DNA of 63,021 bases, filler included, from Sphacelaria rigidula (lineage: Eukaryota), in NCBI GenBank assembly GCA_964200075.2. It is 8 parts of 8 records of this genome, joined end to end, with 100 filler letters (N's around TTAATTAATTAA, not from the genome) between each part and the next. Parts side by side here need not be neighbours in the genome. Positions count along the whole stretch, not along the records: positions 15,784 to 23,574 come from CAXNAA020013449.1; 7 more parts are not named here. One strand, written 5' to 3'. Numbering within the stretch: the first letter of the stretch is position 1; each line of letters starts with the position of its first letter. The notes under the pieces were generated by a model. It did not search any database. It was given only the letters and a program-made list of their open reading frames with translations, and was not told the DNA's origin. Positions 1 through 63,021 of this stretch are shown piece by piece. Both the position numbers and the translations under genes were made by a program.

Positions 1-20
1 GTCCCTGGAGGTACCACGCC

Positions 21-68
21 CCTGACCATAACCCTAACACTAACACTAACCCTAACCCTAACCCTAAT
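21..68 (+). repeat. Short degenerate telomere-like (CCCTAA)n tract; similar tracts at ~3645-3692 and 39658-39675
   Basis: ccctaacactaacactaaccctaaccctaaccctaa; gggttagggttagggtta. Confidence 0.75.
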
Positions 69-318
69 CATAGTGATGTTTAAATTCCGATGCGGTCCTC
101 TAAGCACGCGGTCCTCTCACGCATTACACCCTCTGCAGCGTATCTTCATACGAAATGATTCATGTACAACCCTAGCTATCCACGTACAGAAATTCATTCC
201 CCCGCATACCGTATCCGAAACCGTAAAAACACGAAACACACACGCGAAAATTCCGCCGCATTTTGCATTTGAAAGGAACAGAGGTGGAATGTTTTACTCC
301 GACTGCCCACTACGCCAG

Positions 319-3300
319 CAGTGAAGTACCCTCCTCTGGCCTTGAGAGAAACAATGGACACCGAGCTTGAGCCTGGGCAACTCACTGCTAGTGTGAGCAA
401 AGCCTGCCTGTTGTTCAAGAACCCAGCGGAAGCCGAAGGCGGACAGGTGTTCGTGAGATGTACTTTCGACAACCCCCGTCCCCGCGGCCTGGGGTCGATC
501 TTGTTTCCAAATGCAGTTCCAGCCATGGGCACCGACCTCGAAGCAGCCGCAGCCGCACCTGCCGCAGCAGCCTCCCACAACAATGCTGCATTGACAACGC
601 TGCCGCCAATAGAGTCCGAGCCCGTAGACATCGTATTTTCGTTCGGAGGAAATGCCGATTCGATCGATCCGACAGACGTCGAACCAGACGACGGTGGGAA
701 CACCGCGCTCGATCCAGGTGCGGCGGCGGAGGTGGAGGAGGCCGTGGCGGGCGCAGCGGCTCAAACGGCAACAGCAGGTGTTGTTGTTGATTTTGGATTT
801 AGCTTTCAATCTGCAAGGTTTGCCCTGACCAAGGATCATATGACCCAGCTGGGCGTGACTGAGATGAAAATAGAAGTATGTATGAAAGGCGGCGGAGCGG
901 CAGGTGCGGGAGCAGCTACCAGTGGTGCGGGCATGGTGACGGTAATTGGTACAACGACAGCGCGCGTCGTTGATGTACTTCAGGGCAAAAACACATGGAG
1001 CGACAGTCTTGCGCTCGGTGAGTTCGCAGTACCTAGCGAAGAACGTTCGGGGACTGCTGCAACGGAGTTTACCGCCCAGGGCCAAAATGGTGCGCGGAAC
1101 GAGGAAGGTACGCTACTCTACAATGGACAATGGAGTGAAGCATGGTGGGAAGCTGGGTCTTGACAAAACGGGGATGTACATACGATTATTGCTTGTGTTG
1201 TGTGCGAGTGGCGAGTCTCAGCCAATATGTCATCAGAAGAAAACATGCACGACTATCACGTCAGCACCATATAATAGCAAGCGTGAGAGCCCATTTTTGC
1301 GATGTACGAACGTACGTTCAGAAAAACCCCCGCGCCTCGGTGGTATAACCGATATAAGACCTCATTTCCAGTCAGATGGGACGGAAGGGTGCGGGCTCGA
1401 ATCCCAATGTAACTTTTTTCAGCAGAATCCGGTTTCCGCCCTTCAGAACATGAGGATACGCATACTGTAGTAGAGAAAAAAAGACGAGAGTCGGCACGAT
1501 GGGCGAGTGCTGAGGTCCAATCTGCGATACCCAAGTGTCGGGCAGGTGCCGGGGGAGAGATGAGCCGCTCCCTCAAGACTAGAGGCTTGTCCCTAGGAAG
1601 TGGGAGGAAGTCAAGCATACCAAAAATAAGGGGTGAGCTGCACCGGTTGATCTTTCCACCACAGTTTCAGCATATATAACTATGTACGAATAATAATTGA
1701 CTGTCGGGTAGGAACTAGCGCACAGCATCGCACTATCCTGCCTTACGCTGTTTGTCTTGTTTTTCACTTGGCGCTGCTGCAACAAACTTCTTGTTGGGCA
1801 GTAGAACCGGCGCTGGAAACAGAGCCAAGGTCAGCGGAAGAAACGAGTCAAGAAGTCAAAGACGATTCCCCCGGGCCACTGCGGCATGGAGGATCTACTT
1901 CCACGGTTTGCGTATCTCTTGCAACGGATGATGACACAGCGAACTACACGGTTGGTGCGGGGTCGCTGTGGGTTGACGGGGCGACGGTAGTGGGTGTCCC
2001 CGAAATTTGGAAGATCCAGCCACCTGCGGGTACGAGTACGGAGTATGCGGCCTGGAACGATGCTATTGCCCACATCCTGGCAGGTGCAAATCTCCGTAGT
2101 GGCGAATAGTCAAATTATTGTCCTGTTGACGTATTTTGATTAGCCAGTGCATTCGGTCGACCGTAAAAGCAGTGCACGTAAACATATTCGTACGCAAGGA
2201 CTACTAGCATCTAAAATCAAAATGTCGTACAAACAAGAATATATCAATGTCAAAGCTTTCAACGCCGTACAACTCCCTGTCTCTGTCAAGGTTGTCGGAT
2301 GCTACAATAGCCAGGTAGTTGTCATTTAGTGCCGACTGATCATCCAATGATTATTGTGACACCTGACGAACGTTAAGCTATCGGTCTGTGAAGTTACGCT
2401 ATCGAACCGTCATTTGCACTCTACGGTTGACATCCCTGCAACCAGCACTATTCTTGCTCTGAACTTCTCGGTCAAGCGTCAAGCAGGGTATATTGTGCTT
2501 TATCTTATCTAGTGTGTGTTTACCAAATTTTCAGGCGTGAACCCCTGTACCTATTATTCTCTCAAAGACAACCCCACTGAGCTATCAGCCAGCGCTGAAT
2601 GGTAGTTTGGTGCTTATTGTGACATCTAACAAAGTTGAGGGGGGGATATGGATGTGCGTTTGTTCCAAACTTGGCCGAAAATCATGTTTTACGCTGCATG
2701 TGCCTTGTGTTTTACAAACGTAAGGTGTCGCGTTTTCGTAGACCCACGCATCGTGGCAACATCTACGAACAACATCGGATGCCACCAATGGGAAACAGGC
2801 GCTTTTCTACAAGTCACGAAGCAATTATATCGGGCTCACCACAGACTCCCGGCAAACAATAGATATTCCTCTCGCTGAATAGCGGTGATCATTCGGGCTA
2901 CGGTAATATTGGTGTAGTTCGTTTTCCGTTTACGATGGCAGGTCCTCAACGGCATTCGTATTCGCTCTTTTGGCCTGGAGGCGAAGAATCCGATAGTGGT
3001 GGTGGACCTGACGTGCCCAAGCTATCTTTCCCTCCGATGCGACTCACAGGAGGGGTTCTAAGGTGCAACTTGCTCCCAACGATAATTCAGTATTTTGCGT
3101 TACACAATCCATGGAACGTTTACGTTTCTATCTCCATCGTCGATATAATGTACCGGGGGCGCACTGCACTTGTCAAGTGCCTCAGGTTTTCACTGTTCCG
3201 AGAAGGTTAGTAGAAAGTCTTGATACATCGAGACAGTATCGCTTCTAGTATTCCCATGTGCGTGCGTTATGTACGGTGCGGTTGACGCATACTGAGCCGG

Positions 3301-6300
3301 TACGTGCGGGGGACCTTCCTTATTGTTCAAGCTCCATCCGGGATGTAGATATCCAACTAGGGAGTGAATCTCACTGTGAGATGCGGATATCCGCCCGAGA
3401 CGTCTATCTGGGATGTAGATGCCCAGCCGGTCTGGGATGTTCGTCTGAGATGTCCATCTGGGATGTCTATCTAAGATATCTTAGGATCCACGTACGATAT
3501 TCACCTGGGATGCCCGTCTGATATCTCCATTTGGGACGTCTATTTGGGACGTGGAGATCCAGTTGGATGCCCGTGTCCACCTGGGAAATCTCAATCGCTG
3601 CAACCACTTTGCCTTGTCGTCATTGCTTCTCTGCGAATTCCAGCTCGTAGCCGAACCCAAACCCATACCCCAACCGTAACCCGAGCCCTGACTCAAGCTG
3701 TAGATAACTTGTTCTCCAGTTACTTCACACCTGTTTCAGCGTGTGGTGATATTGCGCCGTGCCGTTTACGGCGCCAAGGCATACCTCTGGGATGGCATGC
3801 GGTGGTAGAGCATGACGCAGTGTACACTGGTAGGACCAACATCTGGGGCGTGTGCTGGTAAAGGACAATGCAGGGTACACCAGCAGGGGGTACATCTTTG
3901 TTCACGCGAGCTCATACCACGTCGTGCCGTGTACGCAGAGATGGACGTAGCAGATGGATATCCCAGGTGGATGCGAGGTTCGGGATGAATGTCCCGGATA
4001 GATGTGTGAGGTTCCAGGTGAATATCTCAGATGGATGTCCCAGATGGACGTCCATATCCTAGACGGATAACCCAGATAGAAATGATCATTCAGATGGATA
4101 TCCCAGATGGACCTTAAACTGATGGGCATCAATCGATGGGCATCCAGCTAGTTGATGGGCATCCCGTTGGATTTTCGTATCCCAGATCGAGCGCGCACAA
4201 TGATGCAAGACAGTGGTGTGAGCCGCCTACACAATACTAAGCTCTGCTAGCCGTGAAAGGAAGAGGACAAAACCTACTGTGTATGGCTCATTTACCAAAG
4301 CCGGCACACTTGCACTTGTCAATTCACTTCCTTTTTCTACATGGCACCTATCGCATCACGGTCTGCGTTCAATGTAAGCTAATAGGACATGATGCCATCG
4401 CGTTCCTTGTTTATCTATCCGTCTGTGCTTCCCCACCCGGACAAGATACGTCCCCGATGAAGAAGACCCTTCAGCAGAATCGCAGTCACTCCAGGATAGC
4501 GATACAGCCTGTAGTGGTAAGAATGAACCTGACACCGCCAGAAGCAGCTCCACTTCAAAAGGCAAAATAGCAGCGGGCGGTGACGAGACAAGTGCAACGC
4601 AACCGACAAAACCGCCACCCACCGGTAGGTGGTCAGTGGTGTTCCCTTCAGCGCAAAAAGAAGGCGTGTTTCTACATCGCGGCGCCATCCGTTCGCTGCG
4701 CCGAGCCCTCACTGTCGCGGGGGAAGGAACCAATGTAGGCATCACTGCCCTTAGAAGCGAAGGTGATGAAAACATCGCGGCAGCTTCGTCGACATCCACT
4801 CTACTCCCCGTATTTCTTGAGCGCCGACCGTTACCTCAGGTGAGCCGCGACATGTATAAACAAATTATAATCATGTGCTACAACAGTGGCAAGGCTGGCT
4901 TGTCTCCACGCGTGTCGAAAGGATCCACCCGCGAACTGTTCTGCTGGGTGTAGGAAGACATGAAAATGCGCCCTAGAAGAATTGCGCGAGTTTGTCGGAA
5001 GCAATAACGTCTACCTACCTGGCACATGAACTGACCAGAAAATGCCCTTATCACATACTAAAACGACATATTTCTCTGCCAAGCTCCCCGACTGAGATGC
5101 CTCTTCTCGGTTATATTCATCGGGGCGACTCTTTCTCGTCGAGCTCAACGCGACTGAACCGCTCCCCCATCCAAGAAACCAAGCAACCTTTCAACCACAG
5201 CTTGTCCTTCGGTTGCTCCTCTTCCTAGGTACCCGCGCCCGGTGCAGATCAGCCGAGCGGAGGCGCAAAAAAAAAGGGCGGGAAGAAGGGCGCCGACAAA
5301 GCCGCAGCGGCCGAGCAACCGGTCGCGCCACCCGAGACCTCGTGGCAATGCAAAGCGTTTATCGATCTTTCGGTCCTAGGTGCACGATCCGGGCACAGGG
5401 CGAGCACAAACGGGCGCAGAGATAACAAAAGTAGACAAGGGAGCTCAGCATCGTTGCCTTGTGGCGATTCCCCCTTGAGGGCCGAGTGCAGCGCAAAACT
5501 CGCTCTCGACTTGCCTATTATGAATGCGGGGGAGGTGACAACTCAGAATGGGGCCGAGGGTGGAGAACCGGGTAATGCAAACGGACGGAAGATAGCCGGG
5601 GCTTCTCCTCCCGCAGAGGACGTGAGAGAGTCATTTAAGCATTTAGCTCCATTGGGTCAAGGCATGTAACCGTTCATCCACGGCAGTGAAAACAACAACA
5701 ACAAAAGAACATGTCACCTGTGACTATGAGGCGCACCCGCATGAGGTGCGGGCTCGACGGTACAAAACCCACACCTGCAGAGGGTGATTGTGCGGGCAGT
5801 CACGGTATATATCCACTGATATGGAGTGTTCAGTTCTCTGTGAGTGAAGAGTTTAAACGTCAGGGATCCACACTATCCCCCATGGAGGTCTGCTTCGGAT
5901 CGACGAGCTCTCGGTTTTCGTGCACAGCTCACAAAATAATATCACGACATGCTTCTATATCCTTGCGGTCCTTGTATACGCCGCCTTCGTTTTCTTCCTC
6001 TGACTCCATCTCTACCAGCCTGCCAGCGTCGACGGATATAATGGAGACCCACCGAAAGCTACCGAAGCGGAAATCCGAAGGGATCAGGTGAACACCCTCC
6101 TGCAGGTTTCCTTCATTGCTATATTTTGCTCTTTCCCGACGGCGCGAACGTGCTTTCCAGATGATTGCCACATCAGCCTACTACTACCTCGATTACAATT
6201 ACCGTGCTTCACGTGAGGAGAAACCACGGATAGTCTCCGAGGTTCGTCAGCGTGCTGTAGTCTGATATAGTCATATTCGTGGCTGTCGTTGACGATGAGA

Positions 6301-7367
6301 GCATACCATATTGTACTTTGCGTAGGCACACGTTTTCCTCGATGAGGCAGGCTTTTCTCATCTTCCTGCGTATGAAAACATACCATAAGACGTTTTTGTT
6401 TGTTTTTTTTCGAAGCGCCCCTTCCGCATCATTTAACCGTGAAACCAATCAAATGTGTCGCCTGCCGCTACTCGCGTCCGTTCTCTGTGTTGATTCCCGT
6501 TGGTCGCAAGATTGAGAGTTCGGACCCAAGGCTAACGATTGTGTTTGCGCTGACCAGACCATTGGCAAAGGGCACCGTGTGCCAAGAGAGCGGCGCGTCT
6601 GTCAGTGATATCTTCATCCCGAAAGATGTTGGACCACGGTAGGTAGTGCCCTGTGTTTCTGTGTATGATTTTGGCACGCTTTCAACCGTGTCCCACGTCG
6701 ATCATTCGTGGAAGACGCTCAGCTCCTCACTCCAGCCGACCTCCGTATCTGTCAAGAGGGAGTACGGGTTACCAATGATTTATGCTCAAGGAGTGATATA
6801 GAGATAGTACTTGCTGAGGGTGAAGGTGCACGATTCTGAAACGTCGCCAATAAATCTTCCTGGCTGCAAAATCTGGCTATTTTTAGATCTCTTACGAGCA
6901 GCTACAGGCGTCGTGGTGAGAAGTGTGTTAGGGACGAGAAGCTCCACCAGCATGAAAAATTTCCAGACAATTCTAGACTCACTCGGAGGTCTACCTACAC
7001 GCCTTGCGCAACCGATCATGTTGTCTCGAAACTCTATAAAAGGTCTACAAATCTACGTAGCGTTATTCTTGAACATTTAGTACCATACCTCGTTCCTGGT
7101 GTGCCATATAAGCGCAAGGGTTTGGCATGAACAGCTACCTCCGAGTAAACGCTCTGCCGTGCCCTCCGCTCTACCAAGCGAGCCGACACATACAACAACA
7201 ATGCCCGCGTCAACTAAAGCTACCACGTACACTTTATATCGACACTACTTCTTCTCGCCAGTAAACCTCCCCGAGATGTGGAGTTGGAGCTGAAGGAGGA
7301 AATGGACACCTTTGTTGTCGCCGTTCTGACTGAATACGCCAAGATCTTCTTGCAACCAAACTCTAAG
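319..7367 (+). CDS. CFAP70: CFAP70/TTC18-like cilia- and flagella-associated protein, partial; exons ~319-1107, 1802-2083, 2942-3062, 4446-4839, 5229-5534 (or 5621), 6511-6638, 7262-7367
   Basis: Seven exons with AG/GT boundaries and consistent phases (1,1,2,0,0,2). The segment order resembles the CFAP70 N-terminal half: C2-like QVFVRCTFD..VIGTTTARVVDVLQGK, VVGVPEIW, VFLHRGAIRSL, LPVFLERRP..KKKGGKK..CKAFIDLSVL, LTIVFALTRPL..VSDIFIPK, VVAVLTEYAKIF. The TPR C-terminus is not in the contig. Confidence 0.6.
3330..4190. mobile_element. Foldback/MITE-like element in a CFAP70 intron; arms made of degenerate (CCATCTGGGAT)-type units in inverted orientation (~3330-3590 and ~3940-4190)
   Basis: Left arm has repeated gtccatctgggatg/tatctgggat; right arm has the reverse complement atcccagatggac; telomere-like tract between them. 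Confidence 0.65.
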
Positions 7368-7792
7368 GTGAACTGGGCTTCAAATGTGTCGTACGATTGT
7401 CTCTACCTTGCACAGCGCATAGGACGAACACAACGCTGTGCTTTTTTGGTGCGTAAGGAGAGCACAGCATTCAAGATGAGGTACCATTGACCGCAATGGT
7501 AGGCCCTACGGGAGTAGCTCCGTTGTGTTATGATACTCTTTGGGAGGGCGTCGTGTGAGAACTACTCTAGTGCCGCAGCACTGCAATGGTGCTCCCCATG
7601 AAGGTACCGCGGCACCGACATGGCAATTCCGTGCCGAGCTTATACGTATGTCACGGTGCCCGTATTTAAACATAGGCTGGATCTTACATTGTGGGGCTAT
7701 GGAAGTACCGCGATATTTTCATGCTACTGCTAGTCCTCCGTTCCCCGTCCTCCGACGAAGGCCATGACCGGTCTTGTCGGTACGGCGTGGGG

Positions 7793-7892
7793 NNNNNNNN
7801 NNNNNNNNNNNNNNNNNNNNNNNNNNNNNNNNNNNNTTAATTAATTAANNNNNNNNNNNNNNNNNNNNNNNNNNNNNNNNNNNNNNNNNNNN
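7793..7892. other. Artificial contig linker (N44-TTAATTAATTAA-N44); identical linkers at 15684-15783, 23575-23674, 31466-31565, 39356-39455, 47245-47344, 55134-55233
   Basis: Identical 100-nt spacer with a six-frame stop cassette at ~7.89-kb intervals; contig lengths decrease from 7792 to 7788. Confidence 0.98.
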
Positions 7893-8105
7893 GACCATCC
7901 CCTTTGTGCGGAGTGGAGGTTCTCCCACGCCGCACAACATGATCTAGCTCGACTACCATCATGGTTACCGCAAGAAAAAAACGATACCCTGGTTGCCTAG
8001 CTTACAGCGTCATCGCCAAACGACGCCAACCCCATCGGGGGCCCGCCCCTACAAAGCCGGGACGAGCACACCGGGTCCTCGCCGGACTAGGGCGCGCGGG
8101 GGGGG
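7893..8105 (-). repeat. Dispersed repeat, two modules; module B also at ~49530-49717(+), module A also at 42371-42463(+) and 49933-50025(+)
   Basis: Shared ggttggcgtc...gacgctgtaa...ggcaaccagg...gcggtaaccatg...tcgag.tagatcat...gggagaacct...ccgc.caaagggga, and ggtccggcga..acccgg..tgctc.gtccc. Confidence 0.8.
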
Positions 8106-9323
8106 TATCTATGGTGCCTTACTACAAGTGTAGAAAGCGCAAGGCTATGTTCTGCATGGTATAGCTGCTGAAAAACGGAACAGCGCTCGATACCCTTCTG
8201 AGCCATACTTGGACGGGAGTTACACACTCCACTACAGTTTAGTACGTCAACCAAAAAGCACCCACTTCCGCTAATACCCTACAGAACACAACCAACAACG
8301 TTTTCGTGGAATTGAGAGTTGAAGGTATGACTGAGAGTGAAAAGCGGTCAATGAGTGAATAAGCCGTTTCAGTTCCGAAATGCACCTCCACAAGGCCCAA
8401 TATTTTGTCTGTAGTAGCTTGCCACTGTGGCCCTCGATACCCCCGAGTAGGATATCAACGTGTAGCTGTAAGTACATGGCGATGATGAGACGAAAAAAGC
8501 ACATACGGAGCGAAAATTGGCCAAGTCAAAGCGAATGATCAAAGCCACTCTCAATCCATACCCAACTCTCAATCTCACGAAAACCTTGTCAACCGTGGAA
8601 AAGTGTGTTTTGAGTTGAGTCCTTTTCGGATTTCCGATAGCAAAAATCAAACCAACGGTGCCTCGAGCAAAAATGCAGTGGTGAATCATGAGTAGGAACG
8701 CGTCTACGGCGCAACAATGTTTCACACGTTGGACAGCTCATGAGCTATAATAGCTCATTACTACTCTCAAGTAGTGTACTGATCCGGATCGTGAGCTAAC
8801 TTATTTGGCTCCCTTTCCCATATTTGCTCCGTACAGCGCTGGACGCCGAGCACGTGAAGCAAGCACTTTGACTGCAAGGATCCCGTTGTCACGTATCTTG
8901 TTTCTTGGACAACGGATCGGAGAGACTTCTTCGACTAGTTCCTGTAGATAGCCCGTGAACTGTCCAACGTGTGCAATTACTTTCAACGTTGAACAATACG
9001 ATCATTTGCACACTATTTTTACGCGTCACCGAAGCAAAACCAACCAACCAACCAACATACGGTACAACAGTGCAGTTATCACCCACACTCGAGCTTCGTC
9101 TGGCATCAGAGCATTGACTTGCACCTATTTCAACAGAAAGAGGCAGGTGGTTTCTTACAGCACAACAGTCCTACACATACACGTACTGAGAAGCACCACA
9201 ACGTACGGCACTTTTGAAACAATTCCAGAGCAACGGCAGCAGTAGCGCCCTTCAGCTGACATCTGATTGAAAACATAACGTTCGCAACTTACGCTTCCAG
9301 TGCCAGATTTCTGGAACGCTCAC

Positions 9324-12300
9324 CTCGCTTATGAGACGAAACATCTCCTGCGCCTCCTCCTTCTTGTCCTGATTCTTATCCTGTACGAGTTACACCGTTT
9401 TGAGGTCAAGCGCATGGTGGTATTTCCCCCGCACACAGCCCGGCAACAAGCAGAGGGAGGAGCGTGCGGTGAGGTGAGGCGAAGATGCAAGACGACCAGA
9501 CGTACATATTGCCAGTTGGGTGGATATGATGCCCCACTAACATCGGCTACAGGCGAAGCACATACATCTCCTCAAACGCGTCGCTGTTCAATTACAGGTG
9601 CTGCTCTACTGTATGTACCGCGATCTTTTGAAATGTCTCCCCCTTGCGTTGTTCACAAATGCGCCACAAGCATCGGCTCATAAGTCTGCGTTCGCCTCCG
9701 GCATGCCGCACGGGGGTGCTGCACTGCACTGCACTGCACTGCACTGCACTTGACTGGATGGACTGTGTGATAAACTGTACCGAACTGTACCCGAGCGACA
9801 CGCGCCAAGCAGCGCAAAACTGTGAAATAGAGGGGGGACAAGACTGCAGAGATGTATCAAGGGTGAAATCCGTGAAGCGGCATGATCGCCCTCCGATAAC
9901 AAGCGATGGGCGCGCTAAACCCCACATGCGTGAGAAAATCCGGACGCAAGGACCAGGACAGCGTGCTGCAAGGAGCCACCTTTGTCAAGTCGCTGAGCGA
10001 GCGATATCGGAGTGGTGCGAGCCAAGCGACGACCATAGACCGCACGAGAGCTACGCCATGACGAAATAAAGGAGGGCACTGCGGTTGGAAATAGCACCCA
10101 GCAGTCACGATGATCGACGCCTTTTGACGACGGTAGCTCAGAAGTTTGCGGCCTGGCGTGTCCCTTACGTGCGCTCTCGCGAATGCAGTGACTTTGATCC
10201 TAGGTAGGGGATACAAAGGACGAGTAGGGTGCCGTATGATGGAATGGTCGCGTGATGACAGACAAGTAAAACAAGCGACCTCGCGATTGCTCTCCCCATA
10301 TGAGCACAATCTGACCTGAACCCCGTCCCTCCCCCTTGGTTCCACCTACATGAATGTAGGCAATCTCCGTTGAAGAAAAGATCACTTCACCAATCAGCGT
10401 TGTGTCTTCCAGATGTTACTATCTGGTAAAGGAATGCGGTATTTCGAACAGAGACCTGCCACTTTTCAACTTTTCCGGTAAAAGATGGCGATTCGATACG
10501 CCGAAGGCGAATTTCGACTCGTTTCAAGCAGCCGACTCCCAACACCAGAATTCCGTATGTCACAACCCTTCCTTCCCCTCTCCCCCCGACGTTTGGTTGT
10601 CTAAACTATTAATTAATACAGCATTGTGGAAGTGCAGTGCGATTTTGAAGAAAAGTGGTTGCGCTACGACCCCGACCATGATTCTTGTGGCATTCGTGAT
10701 TCATCGTAACGCAAGTCAGCAATACAGCGTGCAAGTTAACTTTGTTCCCAATTGGCTGCACTGCTGCTGGCAAGTGCACCTTTAATGCTGACTTGTCTAT
10801 TAGTAATAGTCTCGTGAACCGCACGCAGTTTTAGGCAGGTAGCACTTGCAGCGTAACCTCATGAGCAGCTCGAGGATTGTGATAATACAGCAGTGTACCA
10901 CAATACAAGAGCATGCGCTCTAACTTTCCTGAAGTGTCTGAATCTGGCTCACTCACAATCGCAGTGTAACTGAACTCGAGCAAGGAAGTGGCCCTACCGT
11001 TTCGAACGTACGTCATTGTAGAGCGCATACCTACAACAGTATAGCATCAAGTTCCAAGCGCGTTGGTTGGCAATCGCTGTGTTGCAACAACATTCCAAAG
11101 ACGGACTGATCCTTCCCTGTTCTTGAGCCTTCACTATTCAAATTATTATGGAGACGTGATTTAAACTACAATAGAAGATTAGTTTAGACGGCTACTCAGG
11201 GTTATCCCGTTTCCTTGACTGGAAGCTATTTATCATTCGGAATACAGGCAGTGCAGGATCGCCAACTCGCTACACTACACCACGCTGCTACGAGTAGAGG
11301 TATCTCAAACTTGAGGTTCCTGGCATATTTGTAAACTACTGTGAAATATACCAGGAACCTCGAGTTCGAGATACCTCCACTATGCAAGTGAATGATGGTC
11401 CGTCTTGACAGGCACACTGCAATTGCGCCCGCGACTGAATCAAGCATAAACCCCGACCAATTCTGCACCACGACACAGATGACTAGTGTAGTATGTCTCG
11501 ACTAATGTACTCGGATCACAGACGGGTGTAACCCAGACCGGGCCACCGAGCAAGGGCTGTACGCTATGATGCTGGTATCGCGGCTTTTGTACTGTCCAAG
11601 TACTCTCAAACATTCATGTACGAGGATTCCACAGACGACGGACAAATGTAGTTCAGTGTACTGTAAGTGTGACCGGATCTGCGGGTCTACTTCATGGCCC
11701 ACGAACCGAAGACACGCCTCCTTGCGATCGTGAACCTCACGTTGAGTCCCGCGGACCAATCACACAAAAATGTCTTCTTCTGGATCTAGTAAAGCAAGTG
11801 CACGAGTAATTTTCGCTCCAATTCTGGAGCCGCCGCCCGCAGTTGGTGCTGTAGCGGACAGCGCCATGAAAAACTCGTGTACTTCAAGTATTTTCTTGAG
11901 CCCGAAAACAACTTCAAGTATTTTCCGCGGGGTGGGCTCCAACTTTGGTTGAAGATCACATCCTCGCGAGGGCGAAAGTGAACAAATCTGAAAATCGAGG
12001 CCCGAAGGATGGGTCCACGGGCAACATGCTCCGGCGTCTCCGCGCGCTTGTCTGTGGCGCATACAAGCTTTGATTCGTTGCACAGTCGTAGGATATATCT
12101 GTACACACCACAATGCAGTAGCTCACCTTAGAGCTGTCCCACGTATGGGTCGCTACCAACTGCGGACCACGCTTATCGACGAACTGCAACACTCAACACT
12201 TCAACTAGGGAAAGCTAAAAATGCGGGGGAAAGTGTAGGCAGTTTCAGCGGCATACTTGATACTGTCTGTAGAACGTATAGCAAGTACACGGATCCAGGA

Positions 12301-13274
12301 CTCGCAGAACAGCAGACAGGTAAGGTTACTACTGCTGTTGTGCGCCGTGTGGGACAAGTTCCTGCGGGACAAACCACCTGCCGACTCGCCCACAAGACCG
12401 ACACGAGTTGGCTACTTTTCATAGTATCATTACCAAAAAGGCTCCTTTGCGGCTTCCAATCAACGCTTGCATGACTCCGTACCACGCTCGTGGATAAAAA
12501 TATGTCTGTGAGCAACGACCCGACCTTTACCCCATTGCATGACACTACATGCCCAGTCAAGATGGACACACGCAAAAACACGCTTCTTCCACTTTTCTCC
12601 TCTCACACCGCACACACCAAATTCCCGCCCCTCCCCCAGGTCGGCCGGCCGTCACATAAAATAACCCCCCTTTACACAGAGAAAACCAGGGAATACGCAG
12701 CGATATCCAATCGAATACATCTGAACGTGTATCCAACACTAGCACCTACCCGCACAATGGACTCAACGCCTTACCTACAACAAGCAAGTGCCGCTTGGGT
12801 CTTATTTGCCCGGTTGCAGGCGTGGTGGGGCCGTTTCGGCAAGTTTACGAGCGGATCCAGTAGAATTTTTCAGAGATCGGGAAATTGTGTCTACGCGTCG
12901 TGTAGCGTATGTGTGCGTGTGTTGTACCTTATGTAAAGGAGCAAAGTCCAGCCCATGTTGGATACCAGGGGATCACTGCTATAGTGCACCAGCGATGCAT
13001 TCGACGTGCTCCAACACATTTGGGGTGTTGGGATAGGACACAGACACAAACCGCTACGTTGTTGTGACGTGAGGGAAACGGTTACATTCTCGTACAAATG
13101 TAACGGACACACACCACTTTCCGCAGCGACGAAAAGAGATTACGAACTCACCGGGTGCCATGCCAAAACAAGCTTCCTGTAGGCCTTCTTTATATCTTCA
13201 TCGCTTGCATTCGCATCTACTCCAAGAACTTCATAGAGGCAAGGCCTCTCCTGCGTTGTTGTGGTGAGCATCAT
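9324..13274 (-). CDS. DnaJ/Hsp40 J-domain protein, 5' part; exons 13274-13152 and 9380-9324
   Basis: [60 protein letters not shown]; the HPD motif is formed across a phase-0 intron (gtgagt...gtacag). Confidence 0.9.
9716..9750. repeat. (TGCAC)n pentanucleotide microsatellite
   Basis: tgcactgcactgcactgcactgcactgcact. Confidence 0.9.
11293..11381 (-). ncRNA. Candidate intronic pre-miRNA-like hairpin (38-bp stem, 13-nt loop)
   Basis: agtagaggtatctcaaacttgaggttcctggcatattt / aaatataccaggaacctcgagttcgagatacctccact; 34 of 38 pairs are Watson-Crick; lies in DnaJ intron 1. Confidence 0.4.
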
Positions 13275-15117
13275 CCTGTATGGTAGTGGGCGAAGGTCCT
13301 TCAAGCAATTTTTCGAATGAAGCAATGCAGACCTACGATTCTTCGATTTCCTCCGACTCTCATCCGTTCAAATACTACCCTTATGTCGTATTCTAATGAC
13401 TACATAGTGTCGTCTTCTAAATATGACATCTATGGCCTGTGGTCATACGTATACACACTGCAACGGCCGTTGGCAATTTTCGTTGATTTTCCAACATTGG
13501 CAGCATATCACAGCCCAGGACAGCTGCGGAGCTCGAGGAGGGTAGAGTGGGAGGGAAAGAGAGGTGCAGGAAGACTGGCAGGCAATCAAGCATATCGGCC
13601 GTGATAAACAGACGGTAGCTCTGAAAGCTTACCTTCTCGCCGGCGAACTCAGGAAACGCGTGCGAAAAAAACAGGGGGAAAGTGGGAAGGCGCGGCGAGT
13701 TCGCAAATCAGCAAGGATTTGCTTTCACCGGGAAGCTTGTGTTTAAACTGAACAAGACGTTTCAGTCCACCCAGCGGCTGAGGCGCTGGGCGGAGGCAGG
13801 AACATAGAGAATGTCGGACGTGGGAGATGAGAACTCGCCATATGCGAAGACAGGCATGTCAAATGTGAGTGTATACGGCGTTGTTTCGAATGACAATTTG
13901 CTTTGGGGGATACCGACGGCCACCTTGCGATGACCTCGGGTCAAGTTACACACTGTCTAGGCAGCAGGAGCAAGCGCAGAGCGGTGTCAAGTTAGGTCAG
14001 GAAGTTTTTTGAGTGCCTGGATGGACACTCTGGCGATTGTCTGCCCCCGTGGAGTTGAAGACAGTTGATGCAGTCGGTTTGTACAGCAAGGAATCGGCTG
14101 AAATACAGTGAGTAGACAGCTGCTGATGAGCCTCAACCATACCGCACACAACTGACCGTCAGTTACAGACAGTACAATCCAGTAGTGTCTGTACACTGTA
14201 GACAGTTGCTGTGTCCTGCCAGTTGGTTGGTGTCGATCGCCGAGATCAGGGATCAGGGGAGAGTGCAGCAGTAGTGATGGTGAAACCATTGACCGTCCGT
14301 TTTTGATTAGCTGTGGCTTCTTCCGAGACAGCAGGTCGTACAACAGGTAGTTGCGAGCGATAAAAGCGAGTGCGTTACGGTACTATAATGTGCTGTGCTG
14401 AGCAGCATATTTCACCAAGTCCGCTGTAGATTTGAATTGTATGTTCCACGAGAAAATGCCTAACGGTCAGTTGGGCATACACTGGGCACCCAGCGTGCCA
14501 TGGTTTTCAAAAGCACGCGTACGCAAACCTAGGAGTGTATCTCTGAGAGGAATGCTTCATGGTGGCCGGCAAATACTTCATGGTGGCCACAAGTCGTTCC
14601 TGACACCAATATTGGGTACTGTAGTGCGCGGGAGCTGTACCTTTACTAGCAGCTATTTCCTTCTTTCTGTGCCCCTTACGTGTGCACATGTGTCGATGTC
14701 CCCTTTTCACTACCGTCGACGACACCGAGCCGTTTCTTTTCATGGCGAAAGATCAGTGCACCCGATGGAATGGTAGCGCCTTACTGTACACGGTAAGCCA
14801 AGTGCAGGCATCCGAGTCACATGTTGGGCCACAGGCAAAGGTTCAAGAGCTCGATTCTGGATGACATCGTTCCGCCCTGCTACCTATTTGCATATGAGGA
14901 GTCACTTTTCGGAATCAAAACCGCGCAACTTACGAATTACAGTCCAGTTCGAACGTATAATCCTGGCGTACGGCATTACAGTACTAAAATGTAAGCGCTT
15001 CGAGGATACCTCGAAAGCATGAGTGTATCGTCTGCTGCTATTAACTCTTTAGCGCGCGGATATTGATGTGTAGTTGGGCTAGCACAACCCATTACAAGCG
15101 CTGGAGCACGGCATCAT

Positions 15118-15220
15118 TATTTTTTATTTATTATTATTTCCGCACATTAGTCCAATCTCTCGAACCCGTGGTCACAGGCGTAGGTCCTTCTTTCCAATAC
15201 CGTCCCTGCTATTCCTTACA
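15118..15220 (-). mobile_element. 3' end of a non-LTR retroposon (LINE/SINE) with (TAA)n tail; copies at ~30963-31070(-) and 31566-31637(+)
   Basis: Three copies of tgtgaccacgggttcg.gagat.ggactaatgtgcggaaataataata. Confidence 0.75.
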
Positions 15221-15605
15221 AAATCTACAGTCCTCCATCATTTTTGTTCGAGACTCCAGCCTAATGACAGGAACGAACGCAATAATCTTAACTATTAACA
15301 AGATGGAAAAAAAAGAGATACGCCAAGAGCTTCCTGGCAACAAGGCCGTCCGTAATACTGGTAGCCCTTAGAGTCCCGTATGGTACTCGTACCTTCACGG
15401 GGCCCGAAAATATATAAATTTTCAATTAGGCGATACATGCCCTGTAATTGGTATCTGCGCCCCCCCTCCCCCAGTGCCAGGTCAATGGTCGTATGACTAT
15501 GGCATACAAGATCATGAGTACTCCCCCCCCCTCCCCCCGTGCTTCGTCTGGAAAGGGATGCGTGGTCAAAGGCCAAACGACTAAGTCAAGCAACAAATAA
15601 GAACG

Positions 15606-15639
<34 letters not shown>

Positions 15640-15783
15640 AAACGTCCTGGGTTCCTCCCTCTGTAACGCGACAAAAAAAACCCNNNNNNNNNNNNNNNNN
15701 NNNNNNNNNNNNNNNNNNNNNNNNNNNTTAATTAATTAANNNNNNNNNNNNNNNNNNNNNNNNNNNNNNNNNNNNNNNNNNNN

Positions 15784-15856
15784 TGTGCGAATTGAGGTGC
15801 AAGTCGGGTTGCCCACTTGGGCCTCAATTCAGACTTGAACCTCAATTCGCACAATT
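15784..15856. repeat. Inverted repeat at the contig start, probably the end of a MITE inserted in the HUH transposase C-terminus
   Basis: tgtgcgaattgaggtgcaagtc ... gacttgaacctcaattcgcaca (21/22 match), with an internal third cctcaattc unit. Confidence 0.55.
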
Positions 15857-16899
15857 TGCTGTTGAGACCAGAAATTCTTCTTGCCGACTTCGAGGCGCAC
15901 GTCCTTCACCACCTGACGCTGCAGCTTCCGGTACTCGGCGAGAGCGACGTTAATCTCCGTGCGTGACACGTTTTTAGTCGCGGTCCGGAAGTGGCCTCTC
16001 CCGACATCCTTGGAGCAGTAGCCGACCATAGCTGGAGGGATATAGAAGGCGCACATGGAGAAAGGAGCGACGAAAAGGGAAGAGCGGTGTGAGGTAATGG
16101 ACGGGAAAGAAGATAGGAGGAAGGAAAGGGTCGGGAGTGAAGGCGTACAGTAAGATGTGCAATGCAGGAGGGAGAGGTGAGGGTCGGAAGAAAGGGAGGA
16201 AGAATTCCAAGAGATATTTGCAAGTAAAAAACGAGAGTAGGGAATGATGCGTGAGCGATATTCAAAAAAGGAAATAAAATTGGAAGGGTACGAAGAGAAA
16301 AAGAACTTGCCTTCAAAAGACTGCTTGGCACCGAGAGGCTTAACGTCAATCTTGAGTCGTAGATCAGGTCCCCAACTCTCGAACGTCTTCAAGTTGTTAC
16401 GTTCGTCCGTGTTCACCTTCTTATCATCGTCGTAGGCCTTCAAGATTCCCAATGTAAGAATCCCCTGGACGTGTAGGTTCCCCTTTTGCCCCCCTCGCTC
16501 GAGACTAACTAACCCGCGCGTCGCCTTCTTCTCCAAGAAGTGCGCCGCGTCATCGAGAACGGTGGCGGGTATGTTCCCCGCGTCGCGGGATGCTCTCGTC
16601 AGAGAGAAGTCCACAGGATTCCCTGTTCCGTAATTGATGATGTTGTCGATGACGTCACCGGTGCGGGGGCAGAGGCGGACCGGAGATGGCTGACGCCGCG
16701 GACGACCGCGAGGCCGCGGCCAGGGGATGGAAGGGTCGGCAGCGGAGAGAGGACAGGTACCGCTGACGTCGCCGGCGGCGCGGAGTTCGGCCGAGAAAGC
16801 ATCGGCACCCCTGGCGTCGGAGGCAGCGGGGCGAGGGGCGGCGCCGGCAGGGCGGCTGGAATTGGCGGCGCTGGCAGCGGTGGATGAAGCGGACATAGC

Positions 16900-17045
16900 G
16901 CCGTCGGAACCGGAGGGGATAGCTGAGGTGGTACGAATGGAGGGGGCGGTGCGACTGGAGGTGACGCCGTCGGAGCCGGAGGGGATAGCTGACACGGTAC
17001 GAATGGAGGGGGCGGAGCGACTGGGGGTGACGCCGTCGGAGACGG
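16900..17045 (-). repeat. 60-bp coding tandem repeat (~2.3 copies; SDGVTxSRxAPSIRTxSAIPSG)
   Basis: ccggaggggatagctga..cggtacgaatggagggggcgg.gcgactgg.ggtgacgccgtcgga occurs twice. Confidence 0.9.
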
Positions 17046-17494
17046 CGGCGATGCGGGGGCATCCGCGGCGTCGCGGTTGACCGGCGAGTGGAGAGGATTG
17101 TGCGGTGGCGGCAGATGTCCGGACGGGATCCTCGGCAGTAGAGACGCGGGGACGACGACCACGCGACCGCCCCGTGCGCGTAGGCCCATCAGGCGCAAGT
17201 GAAGGCGCAGGCCGGTCGTCAGTCGTACCCGTAGAACCCTGCATGGCCGCAGGGTGCGGCGACGGGGTGACACCTCCGGCGTGTTAGGGGTTACGAGGTG
17301 GAGACGCCGTTGTGAATGTCGTGGGCGACGCCCGACGCGCTAGAGAGGAAGGAGAGAGTGGCGTTGACGGGGAGGAAAGGAACAAGTTTTAGAAAAAAAT
17401 AAGAATAAACGATGAGAAGATGAGATAATATCTGTAGTTATGTTGGAGGAATGAGAAGAAATAAAAAAATCAACGTCGCGAAAATAGTGTGTTC

Positions 17495-18005
17495 CCCTCG
17501 TCCAAAAAATAAATCTTCCCCTTGTCCAAAAAACAAATCCAACCGTCCATCCTAAAATATATCATTGATTCATTCGATCTAATAATGTACTGATACCTGG
17601 AAATAGATTATTGCCCTTAACTCATGAAAAAGAAAATTGTCTTCCCCTTGTCCAAAAAATAAAATCCAACCATGCATCCTAAAATATATAATACCTTATT
17701 CATTTTATTTACCTATAATTTATTTGTATCTATTGTCTTTGCCTTGACCAAAAAATAAAATCGAGCCATCCATCCTCAAACAATGTTTGATTAATTAGTT
17801 CATTAATTATTAAGTAAATGAATAATATTTTATACTTGCTTTTCACTCAGGACCTCACAATTTCGGTCATCAGAATAGATGTTTGTATGGCGTGTAGTGG
17901 TTATCAATACAAGCCCAAAAAATAAAACCCAACCGTCCATCCTATTGTATTTTCCTTGTCCAAAAAATAAAATTCAATCATCCATCCTCAAACAATCTTT
18001 AATGA
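17495..18005. repeat. Array of ~6 degenerate CCTTGTCCAAAAAATAAAATCCAACCATCCATCCT motifs in an AT-rich transposase intron
   Basis: Copies near 17495, 17518, 17645, 17742, 17914, 17954. Confidence 0.8.
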
Positions 18006-18623
18006 ATTCATTATTTATTTTAATTACAATTAAATTACAAGCTCAAAACTCACAAATGAAGGTAAAGTTAGGCGTCATAGAAGCTATGCGCTAGCTGTTC
18101 TTTCTTGTAGTAATTGGTGTTGTCCCCAGTGGTATAACGTGTTCGAGCGCAAATAAATACAGAGTAATGATGAAACTTGGAAAATATCACAGAAGTTATG
18201 AATTGATGCACCAGAGAGGGGAAGGTGGGGAAAAGGTAAAAAAGAAGAAGAAAATTAACGTATCGTACAAAGTGAGAACTGTATACAGGGTGATGATGGA
18301 GTGGGGAAACATGGAGAAATATATTCGCTGATGGAGACGTGGTGCAGACGCGATATTTCGAAATACTACAAATAAGAAATTGGATGTGGAATACAAAATA
18401 CGGTTAGGTATCATGAAAAAAAAAATGACGAAATGAAGAGAATGTGAAGTGGGAGAGACTAGCGCCATAGAGATCCGAACGAAATCGTACAAAACAGGAA
18501 GAAAAATACAGACCGGGAAAAAGTGAGAATACTAGCAATGAAAAAAACGTAAAACGGAACGAACGGCTTCCCATAATTTGCAGGGCTATATCACAGATGC
18601 TTGGAGTTTCACTTATATATGAC

Positions 18624-18865
18624 AGGAGACGGATAATATCCATGTTGCCATACACTCTTGATCAGAGTTGAGAAGCAAAGCCAAATATTGGGTGATGGAG
18701 ATGCGGTGCAGACGCGAATTTTGGATTTAGAACATACCTAAACATTTCAGGTGAAAGGAGACGGATACAATCCATGTTGCCATACACTCTTGATCAGAGT
18801 TGAGAAACATAGCCAAGTATTGGGTGATGGAGATGCGGTACAGACGCGAATTTTCGATTTAGTAC
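18624..18865. repeat. 132-bp tandem duplication (partial third copy ~18325-18360)
   Basis: aggagacggata..atccatgttgccatacactcttgatcagagttgagaa...gatggagatgcggt.cagacgcgaatttt at 18624 and 18756. Confidence 0.9.
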
Positions 18866-21079
18866 ATAAACATTTTATGTGGGAAAGGAAGTACTACTAG
18901 GGAGTATAAAACATGCAAGAATAAAGTGAAGGAAGCATTAACTGGAAGAGACAAAGAAGAAGATATCAGAAGAAATGACAAAAAGAGAAAAAAAATAGAG
19001 AATATCAGTAATGGAAACAAAACAAAAACGTTGATAAAAACGATGGGTATACCTCACAAATCAGGCGAGAGCGTTGCATTGTCGGAGACAGAGTCGACGG
19101 AGGCAATCGGCGTTCCGGTCTTCCAAGCGGGGGCTGTAGTGTTGCTTTGTACACGCTGCTTCTTGGGCGGAGATTCGTATTCGTTGGTGTGGTCGTCGTC
19201 GTCGGACTCGTTGCTGTGATCGTCTAATTCGTCGTCGGACGTTAGACACTGGGGGACGTCGTCTCGTTTCTTCCCCAAGAAGACGTCGTACTCCTCGAGA
19301 GCTCGGCGCTGCTACTTCGTACACTTGGTGACGAACGCCTGAGAGGAAGAGGGAAGTACGAGAGAACGGTGTAGCGGGTGAGAAATCAGGAATATAATTA
19401 GCTTGTGTGCGGTGGACAGCGGGTCGGAGAAGGACATGCAAAGTAGGGAATCGCGTGGGCGAAACTGAGGAGGAGGTGATTAAAATCAAAAGAGAATGAC
19501 TTTAAATATTCAAAGCACACTAATTATAAGGGATGCTGCTATACAGAATTACTTGACGAAACAAATTCCAATCCATATCCATAAAACGTTTATTCTTATA
19601 TTAAAATTCGAGGATTTGTTTTCAACAAAATAAGGAACCTCTTTAATTTTTAATTTTGACTACTTACTGAAAACATCAACTATTAAACATTAATTTTTTA
19701 ATTTTGGCAGGCGCATATATTGCTGAAGCAGTTAAGGGACATTAAGATATAATTACAACTTTAAAATTAAATTTGCCTACTTCAAAAGAAACAAATGATG
19801 AATTCAAAAAAGAGGATTAAGCGACCCATTAAACGAATAATTTTTAAAGGTTTTGAGGTAACGTGTAGTCATTGAGTCCATCTGCGGCCGCAGAAGTAGA
19901 ATTCAGGGTTTTTGTGCAGAACTATGGGCGCGAAAAAAACAGGAGTAAAAACTATGTTGCAGAGATTCCCGAGATACAGCAGATTTTGAAGAGAAATGGA
20001 CATAATTGGCGCAGATTTCGAAGAGGACAGCGCAGAGTTGCCATTTGCCCGGGCGAAAAACCTGCAGGCAGACAGACTGACGTCCTCTTTCAAGGGCCGC
20101 ACACGTTACACGTTCATGTTGCACATATGAGATCAAAAGTGAAGCCATGCCAGTACTACGGTGGCGGACGGGGACAAGGTGGGGAGCTCTGTTAAAAAGT
20201 TAAGTCAGATCAGAGGTCCCTACACGGTCGCCGTCGGTATTAATACCCCCGCTTAACATTGGAGGTACCAAAAAAAAGGCAGAGAAGAAACAAATGCACA
20301 GGAAAGGCGCAAAAAAGCGAAAAAAAAGCAGGAACAATACATGAAATGCGCAATAAACGAGCGAAATAATGAGGAGATTGACTCAATGGGTAGTGACGTC
20401 GCGGTTGTGCGGTCGAGAATCACGAAATACACAGTGCAGTACAGTCAGAGACAAAAACAGCGGAGGCGGAATCGAAAAATAAAAATACGGTGGCAAAGGC
20501 AACTAAGGAGGGAGATGGTGCATACAACACAGATAGTGCAGGAAACTGCGAAAGTACGAATGAGAGTTGTGAATCGTACCGGCATTGAAAGAATTTATGG
20601 TGTGGTGTAAAGTCGTGACGAGGACAGTTCAGAAGAGGAGGACATTACCTATTCAGTACGATACAGTACGACGTCGCGTGTACGCACAAAACGGGTGGAA
20701 TACTATAACATGGTAAGAGGACCCACCTTGGCCTTCACCTTCAACCGCCGTCGAAGGTATGGCCTCAAGTCGTTGGCGACCTCCTTCGCGTCGTCAGGAT
20801 CGGACGCGGCGAAGGCCCACGTAGACGGCGGCACCACGCCTGGTACCCCGTCAGGCAGGTACAGATACCTCTGTCGTTTGAGGGCCTCCCGAACAGCGTA
20901 CCCGTTCTCGACCAGAACACAACTCGTTTTGTTGGGCACCGTGATGTGAATTGCCTGGCCCAACATATACTACAATACAGCTTGCGGTAGTAATGTGTTC
21001 TTTCTAAGCCGCGGATGAAGTGTAAAGGGTGGGAGGGGAGGGGGAACCTTCGTCGCAGAGACGCGATGAAATGGGAGAT

Positions 21080-21430
21080 CAGTGGCTGTGGAGCCGTTCG
21101 TTGTTCGGAGGAACGAAAGGGCACGCGGCCAGAATAAGAGTGTTTATTTTGCGGGGAAATTTCGTTGACGTTTCCGCGGTGAAATACGAGGATTTAGAGT
21201 CCGTTTGTTCGTCGGACGATCGAAAGGGCATGCGGCCAGCATACGAGTGTTTATTTGTCGGGGGATTTTTGTTGACGTTTCCGCGGTGAAAAACCGGGAT
21301 ATAGAGTTTTTGGGAGAACAGTGACTGTGGAGCCGTTCGTTGATCGGAGGAACGAAAGGGCACGCGGCGAGCATACGAGCGTTTATTTAGCGGGGAATTT
21401 TTGTTGACGTTTCGGCGGTGAAAAACCGGG
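21080..21430. repeat. ~110-130-bp tandem repeat, 3 copies
   Basis: ccgtt.gtt..tcgga.ga.cgaaagggca.gcgg..ag.ata.gag.gtttattt..cgggga..ttt.gttgacgtttc.gcggtgaaa three times. Confidence 0.88.
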
Positions 21431-22056
21431 GTATTATAGAGTTTTCCGGGATACTCCATTGCGTTATTCGCAGCGGATGAAAGGCACATAGAAGAGGATT
21501 TGTAGAGAGGTATGGTACGGTAATACGGCGAAATAGCGGGATTTAGATCTTTCCCGGAAATTCCGATGGGATATAGCCTGCGGATGAAACGCACCTTGGC
21601 GGTCATCGAAGTGTATCATGTGTGATTGCCGTGGGTTTATGGGATGTACAGGGTCGATTCTGTTGTGGTGTAAGTGTTATTATACAGCGCCTGTAACATG
21701 TACGAGTCGTTCGAAGTGGGCTTGGAAAGGACGACGTACCAGCGCAGGCATGAGGCGGGGATGAAATGGCGTTGGCGAGGAGTGATGACGGTAGGGAAGA
21801 GCGGGCGAGAAACTGGGCGGGCGATACGGTATGTGCTCATAATGTGTATGTTACTACCATTGATCCCCACCATCGAGAGATTAGTGCATATTTGCCGTGA
21901 CCTCCGAACGTGCATGGTGTATGATTGCGTGAGAGTGAGCGACGTTTTGACGTACGTCTAAGAAACGCCGCGAAGGATTTTTTGAACACCAATTAAAGTG
22001 AAAAACAGACTTTTTAGGACGAGGGGACGACAACATCAAGTGAAGAAAAAGTACAC

Positions 22057-22176
22057 ATGATCCAGACAGACTAATCTCGCGGTCTAAGGGTTAGCCCTTA
22101 CGGGGAGAGAGTTGGGTCATCTGCTGAATCGGCATCAATTTCACTTGAAAAACGTGTGCATGATTCAGATGGACTG
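22057..22176 (+). repeat. Dispersed repeat, also at ~59495-59672 where it is tandemly reiterated
   Basis: atg.tccaga.agacta.tctcgcggtc.aagggtta.ccctt...cggcatcaatttcacttgaaaaa...gcatgat.cagatggact in both contigs. Confidence 0.8.
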
Positions 22177-22285
22177 AGGTTTTGCCACAAGAACCATCAT
22201 AAATCATCTTCACCTGTTCCCACACCATGAATTTTCCGAGAACTATCTTCACCATCCCAAGTGGTAAACTCTACTGTAGGGTTAA

Positions 22286-23061
22286 GGCGGCATCTTATCA
22301 GAAGTGATTATCATTTTTCAAAAAATCACTTTTGGAGAAGTGATTGCCCCCACAACGGCCAGTGCTGTGTCTTGTCGACAGGCAGTTTTGTTCAGATCGA
22401 AGCCCAGATCTGCGCATAGGTAAAAAATGCGGTGGTTCTGGAAGTGGCCGTTAGTCCAAAATGTCTGTACTGCTGCGGACAAGACGCAAAGAGGTAAAAC
22501 AGCGCCGACACACCTAGCCACGAAAACAGACGGATAGATATTCACCACTCACGCGCATTAGCTCAAGTGCTAGCTCTTGATCATCTACGTACGACAGCCT
22601 TTGTTTGACGGAAATCCGTCCAGTATTAGATGAGAAGCGGCCGCTTGCGTGTCAACTAGCAACCCAAAACGTGCTGTTGCTGACTGTTTTTGAGCGTGTG
22701 CTGTGCGCGCGTCTCACGCAAATAATCATTTCTCACCGAATTCTGAACCGATTTGAATAAGGTCACGCACAGCGTGCTCAGCTGATGAGCAGCAATGAAT
22801 GGAGCGGTGTGTTTTGGTTTGAGAGGCTAATACATTTATCAGGTTCACGTTTGATTGTGTTGACTTGTCTGTCAAGACTTCGGTTATGCCCCTGTCAACG
22901 GGATGTTGTATGTTCCCGTTCGAGGTGTCACCAAATCACTTTTACAAAAGTGATTTTTTGGCACTTTTTGGAGGGGGTGGTATCGCAGCAACCAATCATC
23001 GGTCTTTTTTCACAAAAGTGATTGTTTGAAAAGTGATAATCACTTCTGATAAGACGCCGCC
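22286..23061. mobile_element. Complete PIF/Harbinger (Tourist-like) MITE, 776 bp
   Basis: ~50-bp TIRs GGCGGC(A/G)TCTTATCAGAAGTGATTATCA..; TAA target-site duplication at 22283-22285 and 23062-23064; second copy at 54715-55133. Confidence 0.9.
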
Positions 23062-26000
23062 TAACGCTTACGCCGTTTCTTCCGGTTGGTTATTTCCTCT
23101 CCTTATTTGCAAATAACGAGTGAAAATAACAAGATGGCTACCTACGGTTGGTTATTTCACAAGATTCTCGGGAAAAACATACGAGCGGGGGGACATTTTA
23201 CGAGATGGGCGCTCCTGGCTTCTTGTTATTTTTGAAAAAATACGAGACGAGATTGACTTGTATTTTTCTCTCGTTTTCTCATTTGCGGCGCGGCGAGATT
23301 AGCTACGCCCGCCAGCCCTGAATATGTTTGTGCCCTTGGACATCTGCGGGGCTCTTCTGACAGCAATGTCGAACACCCCCAACGCCGTTTACACCGTGGA
23401 CCAAATTTTGCTTCGCCATCCCGGCGCACGCGAGATGTCGTAAGGGGCTGATGATCTATTGGCATCGATCGTTCTCTCGAAAACCTGGCCTCACGCTCGA
23501 TAAGACTTCTCTTAGAGCTTCCAATTCATGAAGTAAGCAACCGCGGCCTGTACCTTCAGGCTTAGGCTACACAGNNNNNNNNNNNNNNNNNNNNNNNNNN
23601 NNNNNNNNNNNNNNNNNNTTAATTAATTAANNNNNNNNNNNNNNNNNNNNNNNNNNNNNNNNNNNNNNNNNNNNATTAGCCTCCCTGCTTACGGCTCTAG
23701 GGCTGATAGTTTATCCTGAATACATAGTGCCTCATTCTGAAAACGGGAAAATACTTCATGTTCTTCAGGACATGAATCCAACAATATGTTACCAAGAACT
23801 GAAAAAGAAAACCCGATCCCGTCAGGAAAAAACCTTTCCAGCCACACACAGACGTCGCAAACTCGTCTACTCTAGCAATCGAAAGCTCAAATCCTGAATA
23901 TAATCAGTTGTTCGCAACCCATCCATGCTCCACTTCAACAATTGTTTGCGTCAGTCAGCACAAAACAAATAGATACATGTGTATCAATCTCAGTCATCAC
24001 CAGTTCCCAAATCTTCCTCGGAACAACTAAAAATCACACATGAATGCACAGTGGACACCCTTTTCATACTCCTCAGTTACCATGATGACATTCGAGAAAC
24101 ACACTCAATCTTCCAATACATGAATATGTCAAAAACGCACTATTCTCATGGTAACAAGATGCTGTTGTCTATGTGAAGTTCGATTCAACATACCGTCTAC
24201 AACATGGTCTACATCAGGCAAGTGTCTACAGTCAACATGTCCAGTGACCGAGATATCACTCCACTGAACAATAACATGACTCCTCGAAATAGTATGCAAA
24301 ATAAACACTGCGAAATGAAAACTTGCAGAAGTGGTGTGTGTTCCACTTCCCTTCGAGTTCGAGAACAAGATCCAAATTCAAATCGAATCAATTCAAGTTC
24401 AAATCGCTAAAACTAGATATATGCTCGAACACAAAAATATGTAGATTTTCCACCTGTCCCAACATAAGAACACAAGACCGGCTCCTGTTTGTACCACTCT
24501 GTTTGCTAGAAAAACAACATCAGCCTCCCTGATGTCGACTATCTATCAACTGCCTAGAATAGTTGATATAACCCACATCAGTGAAAACTTGTAAGCTTGG
24601 ATCCTTTTATGTCAGAACACGAAAAAATCTCTTTCGAACCTCGTTCACTTCATGGACCCTAGAATACCCAGAGAAAATTTATGTACCGGTACACTCGTGC
24701 ATTTCACAACGACTTGTACTGCTTATATCCTATCAGGGAGAAACTCGGAACATAAAACCAAACTCTGTAAACACTAAAAATATTGTAACCAAAATTAGCG
24801 GTTGATTAGTCCACTTAATTTCGAATTACTGATCTTTGATGAAAATTTCGCTCGTCATCCGGCCCGATAAATTCCCAAAATCGTCAAACTCATCGTCCCG
24901 CTCTTAGAATATTTTCTCTTTCACAAAAAATCAATCCCTGTACACTTAAGTCCAAGTGTATGCAAAGAAGTCAAACTAGGAGTTACTCTGCATAAACAGT
25001 ACACCCACACAAATATCAGGACGGATATTACTCCTTGAATAAACGCCACACCCTGGAGAGAACATAACATAAATTACTCCGTATTAAAACGCCCCCCCCG
25101 ATTCAATATTACATGTTGATTTTCAGGGAGTATTGCTTCCAGGTAGTACATGAAAACATAACATCGATGACCCCAGAGTCAATTGTCGTGAGTCATCCTG
25201 GTGCATAGTCAGTCCCGCATGTTGAACGGCGGGTGGGTAGTCAATTGTTTAGTGACACCAAAGACTAAAAACCGTTCCACTCTCGGAAGTATAATCGAGG
25301 TTGAATCCACGCCATGTTCTTTTCGCAATTGAAAATATCCAACCCAAAATCCAGAGCCGGTGAATCACGTTGTCAAAAACGTTTTAGCGCGGATCGCAAA
25401 ATATTAAACTCCCTCTCGAAATCCATAACCGACGGATCAAATTATCCAAAATACCCCGCCGTGGATCACCTCATTACATGATTTTTCTCCCAAAACACTC
25501 CGCTGTGGATAACCCCATCACATGAGTTCTCTTCGTTTTTAATTACCCGAAAAGAGAATCATGGAAGCAAATAGCCAATCACCCCCCCATTATTTTCTTC
25601 CTCGATAATTCCAAAATCATTGCAATCATGTGAAGGATCAAGTTAAAAAAATCATAACAAAAAAACTGTAGTACTTCGTAGGGCGTAGGGAACAAAAACT
25701 AGAACAACCAAACAAAAAATGCAACCACGGGACGTTTCACATGGTTGGCATGTCACGTTGCTGCGAACAACGAGACGGAAATATTCCGAATCAAATCCAA
25801 ACTCCCAAACAAATCAAATGATAAAAACCTAAATGCCAAAGCGTGTTTGGTTCCTGCCCTGGCACTTGCTAAGTCCCCCAAGCGGTTGTGTTGTCGTCGC
25901 CCAGGCCGCGGTCGCTGTTTCGGTTTGGTTCTTGCGGTGTCGCGGTTTGGGCTTCGTCATACTTTGTTTTGCACATCCGCCTGGGTTCGAAAGCAGTTCC

Positions 26001-27202
26001 CTCGCAATAAAAATTGGCTCGCAGCACCGGGGGCAGGGCACGCGTGCGGGAAGAAATAGTCGCAGAAATAAGTAGTCTGTTGTATTTCATGCAAAAAATC
26101 GTGAAATATTCGAAAACACCGTACATCCATCATATCAAAGATGAAATTACTCCCCTATAAATCCATGCGCCTTTCCTCGCAACGCTGTCAAAAACAATTC
26201 ACAGTATCATGCCGTGGGTACACAAAATCCGCCCTAACGGTTGTCGATGGCCCACTGCGCTTAACTTCCCTCGCGATAAAAAAACATGAGCATGCATCGC
26301 AGAAGGTGGAGTACTAAAACCAAACAAGGAACAAAACCAAATCCTGTGTTGACCCTCCTTTCAGACTCCGGCTAGTGTGCCCTCATATACCGAAAGGTAT
26401 AGACTGACGTCAAGAATGGATGGGACAACTCACACACGCAGTGCTACTTATATTTTGCAGGCTCGCCAGGACTATAACGATTCAACTGCAGCATGTTTGC
26501 ACAACAGTGTAAATTACACAAGCTCGTCAAGCTATACTATACTGTGAATCAATAATTTTGATTAACCGGGGGGGGAAACATGGAAATTTCAAGTAGTACA
26601 TGCTTGCTCAACGCGTTTCCTCTACATGCTTGGGGAACCATGTAAGCTCTACAAACAGTATAATGCTTGCCAAAATATACCCATGAATCCAAGATTGATC
26701 ACGCCGGGGGGGTAGGGGAGCATGATCAACAAATTCCACAAACTAAAATCAAATGGCATATCATTGGTCCGCATTTGCCTGCAGCACAAGAAACTGTACG
26801 TAGCAAACCGTAATGCAGCATGGTATGCAACCAAAATCGCCTGGAGTACAGTACACGGATGGCAGTTGAATATGAGATATTGCTGCGTGGTCATTCATAA
26901 CACTTCGCAATTCCGTTTCTGCTTGCAGTCGGCGCGCTCAACGTGCTTGATCAGCGTCCAATGTCCGACAACACAAAAACAACCGCATCTCATATCACCA
27001 GCCAATGTGATCTTACCCTCCTGTACTCTACATTACGGTCAATTGAAGTCCTGACTGTCAATCCATGCAGTTTGGAACACAAGCGATCGTCCATACAAGG
27101 CAAGATGTTGAGTGCTTCACTGAACAGTTCTACAGATCGTGCACAGTACAATGCAGTCCAACAGGGTAGAATGATCGGAAAGAAATCCCCAGTAAATTTG
27201 TT

Positions 27203-27792
27203 CGCCTAACATACCCCAGAATACCAAGCGCAGCACGCCAATGAAGGTGTTTTGGTGAGGCACAGTACCTCGCTACTGCACGTACTGCGTTAGATATGTC
27301 TGGCCTCCTTTGAGTTGCCAGCCACATCAGTGACCCGATCAGTTTCCGAAACGGAAATTCCGTTGCCTGCTCTTCTACACTGAACTCTTCAAGCTTCGCA
27401 CCAACAGTGATGGGGATACTCTTTCCTCACTCTACTCCGTATTCCTTCGCCAACTCTTCTGCGTACGTTTGTTGTGAAATTTTCAGAGTCCCCCTTGCAA
27501 TTTCTCTCTCATAGTACAGTCCAGAATACCAACGCAAATCCCCGAGGTTTTTGACTGGAACCATCGTGTTGAGATCTTTACTAAACTCGTCACATCTGTC
27601 CTCCTCCCCCACTGCGAATATATCATCTACATGTACTACAATGGTGATAATCACCCTGCCATCCTCAATCAACCGAAATACACATGAATCCGCCAAGCAC
27701 TGATCAAATCCTAAGACAAATAAACATTCCGCCAGATGATTATGCCACTGCCTACTTGCCTGTTTCAATCCGTACAAACTGTTTTTGAGAAA
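27203..27792 (-). mobile_element. Ty1/copia reverse transcriptase (RVT_2) fragment, pseudogenised
   Basis: LKNSLYGLKQASRQW..GFDQCLADSCVF..VHVDDIF..LGDLRWYSG..ISQQTY..*..FRKLIGSLMWLATQRRPDISNAV..HWRAALGILGYV; internal TGA at 27427-27429; both ends truncated. Confidence 0.95.
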
Positions 27793-30700
27793 ACCTTGAA
27801 GTCGCCTGTGCGAAGCGTAGCCTGATCCCCTGGGGGACTAAGCCTAAGACATGTAAATCCCTAGCAGTCCGTACATGAGCCCTGACCCAAGTCATGCTAG
27901 CAGAATAGGAAGACTCATGCACCGAGTGCACTGTCGCGGGAAGTTGTAGGCCTGCCATGGCCAGTTGAGACCAGATATCATTAATGTAATTGATTCACTC
28001 TCGTATTTGCCCACTCACACATACCACACACATGCTGAAACCACCACTGAATCAGAACTGACACACAACTGAATCAAGTGGGGCGGGAAATCGTTCATAC
28101 AAAATCATACGTCATGACCTATATTTTCGGCACGCGAAAAGGCGTGTGCCCCCAGTAGACTTGTACTGCAAGCACTAGATCGGGTATACCTCAAATAACA
28201 GAACTAGTCTCTTATTCGTACTTCCCCTGTATGTCATGATCCAATCTTGATATTCATTTCCCTCGTATCCAGGCAGATCCTGGAGCGTAAGTATAATCGA
28301 TTAAGCGTTTCCCGATCGGTGCTGGTTATCCTTGCAACCTGACCAAGCTTTCGCTTGTCCGCTATTTTTTCGTGCTGATTTACCGGAGATTCGAGGTGAC
28401 ATGCCTCAACAAGGCAGTGAGAGCGAACGCGTGGATTGCGATGTATCCCTCGTGTTGTGGGTGGGATGTGGGTATTCTGGCTTGTCTCTTTGATGGACAA
28501 GAACGTTGAGAGTTTTGAGATACGTCTGTGTGTACCTGAGAAGTGTCTTATACGCTGGGCAATGGGCTCTGTAATTGAACATTCCCGCCACTATAGCCCC
28601 GGATATATGTGGATTTCAAAGTCCACTGTCAGCTACAAGGGACTAGCATGGCCTCCTGCCGATAGCTATTATTGTGGTCGACAACAGACTCAGGAAAATG
28701 GACACAACGCATCATCGCCGTAGCAATGGAGTGGGCAACTCGTCTATCGATACGTTCTATCTGTCTCAATAGCCTCTAATTTGCGGCCACCAATGCCTAT
28801 TGCTGGTCGCAGCAGTGCCGCGTTCCGGTGGTTCAATCGTACAACCGACATCACTGGGGTGGAAGGAACGCGTATTCGATTCCCGCGAGATGCGTTAGAG
28901 TTTTTTCTTCAAAGTATCCGATTCGCGCTGTTGAGGGCATGTTGAGAGCATGAGGACGTGAGTAACAAGAAGAGTTTTAATGGGTCTGTTCAACGAGAGT
29001 TGACGTGGTGTGGGAGTGCTGATGGTCATGATCCAATCCTGTGATGGTAAATGACCGCGTGCGTGGATTAAACTTATACTCTGGATGTTGTGACAATCGT
29101 TCCCAAAAAAGAGAATTCTAGTCGAATGTGTGCGTGTAAAGTAAAACTTGGATTAAGCAGATGATTGATTAAGCAGCGCCGCCGAGGTAGGTACGTCTTG
29201 ATGAGTTTGTAGACGGGAGATCAGTCTCTACATGATTGGCCATATGGGCTCGTTGCTGCTTAAGCTTTGATTGGCCAAAAGCACGACTCGTCAGGCTGAT
29301 TTTGTAATATGGCATACGCGTGGCCGGAGAAAGGTTTTGCAACCCACAGCCCCCGCCAGACACTCGTCCTCTCCGACCACATCAGTCTACCTCCTTTTGG
29401 ATACAGGGCTACAGTAGAACGACAATCAATCAAACCACCAAGTCATCAACAGCACCGCTGACGTCTCCCTTCTACTGGGTCTCCGAGTCCATAGCCTGGC
29501 CAACGTGGGGTGTTAGGCTGTGTGTAACATAATAAGACTTTTTGTACATCTTTACCCTTGGATTGTTGATTTAAAAGGACTGGTCACTGATCCCAAACAG
29601 CTGTTGCTGTGGTGTGCACGTGAGAAGGATTGCCTGGAGCGGGCAGGGGTATCACGAATTTATTCAGGACAAGCTTGCTATCATCCCTTCATTGGGGGTG
29701 CGGCTTGCTCACACTACCACAATCCGGGATACCAAAAGGCAAGGTGTGCGGCGGGGAAGAAAGAGATTGACCCTCGTAAGACCACAGGCTCGTCCCGACG
29801 AATGAAAGAGGTTGAAAGTGTGTCGGAAAAAAAAACTGATCACGACCGCCAAGGTCTACAGCTTGTGACAATAGGGTCTGAATCGCGGCCAGCAATGTCT
29901 AATGCTGGCCATAGTCATACCATGGTAGGGGTCCACATTCAGCCGTAGATGTTTCTAAAACAGGGGTCAGGAGCTACAAAAAAAAAAGATCAGGACATGC
30001 CCGTTTCGAAAATCATTTGGGATATCCCTACGAGCTGGACCAGCCGTAAGACGTAGAAACGCACATCACACAACAACTTCTCAAGTTTCCTGAATCAGAC
30101 CGATTTAAGGGCTCACCTCCCACAGACAGGGGTGACTCAAGTGAATAAAAATATTTTCGCGCGAAGCGCGATTATGGCCGAGCGTTTAAAAATTGGCACT
30201 CGGCAAAAATTGAGGACCCGTCTGAAATCAGGCGAAGAGTCATCACATGGGGGACATGTGCTGTATCACTGTGCTGCAGCACAAACATCCTCATGCCCTC
30301 TCTCGTGTGCTCTTGCCGTCATGACGCTGTGGTGTGTTCAGATTCTTCGCAAAGGCGGTTTGGTGTCCGCTGGGGCTTTATTGCCACTGCGTTCGTCTCT
30401 ATAGAAAGTATTGTTAGTCGGCACGCAGTGCTGTCTACACACTGTTGAAACCTTCATGGTGTGTTGGCTGTTTCGTCTTCCGTCAAACGAACAAGGCGCT
30501 TCCCATACCCACCATTTCTATGTTGTGGTTGCTGTTGTGCTGTTGTGCAGTTGAATACCCTACGACGGACTCAGTGTGATGTGCGCTGGAGAGGGCCTGA
30601 ACAGCTGCATGCCGTGTTTAGGTCTGCACAGAATTGGGGTGGGATCAAAGTGCTGTCTATACAAAAGTTGAAACAAGGGCAATGGCCTGGGAAAGGTATA

Positions 30701-31639
30701 CCTTATCGGGTTTTGGCCAAGAAAGGTACGAATAGTGGCCAGAAACGCGAAAACAGCAAAACACATTATCTAAACCGATTTCGCTCCGAATTCTTCACGC
30801 ACAGCAATCGAGGGGCTCCTCGGCACCCAGGCCTCAGAAAAAAAACAAAAAAAAACATCTTACTCGCGAGATATGGCCATGCGCAGAAGGACGTCTCGCC
30901 TCCAGAAATCACCTACTTCCCCTTTCTAGGCCAAATTCCGGCCAGGTTTACCTGACCTTTCTTTTTATTATTGTAATCATTATTTCCGCACATTAGTCCG
31001 ATCTCGCGAACCCGTGGTCACAGACGTAGGCTCGCCTTTCCAATACCGTTTCCTGCTATTTCTTACAAGACACATTACCAAAAAATGAAAATAAGAAGAG
31101 ATACGCCACGAAAACCGGTGAGAAGTAGCTCCCCCGAGTTCAACGGGGAGAGAAAAGAAAGAAAGAAAAACAAACAAACAAACACACAAATAATAAACGC
31201 CATATCTGTCAAAAATGTACACCGAAAGAAAGGGAGAGAGGAGATAACAAAGGACAAAACAGGAAAAGACAGGTGACACATGGAGATAAGTATGGCCACC
31301 ATGTTCGGGTTCAACTTAAAAACAAACAAGCAACCCCAGGCACCCTCATAGACGACTACCACAGCTGTTCGGAGAACGGCGGCAGCGAGTGTACTGCCCG
31401 AATGGACTACGAGCTGGGCCAGCCTAGAGGCTGCATGAACGTTTGCAGGCGGATGCGCCGGCCAANNNNNNNNNNNNNNNNNNNNNNNNNNNNNNNNNNN
31501 NNNNNNNNNTTAATTAATTAANNNNNNNNNNNNNNNNNNNNNNNNNNNNNNNNNNNNNNNNNNNNTGGAAAGGCAAGTCTACGTCTGTGACCACGGGTTC
31601 GCGAGATCGGACTAATGTGCGGAAATAATAATAATAATA

Positions 31640-32545
31640 TTTCAAAGCTCAAATTTTCATGCTCGCTAACTTCCCATCTATGTATGATGCACACCGACAA
31701 AGTATGAAGGGAGAAGAGCTGCCGCTCCGTGTACCAAGAGAGGCACAGAAAACTCAAGGTAGAGAGCGTGTACGGGAACAGACAACATCATGGCGACTCT
31801 ATTATGTCCTAATGTTTGTGAGCTGTGTTGAGTCTATCGGTACCGCCATCTATGTGCACCATACCGTCTCCACAGCATCCGCCCGCTGTTTGAAAGAACG
31901 TTGAGAACGTGTTACCCCAACGGTGGGTCTTCTCTTTCGTCGGCATAATTTTCACTTCAGAAATGCCCACCCTGGCGATCAAGAGGTTGATATTGAAAGC
32001 TGGCCGCAGAAAGGGGTCACGCTACCCGGGGGGATCAGTGGAATGTGATCCTCCAGTGATGCCCATAGACGAAGGGAGGAACACAGCGGGAGAGGGGACG
32101 AGAAAAGGAAGACACTGCACTGTACTGTCCGTACAGCATTGTACAATCCTGTGTTGTAGCTGGGCTTTCGTGTATCTTCATTGACAATGTATCCTCCTGT
32201 CTGTGGGTTATCGCTCATTTTGCTGTAGAGACGGTATGGTGCACATAGATGGCGGTACTGATAGACTCAACACAGCTCACAAACATAAGCACAACCGTAC
32301 ACGCCATCCTCTCTACCTTGAGTTTTCTGTTCCTCTCTGTGCACACGGAGCGGCAGCTCTTCCCCCTTCATACTTCGTCGGTGTGCATCATACATAGATG
32401 GGAAGTTAGCGAGCATAAAAATTTTAGCTTTGATATAATCGACACAGAGCATTTTTTTATGTTCGAGCTGGCAGGGGGAAGTCACGCAGACGCGACCACG
32501 CGACGGGCAGTGAGAGATAAGAGAGAGTGCGACATCATGTTACTG
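31640..32545. mobile_element. Non-autonomous long-TIR (foldback) DNA element; arms ~31640-31882 and ~32220-32545
   Basis: atgctcgctaacttcccatctatgtatgatgcacaccgac..ggtaccgccatctatgtgcaccataccgtctc.acagca is present in both orientations; same family as 48775-50645. Confidence 0.85.
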
Positions 32546-32849
32546 TTGTACTGCTGACTATATTTTGCGTTGGTTGTGCTGGCTCCGATTGAAAGTGTGA
32601 TCCAAGTCCTCACGGTCGGGGTGGTTATGCGGCACAGGCCAGCCGCACGTGTTTTGCCATCATCCGAGGGTGTAGATGGTGCACCAAGGTGCGTATCTAA
32701 TTTTTTCGGGCAAAAACGTATCGCAACATCACCCATGTGGATATAGTTCAAGATCAAAAATCATTTCTCGCGCCACTGTTGCACATACTACACTGTCAAC
32801 GTCGTCGCCTCACCGCATTTTCAATCCCCCGGACCCAACAATACGACTG

Positions 32850-35800
32850 CTAATTACCACCACCACCGCGCCCGCCACCGGCTGCAGCTACAAGCCGCCC
32901 CGCAAGCTGTGAGGCAATCAGATCAGACCTCATCTGCGCGTCCGTGTATCTTTCCAAAGCTCGCGACAAGCTGCTGCTCTCGCCTGTCCCCACCCCCTCA
33001 TCGCCGTCACCAGCAGGCTTTTGCCCGCCGGCCCTACGTCGCTCCCTAGCCACGATTTCCACGGCCTCCATTTCTTCCCGCAGCGCTTTCGCGGTGGCCA
33101 TGACCAAGGTTCGCCCTTCCTCCGACGCATGATTCGCGAACGCACTCACGCCGTCCGGTAGGGCGCCAGCGGTGACCTGAAGCAGCACGGTCGAAGCGCC
33201 GGCAGAGTCTCCAGAGCGTAGCGTGCATTCCGCGGTGCGCTCCGAGCAATCCACCACAAGGGCGGCGGCACCGCCCGCCCAGGGTTCGGGCAGGACGGTG
33301 AGAGAGGATAAGGTCCGTACGGCCTGCGGCAGCGCCGCAAGGCTGGTTGAGTCCGAGTGTAAGAGTAGATCGAGCCGCGTTCCCACGTCGAACAGGCCGA
33401 GGTGATGGTGTTGGCGATAGTGGGGATATTGCAAACTGGCGCAGTTCTCGGGTTCAGCGTCACCGCAGCCAGCTCCGTCGACACTACTCCCGCTGGGTAG
33501 CTGGCATGACGTATTTGAACCCTTTCGCCCGAAATCTGATGATGCGGCATATCGCGAAGGTGACGGCTCTGTTGGGGTCGTCGGCAACAACGGGGTGAGG
33601 AACTGCGTGTCTCCTGATGCCGACCCTAGGATACCCACGCCGAGCATGTCCTGGGGAGAAACGAGTACACGTGCGAACACAGCAGAGGAATTCACGCGCG
33701 AGACGTCCTCCTCAGCCGCCGTCTCTGCTGCCGTGGAGGGCTTCCCTTCCGTGTCGTTGGCGGTGGATACGGGGTTGCTGCACTCCCAAGACCACTGACA
33801 CGAGGCATAGAGCGCGACGGTGCCATCTGAGAGTTCTTCCACTGCCGAGGTTCCGGCACCGGACGACAGCAAGCCTGTCGGCACCTCAACGCAAGCGCGA
33901 ATTGTTGCGGACGCCCCTGGAGCCAAGCGTGGACAAACTGCGCTACGGGTGCTGAGGCGTCCCGAAGGAGATGCCACGGACAAACATACATTGACCGCTG
34001 CGCTCTTCCCTGGCCCTCGGTCCGGCCCCGTCATTGTGGCGGTGGCATCATCCTTGATGCCGTAATGATCGTGCGGGCTCTCAACGTGAGCGTCAAGGCA
34101 TAGAGTTCGCGATGGGGCATGAAAACGGACGCGATCTACAGCGCAACGCAGCGGCTGCCGGGGGGTGACGTTCGGGGCCGTCGGCGGGCTCGATGCAGGT
34201 GTTGCTGTGGGAACAGCCCCAGGGAAACAAGGGACTAGCCCCTCGCTGAATTTTTCGACGGCAGAGCACAGCAGCCCGGGAACCTCGCCGACGCTACCAC
34301 CGTCGGCGGTTCCATCCACCTGTGCCATCAAAGACAACCTCGCGGCGTTCAACAAGGCCGTCTTTCCCCGTTGTGCCTGTCGTAACCGTAGTAGACGAGC
34401 TTCCTCCGCCTGCACGCGTCGGCGGAGAACACCTACAACGGCTGAGAGGCGGCCAAGTCTACAGTCATCACCGACGCCACCGTCCCTACAGTCACTCCCC
34501 GAGCCTGCGGCCACATTACTTGCCCTCACGCTTTTGTCTATCTGTCGTTTATCGTCAGCAGTATTGCCACCACTCTCCGTCCGCTGTCGCTTCCGTCCTG
34601 TTGCCGTTGCCTTTGAAATGCTCGCCGCAGCTACATCTGCCGCGTCGTTCCCAGATCGCCTGACGTCAATTATATCAATTACTCCAGCCCCCGGGAGAGC
34701 GGCGAGGTCATCGCGCAGGCCCTGGCCCCACACGCATGAGCAGTCCGTGACCAGCGCTCGTTTAACCTGAGACTTGAGCGGCAGTTGCTCCCACTCCGCT
34801 CCAGATTCAAACAATGCTGTCGCATCCTCCGCTGACTTTGGCCCCAAGGAGACTTGCGAAAGTAGCGCCACTTGCTCTCGCCCGTTCCCAAGAAAGTCGC
34901 CAGTAAACACGGCCGCAACACCTCGATACTCTTCCACAACTGGGAAATCGCAGCCGTCGCGAGCCAGCAGCAGCGCGGTGCCATCGGAGTCCTCGAGCAG
35001 CACTACCAACACACCTCTCCCGTCGTCGACAGCTGCCGTTACTACTGCTGATGGCGGGGCTGGAAGTGAGCGAGCACAGGACAGAGCACCGCCTTCTTGA
35101 AGTTCTAACAATGCCCCCCGTTCCCCGCCACTGGCAACCCTTGAAGTGTGTGCTCTTCGATCCCTGTCATCCGTTACACCGACGTACACAATAGGAGGCA
35201 CAGGATGCAGCACCAGCCCACCGGCATGATCAACTCCGGGCGTTGCGTCGGCAAGACTGACAATCCCAGAATCGGTCGCCGGAGCCGGACACAGACACAT
35301 AAGCGAGCTTCCCCACTCGGAGGGAGGGTCATACAGCGGCGAAAGGAGAGCCCGCCCTCCTTGGTCAAATGCCAGCGAGGCCCAGCTACTCATGTACCGT
35401 GAGTGGATGGAATGTGGGCCGGTTGCCGCTTCCGATGCCGCCGCCGTTACCGGGGCTGCAGCTACGGTAGGGAGTGCTACAATACCAGCCCTACCTTCGG
35501 CGACGGCAACGGCGCTTTTGAAGCCCCGACCTTCGGATGGTGAGAACCCAGCTTCCGCATGGACCGAATAGCATTCACTCGGCGGACACACAAGAACGGC
35601 GCCGCCGCCGCGCTTCTTCGAGCCAGAATCGTCTCCGCCTGACGGCAACTCACGCTTGCCATCGTTCGCACCGTCCAGGTCCAAGCGGAAGCTGCTCTCG
35701 GTACTAGATTTTCCAGGGCGGGATCCAAAAACGCTGTTGTGCTCTCGATCCCTTCTCACCGCCGTCCCATTCCCGCTCGAAGAATGCAAAGCTATCGGCG

Positions 35801-36770
35801 GCATCGTAGCACGTTGGCCGCGAAACGAACGCATCGTCAGTGTTCCTGTACCGTCATCTGGCTCTGACCGAAAGATTTCCAGCCCTCGCCAATGCTCGCC
35901 CGGTCGTGCGGCGGGCCGGTGAAGTACGACGGGGCCGTCCATTATGTCGAATCCACGCGGCAGTTCGCCGACGGCCACTTGTTCTACGCACCGCCCGCTG
36001 GCATCACTGCCTCCACTGCGTCCATCGCCGCGTGCGCCGCCACCACAACCTTTCTCATTATCTGAGGAGGGAACCGAAAGGCAGAAAGTGTTCACGGAGA
36101 GGGCCGAGAAAAGATCGTTGGGTGACAGTGTGACGAGGTGAGCAGTATCCACCGACTGTGGTCGCTCGAAGCGGGAGGTCGTATCGCGACTGTCTTCTCC
36201 GCTCACAGTTGTCGATGGACCCCCATCGCTACCACTACTGGCACCATGAGACGCAGCGCTTTCGTACAGCAATACAAACACGCAGCGGCAACGCAAGGCA
36301 GCGTGCATCGCCACCTTGGTGGCAACCACTTTGGCGGTTGGGAGGAATGTTAAGCGCGCTCCTCGCCCGGCCGAGCGGCCGTTGCTTCCGCTCCCTCTAG
36401 CCGTAACCAGAGACACAGGGCGTGATCTGCCCCCAAACCGCCGTTTGACGGAATCAAATCGAGACTCCGACATATGGAGGGCGCTCTCATTGATTCCTGC
36501 TACCGGCCGTGACGCCATACTCTTGTCTTTCCCAGCGCTGTGGGCAGACGACCCCCGCTGTTGTTGCTGTGTCGCCTCTGCTGGCGCGAGGTACGCCTGA
36601 ACGAGGGCTGCATTTGTGCTGGCAACAGGCCCGTAATGTGAGAGAGTGGCCACATCTTCTTTCGAAGACCGGCGTGATTTCTTTTTGAGATGCGATCCAC
36701 CCCTCGGCTGTGTCGGCGGAGCCATTGGACCTTCTGGCCTGGTTAGACACTGAGTGTTGTCACCGGTCAT
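32850..36770 (-). CDS. FANCB: Fanconi anemia group B (FANCB)-like protein, single long exon (1306 aa)
   Basis: Uninterrupted 3.9-kb ORF; FANCB-like motifs FDIMDGPVVL and VEEYRGVAAVFTGDFLGNGREQVALL..ALVTD; followed by a coiled coil (LRRRVQAEEARLLRLRQ) and a beta-rich region. Confidence 0.7.
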   Translation of the reverse strand: MTGDNTQCLTRPEGPMAPPTQPRGGSHLKKKSRRSSKEDVATLSHYGPVASTNAALVQAYLAPAEATQQQQRGSSAHSAGKDKSMASRPVAGINESALHMSESRFDSVKRRFGGRSRPVSLVTARGSGSNGRSAGRGARLTFLPTAKVVATKVAMHAALRCRCVFVLLYESAASHGASSGSDGGPSTTVSGEDSRDTTSRFERPQSVDTAHLVTLSPNDLFSALSVNTFCLSVPSSDNEKGCGGGARGDGRSGGSDASGRCVEQVAVGELPRGFDIMDGPVVLHRPAARPGEHWRGLEIFRSEPDDGTGTLTMRSFRGQRATMPPIALHSSSGNGTAVRRDREHNSVFGSRPGKSSTESSFRLDLDGANDGKRELPSGGDDSGSKKRGGGAVLVCPPSECYSVHAEAGFSPSEGRGFKSAVAVAEGRAGIVALPTVAAAPVTAAASEAATGPHSIHSRYMSSWASLAFDQGGRALLSPLYDPPSEWGSSLMCLCPAPATDSGIVSLADATPGVDHAGGLVLHPVPPIVYVGVTDDRDRRAHTSRVASGGERGALLELQEGGALSCARSLPAPPSAVVTAAVDDGRGVLVVLLEDSDGTALLLARDGCDFPVVEEYRGVAAVFTGDFLGNGREQVALLSQVSLGPKSAEDATALFESGAEWEQLPLKSQVKRALVTDCSCVWGQGLRDDLAALPGAGVIDIIDVRRSGNDAADVAAASISKATATGRKRQRTESGGNTADDKRQIDKSVRASNVAAGSGSDCRDGGVGDDCRLGRLSAVVGVLRRRVQAEEARLLRLRQAQRGKTALLNAARLSLMAQVDGTADGGSVGEVPGLLCSAVEKFSEGLVPCFPGAVPTATPASSPPTAPNVTPRQPLRCAVDRVRFHAPSRTLCLDAHVESPHDHYGIKDDATATMTGPDRGPGKSAAVNVCLSVASPSGRLSTRSAVCPRLAPGASATIRACVEVPTGLLSSGAGTSAVEELSDGTVALYASCQWSWECSNPVSTANDTEGKPSTAAETAAEEDVSRVNSSAVFARVLVSPQDMLGVGILGSASGDTQFLTPLLPTTPTEPSPSRYAASSDFGRKGSNTSCQLPSGSSVDGAGCGDAEPENCASLQYPHYRQHHHLGLFDVGTRLDLLLHSDSTSLAALPQAVRTLSSLTVLPEPWAGGAAALVVDCSERTAECTLRSGDSAGASTVLLQVTAGALPDGVSAFANHASEEGRTLVMATAKALREEMEAVEIVARERRRAGGQKPAGDGDEGVGTGESSSLSRALERYTDAQMRSDLIASQLAGRLVAAAGGGRGGGGN

Positions 36771-36878
36771 TCGTGGATACTCGCAACAGCACTACAACCA
36801 TTGTGTCATGTTCTAGGGGAAACTATTCCGATTATGGTGCTGTGGGAAGTGTACTTGTAGACGAGCTGAGTGGAGCCT
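36771..36878. promoter_or_regulatory. Putative bidirectional promoter / overlapping 5' UTRs
   Basis: Only 108 nt separate the divergent ATGs at 36770(-) and 36879(+). Confidence 0.55.
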
Positions 36879-38733
36879 ATGGAACGAGATGGAGCCAGCA
36901 GCAATGATGCTAGTGCAAAGGATTTGGTACTGAAAATACTTCTGGTTGGCGCCCCTAAGTCGGTACGTACTGCTCGCAAGGAGGCACCCAAAGATATCAT
37001 GTCGCAGCTGTCAAGTGTTTAAAAACACTGCACTACAGATAGTGAAGTTTTAAGTTTTCGAAGAGAGCAGATGAAATCAGAACAAGTCATATCAGGAGGA
37101 TACCACGCACCAGGGTGCCAAGCGTGCTTTTTTGTGGTATTGGTAGCAAGGCAGATTTTGTTGCGTGAAACGTTGGTATCGTCGCCGTCATGTTGCAGGC
37201 CTGGACAACGGCAGCAGCGGTGTAGTGCATTTTTTATGTGACATCTTACATCGTGAGCGTGGTGCAAGTTACGGTATATAACACCCCCCGCCGGTGATAA
37301 CTTTTACGATCTCATTTCCTCCAACACTACCCCGTCAGTGCTGCCGACAACTATACCAACGTAATTTGCATTGGTATCTTTCGATATTCACGGGATTCCG
37401 GGAGTGCAGGCTCTTCCTTCTGGAGAATCACAAGTGAAAAACATGAGTCTCCAGGGGTGTTATTCCCCGTCACCATACCCCCAAGTCAGCAAGTAGTCCT
37501 GTGCACCTGCTTTTAGACCGTCCCCAAATCGGGGGAGATGCGGGAGTCTCCCGATCTGAGCAGAAAGTTGATAAACCAAAAGTCAGCGTCCAGAGAATCG
37601 GAGAATTGGTCTGTTTTCCTCAGAGCTAGGCGAAAAACATTGCTAAACGGACTGGGGTCGGAAAAATCAATCCACGGGAGGAAATCGGATGAAGACGGGC
37701 TGAAATCCTCATATTTGTACAAATACGGATTGGTTTCTATACAAGTCGGTCTTACTCACACAATGCAAAATCATTGGGTGTGCTGTTTGCAGGCTGTCGA
37801 AATTCCTATTTCACCCGTCTCACTAACTTATTTTGTCCCACGTTGGTGTCCATATTATACGTCCAAGTACGGCATTCCCTGTCCTATTTTACTGACGTTT
37901 TTGTTCTATTTTAGATCCGTTGACGTCCATCACATGCGTCGAAGTACTGTACTGCACTCCCATTTCTAGAAATGAAGCAGATGTTGGTTCTCCAGCGATC
38001 GCTCGAAATTTCCCGCTGGTTCTCCCTCCTGTGCTTGCTGTAGGGAAAGACGTCGTTGGTGAGAAGACTGTGCGACAAGCCATTTCGAGAAGAGTACCTG
38101 CCCACGCTGGGGTTCGACGTCATTGCGGTACCTTACGGCACATACCAGGTAAAAAAACGGCGAATTCATGCGCAAATACGCAAGCCGAAAACAGTTGTGT
38201 TCTGTACTTTGCTCTGGTTGCATGATCTCAAATATGTTACATCGATGGCGTGAGTTGGACAGCTCGGGTGTTACGGTGTCGGCATGTTCATTAGCGATAA
38301 AAAAGTCTGAAGATGTTGGCTCTTGCATACGATTATGGACAAACAAGTGCCGTGAACGGTCGTCAAGTCCACCGAGGTAGCACGAGTTAGTTCGATGAGG
38401 CAGGGAATACGCTACAGATCATGGGATCAAACAAGATGACCTTGCCAGGTAATCGCCCCCAGCTCACGAATCCAGCTTCGAAACGAAAAGCCGCTCTTTT
38501 CCCAGCGTGTTGGATCCTCGACTGAAACAGCAGCGATGCACCACGTGTTATTTGCGCACCAGGGTCGGCCGGTTTCATTACAGCTTTGGGACGTGGCGGG
38601 ATCCCAGCTACACGCACAGCCCTGCCACCACGCCCTTATTGGACAGCGGGCCGACGGAGTGTTGTACGTGCTGGATGTCACGAGTCGGGACAGCCTGCAA
38701 GCTGTTGACGACTGGAATCGGGCCCTTTCAAAG
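36879..38733 (+). CDS. Rab-like small GTPase, 5' part; exons 36879-36962, 38044-38148, 38563-38733
   Basis: LKILLVGAPKS|GKTSLVRRLCDKPFREEYLPTLGFDV..|..VSLQLWDVAGSQ..ADGVLYVLDVTSRDSLQAVDDW; G1, G2 and G3 motifs; all introns phase 0, GT-AG. Confidence 0.9.
37588..37730 (+). repeat. Dispersed repeat, also at ~55666-55812
   Basis: gtccagagaatc.gaga...cgaaaaacattgc..aacg.actgggg...tgaaatcctca.atttgtacaa.tac shared. Confidence 0.7.
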
Positions 38734-40247
38734 GTCAAGACCTTGAACAATAGGTCACAGTAGGAGTGTGCTTTCCTCCCGTTGACCGCAAATACGGCCG
38801 ACCCTTGGCCCCGTTAATCTATACCACGTCGTCGCTTAGTAGGTTTGATTTCTTTGTTCGAGTTAATTGATGGATTGGTCGGTTGGTTGATTGCTTGTCG
38901 CAAATTGAGTGATACTCTAGAAATCCGGTCGCGCTGGCAAGATGAATGAACGTACGTAAGGTAAATGACACGGAAGCACTTGCTGAAGGAAGCTCGAAAA
39001 AGGGAGAAAAACAAAGCGAAAGCAGAAAATGAAACCGAGCAAAAACGAAGAAAAAAAACACACTCACACATCCATACACTCACTCTCACACAAGACATAA
39101 AGGAAAGAGGAGGAAAGTAGGAAAGGGAGGGGGAAATAAATAATGCGAATATATATATCTTGTGCCAGTCCTACTGGGAAAGACACAAATACAAATTAGC
39201 AACACACAGGATGGCCGCCCCCCGCCGCATTACTCCAGGCAAGGAGACGATATAAGACCAGCTGGGGAGGGGGGGGGGGTACTCAGCCGGGGGGGGGGGG
39301 GGGGGAAGGAAAGGAGGGGGGGAGGGACACTCGGAAGAGCACGCTCCCCACCTACNNNNNNNNNNNNNNNNNNNNNNNNNNNNNNNNNNNNNNNNNNNNT
39401 TAATTAATTAANNNNNNNNNNNNNNNNNNNNNNNNNNNNNNNNNNNNNNNNNNNNGGCATGCATGATCATGAGTACACCCCCCCCCCCGCCCTCCCCCCC
39501 CCGCCCCCTGAAAACCCTCGGATGTCCGTCAGCCAGTGAAACTGTTCCGAGGCGACGCTCGCTGTGTAGGGGTTGAGATCTAGGGGGGTTGGGTGCCTCA
39601 ATCACCGTTTTAGAGAAACATTGAAAATGTGCAAGAATTTTGTCTGTCAAACCTGCAGGGTTAGGGTTAGGGTTATGGGCTCTCGTCGTATGCTTCCGGT
39701 AATTTACACGTTCTATTAATTCCACGTGTGCCGACGTAAAATTTTGCGTGTTGATCACCGTATGCAAATACTCTTTCAGGAAAAGTCCCATATTATTCTT
39801 GGTCAAAGGGTTGAAATCTTGCACGAGAAAAGGGATTGGTGCGTGGGCGGGACCCCACTTCTCCAACCCTGAATCTCCCTTGGGCACGAGGGGGGGCAGA
39901 CCGAAAAGCGAAATTAGCGAGCGGGGAATACTTTGCATACGAAAGTAGTACGCGCACGGTGCACTTTACAGCATTTTGTGTGCTTGAGAGCAGTTTCTTT
40001 AAACCTATCGAAACCCCCTCGATCATTGCTAATCACGGCAGGATCTCCTTGTGCGACGCTCGTTTGATAGGCAACCTACAGTCGGCATTCACCATTCGCA
40101 TCCCCTTCGTCGTTTGATGCACACTGCTGATTGAGCACGGCTAGAACGAAGAGTCGACAGTCGATTGCACCTACATTATCTCAAGTTTAATATATTTTTT
40201 CACTTTTTTGTTGTTGTCCTATTTACTTTGGGCACATGTCTCGCCAG

Positions 40248-43200
40248 ATGTTCGACGAGGATAACAGTGGTCAAATTGACGAAGACGAGTTCTTCTTCTT
40301 GCTGCAGTATCTTGGTATTGAGGTATGTGCGCTCCATGGTCAACGTTTGGCTTTCTAGTTCGTTCGTTGTTAATAAACCAGAGAAGGCCAGACCCTGGAT
40401 CCTTACATTCAGATCGGTGTGCTGGTCCCTATTTAGTTGAATGTCGAAGTATCGAAATACCAGGCAAGTTCATCATCCTGTTTTTGGCTGGCCCACAGTC
40501 CCTTGGGCGCGAAGCCAGCAATGACGAGGACGAGTTACTAGGTCTGCTACCATGACGCATGTTGCTGAAAGGAGCATTTTCGATTGTTCGCATATCTGAA
40601 CCGATTGAACCATTCTGCGTTTATGTACGCATGTCCACGAACGTTCCGCGGGCGAGAAATCCCAAGCACGATTTCGTGAGGCATGTGAACATGACAACAT
40701 GTAGAAGGGAGCATGCATGTGACTTACCGGCATGAGGGCAGACCCATTTCGTGACTCGGAGCCACGGCACGCCACGCTTCTCGTGCCCCCTGAACAAGAT
40801 TGATACACCGGTATTTGCTGTTGGTGACATCTCGATTAAAATACATACTTCGGCTACGTTGCGCGCGTAAACCTTGCATGTGTCGGCAACATGACGTTCA
40901 CCTCTGGCGGCAGATAACGGAGCAAAAACAGGAGCAGCTTTTCAACAAGTACGACGCGGACAAGTCGGGATACATCGAGTACGCAGAATTCAAGAAGATA
41001 TGGGCACGCTTGGCGAATGTGAAGAAGGAGCTCACCGACCGAGGAGTGAAAATACCCAAGCTTGCCACGAAGTCTATGCTTTCCAACATGCTCGAAAAAA
41101 TTATCGACATTGAGGAAGATAGGTGAAGCTAATGTGGGGAGAACAGAGAATAGTGGCTACGGCAAACTTCACACTCACGTGATGCCTGAGAAGTGTCGCA
41201 ATGGTAGTTTGCTGCAGTGCATCGTGCATCTGTTTCTGCGATCAATCAGTGGTAGAACCGCAATAGCATCCACGTAGGTGCGTCTTTGGACACACCCACT
41301 ATTTTTCTCTCGAATGTGCTTCTACCCGAGTTCCGGATCGCCCCGCCATCGTTTACCGTCTAAGCCAAACCGACGTCGAAAAAAAAGGACGTGTCCAGTG
41401 AAGAGAACGGGAACAGACTCCGTTGTACTCAACCCCGCCGTGCAAAATAAAAACACACCCACACGAAATAGGGAGCAACGAGCCATAGCGGAAGCAGAGA
41501 GGTGGGCAAAATGGCAGATGCTGCTGAAAGATAAGAAGAGGGCCTACGAGAAGGCCCGCCGGCTGAGCACCACAGAACTTAAATCGGGGCTGGACGCAGG
41601 TGGATCCGTATGGGTGTTCGGCACCGGCCCATTCGGAGAATTCACCGCGCCATCGGTGAAAGTTCTTCGGCAGGGAGAGCACGTGTTCGAGCACTTCGAA
41701 ACGATTCGGGTGAATTGCTTCACTTAGGACGACCGCTAGCGCGGTGAGACATGCGAAGCCGACACATCGCGGCAGCCTGTTTTGCTCGGCAACAGTAGTG
41801 GTAATGTTTCTTACATCTGTGTCTCGGAATTTTGGCTGATTGCAGAGAATGTGGAACACCCGGGTGGAACCCCCGCCGACGGCAGCAGAGCCGACAAAGC
41901 TTGGCCTCAAGCACGAGAAGCGACGCAGAAAGGAAATGGGTCTGCCGAATCCCGACTCCAAGGTAACGAAAATCTGAGAAGTCATGGCGACCGTTTCGTG
42001 CGTCGTTTTGGCTTGTGTGCCATGTGTGTTCGGGTCTTGAGACACTTCCGAACGCGTGTTGACGCCTCTCCATTCCTTTCCTCCCACCTTTAAGCTAATT
42101 TGTACGGGAAAAAGCTCATTAGCGAAGTAAGCTAGTTTGACGCAGTGAAAAAATGTGCCCTTCAGCTTACGGCTAGAGTAGCGAACACATCACCATCTTC
42201 GAAGAAATTACTGCTTCTCAGAACAAACATGAAAATATTACATTAACGGATAGGGTGTTCTTGACGTTCTTGGATTCATCAGTTGCGTACATGTTGCATC
42301 AACCCGCAAAAAATTGTACACAACCGTTCCGACCAGGACCCCCCCCTTCCCATTCCCTTCCATTCATGAGCCTGGTCCGGCGAAAACCCGGCGTGCTCCG
42401 TCCCGGCTTTGTAGGGATGCGAGGTCAATGGTTTGATGACTATGGCATGCATGATCATGAGTACACCCTTCCCATTCCCCTCCCGCCGACGCACTCCGCT
42501 TCTTTGGTCTTTCTTCTCCCTGCGGTGATGAACCAACCAGGACGAAGACGACGATGAAGATCTGGATGTGAAAGCAGGGAATGAAGATAATCATCAGGAT
42601 CCCGAAGAGGATGCCAGAACTAGCCCGTTTGCCGGACTGTGCGTGGCGCAGAGCACAGCCGCGCTGTGGGGTAGGAGGATTGTATCTGTCACGACAAGCG
42701 ACAGTGCTGTGTTTGCCATCGGCGAGTTGGGCGAGGTGAACACGAGGAACGACCTGCAGGGCAAGAGAGTTTGATAACTACACAAATGCGGTTTCGAGAA
42801 CCCTTCCAAAAACGGCAAATTCTCGCTGCTCATTGCGTTGTCTCTGGATTTTGACACTCAAGGGAAACCAGGACACCCTCCATCTCGAACGTTCCATGCA
42901 CGTCGCTCACTCTCCGACCACGGGCATTTGAGCATTCCCTCTCTTGGTGACTTGCCCTTCGTGCTGCTGCGTTTAGGGATATGCCTGGGGCGGCAAGGAT
43001 CACTGGTGGTTCGAAATCAGACCCGATTCGCACTGGCAGACGCATTGGAGAGGCGCTACCACAGAAAGAAGTCGTCTGCTGCTACAGGCACGCGGAATCC
43101 AACGTTTGTGAGGGTTTGATTCATGCTGTATGTGTACCTACGAAACGTCTTCCGTGGCTTCACTTCTGATGTTTGGATAGGCACCCTATGCTTGACCGCC

Positions 43201-46200
43201 GGTTATTGCTAATCTTGAGAATAAAAATATGAGGGTGAACGGGGAAACGTTTTGAGCTCCGATTCACAGAGGTAAAACGATCTACCTTGGTAGCAACGGT
43301 AGCATATGTAGGCACGGAAGCACGTTCATCGTGTCAATATTCCATATATCACGGATTTCTCTGGTGCTGGTGAATGACCGACCACAATCCGCCAACGTGT
43401 CCAGCACCCCCGGAGTTCTTTAGTTGATGAAGATTTGTAGTTGTAATCACGACAGTTGAGTTGCATTTTCCTCCCTGCAGCTCCAGTGCACGGTTACTTC
43501 TGCTGAACAGCGCGAATTACGCGTCCCGTCAACGCTGATGAATTTTTCATTTTTCAGACGCTGGATATGGTCGAACCGGAAGAAGTAGAGCCAGAGGAAG
43601 ACGAGGACGAAGAAGCGGCAGAGGTATTTTCGATCGCACTGCTTCGGGGGAGTATCTTCTAGTTTGTCGACGTTGCTGTTGTGTGACCACACGTCACGAA
43701 TAAAAACGCGGAGAATCGACGGGCGTTGCAGAGACGAGATAGGTTCATTGCGCTTCGGATCTTGTCTTAGCTTCACTGCCCGCTTCAGCCGAGCAACGTT
43801 TCCCCCTGTATTCCCGCAGATCGTTTCAGTATACGTGAGGGGTTGGCCGTTGGCGATTGCGTCAGCCCCTTCCTGTTTTTAACCGCAACAAACAGCGCGA
43901 TCAACAGTCTGCCACCGTTTAGAAACTCCGGGCGCAGACCTGTCATTAACACCAGTAGACGTTGAGTCTACGCCATGCGAATCTCATCGTGTACCCAATC
44001 CATACCGAGGGCACCAGTGCTTAGCTTCTGTCAAGGCAAAACCCCCTACCGAGATCCCCCGTCGGGACTACAGACAATGCAGCTTGCATCGTCAAGATCA
44101 GCGTAAACTAGAAACTTGATGGTCAATACCCGAATTCTATCGATAAACGCGAAACCGCCACTCCAGATTGAAAAGCTGAGAACCCTGACGCTGTACTACG
44201 GAGTATGGAAACCGCCTCCGACCAGTGAGCGGCTCGCCTACATTAAAGACAAGCTTCTCCCACAGATTAAGTGAGCGTGAATGACACCCTTCAGGAGAGG
44301 GCAAGACACGGAGGGGGGGGGGAGTGCATTCGATAGGCATCCAATGTGAAACTGTTGATCAAAGTGGAGGCCTTTGAACCACAAAGTTCGAATTGTTCGA
44401 TTTCCTTGTTTTATGCTGTGCTCGTCTAAGGTGAACTTTTCAGTCTTCGTCAGTCATGCTGTTTGTTACCTGAACAGTCCTTGGCGTTCGCGATGCTTTC
44501 TCCCCCTATTTATCGTCTGCGGGGTTTGAATACATGTCGACAAACGGTGTGATTTTGCTGTGGAACGATGTTGCCGCCGGTGCGCCCCACTGTGCATGCA
44601 TGCGAATGCCGAAGAGAAACGGCGTTTGGCTATTATTCCCACACACTGGGGTTGGGGTGTCGCCAACGGGGTTCGAGTGAGGCGGGGGGTTAACGAGAAC
44701 TCCAAGACGTCTCCAGGTGACGCATGCTCTTCCGTTTCTGATTTTGCTCCTCCTTCGTTGCTGGAAACGCGTGTTGTGGGTGTGGGTGTGGGTGTGGGTG
44801 TGGGTGTGGGTGTGGGCGCGAATGGCGTTCGCCGTAATGCGGATGATAGGCACCAGCAGGTGAGTTACAGTCTCAAGTGCAGGGGGAAGGATGTGGCGGA
44901 CATGAACAAGACGGAGCTTCTTGACCTGCTGCACGACGATATCGTGCTGGAGACGAAGGTACTCTAGGTGCCGGACACAATAAGAAAAACAGCTGTACGT
45001 TCTTTGCGGTTGTTCAAGTACTCATATTGATTCACTGTTCATCAGATGTGGGGAAAATAGTGCAGGAGCCAGCACTGCTTTGGCAGTTCATTCTGCTGAT
45101 CCATGAAAAATTGAATCGAGTCGGTGTGGTAAGGATTGCAGCCTGGTGGATGTTCGAATACGGGTCGAGCGGGCGGAGCTGAAGTTCGACTGCACACCTG
45201 TGTATTAATCACACAGTAAAATCGAAAGATTGAAAAAATAATACGAAATCATGTGCGGCTGGATGCTTTGCCCAGTACTCATCGCACTCTCGACGTAAGC
45301 CGTTTTCATACGTACTCGCATTCCCCGCACGACCTTCTCGTCACAAGCGCATGTCTGTTGTGATCCGAAATCCAAAAGGTCCTCGGCGAGCGTCTTCATA
45401 GGCGGATTCGTCAGCTGGAGCTGGAAACTATACACGTAAGCGGGATGTGTCATGATTTATCCGGAGCGCTTTGTTTCGTCGCGTGCGTACGGGTAGCGGG
45501 CGCCGACCTCAGTGTGTCTGTCGTTGTGCGTCCTTTTTGGTAGGCAGGCAACGTAGCAAATAAGCTGATGCTGCCGTCACATGTGTGTCCCCTGCGTGAG
45601 CCACGCTCAAACTGACCACACATTCCTCTTTCTCCACTCAATACGGCAAAACCATGAACATGGATACCGTATTCCTAAGCTTGCACCGTAACACGTACCG
45701 AGATTTTTGGCGATGTAATCACATCAGGGCCCCCTTCGCTCCAGGCAACTCACGGCCATCCCTGGAGGCAGCAGAAACACCACGTTTGCGGGTGCCTCTG
45801 CAAGACCCAAAGCACAATGCAAATCACGCACACGATGGCTTGGAAACTGCTGTTATTCGCAGAGTATCCCTATGATGACCTCGAGGCGCCCGAGGCTTTC
45901 GTAATTCTTTAGCGAGCGTTTCCGCTCTGGTCACCTTGGGCACGTGTATGTTACGACTACGGCTGGGTCTTTCGGGGATCAGCTTAGGTACTACAATCAC
46001 TCACTCACCCGATCACTCGATCGATCGATCAATCAGTTGGAGGTAGGATTACTCCGACACGTGCACTCAATACTGAAAGGATATGCGGGAAAAAATCGGG
46101 ATTACAGCCCTAATTTCCAACACTGCCAAAATCGAATGGATTCACTAAATGTTTTGTGTACTTCTGCTGCCGACAGGAATATGATCCTCAGTGATTTCCG

Positions 46201-46967
46201 GCCACACGTGATACACTTGTTTTTTACACCAATTCAGATGTCTGAGAGAGGCAAGAATATAATGGAGAAGAGTTTGCGTCTCGAGATCGAGGAGATGTGG
46301 ACGCCCCTGCGAGAGATACAAGCCGAGGACGCAGCTGTGAAGCGCGCAAACGAGGAGTCTAAGAAGGGTACACAATACGCCAAGTGAGCTATTGTAGTAG
46401 TAGGGGAAAGCCTGCCGTATACTCAGAGCGGGGGAAACAATCAGACGGAAACAGCGTTCTTTTTTAGCAAAAAGCCTCGATTTCGCGAGCGATACATCTC
46501 CTGAGAGCGCTATGGTGATTTCCTACGTAGCGACGCTTGGGCGAGGCAAGCAGACACTCCCTCCCCGCGGTCGCCTAATAGCTGTTGACTAGAATGCAGA
46601 AGCGCTGCCGATCGTCTTGACCGATGACGTCTATGAGAGTGCACAATTCACTAAACCCCACATTTTTATGTCCACGAATATCACCGTATCACTCTCTACG
46701 TATTACAACCACTGTTGTTCGCACTCTTCGTTCACAAACGTTTCACGGGTAGCGGCCATCTGTTTTTCTCCGGCGGTTCTTACAACTTAATCGGGCTTTG
46801 TGTCCGACAAACAACGAGCAGGTCGGAGGAGCGGTACGCTGTCTGGCGTGACTATATACGCAAAGCTCGCGACTCGACCGGCCCGGTATTCACCCCCCGC
46901 GGAAACAGCCTCGCACTTACCTTGGGAGGCATTACGGACCGCGCGGGTGGGATTCAAACGCCCCGGG
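40248..46967 (+). CDS. EF-hand plus RCC1-like repeat protein, internal part; exons 40248-40322, 40914-41122, 41472-41709, ~41846-41961, ~42541-42735, ~43558-43623, ~44859-44958, ~46238-46384, ~46821-46967
   Basis: EF-hand loops DEDNSGQIDEDE and DADKSGYIEYAE; RCC1-like VWVFGTGPFGEF and LWGRRIVSVTTSDSAVFAIGELGE; the first three junctions are phase-consistent, later exons are less certain. Confidence 0.75.
42371..42463 (+). repeat. ~95-bp repeat ending in GATCATGAGTAC plus a C-rich run (copies 49933-50025; partial 15478-15520 and 39456-39476; reverse 8046-8094)
   Basis: cctggtccggcgaaaacccgg..tgctccgtcccg.ctt.gtagggatgcgag.tcaatgg..gac.a.ggcatgca.gatcatgagtac. Confidence 0.88.
44775..44816 (+). 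repeat. (TGTGGG)7 hexanucleotide microsatellite
   Basis: tgtgggtgtgggtgtgggtgtgggtgtgggtgtgggtgtggg. Confidence 0.92.
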
Positions 46968-48236
46968 TGAACGAAGCTCCGAGGAAAATAGTGCACTACA
47001 CTTGGTTAGCGTCTCCCTTGTGATGAGGTTCCGCAAAACTTTCGGCCGTTGAGTCCTCCGCCTCCAGCGCACGTTTATCGTTACTGGGGTACATGGTTGT
47101 TCCTGAGTGTATGGTATGTTGAAGGGGGAGAAGGAGGGAGGGGCCCAAGGGAACGGGGGGGGGGGGGCCTGATGAGGAGGAATGCCATGGGCACGGGACC
47201 GTCGGCGGGGAGGGCGGAGGGTGGGGGGGGGGAGCGGGACGCGGNNNNNNNNNNNNNNNNNNNNNNNNNNNNNNNNNNNNNNNNNNNNTTAATTAATTAA
47301 NNNNNNNNNNNNNNNNNNNNNNNNNNNNNNNNNNNNNNNNNNNNTCACTCTCTCTCAGGTAGGTTTGTTGTGCTTGCCTTTCGGCGGCGGGAGGGGGGGG
47401 TACTTTTCTGGCTGTGTAGTGCACGCGTGCACTGATGTTAAGATGGGCTTTCAACTTCATGTCGATTGCCTCGAAGGTACGGGCTTGTACGTGTTGATAT
47501 TGTATTATCAAGGGTACCCTTGACGTGTTTGTTATTCCGCATGCAGTTGCTAAAGACAGGTGATATCTGTACGCACCGACCAAGGTGTCTGTCTCCATAC
47601 TGCCACGCGGTATCATGGTACGGCTACTATTCGGTGCTTGCAGTTGCAGGCACGTAGCTCATCTTCAGCTTCCACTGTGAAACCACAACGTGGATATCTG
47701 GGCATGGATGGGGCGCAGCAATGCATGCATGATCCGTAGGCTCTCAGCGGGCGACACGAAATGCCGAGTGCGAGCGACGAAACGAATTGCTGCCGAAATC
47801 CGCAACAAGAGTTGACAAAACGCGGCAATCATGTAGTCCTTCAATGAACACGCTTGTGACGATGACGTGCCAGGCACTCGTCTATAAGAGACACCCGGTA
47901 TCTGGTTGTAGAATCACGCAACCGTAGCTCAACGGCAACATCAACAACGACAACGACAACAACAAGAACTCAAGGAAACGCAGCTGGAAATCACGGCGTC
48001 TGGGTTTACCCCTACCTAGCCCCCCCCCCCAAAACAAACAAACAAACAAACAAACAAACAAAACAAGCACACCATATTATCTCTTATTTTCACCCGCAAA
48101 CGCCCCTACAACACACCATACGGTCTGGATACCTCAAACGGTCCAGCAGGTATTCTGAAGACAGAACATGCATGCACATAAAGATAACGCTTAACAACGA
48201 GCAAACATGAATGTTTCAGGTCCGTCCCTTGAGGGT

Positions 48237-51200
48237 CTAGTCTGATTTTGTCCGCTCTGCGCCAGTTACTGTCGTGGTCGGTGCTGCGCCCTGATCTTGT
48301 TGCTGCTGCTGCAACTTGATCTTGTTGAATTCAGACATAAACCTATCCACGGAGAAGGCAACACGAGGCAAGGACGCATGGGATTACAGGAAACCACCGG
48401 TAGAGGTGTTCATTGTTCGCCTAATGGCCGACGGTATTCTGCAGAGAGGGCCTTCTTCGATTCTCTTAATGATGCCTCTTAATCGTATGATATGGCTTAG
48501 CAATCTTCCATCCATCTCAAAGCTTCCATCTCTTGCCAAAAGATGTTTTTGATGACAGGGGATAGAGGTTTTCCATCGTCCTCTTTGCGGACAGGTAATA
48601 CGTGCACCCATCCGAGTGGGTGCACATTCGAATTCCATGTCCACCCTGGGCTAATGGCAAAAACACGCAGTGCCGCATGACCACCCGGACCGCGGTCACC
48701 TAGGCCGCGCTTTCAATTGGGGTCGGCACAATCAACGCAGAGTACAGTGTAGTATCGTACGGTGCAGTGCAGTACATTAACATGATGCTGCCCTCTCTCA
48801 CTACGCGTCGCATGGCGGACTTCCCTTTGTTCGCGTGACGTTCCACTGCCAGCTCGAACATGAAAAAAGTGCTCTGTCACAAGGAAAATGGAAGCTCAAA
48901 ATTCTACTGCATAGTAACGAAGGCAAGAATCGAAGAGGGAAGGCGGAGTACTAACAAAAAAATGAAAATAAAAACTCCCGGCTGATGTTCCCACATATAC
49001 CGAACGGTGTAGACTGGCTTCCAGAATAAACGGGATGACAGCAACAAAAACAATGGTCGCTTGCTTCCCATCCATGTATGATGCACGCCGACAAAGTTTT
49101 GGAGAGAAGAGGCCTGCCGGTTGGTGTACCCAGCCGCACGGAGAATCCAAGGGAGAGAGCGCGGCGTGTACCGGAGCAGACAGCATCATGGCGCCTCCAC
49201 TATGCTCTTCTACCACTTGTATTGATTCTATCGGTACCGCCATGTGCGTCATACCGTCTGTGTAGCATCCGTCCCCTGTGACAGAGCTTCGGTTTTGTTT
49301 CTGTCAAAATATCGAGTACTTGTCACTCACTCCCAGGGTGGGTCATCCATTGCTTCGGCATAATTTTCCAAAAACAAAACAGGGAAAATGTGCAGACAGT
49401 ACAGTGCACCTGACAAAACATGTAGACGAAGCCCAACTGAAACGCGCAGGACAGTACATTGCTGTACAGTACAGTACAGTACAGTACAGGGTTATCTTCC
49501 TTCCTCCCCCCCCCCCCTCCCCCCATCCCTTCGAAGGGTTGGCGTCAGTCGGCAACGACGCTGTAAAACACGCACGCCACTCACTCCGTAAGCCAGGCAA
49601 CCAGGTTACCGTTTTTTTTCTCGGTCGTGTTTTTTTGCGGTAACCATGGCGATGGTCGAGTTAGATCATACTACTGTGGGGATGGGAGAACCTCAACTCC
49701 GCGCAAAGGGGATTGCCGTACTACGTGGTGTTTTAATGGTTAGATATCCATGAACCAGTGTAACCCGTGGCTGTCTCTGAAAGTGGTGACACCAGAACAT
49801 GAAGCCCCTTATTTGAGGCTACCATGTATGCGCAAGGAAGTCAGTACGCTTCGGGCCGCAGGATACAGCTCACCCTTCATGCGACTCGCCGAACACACCA
49901 CGGCGCTTCACGCTTGGTGATTGGAGTGCGAACCTGGTCCGGCGAAAACCCGGAATGCTCCGTCCCGACTTCGTAGGGATGCGAGATCAATGGCCTTACG
50001 ACCACGGCATGCAAGATCATGAGTACCCTCCCCCCCCCCGGTACGCTCTTTCCCTTCGCCCTTCCCCTTGTCTATGGGCATCACCAAAATATCAAAATCT
50101 ACCATACCCCCCTGAGAGCGCAACCTCTTCCTGTCGCCAGCTCAAACACTGAATTTCTTTACCCCCAGCCAGGGTTATTCTGGGCCTTGTATTAATTATT
50201 TCAAGTGAAAATTACGCCGAAGCAAAAATGAATAATCTTGGGCGTGACACGTACTTCATGCCTTCCCAAGAAAAAAAGTGACGCTTTGTCGCAGCGGATG
50301 CTGTACAGACGGTATAGCGCACATGGCGATGCCGATAGACTAAAATAACAAACAGAAGAGCATAATAGAGTCACCACGATGATTATCTGTCCAGGTACAC
50401 GCCACGCTATCTACCTCGGGTTCTCCCTGCAGCTGGGTACACGAAGCGGCAGCGCTCTTCTCTTCATAATTTTTCGGAGTGGATCATACATGGACGGGAA
50501 GCAAGCGAGCATAGAATTTTGAGCTTTGATATTTCAATTAGCTCAGAGCACGTTTTGCGTTTTCGAGCTGGCAGTGGAAGGTCACGCCGACAAGAGGGAA
50601 GTCGACTACGCAACGAGTGGTGAGACAGGAAACATCATGTTACTACGGATCCTGAGGCTAGCGGTGGAACCGACAGAGTCTTTGCTCGGGACACAAGTGA
50701 AGTAGCTTTGACGGTTGGAGTTACTCACCAATTTACCGACGCCATGAGCCCCACCGCCAAAAACCCCATGACGAAAACGTGTATGGAGGCATCTCCACTC
50801 ACGGCCAGCCCCGTAAGGATGAGCAATATCAAAGCCAAAGTCACGTTGATAGCTGGCACCTGTGTATTTTTTTGTGTAAGGGATCAACGAACGCAGTTAC
50901 AGTGTGGTCAAGGAGGAGGGATGAGATTAAACGAGAGAAAGATGCAAAAACACGGGACACCGGAGCACAGACCATGATCGAGTATCGGCAGGTCCGGGCG
51001 CGGGCTCAAGCCTCCGCCAAGGCGATCGGTACTGGGCACCATGAAAACCAGATCCGTCCCCATCCTTGCTTGCTACTTTTATGCATCATAGTTGTACGTG
51101 AGGGACATCAGATGTTTCAAGGTACCTGTAAAGAGATTGTACGGCGAGGGTGACACTTAACCGTATACTGCAGCGGTTCGGAGGTATACGCCGTGCTTTT

Positions 51201-51757
51201 ACCACAATGCACCAAGGCACGACACCTGTAAAATACGTCCCTCTGTATTGTGCATACATGCCGGGGAGTAATAGAGATCCTGGGTGCAATACCGCCAGGA
51301 AAAGAAAAAACGTTTCCCGAGTTCTCCGCTTGCGCGTATTTACAGGCCATACGCGGCGGGAAATAACACCCACTACCGTGCGTGTGTTGTCATCCCGTCT
51401 ATTCTGAACTTCGGTCTACACCTTTCGGTATTAGTGCGCGCATCAGCCGGGTTTATACGGGAGGAAGGTCAACACAGGAGTTTTCCCCCCTTTTTTCTTC
51501 TTTTTAGTACTCCACTTTTTTTTGTGGTGCTTTCTTCATTTTCCATCACGACAAGGGTTCAGCGGTCCTTTTCCCTCATCGACCGTGGAGTCGAATTTTG
51601 TGTGCCTACGACATAGTCGCTCTCCACTGTTGAGCATGGTGCAAGAACAAATCCCAGATCGTGTGACTTCACCGAAATGCGAACCCACGACCCAACCATC
51701 GGAAGGTTTCGAGGTTACCAACTGAGCCACTGGGGCGACTGGTCGTGTATGTGTGTG

Positions 51758-51813
<56 letters not shown>

Positions 51814-53618
51814 GTCCCATCTATTCTGGGCGCCAGTCTACACGTTTCGGTATATGTGGGCGCACCAGCCGGGATCACAGAGGAGGATGGTCGACACAAC
51901 AGCGTTTTCTTTTTTACCTGTTTTTACTACCTCGCCTTCCTTCTACGGTGCTTGCCTTTCTTTTTTATCGCGAGAGGTGTACAGCAATCCCTTTCCCTCG
52001 TCGACTGTCAGGTCCCCTTTTGTGTACTCACGACATAGTCGCTCTCCACTGTTTGTTGGGCGTGGTGTGAGAAAAAAATCCCAGATCGCTCCGAGAATTG
52101 ATCCCACGACCCAACAGTCAGAATGTTTCGGAGTTACCAACTGACCCACCGGGGCGACCGGCTCATACGTAAATGTTAAAAAGGATGTACACTACCCAAA
52201 TTCAAAGTGGGAAATTTGGTGGTTTCTTCGTAATTGACGGTTTTCTTGGGCTTTTTCGCTTGACATCGCTCATCACATTGGGGACCTGAATATACTAGTA
52301 TACGCTCCACATTCCAAGAAAAATCACTTGTATTCAATATTGAGTGACTTACGGGCTGACCGGTCATCGGGGGCCCTGCCACTTTTCAGCCCAGATTCTG
52401 ACTCTTCGGTGTTTTCGGTCGATTGAGCCTCTCCCGATTGTATTTGTGAAGAAATGCTAAGGTCTGTTTTTTTCACATTCAAATTCTACCTACTTACTGC
52501 ACTAGAGCCGAACAACTGTGTCTCACGGTCAATAACACCCTCCTGACAAACGGGGTATCCACTCGTGTCGCCAGATAACATCGACTAGCACTAACTTGGG
52601 CACTAGGGGGGGGGGGGAAAGACGATCCTTTTATTTTACATAAATCTACCGATACCAGAAAATTCAAATTCTATCGAAGAACATACGCGAGAAAAATCTC
52701 AACTCAGGCCGTGCCCATTTCGAACTCGGGGTACTAAATACTAAATACACTCGTCCGTTTTTGGTTGTGGAGCTACCCAAGTGATTCGTACTGTTGTACA
52801 ACAAATTGCTCGCTTCGCTCAGACAATAGACTGCACAGCAGGCACACCCAAAAGTCTTGTTCTTGCCGATATTCATCTTCGACATGCCTACATCTCTGCA
52901 TACACATGGGGTTTTCTCCAAAATCGATCTTGCGAAGTGTTAAGGGTGGACTACTATTATAGCTGAGGGAGGACCAGGCCGACCGTTACAAGTTCTGCTG
53001 GGGCCCCTTCGCCTTGACTTCATGCGAATTCCTGTATGCGCATCCCACATCAGAGGCCCCAGGACGGGGTTATCAGGACCTACAACGGGACGCCAGGACC
53101 TACAACGGGACACCAGGACCTACAACGGGGCATCAGGAAACGGGGTATCGTCTGCCTTGCGCATGTGTGCTGCGCGTGCTAAACGAAACTGAAGGTTGTA
53201 GTGGTACAAAAGTGCAGTACAACGACGCAGTCGGCACAGGTGTGCGGAGCGTCCCGGATAGTATATGTCGATCCGGTCAACGTGACGTTTGTGCCGGAAC
53301 CGTTACAGCGTGGACTACCGCTCCACTGGGCCATTTCCTCCCAAATCATACCCACACAAGACCAATCCCGACACGAGGAACATTCTCATCGGCACCGACA
53401 GGGTTGATTGAAGCAGTGCACCATGTAGTGCATACTTCGCCTTGATCGTGCCTACAGGTCTAGTCCAGTTCAGTACAGCACAGTTGTATCCTGAAACAGA
53501 AATAACCCGCTACAATGTAAAAGGGCACTCTTACCAATCGGACGGCAGTCCCGGGCTTCATAATGAGATCCACCAGCCAATTAGCTGCACCACCACCGCT
53601 TCTTCCAGGTTCTGCCAT
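48237..53618 (-). CDS. PKR1: V-type ATPase assembly factor PKR1-like ER membrane protein, complete (106 aa); exons 53618-53535, 50859-50729, 48342-48237
   Basis: MAEPGRSGGGAANWLVDLIMKPGTAVRL|VPAINVTLALILLILTGLAVSGDASIHVFVMGFLAVGLMASVNW|FMSEFNKIKLQQQQQDQG..KSD*; Pkr1 pattern (I.xPG, N.T, two TM helices, SIH, NWF..E); intron phases 0 and 2 are consistent. Confidence 0.85.
48775..50645. mobile_element. Long-TIR non-autonomous DNA element with nested insertions, in PKR1 intron 2
   Basis: Arms ~48775-49272 and ~50295-50645 are inverted (taacatgatg..ttccactgccagctcgaa / ttcgagctggcagtggaa..catcatgtta); a SINE fragment sits at ~48960-49045 and repeat modules at 49530-50030. Confidence 0.75.
51375..51745 (-). 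mobile_element. tRNA-derived SINE, copy 2
   Basis: Minus-strand head gtcgccccagTGGCTCAGTTGGtaacc..gtcgtgGGTTCGCATTTC (Pol III A and B boxes); body homologous to the neighbouring copy. Confidence 0.75.
51746..52165 (-). mobile_element. tRNA-derived SINE, copy 1, with (CA)n tail (51750-51812)
   Basis: Head gtcgccccggTGGGTCAGTTGGtaac..gtcgtgGGATCAATTCTC; ends agatgggacaac(ac)n. Confidence 0.75.
53074..53138. repeat. 20-bp minisatellite, 3 copies
   Basis: caggacctacaacgggacgc caggacctacaacgggacac caggacctacaacggggcat. Confidence 0.88.
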
Positions 53619-54521
53619 GATAGCTGTACCTCTGCCTGCTTCGCAACTCTCACTGTTGTGTACCCACTCTGCCTCTACGGCGCGCACGCGCCGATGGACC
53701 AAGCGATTTTCGCCAAACGCAGGACTTCTCGTACCCACATTTGGATACTGACTTTTCAAAGCGGTTGTAATCGTCCCGCACGCTCAGCTATGGAATCAAC
53801 GAACCGGAGAGGGGCGGTCGCAGGCTTGACGTGCAGCCTATCATGGTGAGATATATAGAAAGGGATACACTATCAGGATATTTCCCGTGGATTTTATTGG
53901 AAATCAACGGTGAAGTTGGTGCTATTTTGCTTGTTCAGAGTTTCGACATAGCGGGTTCAGATATTTTGTTCCATGTTGCGGGAAGTGCCGCCGCCGAACA
54001 TCGCTGCTCGTGAGCTGTTTCAACCTCGATTTTCTCGCGAGGGAAGTCTTTTTAGTCCCGAGAGATCTCTCCTGTCGATATTCATCGACATCAAAATTCG
54101 TAGGAACAACAGCGTTCGGCGGTGTTGCCGTCGCAGTTACTTGAAAGATCACGCCTGAAAAATGAAACCTGCCGCCCCTGAGGGTACTGTATGCTATTTC
54201 TCAGTCCCCATCAGTCGAATGATATCGGAAGTGTGCAGGGCGCATAGCAGGTCTATCTGTGGTTATACAGTAGTTATACGACACTTTTTGGACAGATGCG
54301 CGACACTTGTGTGCCGTCTCAGATCGGGGTCAGATTGGGGCTGGCAAGCACTTGGTAGCTTGTTTTGCTTGACTTCTCGGCGTGCCTTGAATTCATCGTG
54401 GAGCCCCCCCGGGCGATGTACTCAATCTGCATGTCTTGGCTGCGACAGTACTGACTGCTGACTGCTCTCTATGCTATGATCTCTACTCCTATTTCATTAG
54501 CGTGCAGCGTTCCTCAACTCA

Positions 54522-54711
54522 GGCCCTGTCTTATCAAATTGTTTTCGACTCGAAAGCTTACGGTGGAATTGAATTTGCTCGTACCTGACACGTCCACGGT
54601 ATCCATGTTCTTAACCATCTGAAAAAATGAACAGCATGGGCGAATCAGGAACGAGCAAATTCGATTCGACCGCACGTTTTCGACACGAGGACAATTTGAT
54701 AAGACACGGCC
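54522..54711. mobile_element. 190-bp PIF/Harbinger-type MITE
   Basis: TIRs ggccctgtcttatcaaattgt / acaatttgataagacacggcc; TCA duplication at 54519-54521 and 54712-54714. Confidence 0.85.
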
Positions 54712-54714
54712 TCA

Positions 54715-55133
54715 GGCGGGCTCTTATCAGAAGAGATTATCACTTTTCAAAAAATCACTTTTGGAGAAGTGATTGCCCCCACAACAACCAGTGCTGTGTC
54801 TTATCGACGGGCAGTTTTGTTCAGATCGAAGCCCAGATCTGCGCACAAGTAAAAAATGCGGCGGTTCTGGAAGTGGCCGTTAGTCCAAAATGTCTGTACT
54901 GCTGCGGACAAGACGCAAAGAGGTAGCACAGCGCCGACATAGCTATCCACGAAAACAGACGGATAGACATTCACCAATCACGCGCATTAGCTCAAGCGCT
55001 AGCTCTTCATCATCTACACACGACAGCCTTTGTTTGACAGAAATCCGTCGAGTATTAGATGAAAGGCGGCCGCGTGCGTGTCAACTAGCAACCGAAAACG
55101 TGCTGTTGCTGACTATTTTTGAGCGTGTGCTGT
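54715..55133. mobile_element. Second copy of the 776-bp Harbinger MITE, truncated by the contig end
   Basis: Colinear high similarity to 22286-22703. Confidence 0.9.
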
Positions 55134-57461
55134 NNNNNNNNNNNNNNNNNNNNNNNNNNNNNNNNNNNNNNNNNNNNTTAATTAATTAANNNNNNNNNNN
55201 NNNNNNNNNNNNNNNNNNNNNNNNNNNNNNNNNCTTTTGCCGGGTGATACACTCTCAAACAGCCCGCCGCTTGCGGACGCTTCTTCCTTTTGCCGCTTTT
55301 TTTTTTTTTGTCTCGACAGGCCTGCAATACAGGGTCTGTTTTCTCGAGACAAAAAAATAGTACAGTTGGCGAGAAACGACGCCCAAAAGTCAGGACGTTG
55401 ACTGGTCGCCGGGTGGGTTCATGGTTGCTGCGACGAATCAACATGATACTCGGGAGTAATATACACATGTATATATGATATATATATATATCACGTAGCA
55501 TATTATTATCCTGCTTTTGAGTGTTATGAATGTTCCGTTTCTCGCTTCTCCATTATTACGTTCTGCCTAGATAAACACGGCCTCGGTATATATGCAATAT
55601 TTGATGTTCTCGCAACACTGACTGCGTATCACCAAGTACATCACCACCACAGTATACACTTCAACGTCCAGAGAATCAGAGACAATATCTGGTTTTCTCA
55701 CAGCTACGAGTGGCCGAAAAACATTGCCCAACGAACTGGGGACAAAAAAATGACTCACGGGGGGAAAATGCCGGTGGACGGTGTGAAATCCTCAGATTTG
55801 TACAACTACAGACTGGTCCCATGACTATGCTTTTGTCATCTACCTGGATATATGGCGTGGACAGGTAGCCATCACATCATATAGTATGGCATGCAGTCAG
55901 TGGTGGTGTGTGGGCTCATCGTTTATTGATGCTACCGCGCGTCCCACGATATATATATATATATATATATGGCCCCGGCGAATATGCCCCTCAAGATCGA
56001 CCCCAGTTCTGTTGACCAGTGAAGTACACAAGTACGTACGGCTGGTTCGAAACTCCCTCGAAATAATGAGGAACAAGAGGCAACATGAAGCGGGTAAACT
56101 TTCGTATTGGGACACATCTGTCAGCATTTTATTGTACGATTCAACAGTGTCATTTGCGCTCCAGATCCTACTATGGGCACTGGCTGTTGACCCAACTACA
56201 CGCGGAGAAAGGAGAGGACGTTTCACAATCACAATGGAGTACCGTATACTGTCCGGCGTTCGCACAATATAGCATCGTATCACGCCAGGATAATGGTACA
56301 ATCAGTACATCATTTGGTACAGCTTACCCACGTGCAAGCGAATGTCACGATATAACAGCTGTAATTGACCCGTGCCGGTGTAGACAGACACTGTATATGT
56401 GTCCTCTGCGGTAGGATAATCTGCTCGACGTTTTGTGGCATGATGAAGCAACAGCTATAAAAAGCCAGAGGTGGGGTCTCACCAACCCTCGACCTTGGCG
56501 ATGCATGGTTGATTTTTTTTGTTCTGGCTGAAGGTTGAACCTTTCATCAATCCTTCGACCGCTAGCGTGGGTCCGTCATCCGTGTCTTGAATTTGCTCAA
56601 GTGAAAATGATGCCTGAGGCGCAATGGCGGTCACATGGTTGATGCGGACCCTAATCATGACCGCCGCCGACAGAATCGGAGAGTCTCCGGAAGGGAAATG
56701 GGTACATACGATGTTGTGAGAAAGCTCAAGTCAACTCCTCTAGGGCCGATTTGAGCCGAAACGCAAGCAGAGCACGCACGGCGAGCTCTTGCCCGAGTCT
56801 GTAAGCTATTTCATGAGCGCTTGTGATATTTTGAAAAGGAATATTGGGCGTTGAGTTGGAGAAGGGAACTTTTGCTGAGGAAATTCCGGTTTGCAGTACA
56901 GGAGTGTAGGGTGAACAGTGTGAGTCGGATACGTTCTCATACTACAGCATGAGCGCTCCTTTAAGCAGCTGTTGTCGCATACCCAGGAGGACGTTGGCGT
57001 GGTGGGTATGATCGTACTATATTCATTCGCTGAGGAGACACTTGTAGGAAGAATGCAGAATCACGTTCGCGCTATACTTTCGAGAGGTGCGCATATCTCG
57101 TACGTTTTTCGTTACACTTATGTTGGCTAGATACGGGGGGAAAGGGCAGTTCTGCCGTGTCCGGCAGTCCGGCACAACATGGTGTACAACATGGTGCGCA
57201 GTGCTGATAATGTAAATGATTATGATCTGATGGTGCATTAATTATTCAAAGTTCTCGAAGCTGAGTGTACTACTTATTGTATGCTGTAGGATAGAGAATA
57301 TACAGAGAGGTACACATTATGAGCATCACTTTTCCCCGTTGTCCATGAAAAATCGCAGATCATATGCTTCGACATCGACATGCACCACCAGTACCCAGGC
57401 GAACATACAATATGCACCATCTGCTGACGTGCCACATGTGCAACATGTCCCACCCGAGTAG

Positions 57462-57600
57462 CCGGTTGCACATTCTGTGATTTTCGCTCCGAGAAAGCTC
57501 GCAAGATCTGTTGAAACATTTCCGAGCAGCCGGGTGCAAGTTCTGTGATTTTCGCTTGAGAAAGCTCGCAGCATCATCTATCTGTTGAAACACTTCCGGC
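57462..57600. repeat. ~66-bp tandem duplication inside a probable non-coding repeat element
   Basis: ccgg.tgca..ttctgtgattttcgct..gagaaagctcgca..atctgttgaaaca.ttccg occurs twice. Confidence 0.8.
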
Positions 57601-60587
57601 GGGTGTTGCATGTTGCATGTCCGGTTACATCAAACGAGCTGTGTCTTGTTCCTCCGGAGGTATACCGGCGGCAGGAAGTCTGTACAAAAGCAAGTACATT
57701 TGTACCATTTGCAGTTGTACGTACACACACATTTAGTCTACAACGAAGCTCTGCTGCTTCGATCTGTGGGAAGTATGCTCTAGCAAGTGCACCCCCAATA
57801 GGGACCGCGTAAATCTAGAATATGCTACGACGTAGGTTTTCTTTTTTTATATCATCAATCAGTTAGTCTTTCAAAAAAAAAAAAACAAGATTACATATGG
57901 GGTCACCGTCACTGTGACTGCGGGTAAGAGCAATATGCATGGGTGTAGATACCTTACCGTCAAAACATCACACCCTCCCCACATACCGCCCGCAACGTCA
58001 AGGCACGCAGCGAATTTTGTTCACCTCGAAAGAGACAGCGTCAGAGATTGAGCAAAGGATACGGCGGATATTTACTGCCTGCCGTTGGCTGACTGAGGTA
58101 TGTGCTTTTGCAAAAATAGTGGGTGTGGGCAGCGTCATGTGACTTGCGGATGTCCATCATACAATGTCAAACTGTTGGAACCCTCCGCCCCCTGTATAGC
58201 ATGGAATCTTTCCCTCCCATGAAATACCCATGAAATGCGTGTCGCGATCAAGGCCTTGACGGGCGCCACTTGAGCAAACTTTACTACCAGCCCTGTGTTA
58301 TTTCTGCCTGTTGCCAATCGCCAACGAAGGGTGCAAGGTACGACGTGATATCGATCTGCAAGATCTGGTCGGTTCGGGCTCTGTACTGGTGTCTGGATGT
58401 TTCGTTCGCGGTATCATGTCATGTGCTTCAGCTTTCGAACATCAACTCATGTGCACAGCGACTACGACTGGTTTGCACTTTGCCAGTGTCGGTGACGGTA
58501 GTACTTCGGCGATGAGGAAATTTTAGCAATGTACTGCATGGCAGAGTACCCAATCTAGGCGGCGTGCGAGGGGTATCGCGATAGAATGACGTTGCAGGAA
58601 CAGTGCGTTCATATAGCCAGTACTCAGACAATGCTACTTTAGTACCGACAGAACAAATAGTACAGCACAATACAGCACAGCAGAGCCAGTACAAAACGGT
58701 ACTGTATCGCCCCACTCTATCGTGCCACGTACGCCCAGGTATATTTGAAAATCTCCCTATGTTGCTGTCACATTGAACAAACTGCTGAGACTTGGCCGAT
58801 TTTTTGCCGTGGTAAGCGTCCCGTCACCCCACATCCAGAAAGCTGTGCTTCGGTTCTGGAAATTGTGAAGACGCAAAAAATGAAGGGATCCCAGTTGGTC
58901 TCTGTTGTGCACATGTACATGCCCCACATGTGTACATGGCATTCTGGCGGCTGATGTTGCTCGATTTCGATTTGAATTTTGAAGGGTCCGAATCCATGTT
59001 CTTTGTGCACATGCACCTCGATGTGTATGCACCATCAGCACTTGGCGGGTGTTATGAAACACCCCAAGCACATTTTTGGTTCTCGCATATCTTGCTGCCT
59101 CTCCCGCCAAATCCACGTAGTTCTCTGTCGGGCCTTTGCACTTGCTCATCAATTAAAAGCGTGATTCTGTGCACACTGCATGACTTGCACAGCCGGTTTA
59201 ATTCCCATGTCGGCAACAATAGACTGCAGACAACCGCAAAAACAGCAACAGCAAGGAGAGCTGTCGACATTGTCTACGGATGACGCTCGATCCCACCGAA
59301 AGGCCGGTTTACAACGGGCCGTTACAGCGATGTAATTCCTCGCTGTCGACTTCGTAGATCTCTGTGATTCAACAGAGAAGAGAATTCTCACGACTGGATG
59401 TGTCAGCTACCAATCCTGAAACTCGAAATTTAGCAACACGATCGAAGTGTAGTATAGAACCAGCTTTACCGGTAGACCGCGAGGCTAGTCTTCCGTTGAA
59501 TCGGCATCAATTTCAAGTGAGATAAAGTATGCATGGTCCAGAAAGACTACTCTCGCGGTCGAAGGGTTAACCCTTGGATGGCGAGAGTAGGTCAACTGTT
59601 GACCCGGCATCAATTTCACTTGAAAAAAGAAAGCATGATCCAGATGGACTACCCTCATGGTCTAAGGGTTAATGATTAAAGAAATAGAGCATATCAATAT
59701 TTGGTTCAGACCAGCTGCCAGATGAATGTGCTGTCCCCCTGTAAGATCGACGCGATGAACACCGCGGCTTCACCGAGGTTATCTCATCGGCTGAGAGTGG
59801 AGATGCCGTAATGATCCCGAACCATCAAAGAGTATAATCTTCACCCGTGAGTGCCGCATTGAGATGATGCGTCAGTCCCAGTTTTCGATAACGATTGCCC
59901 CTCCTGGCAGCCATCCTTAGCAGCCACTAGTCACTAGCTATTGCAGCGTGCTGTAGTAAGACCACGTCACTCGCGACCGCACGTAGCGCAAGGGATTTGT
60001 CATCCCTTAGTTCGAGATGAGGGTGCGAGTACGGGGGTCCGAGTTGGCGCTAGTCTTGGCATGTGAGAGTTTTATTGTAACCTTGTATAAGACTCTGACT
60101 GAGTGTTTTGAAGTTCGAACACATGTGCATGTGCTCGCGAAGTTCTCAGTTTGCTGTGCTCCACCCAGCATCAGGTGCTGATGATGCGTATGGTGTCTTC
60201 CCGCATCGAGCAATACTCATGCGTAGCAATTTCATCTTATACGCTGGTTGTGCGCATGTACATTATATCCACCAAATTTGGTGATCTCCTTGTTCAAGCC
60301 GTCTGACATACTCCGTGTATCGGTCCGGTGTCCCACTGGCCGTTCACGTTCAATTTCAACACCGGTTGAAAACGCCTCTTTATTTTCGTAGATGATGAAT
60401 GTCACGGATTTTCTATCTGGACGCTCCGCATTTCCCGAGGGTGAGATGGAGGATGCAGCGAGTATGGTCGATAACGATAATGGTTGAAATATATCTTTCA
60501 TGTCAAGGAGGAACATTCCCGTCGACGCTGAGGCATAAGACTAGATGTCTTGGGGCAAGGAAAGATCAAGTCGATCCCTGCTTTGAT

Positions 60588-60619
<32 letters not shown>

Positions 60620-63021
60620 ACACACACACAACCCCCCCCGCGCAAGCCCCCACGAGCNNNNNNNNNNGGAAAAGACAGGGGTTCTTGGGGGAAGGAAAAA
60701 ACAAGTTGGTCCCTTCTTTTATGGCCCCCCCCCCCCCCTCCCGCTCCCCGTCAACCACACACATACACACGCGGGGACAAGCCATTTGGTCTTACGTGAT
60801 TGCTGCTCTTGCAATACTTCGTACATCACTTCCTACGGGCCCGGGGCGTAGGTGAGGTTTGGTTTGGTGAGCCTATAAAAACCCTGTCAGGTGAACGCCT
60901 TGGTTTAAATCCGAAAGCGTGACGGCAAAATTGGCTCAATATCTCAGGTGACTTGATTTTAGTACGAACCGTACGTAGCAAGCTGCGTTCAGTACGGTAT
61001 ACTGTTCTGCTCATATCAAATGCAGAAATCTCCTGTGAGGTTCATCCAACAAATATCCGCAGCTGATCTGCACGCCACGTGAAGTTATTTGTGGGAGGTT
61101 TGACGGGATTTCGTCCATACCGCGACTTGAGCAAAGAGACGTCATGAAACGAGGAGATCAAAGTTTTTTTCCTCTTGGCTTGAATGTGCAGCCTGCACTG
61201 GGTATTCACCACTGACTACCCAGTGCTGTGTCGGACGAAGGAAAATGGCGGTTAGGCCGTGTCTCGAACGAACTCCGGCGGCGAAATTGATTTAGTTGGT
61301 ATTACTGTGTTCATACAGGGGAGAACTTGCACGGTTCCGATCAAGGACGCTCAGCGACGAAATCGATTTAGTTTGTATTGCTGTGTTAAGGTCCTGGTGA
61401 ATTTGCACGCTTTCGATCGAAAAAGCTAATCGACGGTCGTGAAGCCGTACTTGCTCACTTGGAGTCACTACAGACAGTACAGTACAGTGCTGGCTGGCTG
61501 TACTGTGTGCACACACAGTGTGCGTTTCGTACAGTAGGACGTGAAGAGGGGGGCACAGTATGGTACAGACAGCATGGGGCTGTCCATACTCTCTTCACAC
61601 AGGGGAATGTAAAGACGATTTGAACAACGTGCAGTTTTGTACCGCCTGTACTGTTGTCCATGAGCGTTTCCGCAACTCGGCCGTCCAACCCGCGCAGTTC
61701 CGTCGTCGATCCCCACCATGAAAAATATGCTACATTTTCGCGGACGAGGAATAGAGACATCGTTCCCAACTACTGCAGTGTATTTATACCTGTGCTCAAC
61801 TCGTGCTCTATGCTGCTGGGTTGCGGTGGTGGCTGATGATGAGTTGTGTGGGATTTGCATCGTGCTGTGAACGGGTGATACCTGGCGTATTAGTGTGTAA
61901 CATGAAAGTCGAGTGCCCCTTCGTACGTTCCCTCCGCGTTCTTTCGATCGAAAAAGCTCACCTACTCTGTTTCCAAGCTGCCCATCGCGCGCAAATTATT
62001 ATAAAATGAAGTTGGAGCCATCTAAGGCCGCTTCTTCTTGACTGAAAACGTCTCTGAGAAAAGACATTTTGCACGACTTTTCTCAGAGACTTTTTCCGAG
62101 GAAATCAGTTTTCAAAACCCCACCTTATTGGCTATGAGAAAATCCTGGAGATTTGTACACCCGAGGTCATCATCTAGTCTGCGTGCAGACGCTAGTAGTG
62201 GTAATCGTTTGCATTTTGTGCTTGTGCCACCTGCGGTAAACCGACACGTGAATAATCCTGTCGAGGTACAGGATGGGATGGGATGGCAACACACACACAC
62301 GCACAGTAGCTGCTGGAATAGGGATCGAAATGATGGGCGTATCAACCCTTACTTCGGCCGATCGCCGCTTGGTACAGTAGTCGTGTCGTAAGCGGTGAAA
62401 TGTGTGCAGCAGACGGTTTGTGCCTATCGCGCACAACAAATTCACATGACAGTTAGAAGTGCGGTAGCAACCGTATTTTGACTCCAAACAAGTACGCAGA
62501 TGACATGATGCCCGTCTCAAGAATATGCGGGAAAACTGTATACCCGTAAGTGCCGTACAAGGGTCGGAGAGAGCTTGGATTCGCCGGCAACGGCCATGCG
62601 CAGCGCAACCGCCCTGCTCGCTGTGTTTTTGTTTTTGTCGATCGTTTGTTCGCATCTCTCATCCTTGAACACCGTTCACATACCTCAAGTAATCTTGAAC
62701 CACAGACTGGCAACTGAGACAGTTCAGCTTGCGCTGTATAGCTATCACACACACCTACAAATGTTCTTCAGTGTCACGTTGAGCACACCTGCTGTCGACA
62801 AACGATGAGCGGTGGAGTCGAACGCACGACCAACTGATTTTGCACCATTTACGAAACTTGTAGGTAAAACTTTGAACCCCGATGATGGCGCAAGACCAGT
62901 ACTACTAGCATGAGCAAGGGAATCTCGCCGAGTTTCGTACAGACAGCTATCTGCGATCGCGTCCCCGAGGGCAGAATGGAGAATGAGTCTCTCGGTTGAA
63001 AAAGGGCCGATGTTTGCCGTG

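What the first reader, a model, noticed from the sequence alone, without database searches (positions are those of the whole stretch)
15829..22030. Replitron-like HUH (rolling-circle-type) transposon in a probable brown alga
Seen in sequence: the minus-strand ORF contains DFSLT..FLEKKATRGLVSLERGGQKGNLHVQGIL and, after one intron is removed, FEAMVGYCSKD..HFRTATKNVSRTEINVALAEY. Established knowledge: HxQ plus YxxK is the catalytic signature of CRESS-virus-like Rep HUH endonucleases. The ERGG..H.Q / M.GYC.KD..HF...KNV pattern is that of Replitron transposases, a recently defined eukaryotic group best known from green algae and non-seed plants. Helitrons differ in having YxxxY and a Pif1 helicase. 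Inference: this is a decayed copy of a little-described stramenopile Replitron family that fills most of the contig. No Walker A motif or capsid is visible, although the C-terminus is cut off.
Basis: partly seen in the sequence, partly recalled or inferred. Interest (0 to 1): 0.9.

Follow-up and report, generated by a model that had tools for sequence, protein, structure and literature searches.

The report
Truncated Replitron transposase gene, brown alga
This is a cut-off copy of the gene for a Replitron transposon enzyme (a DNA-nicking "HUH" protein) in a brown-alga contig, and because this transposon group and its presence in brown algae are already published, it is an ordinary new member.

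Summary
The minus-strand ORF 15829-17283 carries all the quoted motifs. It matches Pfam Replitron_HUH (PF21859) at E 2.1e-21, 77 bits against a cut-off of 28.5. Each exon passes the cut-off alone, and the two meet at profile positions 92 and 95 across a 279-nt GC-AG intron.

The nearest proteins are brown-algal: Sphacelaria rigidula at 91% over exon 1, then Ectocarpus and Scytosiphon. The predicted HUH fold is confident, and its best structural match is a circovirus Rep at Z 8.1. No helicase, capsid or Viral_Rep match was found.

First, Replitrons in brown algae were already reported by Craig 2023 (PMC10288648) and have Pfam models. Second, only about 15864-17244 is shown to be Replitron. Homology stops after ...KKNFWS at 15864/15863, where a hairpin that is highly repeated in the sequencing runs begins and the contig ends. 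The second Replitron domain (PF21860) is therefore missing here.

The 4.5 kb upstream, to 22030, has no recognisable coding content. It holds a repeated 21-45-nt motif array, and its link to the transposon is unresolved.

Verdict: new member of a known kind, low interest.

The parts
16311..17244 (-). Exon 1 of the Replitron transposase gene. It runs from the first ATG of the ORF (17244-17242) through a disordered Pro/Ser/Arg-rich N-terminus with an RGRP (AT-hook-like) motif, then the first two-thirds of the HUH domain.
   Evidence: Sequence read. Pfam PF21859 profile positions 10-92, 32.7 bits. 143/158 identical (91%) to P0001 of Sphacelaria rigidula. Homology to P0003 ends exactly at ...KQSFE.
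16597..16608 (-). Motif I (F-S-L-T, the SUTU signature), on beta-strand 1 of the model.
   Evidence: Sequence. Signature as described in Craig 2023 section 5. Model strand 28-38.
16498..16500 (-). Conserved Glu of SLERGG, the candidate third metal ligand.
   Evidence: Sequence. [quoted passage not shown] The neighbouring Gly is the one nearly invariant column of alignment A1.
16465..16473 (-). Motif II, H-V-Q (HUQ variant of HUH).
   Evidence: Sequence. HUQ is the Replitron norm. It lies on model strand 76-86.
16032..16310 (-). GC-AG spliceosomal intron, 279 nt, phase 1. It is open in frame, which is why the ORF reads through it.
   Evidence: Donor AAG|GCAAGT and acceptor CCTCCAG|. The exons abut at Pfam profile positions 92/95. 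Relatives read QTFS[AG]M[VL]GYCSKD across the same point. ORFs of relatives diverge after QSF[EG]G or start at MVGYCSKD. The laid part of a 2142-nt contig of run X6 stops exactly at 16311. In the model this stretch has pLDDT <50.
15864..16031 (-). Exon 2, truncated. It holds the end of the HUH domain with motif III and the linker helix, up to ...GKKNFWS.
   Evidence: Pfam profile positions 95-128/128, 44.7 bits. 50/54 identical (93%) to P0005. In P0001, P0005 and P0006 the same exon runs on into Replitron_C. Here homology stops.
16009..16023 (-). Motif III, G-Y-C-S-K (GYxxK). The single catalytic Tyr (Y1) is at 16020-16018.
   Evidence: Sequence. Signature. It lies on the short model helix 224-229.
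16899..17052 (-). 66-nt tandem repeat (2.3 copies) inside the N-terminal coding region.
   Evidence: TRF, 89% matches.
15784..15863 (.). Hairpin-bearing repeat 'H'. It consists of 10 nt plus a 22-bp stem (1 mismatch) with a 26-nt loop, and it abuts the point where transposase homology ends. It is also the contig end. Whether it belongs to the Replitron is unresolved.
   Evidence: Inverted repeat I3, 95% complementary. DNA fold -24.1 kcal/mol, z -6.7, 0 of 200 shuffles as good. Summed word depth of this bin is about 370 times that of the next bin in run X1 (86083 against 232). Joints leave it at 15863.
17483..18020 (-). Array of five direct copies of a 21-nt core motif, within units of about 31-79 nt. 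It lies 240-780 nt upstream of the start codon. Whether it belongs to the Replitron is unresolved.
   Evidence: Five minus-strand matches with <=3 mismatches, 0.00 expected. Repeat families D1-D3. High summed word depth over 17344-18123.
22011..22033 (+).
   Evidence: plus strand, 3 mismatches. Inverted pair I5. The similarity does not extend beyond 23 nt.

Best explanation
The locus is a 3'-truncated copy of a brown-algal Replitron transposase gene.

Shown here: a two-exon gene on the minus strand (ATG 17244; GC-AG intron 16310-16032) encodes a disordered N-terminus and a complete Y1 Rep-type HUH endonuclease domain. The domain has motif I FSLT, a conserved Glu, motif II HVQ and motif III GYCSK. 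The reading frame loses all family homology after ...KKNFWS at 15864/15863. There it meets a hairpin-bearing sequence that is highly repeated in the runs, and the contig ends 80 nt later. The second conserved Replitron domain (Replitron_C, a proposed oligomerisation domain) is therefore absent from this contig.

Inferred from the family (Craig 2023): an intact enzyme would nick one DNA strand at the element ends through the single Tyr, with the metal held by His/Gln/Glu. It would act as a multimer and copy-and-paste the element, perhaps by a rolling-circle route using host helicase and replication. This copy, as assembled, lacks domain 2. On its own it is most likely inactive, being either a dead fragment or a gene interrupted by another repeat.

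Only about 1.4 kb (15864-17244) is demonstrably Replitron. The 4.5 kb upstream is unassigned.
For: - Pfam Replitron_HUH: E 2.1e-21, 77 bits, cut-off 28.5, the only family at E<=10. Both exons pass the cut-off alone and are contiguous in the profile.
- All 7 of 7 word-search hits carry PF21859, and the 3 named ones are brown algae.
- Exon 1 is 91% identical to a Sphacelaria rigidula protein and exon 2 is 93% identical to P0005.
- The exhaustive search found 78 relatives at E<=1e-3. Of the 45 sequences aligned (the window, 42 of those 78, P0001 and P0005), 45 match Replitron_HUH, 14 match Replitron_C, 1 matches a zinc-finger model, and none matches any helicase or Viral_Rep model.
- Named cluster members are Ectocarpus spp. 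and, further away, a liverwort protein that UniRef calls 'Replitron HUH endonuclease domain-containing'.
- The AlphaFold model gives block pLDDT 89-98 over residues 11-130 and 221-260, with the motifs on the expected strands and helix.
- An all-against-all structure search puts a circovirus Rep first (7kii_A: Z 8.1, rmsd 2.7, 95 of 103 aligned). PCV2, nanovirus, vientovirus, smacovirus, geminivirus and pMV158 RepB nuclease domains follow at Z 5.9-7.2, spanning both exons.
- Truncation: relatives P0001, P0005 and P0006 continue into Replitron_C in the same exon. tblastn of 88 family proteins on the whole window gives 121 HSPs, none outside 15784-17300.
- More than one version of the gene stretch lies in the DNA runs: many positions show a second letter, and contigs are 85-99% alike. 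Ectocarpus sp. 6 has at least 3 distinct paralogues.
- Replitrons in Phaeophyceae are stated in Craig 2023 (passages).
Against: - No termini, terminal direct repeats or second full copy could be examined. No genome is held and no related locus was found in the metagenome or viral collections. Mobility and element limits are therefore inferred, not shown.
- Foldseek against the PDB gave 0 matches at E<=0.001.
- A Z of about 8 is, by the tool's own note, a typical best score for models without a clear match. ACT and ferredoxin-like folds are interleaved with the Reps.
- A sequence profile of the family finds no solved Rep (best E 0.62).
- Summed contig depth is not a copy number. The versions seen could be alleles or strains rather than paralogues.
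- The truncation could partly be an assembly effect, with the contig breaking inside a repeat. If so, the rest of the gene may exist beyond an inserted repeat.
Confidence: 0.85

Rival explanations
1. It is an internally deleted, non-autonomous Replitron whose own cis-elements are visible. On this reading the upstream motif array (17483-18020) is the left subterminal binding-site array. The downstream hairpin (15784-15863) is the right-end hairpin. The repeats abundant in the runs are a non-autonomous family mobilised by intact paralogues.
For: - The array lies 240-780 nt upstream of the ATG, in the gene's orientation.
- The hairpin lies directly downstream of the gene.
- Both have far higher summed depth than the gene.
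- One contig each in X1 and X4 joins 17636, a unit boundary of the array, to 15863, the hairpin edge, skipping the 1772 nt that hold the gene.
- A 2142-nt X6 contig about 95% alike covers the gene and the first array units together, to 17532.
- Replitron-1 has a right-end hairpin and a non-autonomous partner.
- After a 13-nt shift, the hairpin's first arm reads C-E-L-R-F-K-S-E-L-R-P against the expected C-V-R-R-F-R-E-E-F-L-R-P.
Against: - The joint contigs match on only 23 letters on the shorter side, at 85% likeness. Their depth (224 and 236) is only about 3-5 times that of ordinary contigs, so this is not the abundant form.
- The hairpin bin has several-fold more depth than the array, and the hairpin also joins to 23524, so it behaves as an independent repeat.
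- The frame-shifted similarity is weak: 93 of 3000 random windows scored as well (p about 0.03). Equally good spurious alignments abound.
- Two independent deletions sharing the exact 15863 edge would be unlikely.
- An inverted copy of the array motif at 22011-22033 fits a separate inverted-repeat element as well.
Confidence: 0.15
2. It is a host gene domesticated from a Replitron transposase (single locus, expressed, under selection) rather than a transposon copy.
For: - The reading frame and all catalytic residues are intact over 367 codons.
- The intron position is conserved in relatives.
- A contig of a run guessed to be RNA covers exon 1 and stops at the donor.
Against: - The frame is cut before domain 2, which all close full-length relatives keep.
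- More than one version lies in the DNA runs.
- Several distinct paralogues exist within one Ectocarpus genome.
- The gene is embedded among repeats.
- The RNA status of run X6 is only a guess.
Confidence: 0.07
3. It is an endogenised fragment of a CRESS-DNA virus Rep gene rather than a Replitron.
For: - The best structural matches are circovirus and other CRESS Rep nuclease domains.
- HUQ and Y1 are shared with circoviruses.
Against: - Pfam returns only Replitron_HUH, not Viral_Rep, at E<=10.
- No SF3 helicase or capsid is present in the contig or in 45 of 45 relatives scanned.
- A spliceosomal intron sits at a position conserved among brown-algal relatives.
- Close relatives carry Replitron_C.
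- No relative was found in the IMG/VR viral contigs.
Confidence: 0.03

Closest known systems
Replitrons (Craig 2023, PNAS, PMC10288648; Pfam PF21859 Replitron_HUH and PF21860 Replitron_C)
   Same: The Y1 HUH domain has the SUTU, HUQ and GYxxK motifs and the conserved Glu. There is no fused helicase. The N-terminus is disordered and the gene has introns. The host group, Phaeophyceae, is already listed by the paper.
   Different: This copy lacks the second domain. Its termini and short terminal direct repeats could not be defined. The closest full-length relatives have Cys-rich C-terminal repeats with a weak Znf_SCAND3 hit (E 8e-4). I did not find these mentioned for Replitrons in the passages I read.
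CRESS-DNA virus Rep nuclease domains (circovirus, nanovirus, geminivirus, smacovirus, vientovirus)
   Same: The fold and motif order match. HUQ and the single Tyr are shared. These are the best structural matches, at Z 6.2-8.1.
   Different: There is no SF3 helicase, no capsid gene and no Viral_Rep sequence match. The gene is nuclear with a spliceosomal intron. Sequence identity in the structural alignments is 7-16%.
Helitrons (RepHel transposases)
   Same: Both are eukaryotic transposons that use a Rep-class HUH endonuclease and probably copy-and-paste.
   Different: Helitrons have two catalytic Tyr and a fused SF1B helicase (abstract). Here there is one Tyr and no helicase in the contig or in the relatives.
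pMV158 RepB (plasmid rolling-circle initiator)
   Same: It is an HUH nuclease without a helicase, followed in intact proteins by a helical oligomerisation domain. It binds direct repeats next to a hairpin. Structural match Z 5.9-6.0.
   Different: It is a bacterial plasmid protein with no detectable sequence similarity. In this copy the second domain is missing, so that resemblance cannot be tested.

Membership tests
Replitron transposase | Rep HUH domain with motif I (SUTU), motif II (HUQ/HUH) and motif III GYxxK with a single Tyr. | tested here: met
   FSLT, HVQ and GYCSK were read. Pfam PF21859 E 2.1e-21. Both exons are above the cut-off.
Replitron transposase | [quoted passage not shown] | tested here: met
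   SLERGG at 16498-16500. The feature is described.
Replitron transposase | [quoted passage not shown] | tested here: met
   The AF2 model gives block pLDDT 89-98 over the domain, with elements in that order. The top VIA match is a circovirus Rep at Z 8.1. Foldseek alone was not significant.
Replitron transposase | Second conserved domain of about 90 aa downstream of Rep (Replitron_C, PF21860). | tested here: not met
   It is absent from this contig and from the window. It is present in the closest relatives P0001, P0005 and P0006. The absence reflects truncation at 15864/15863 and the contig end, not a different architecture.
Replitron transposase | No fused helicase. | tested here: met
   There is no Pfam hit in 87 other ORFs of the contig. 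0 of 45 aligned family members hit a helicase model. The missing C-terminus limits this test for the copy itself.
Replitron element | Multicopy element with short direct repeats at or near its termini. | tested here: inconclusive
   Several versions of the gene stretch lie in the DNA runs, but the depth is not a copy number. No second copy with flanks could be fetched, so the termini are undefined.
Replitron element | Copy-and-paste transposition. | not testable with these tools
   This needs de novo insertions or population data.
CRESS-DNA virus Rep | HUH nuclease fused to an SF3 helicase, with a capsid gene on a small circular genome. | tested here: not met
   No helicase or capsid domain in the contig or in relatives. 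No Viral_Rep match at E<=10.
Helitron RepHel | Two catalytic Tyr (Y2) and a fused Pif1-like helicase. | tested here: not met
   There is a single Tyr in GYCSKD and no helicase.

The most novel reading that the evidence does not exclude
The contig may show, for the first time in a stramenopile, the cis-architecture of a Replitron. This would be an iteron-like array of about five direct repeats upstream of the transposase gene and a 22-bp-stem hairpin downstream, resembling the direct-repeat-plus-hairpin origins of pMV158 and CRESS replicons. Both modules would be amplified to hundreds or thousands of copies as a non-autonomous family driven by a few intact paralogues.
Probability: 0.15. Interest if true: 0.45.

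Novelty: new member of a known kind. Interest (0 to 1): 0.15.

Why it matters
This adds one more, incomplete, brown-algal Replitron copy to a group that is already published and already modelled in Pfam. It changes no open question.

It has modest practical value. It shows that such copies are recognisable by PF21859 even when split by a GC-AG intron, so brown-algal gene annotations should mask them. The nearest public gene model, P0001, appears to use a different donor and drops seven conserved residues.

The flanking motif array and hairpin would matter only if a genome-wide alignment ties them to Replitron ends. Replitron cis-elements and mechanism are still unknown.

Tried and rejected
- Whole-genome search: no genome is held.
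- Related loci: the first metagenome try failed because alignment A2 was too diverse. With the closer alignment A3, 139 pattern matches in metagenome contigs and 28 in viral contigs gave no confirmed relative. An exact-pattern scan for the hairpin arms in metagenome contigs found 0.
- Earlier notes of this scan: nothing.
- Foldseek against the PDB: 0 matches at E<=0.001.
- Family profile against PDB sequences: only 2 rows at E<=10, both noise.
- Rfam and tRNA scans of the contig: 0 and 0.
- RNA evidence: no RNA holder is listed. X6-X9 are only guessed to be RNA. The low X6 cover over the intron bin and over parts of 20.2-21.5 kb is not used as evidence.
- Homology of the hairpin to the missing coding sequence: p about 0.03, judged too weak.
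- A long terminal inverted repeat pairing 17488 with 22032: the similarity is only the 23-nt core, so a classical TIR element is not shown.
- Upstream ORF 20706-20969 (minus): one 55%-identical unnamed 132-aa protein, no domain, uninformative.
- I considered a Rep phylogeny and more cluster look-ups. I left them out because the best hits already place the copy among brown-algal proteins and most relatives are unnamed.
- The spliced protein could not be submitted as one sequence. Searches and the fold therefore used the read-through ORF or the single exons.

Full report
**Layout of the window.** The 63-kb window is eight pieces of about 7.79 kb joined by N44-TTAATTAATTAA-N44 linkers. The finding lies in the third piece, 15784-23574. 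A 1313-aa ORF in the fifth piece is 96% identical to a partial Sphacelaria rigidula protein that sits on a 7790-nt contig. The pieces are therefore probably whole contigs of nearly equal length from that species or a close relative. No whole genome is held for the window.

**The observation.**
- Pfam returns one family at E<=10: Replitron_HUH (PF21859), E 2.1e-21, 77 bits against a cut-off of 28.5, in two stretches.
- Taken separately, exon 1 (16312-16701) scores 32.7 bits over profile positions 10-92. Exon 2 (15832-16029) scores 44.7 bits over positions 95-128 of 128.
- Removing 16310-16032 therefore restores a contiguous domain.

**The intron.**
- It has a GC donor in the strong context AAG|GCAAGT and a pyrimidine-rich acceptor.
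- It is 279 nt long and has no in-frame stop, which is why the ORF reads through it.
- Relatives support the junction. Ectocarpus and Scytosiphon proteins read QTFS[GA]M[LV]GYCSKD. Contig ORFs of closer relatives either diverge just after QSF[EG]G or begin at MVGYCSKD.
- The NCBI model of the closest protein, P0001, lacks seven conserved residues here. An alternative GT donor 21 nt upstream in the window sequence would give the same junction.
- A 2142-nt contig of run X6 lies on 16311-17532, and its laid part stops exactly at the exon-1 end. That is only a weak hint. The run's RNA status is a guess, and the table does not show where the contig's other 907 letters lie.

**Gene model.**
- ATG at 17244.
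- Exon 1 is 17244-16311 and exon 2 is 16031-15864.
- This gives 367 codons of family-like sequence, followed by 11 unrelated codons and a stop at 15829-15831.
- Catalytic residues are intact: FSLT (16608-16597), Glu of SLERGG (16500-16498), HVQ (16473-16465), and GYCSK with its single Tyr (16023-16009).

**Relatives.**
- The word-based search found 7 proteins at E<=0.001 among 583 candidates. All 7 carry PF21859. The three named ones are from Sphacelaria rigidula, Ectocarpus sp. 8 and Scytosiphon promiscuus.
- Exon 1 is 143/158 identical to the Sphacelaria protein. Exon 2 is 50/54 identical to P0005.
- The exhaustive search of 1.84 billion representatives found 78 proteins at E<=1e-3, 28 at E<=1e-10 and 2 at E<=1e-30.
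- I aligned the window ORF with 42 of those 78 plus P0001 and P0005. I left out the other 36, chosen by eye as mostly short single-exon fragments. Of the 45 sequences, 45 hit Replitron_HUH, 14 hit Replitron_C and 1 hit a zinc-finger model. No other family appeared at E<=0.001.
- A look-up of ten clusters named Ectocarpus sp. 4 and sp. 6 proteins, three of them distinct ones from sp. 6. It also named a liverwort protein that UniRef labels 'Replitron HUH endonuclease domain-containing'.

**Fold.**
- AlphaFold2 on the read-through ORF with that alignment gave mean pLDDT 76.5.
- Block values are 89-98 over residues 11-130 and 221-260, and below 50 over the intron-coded loop. The motifs sit on the expected strands and helix.
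- Foldseek against the PDB gave nothing at E<=0.001.
- The VIA all-against-representatives search ranked a Muscovy duck circovirus Rep first (Z 8.1, rmsd 2.7, 95 of 103 residues). PCV2, nanovirus, vientovirus, smacovirus, geminivirus, AAV and pMV158 RepB nuclease domains followed at Z 5.9-7.2.
- ACT-like and other ferredoxin-like folds are interleaved with these. The tool warns that Z near 8 can be a common arrangement.
- With the sequence evidence, this agrees with the CRESS-like Rep fold described for Replitron-1 (section 5 of the paper).

**What is missing.** In P0001, P0005 and P0006 the second exon runs on from ...KK[NS]FW into the Replitron_C domain. Here homology stops after ...KKNFWS. 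tblastn of 88 family proteins against the whole window gave 121 HSPs, all within 15784-17300. Domain 2 is therefore nowhere in the window.

**The hairpin repeat at the contig end.**
- From 15863 to the contig end at 15784 lies a different sequence: 10 nt, then a 22-bp stem with one mismatch and a 26-nt loop. As single-stranded DNA it folds at -24.1 kcal/mol, z -6.7, with 0 of 200 shuffles as good.
- When contigs of four runs were laid on the piece, the bin holding these 80 nt had a summed word depth of 86083 in X1. The neighbouring gene bins had 180-305.
- The tool states that this figure is not a copy number. It does show that the hairpin sequence is shared by very many contigs.
- Contigs leave it at 15863 for other places. 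These are 17636 (one contig each in X1 and X4, 23 letters on the shorter side, depth 224 and 236) and 23524.
- The simplest reading is that an abundant independent repeat abuts or interrupts the transposase gene and that the assembly broke inside it.

**The rest of the claimed span (17245-22030).**
- 0 of 15 ORFs >=100 aa and 0 of 72 ORFs of 45-99 aa have a Pfam hit.
- There are no Rfam families and no tRNAs.
- One ORF (20706-20969, minus) has a single unnamed 55%-identical relative.
- A 21-nt core motif occurs five times on the minus strand between 17488 and 17966 and once inverted at 22012-22032. It occurs nowhere else in the window, with 0.00 matches expected by chance. It sits within longer irregularly spaced units, and the array region also has very high summed depth.
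- The inverted similarity is only 23 nt long.
- None of this ties the 4.5 kb to the Replitron. The array could be the element's own subterminal repeats, or the end of another element.
- The rival 'non-autonomous Replitron with iteron array and hairpin' is kept at 0.15. The case for it: the 17636-to-15863 joint, the X6 contig that carries the gene and the first array units together, and a frame-shifted resemblance of the hairpin arm to the expected next residues. The case against it: the joint contigs have modest depth and a short side, the hairpin bin has several-fold more depth than the array, and the resemblance is weak (93 of 3000 random windows score as well).

**Comparison with what is known.** Of Craig 2023 (PMC10288648) I read the abstract and outline, sections 5 and 6, part 1 of section 9, and passages found by term.
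- The paper defines Replitrons by exactly this domain: Y1, HUQ, GYxxK, SUTU, a conserved Glu, a second domain of about 90 aa, and no helicase.
- It states that they occur in brown algae (Phaeophyceae), and that curated autonomous families are about 2-4 kb with short direct repeats at or near the termini.
- A full-text search for 'Replitron' found 11 papers, 9 of them listed. None is about brown algae by title.
- The copy meets the HUH-domain criteria, fails the domain-2 criterion through truncation, and cannot be tested for termini or mobility.
- It does not meet the helicase, capsid or Y2 features of CRESS viral Rep or Helitron membership.

**Verdict.** The extent and the novelty are overstated. 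This is a new, incomplete member of a known kind, and interest is low.

Noticed in passing
window 32853-36791 (minus): An uninterrupted 1313-aa ORF with no Pfam hit, in a GC-rich piece (0.57-0.61). It has 17 relatives at E<=0.001. One is a partial Sphacelaria rigidula protein (96% identity over 67% of the query). Another is a Pylaiella littoralis protein at 40% identity. Most of the rest are unnamed proteins of 1150-1500 aa. It looks like a conserved, uncharacterised brown-algal gene family.
   Followed up: partly
window 22276-23071: A MITE-like unit: 59-nt inverted repeats, 88% complementary, 678 nt apart. It lies in a stretch with extremely high summed contig depth. 22285-22704 is 93% identical to the end of the seventh piece (54714-55133).
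   Followed up: partly
window 22036-22175: A short repeat with sharp edges at 22115, 22152 and 22175. Hundreds of contigs of every run laid leave it there. It is 82% identical to 59513-59650 in the eighth piece.
   Followed up: no
window 27430-27837 (minus): A Copia-type reverse transcriptase fragment (RVT_2, E 1.7e-14).
   Followed up: no
window 38440-38760 (+) and 40794-41123 (+): Exon-like ORFs with Ras (E 2.9e-7) and EF-hand (E 1.2e-10) matches. These are presumably host genes.
   Followed up: no
window 18620-18868 and 21094-21307: Tandem duplications with periods of 132 nt (1.9 copies, 92% matches) and 107 nt (2.0 copies, 84% matches) in the unassigned region upstream of the transposase gene.
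   Followed up: no
window about 15605-15640 (end of the second piece): A run of about 35 G on the minus strand (C on the plus strand) close to a contig end. It may be a sequencing or assembly artefact.
   Followed up: no
proteins P0005 and P0006 (relatives, not in the window): The closest full-length exon-2 products end in one or two Cys-rich repeats (C..C...C..C..H..C pattern). P0005 has a weak Znf_SCAND3 hit at E 8e-4. Brown-algal relatives also share an RGRP (AT-hook-like) motif and a conserved CPxTGDxxDDxxDSGxG stretch just before the Pfam HUH domain. The window copy has both of these N-terminal features.
   Followed up: partly
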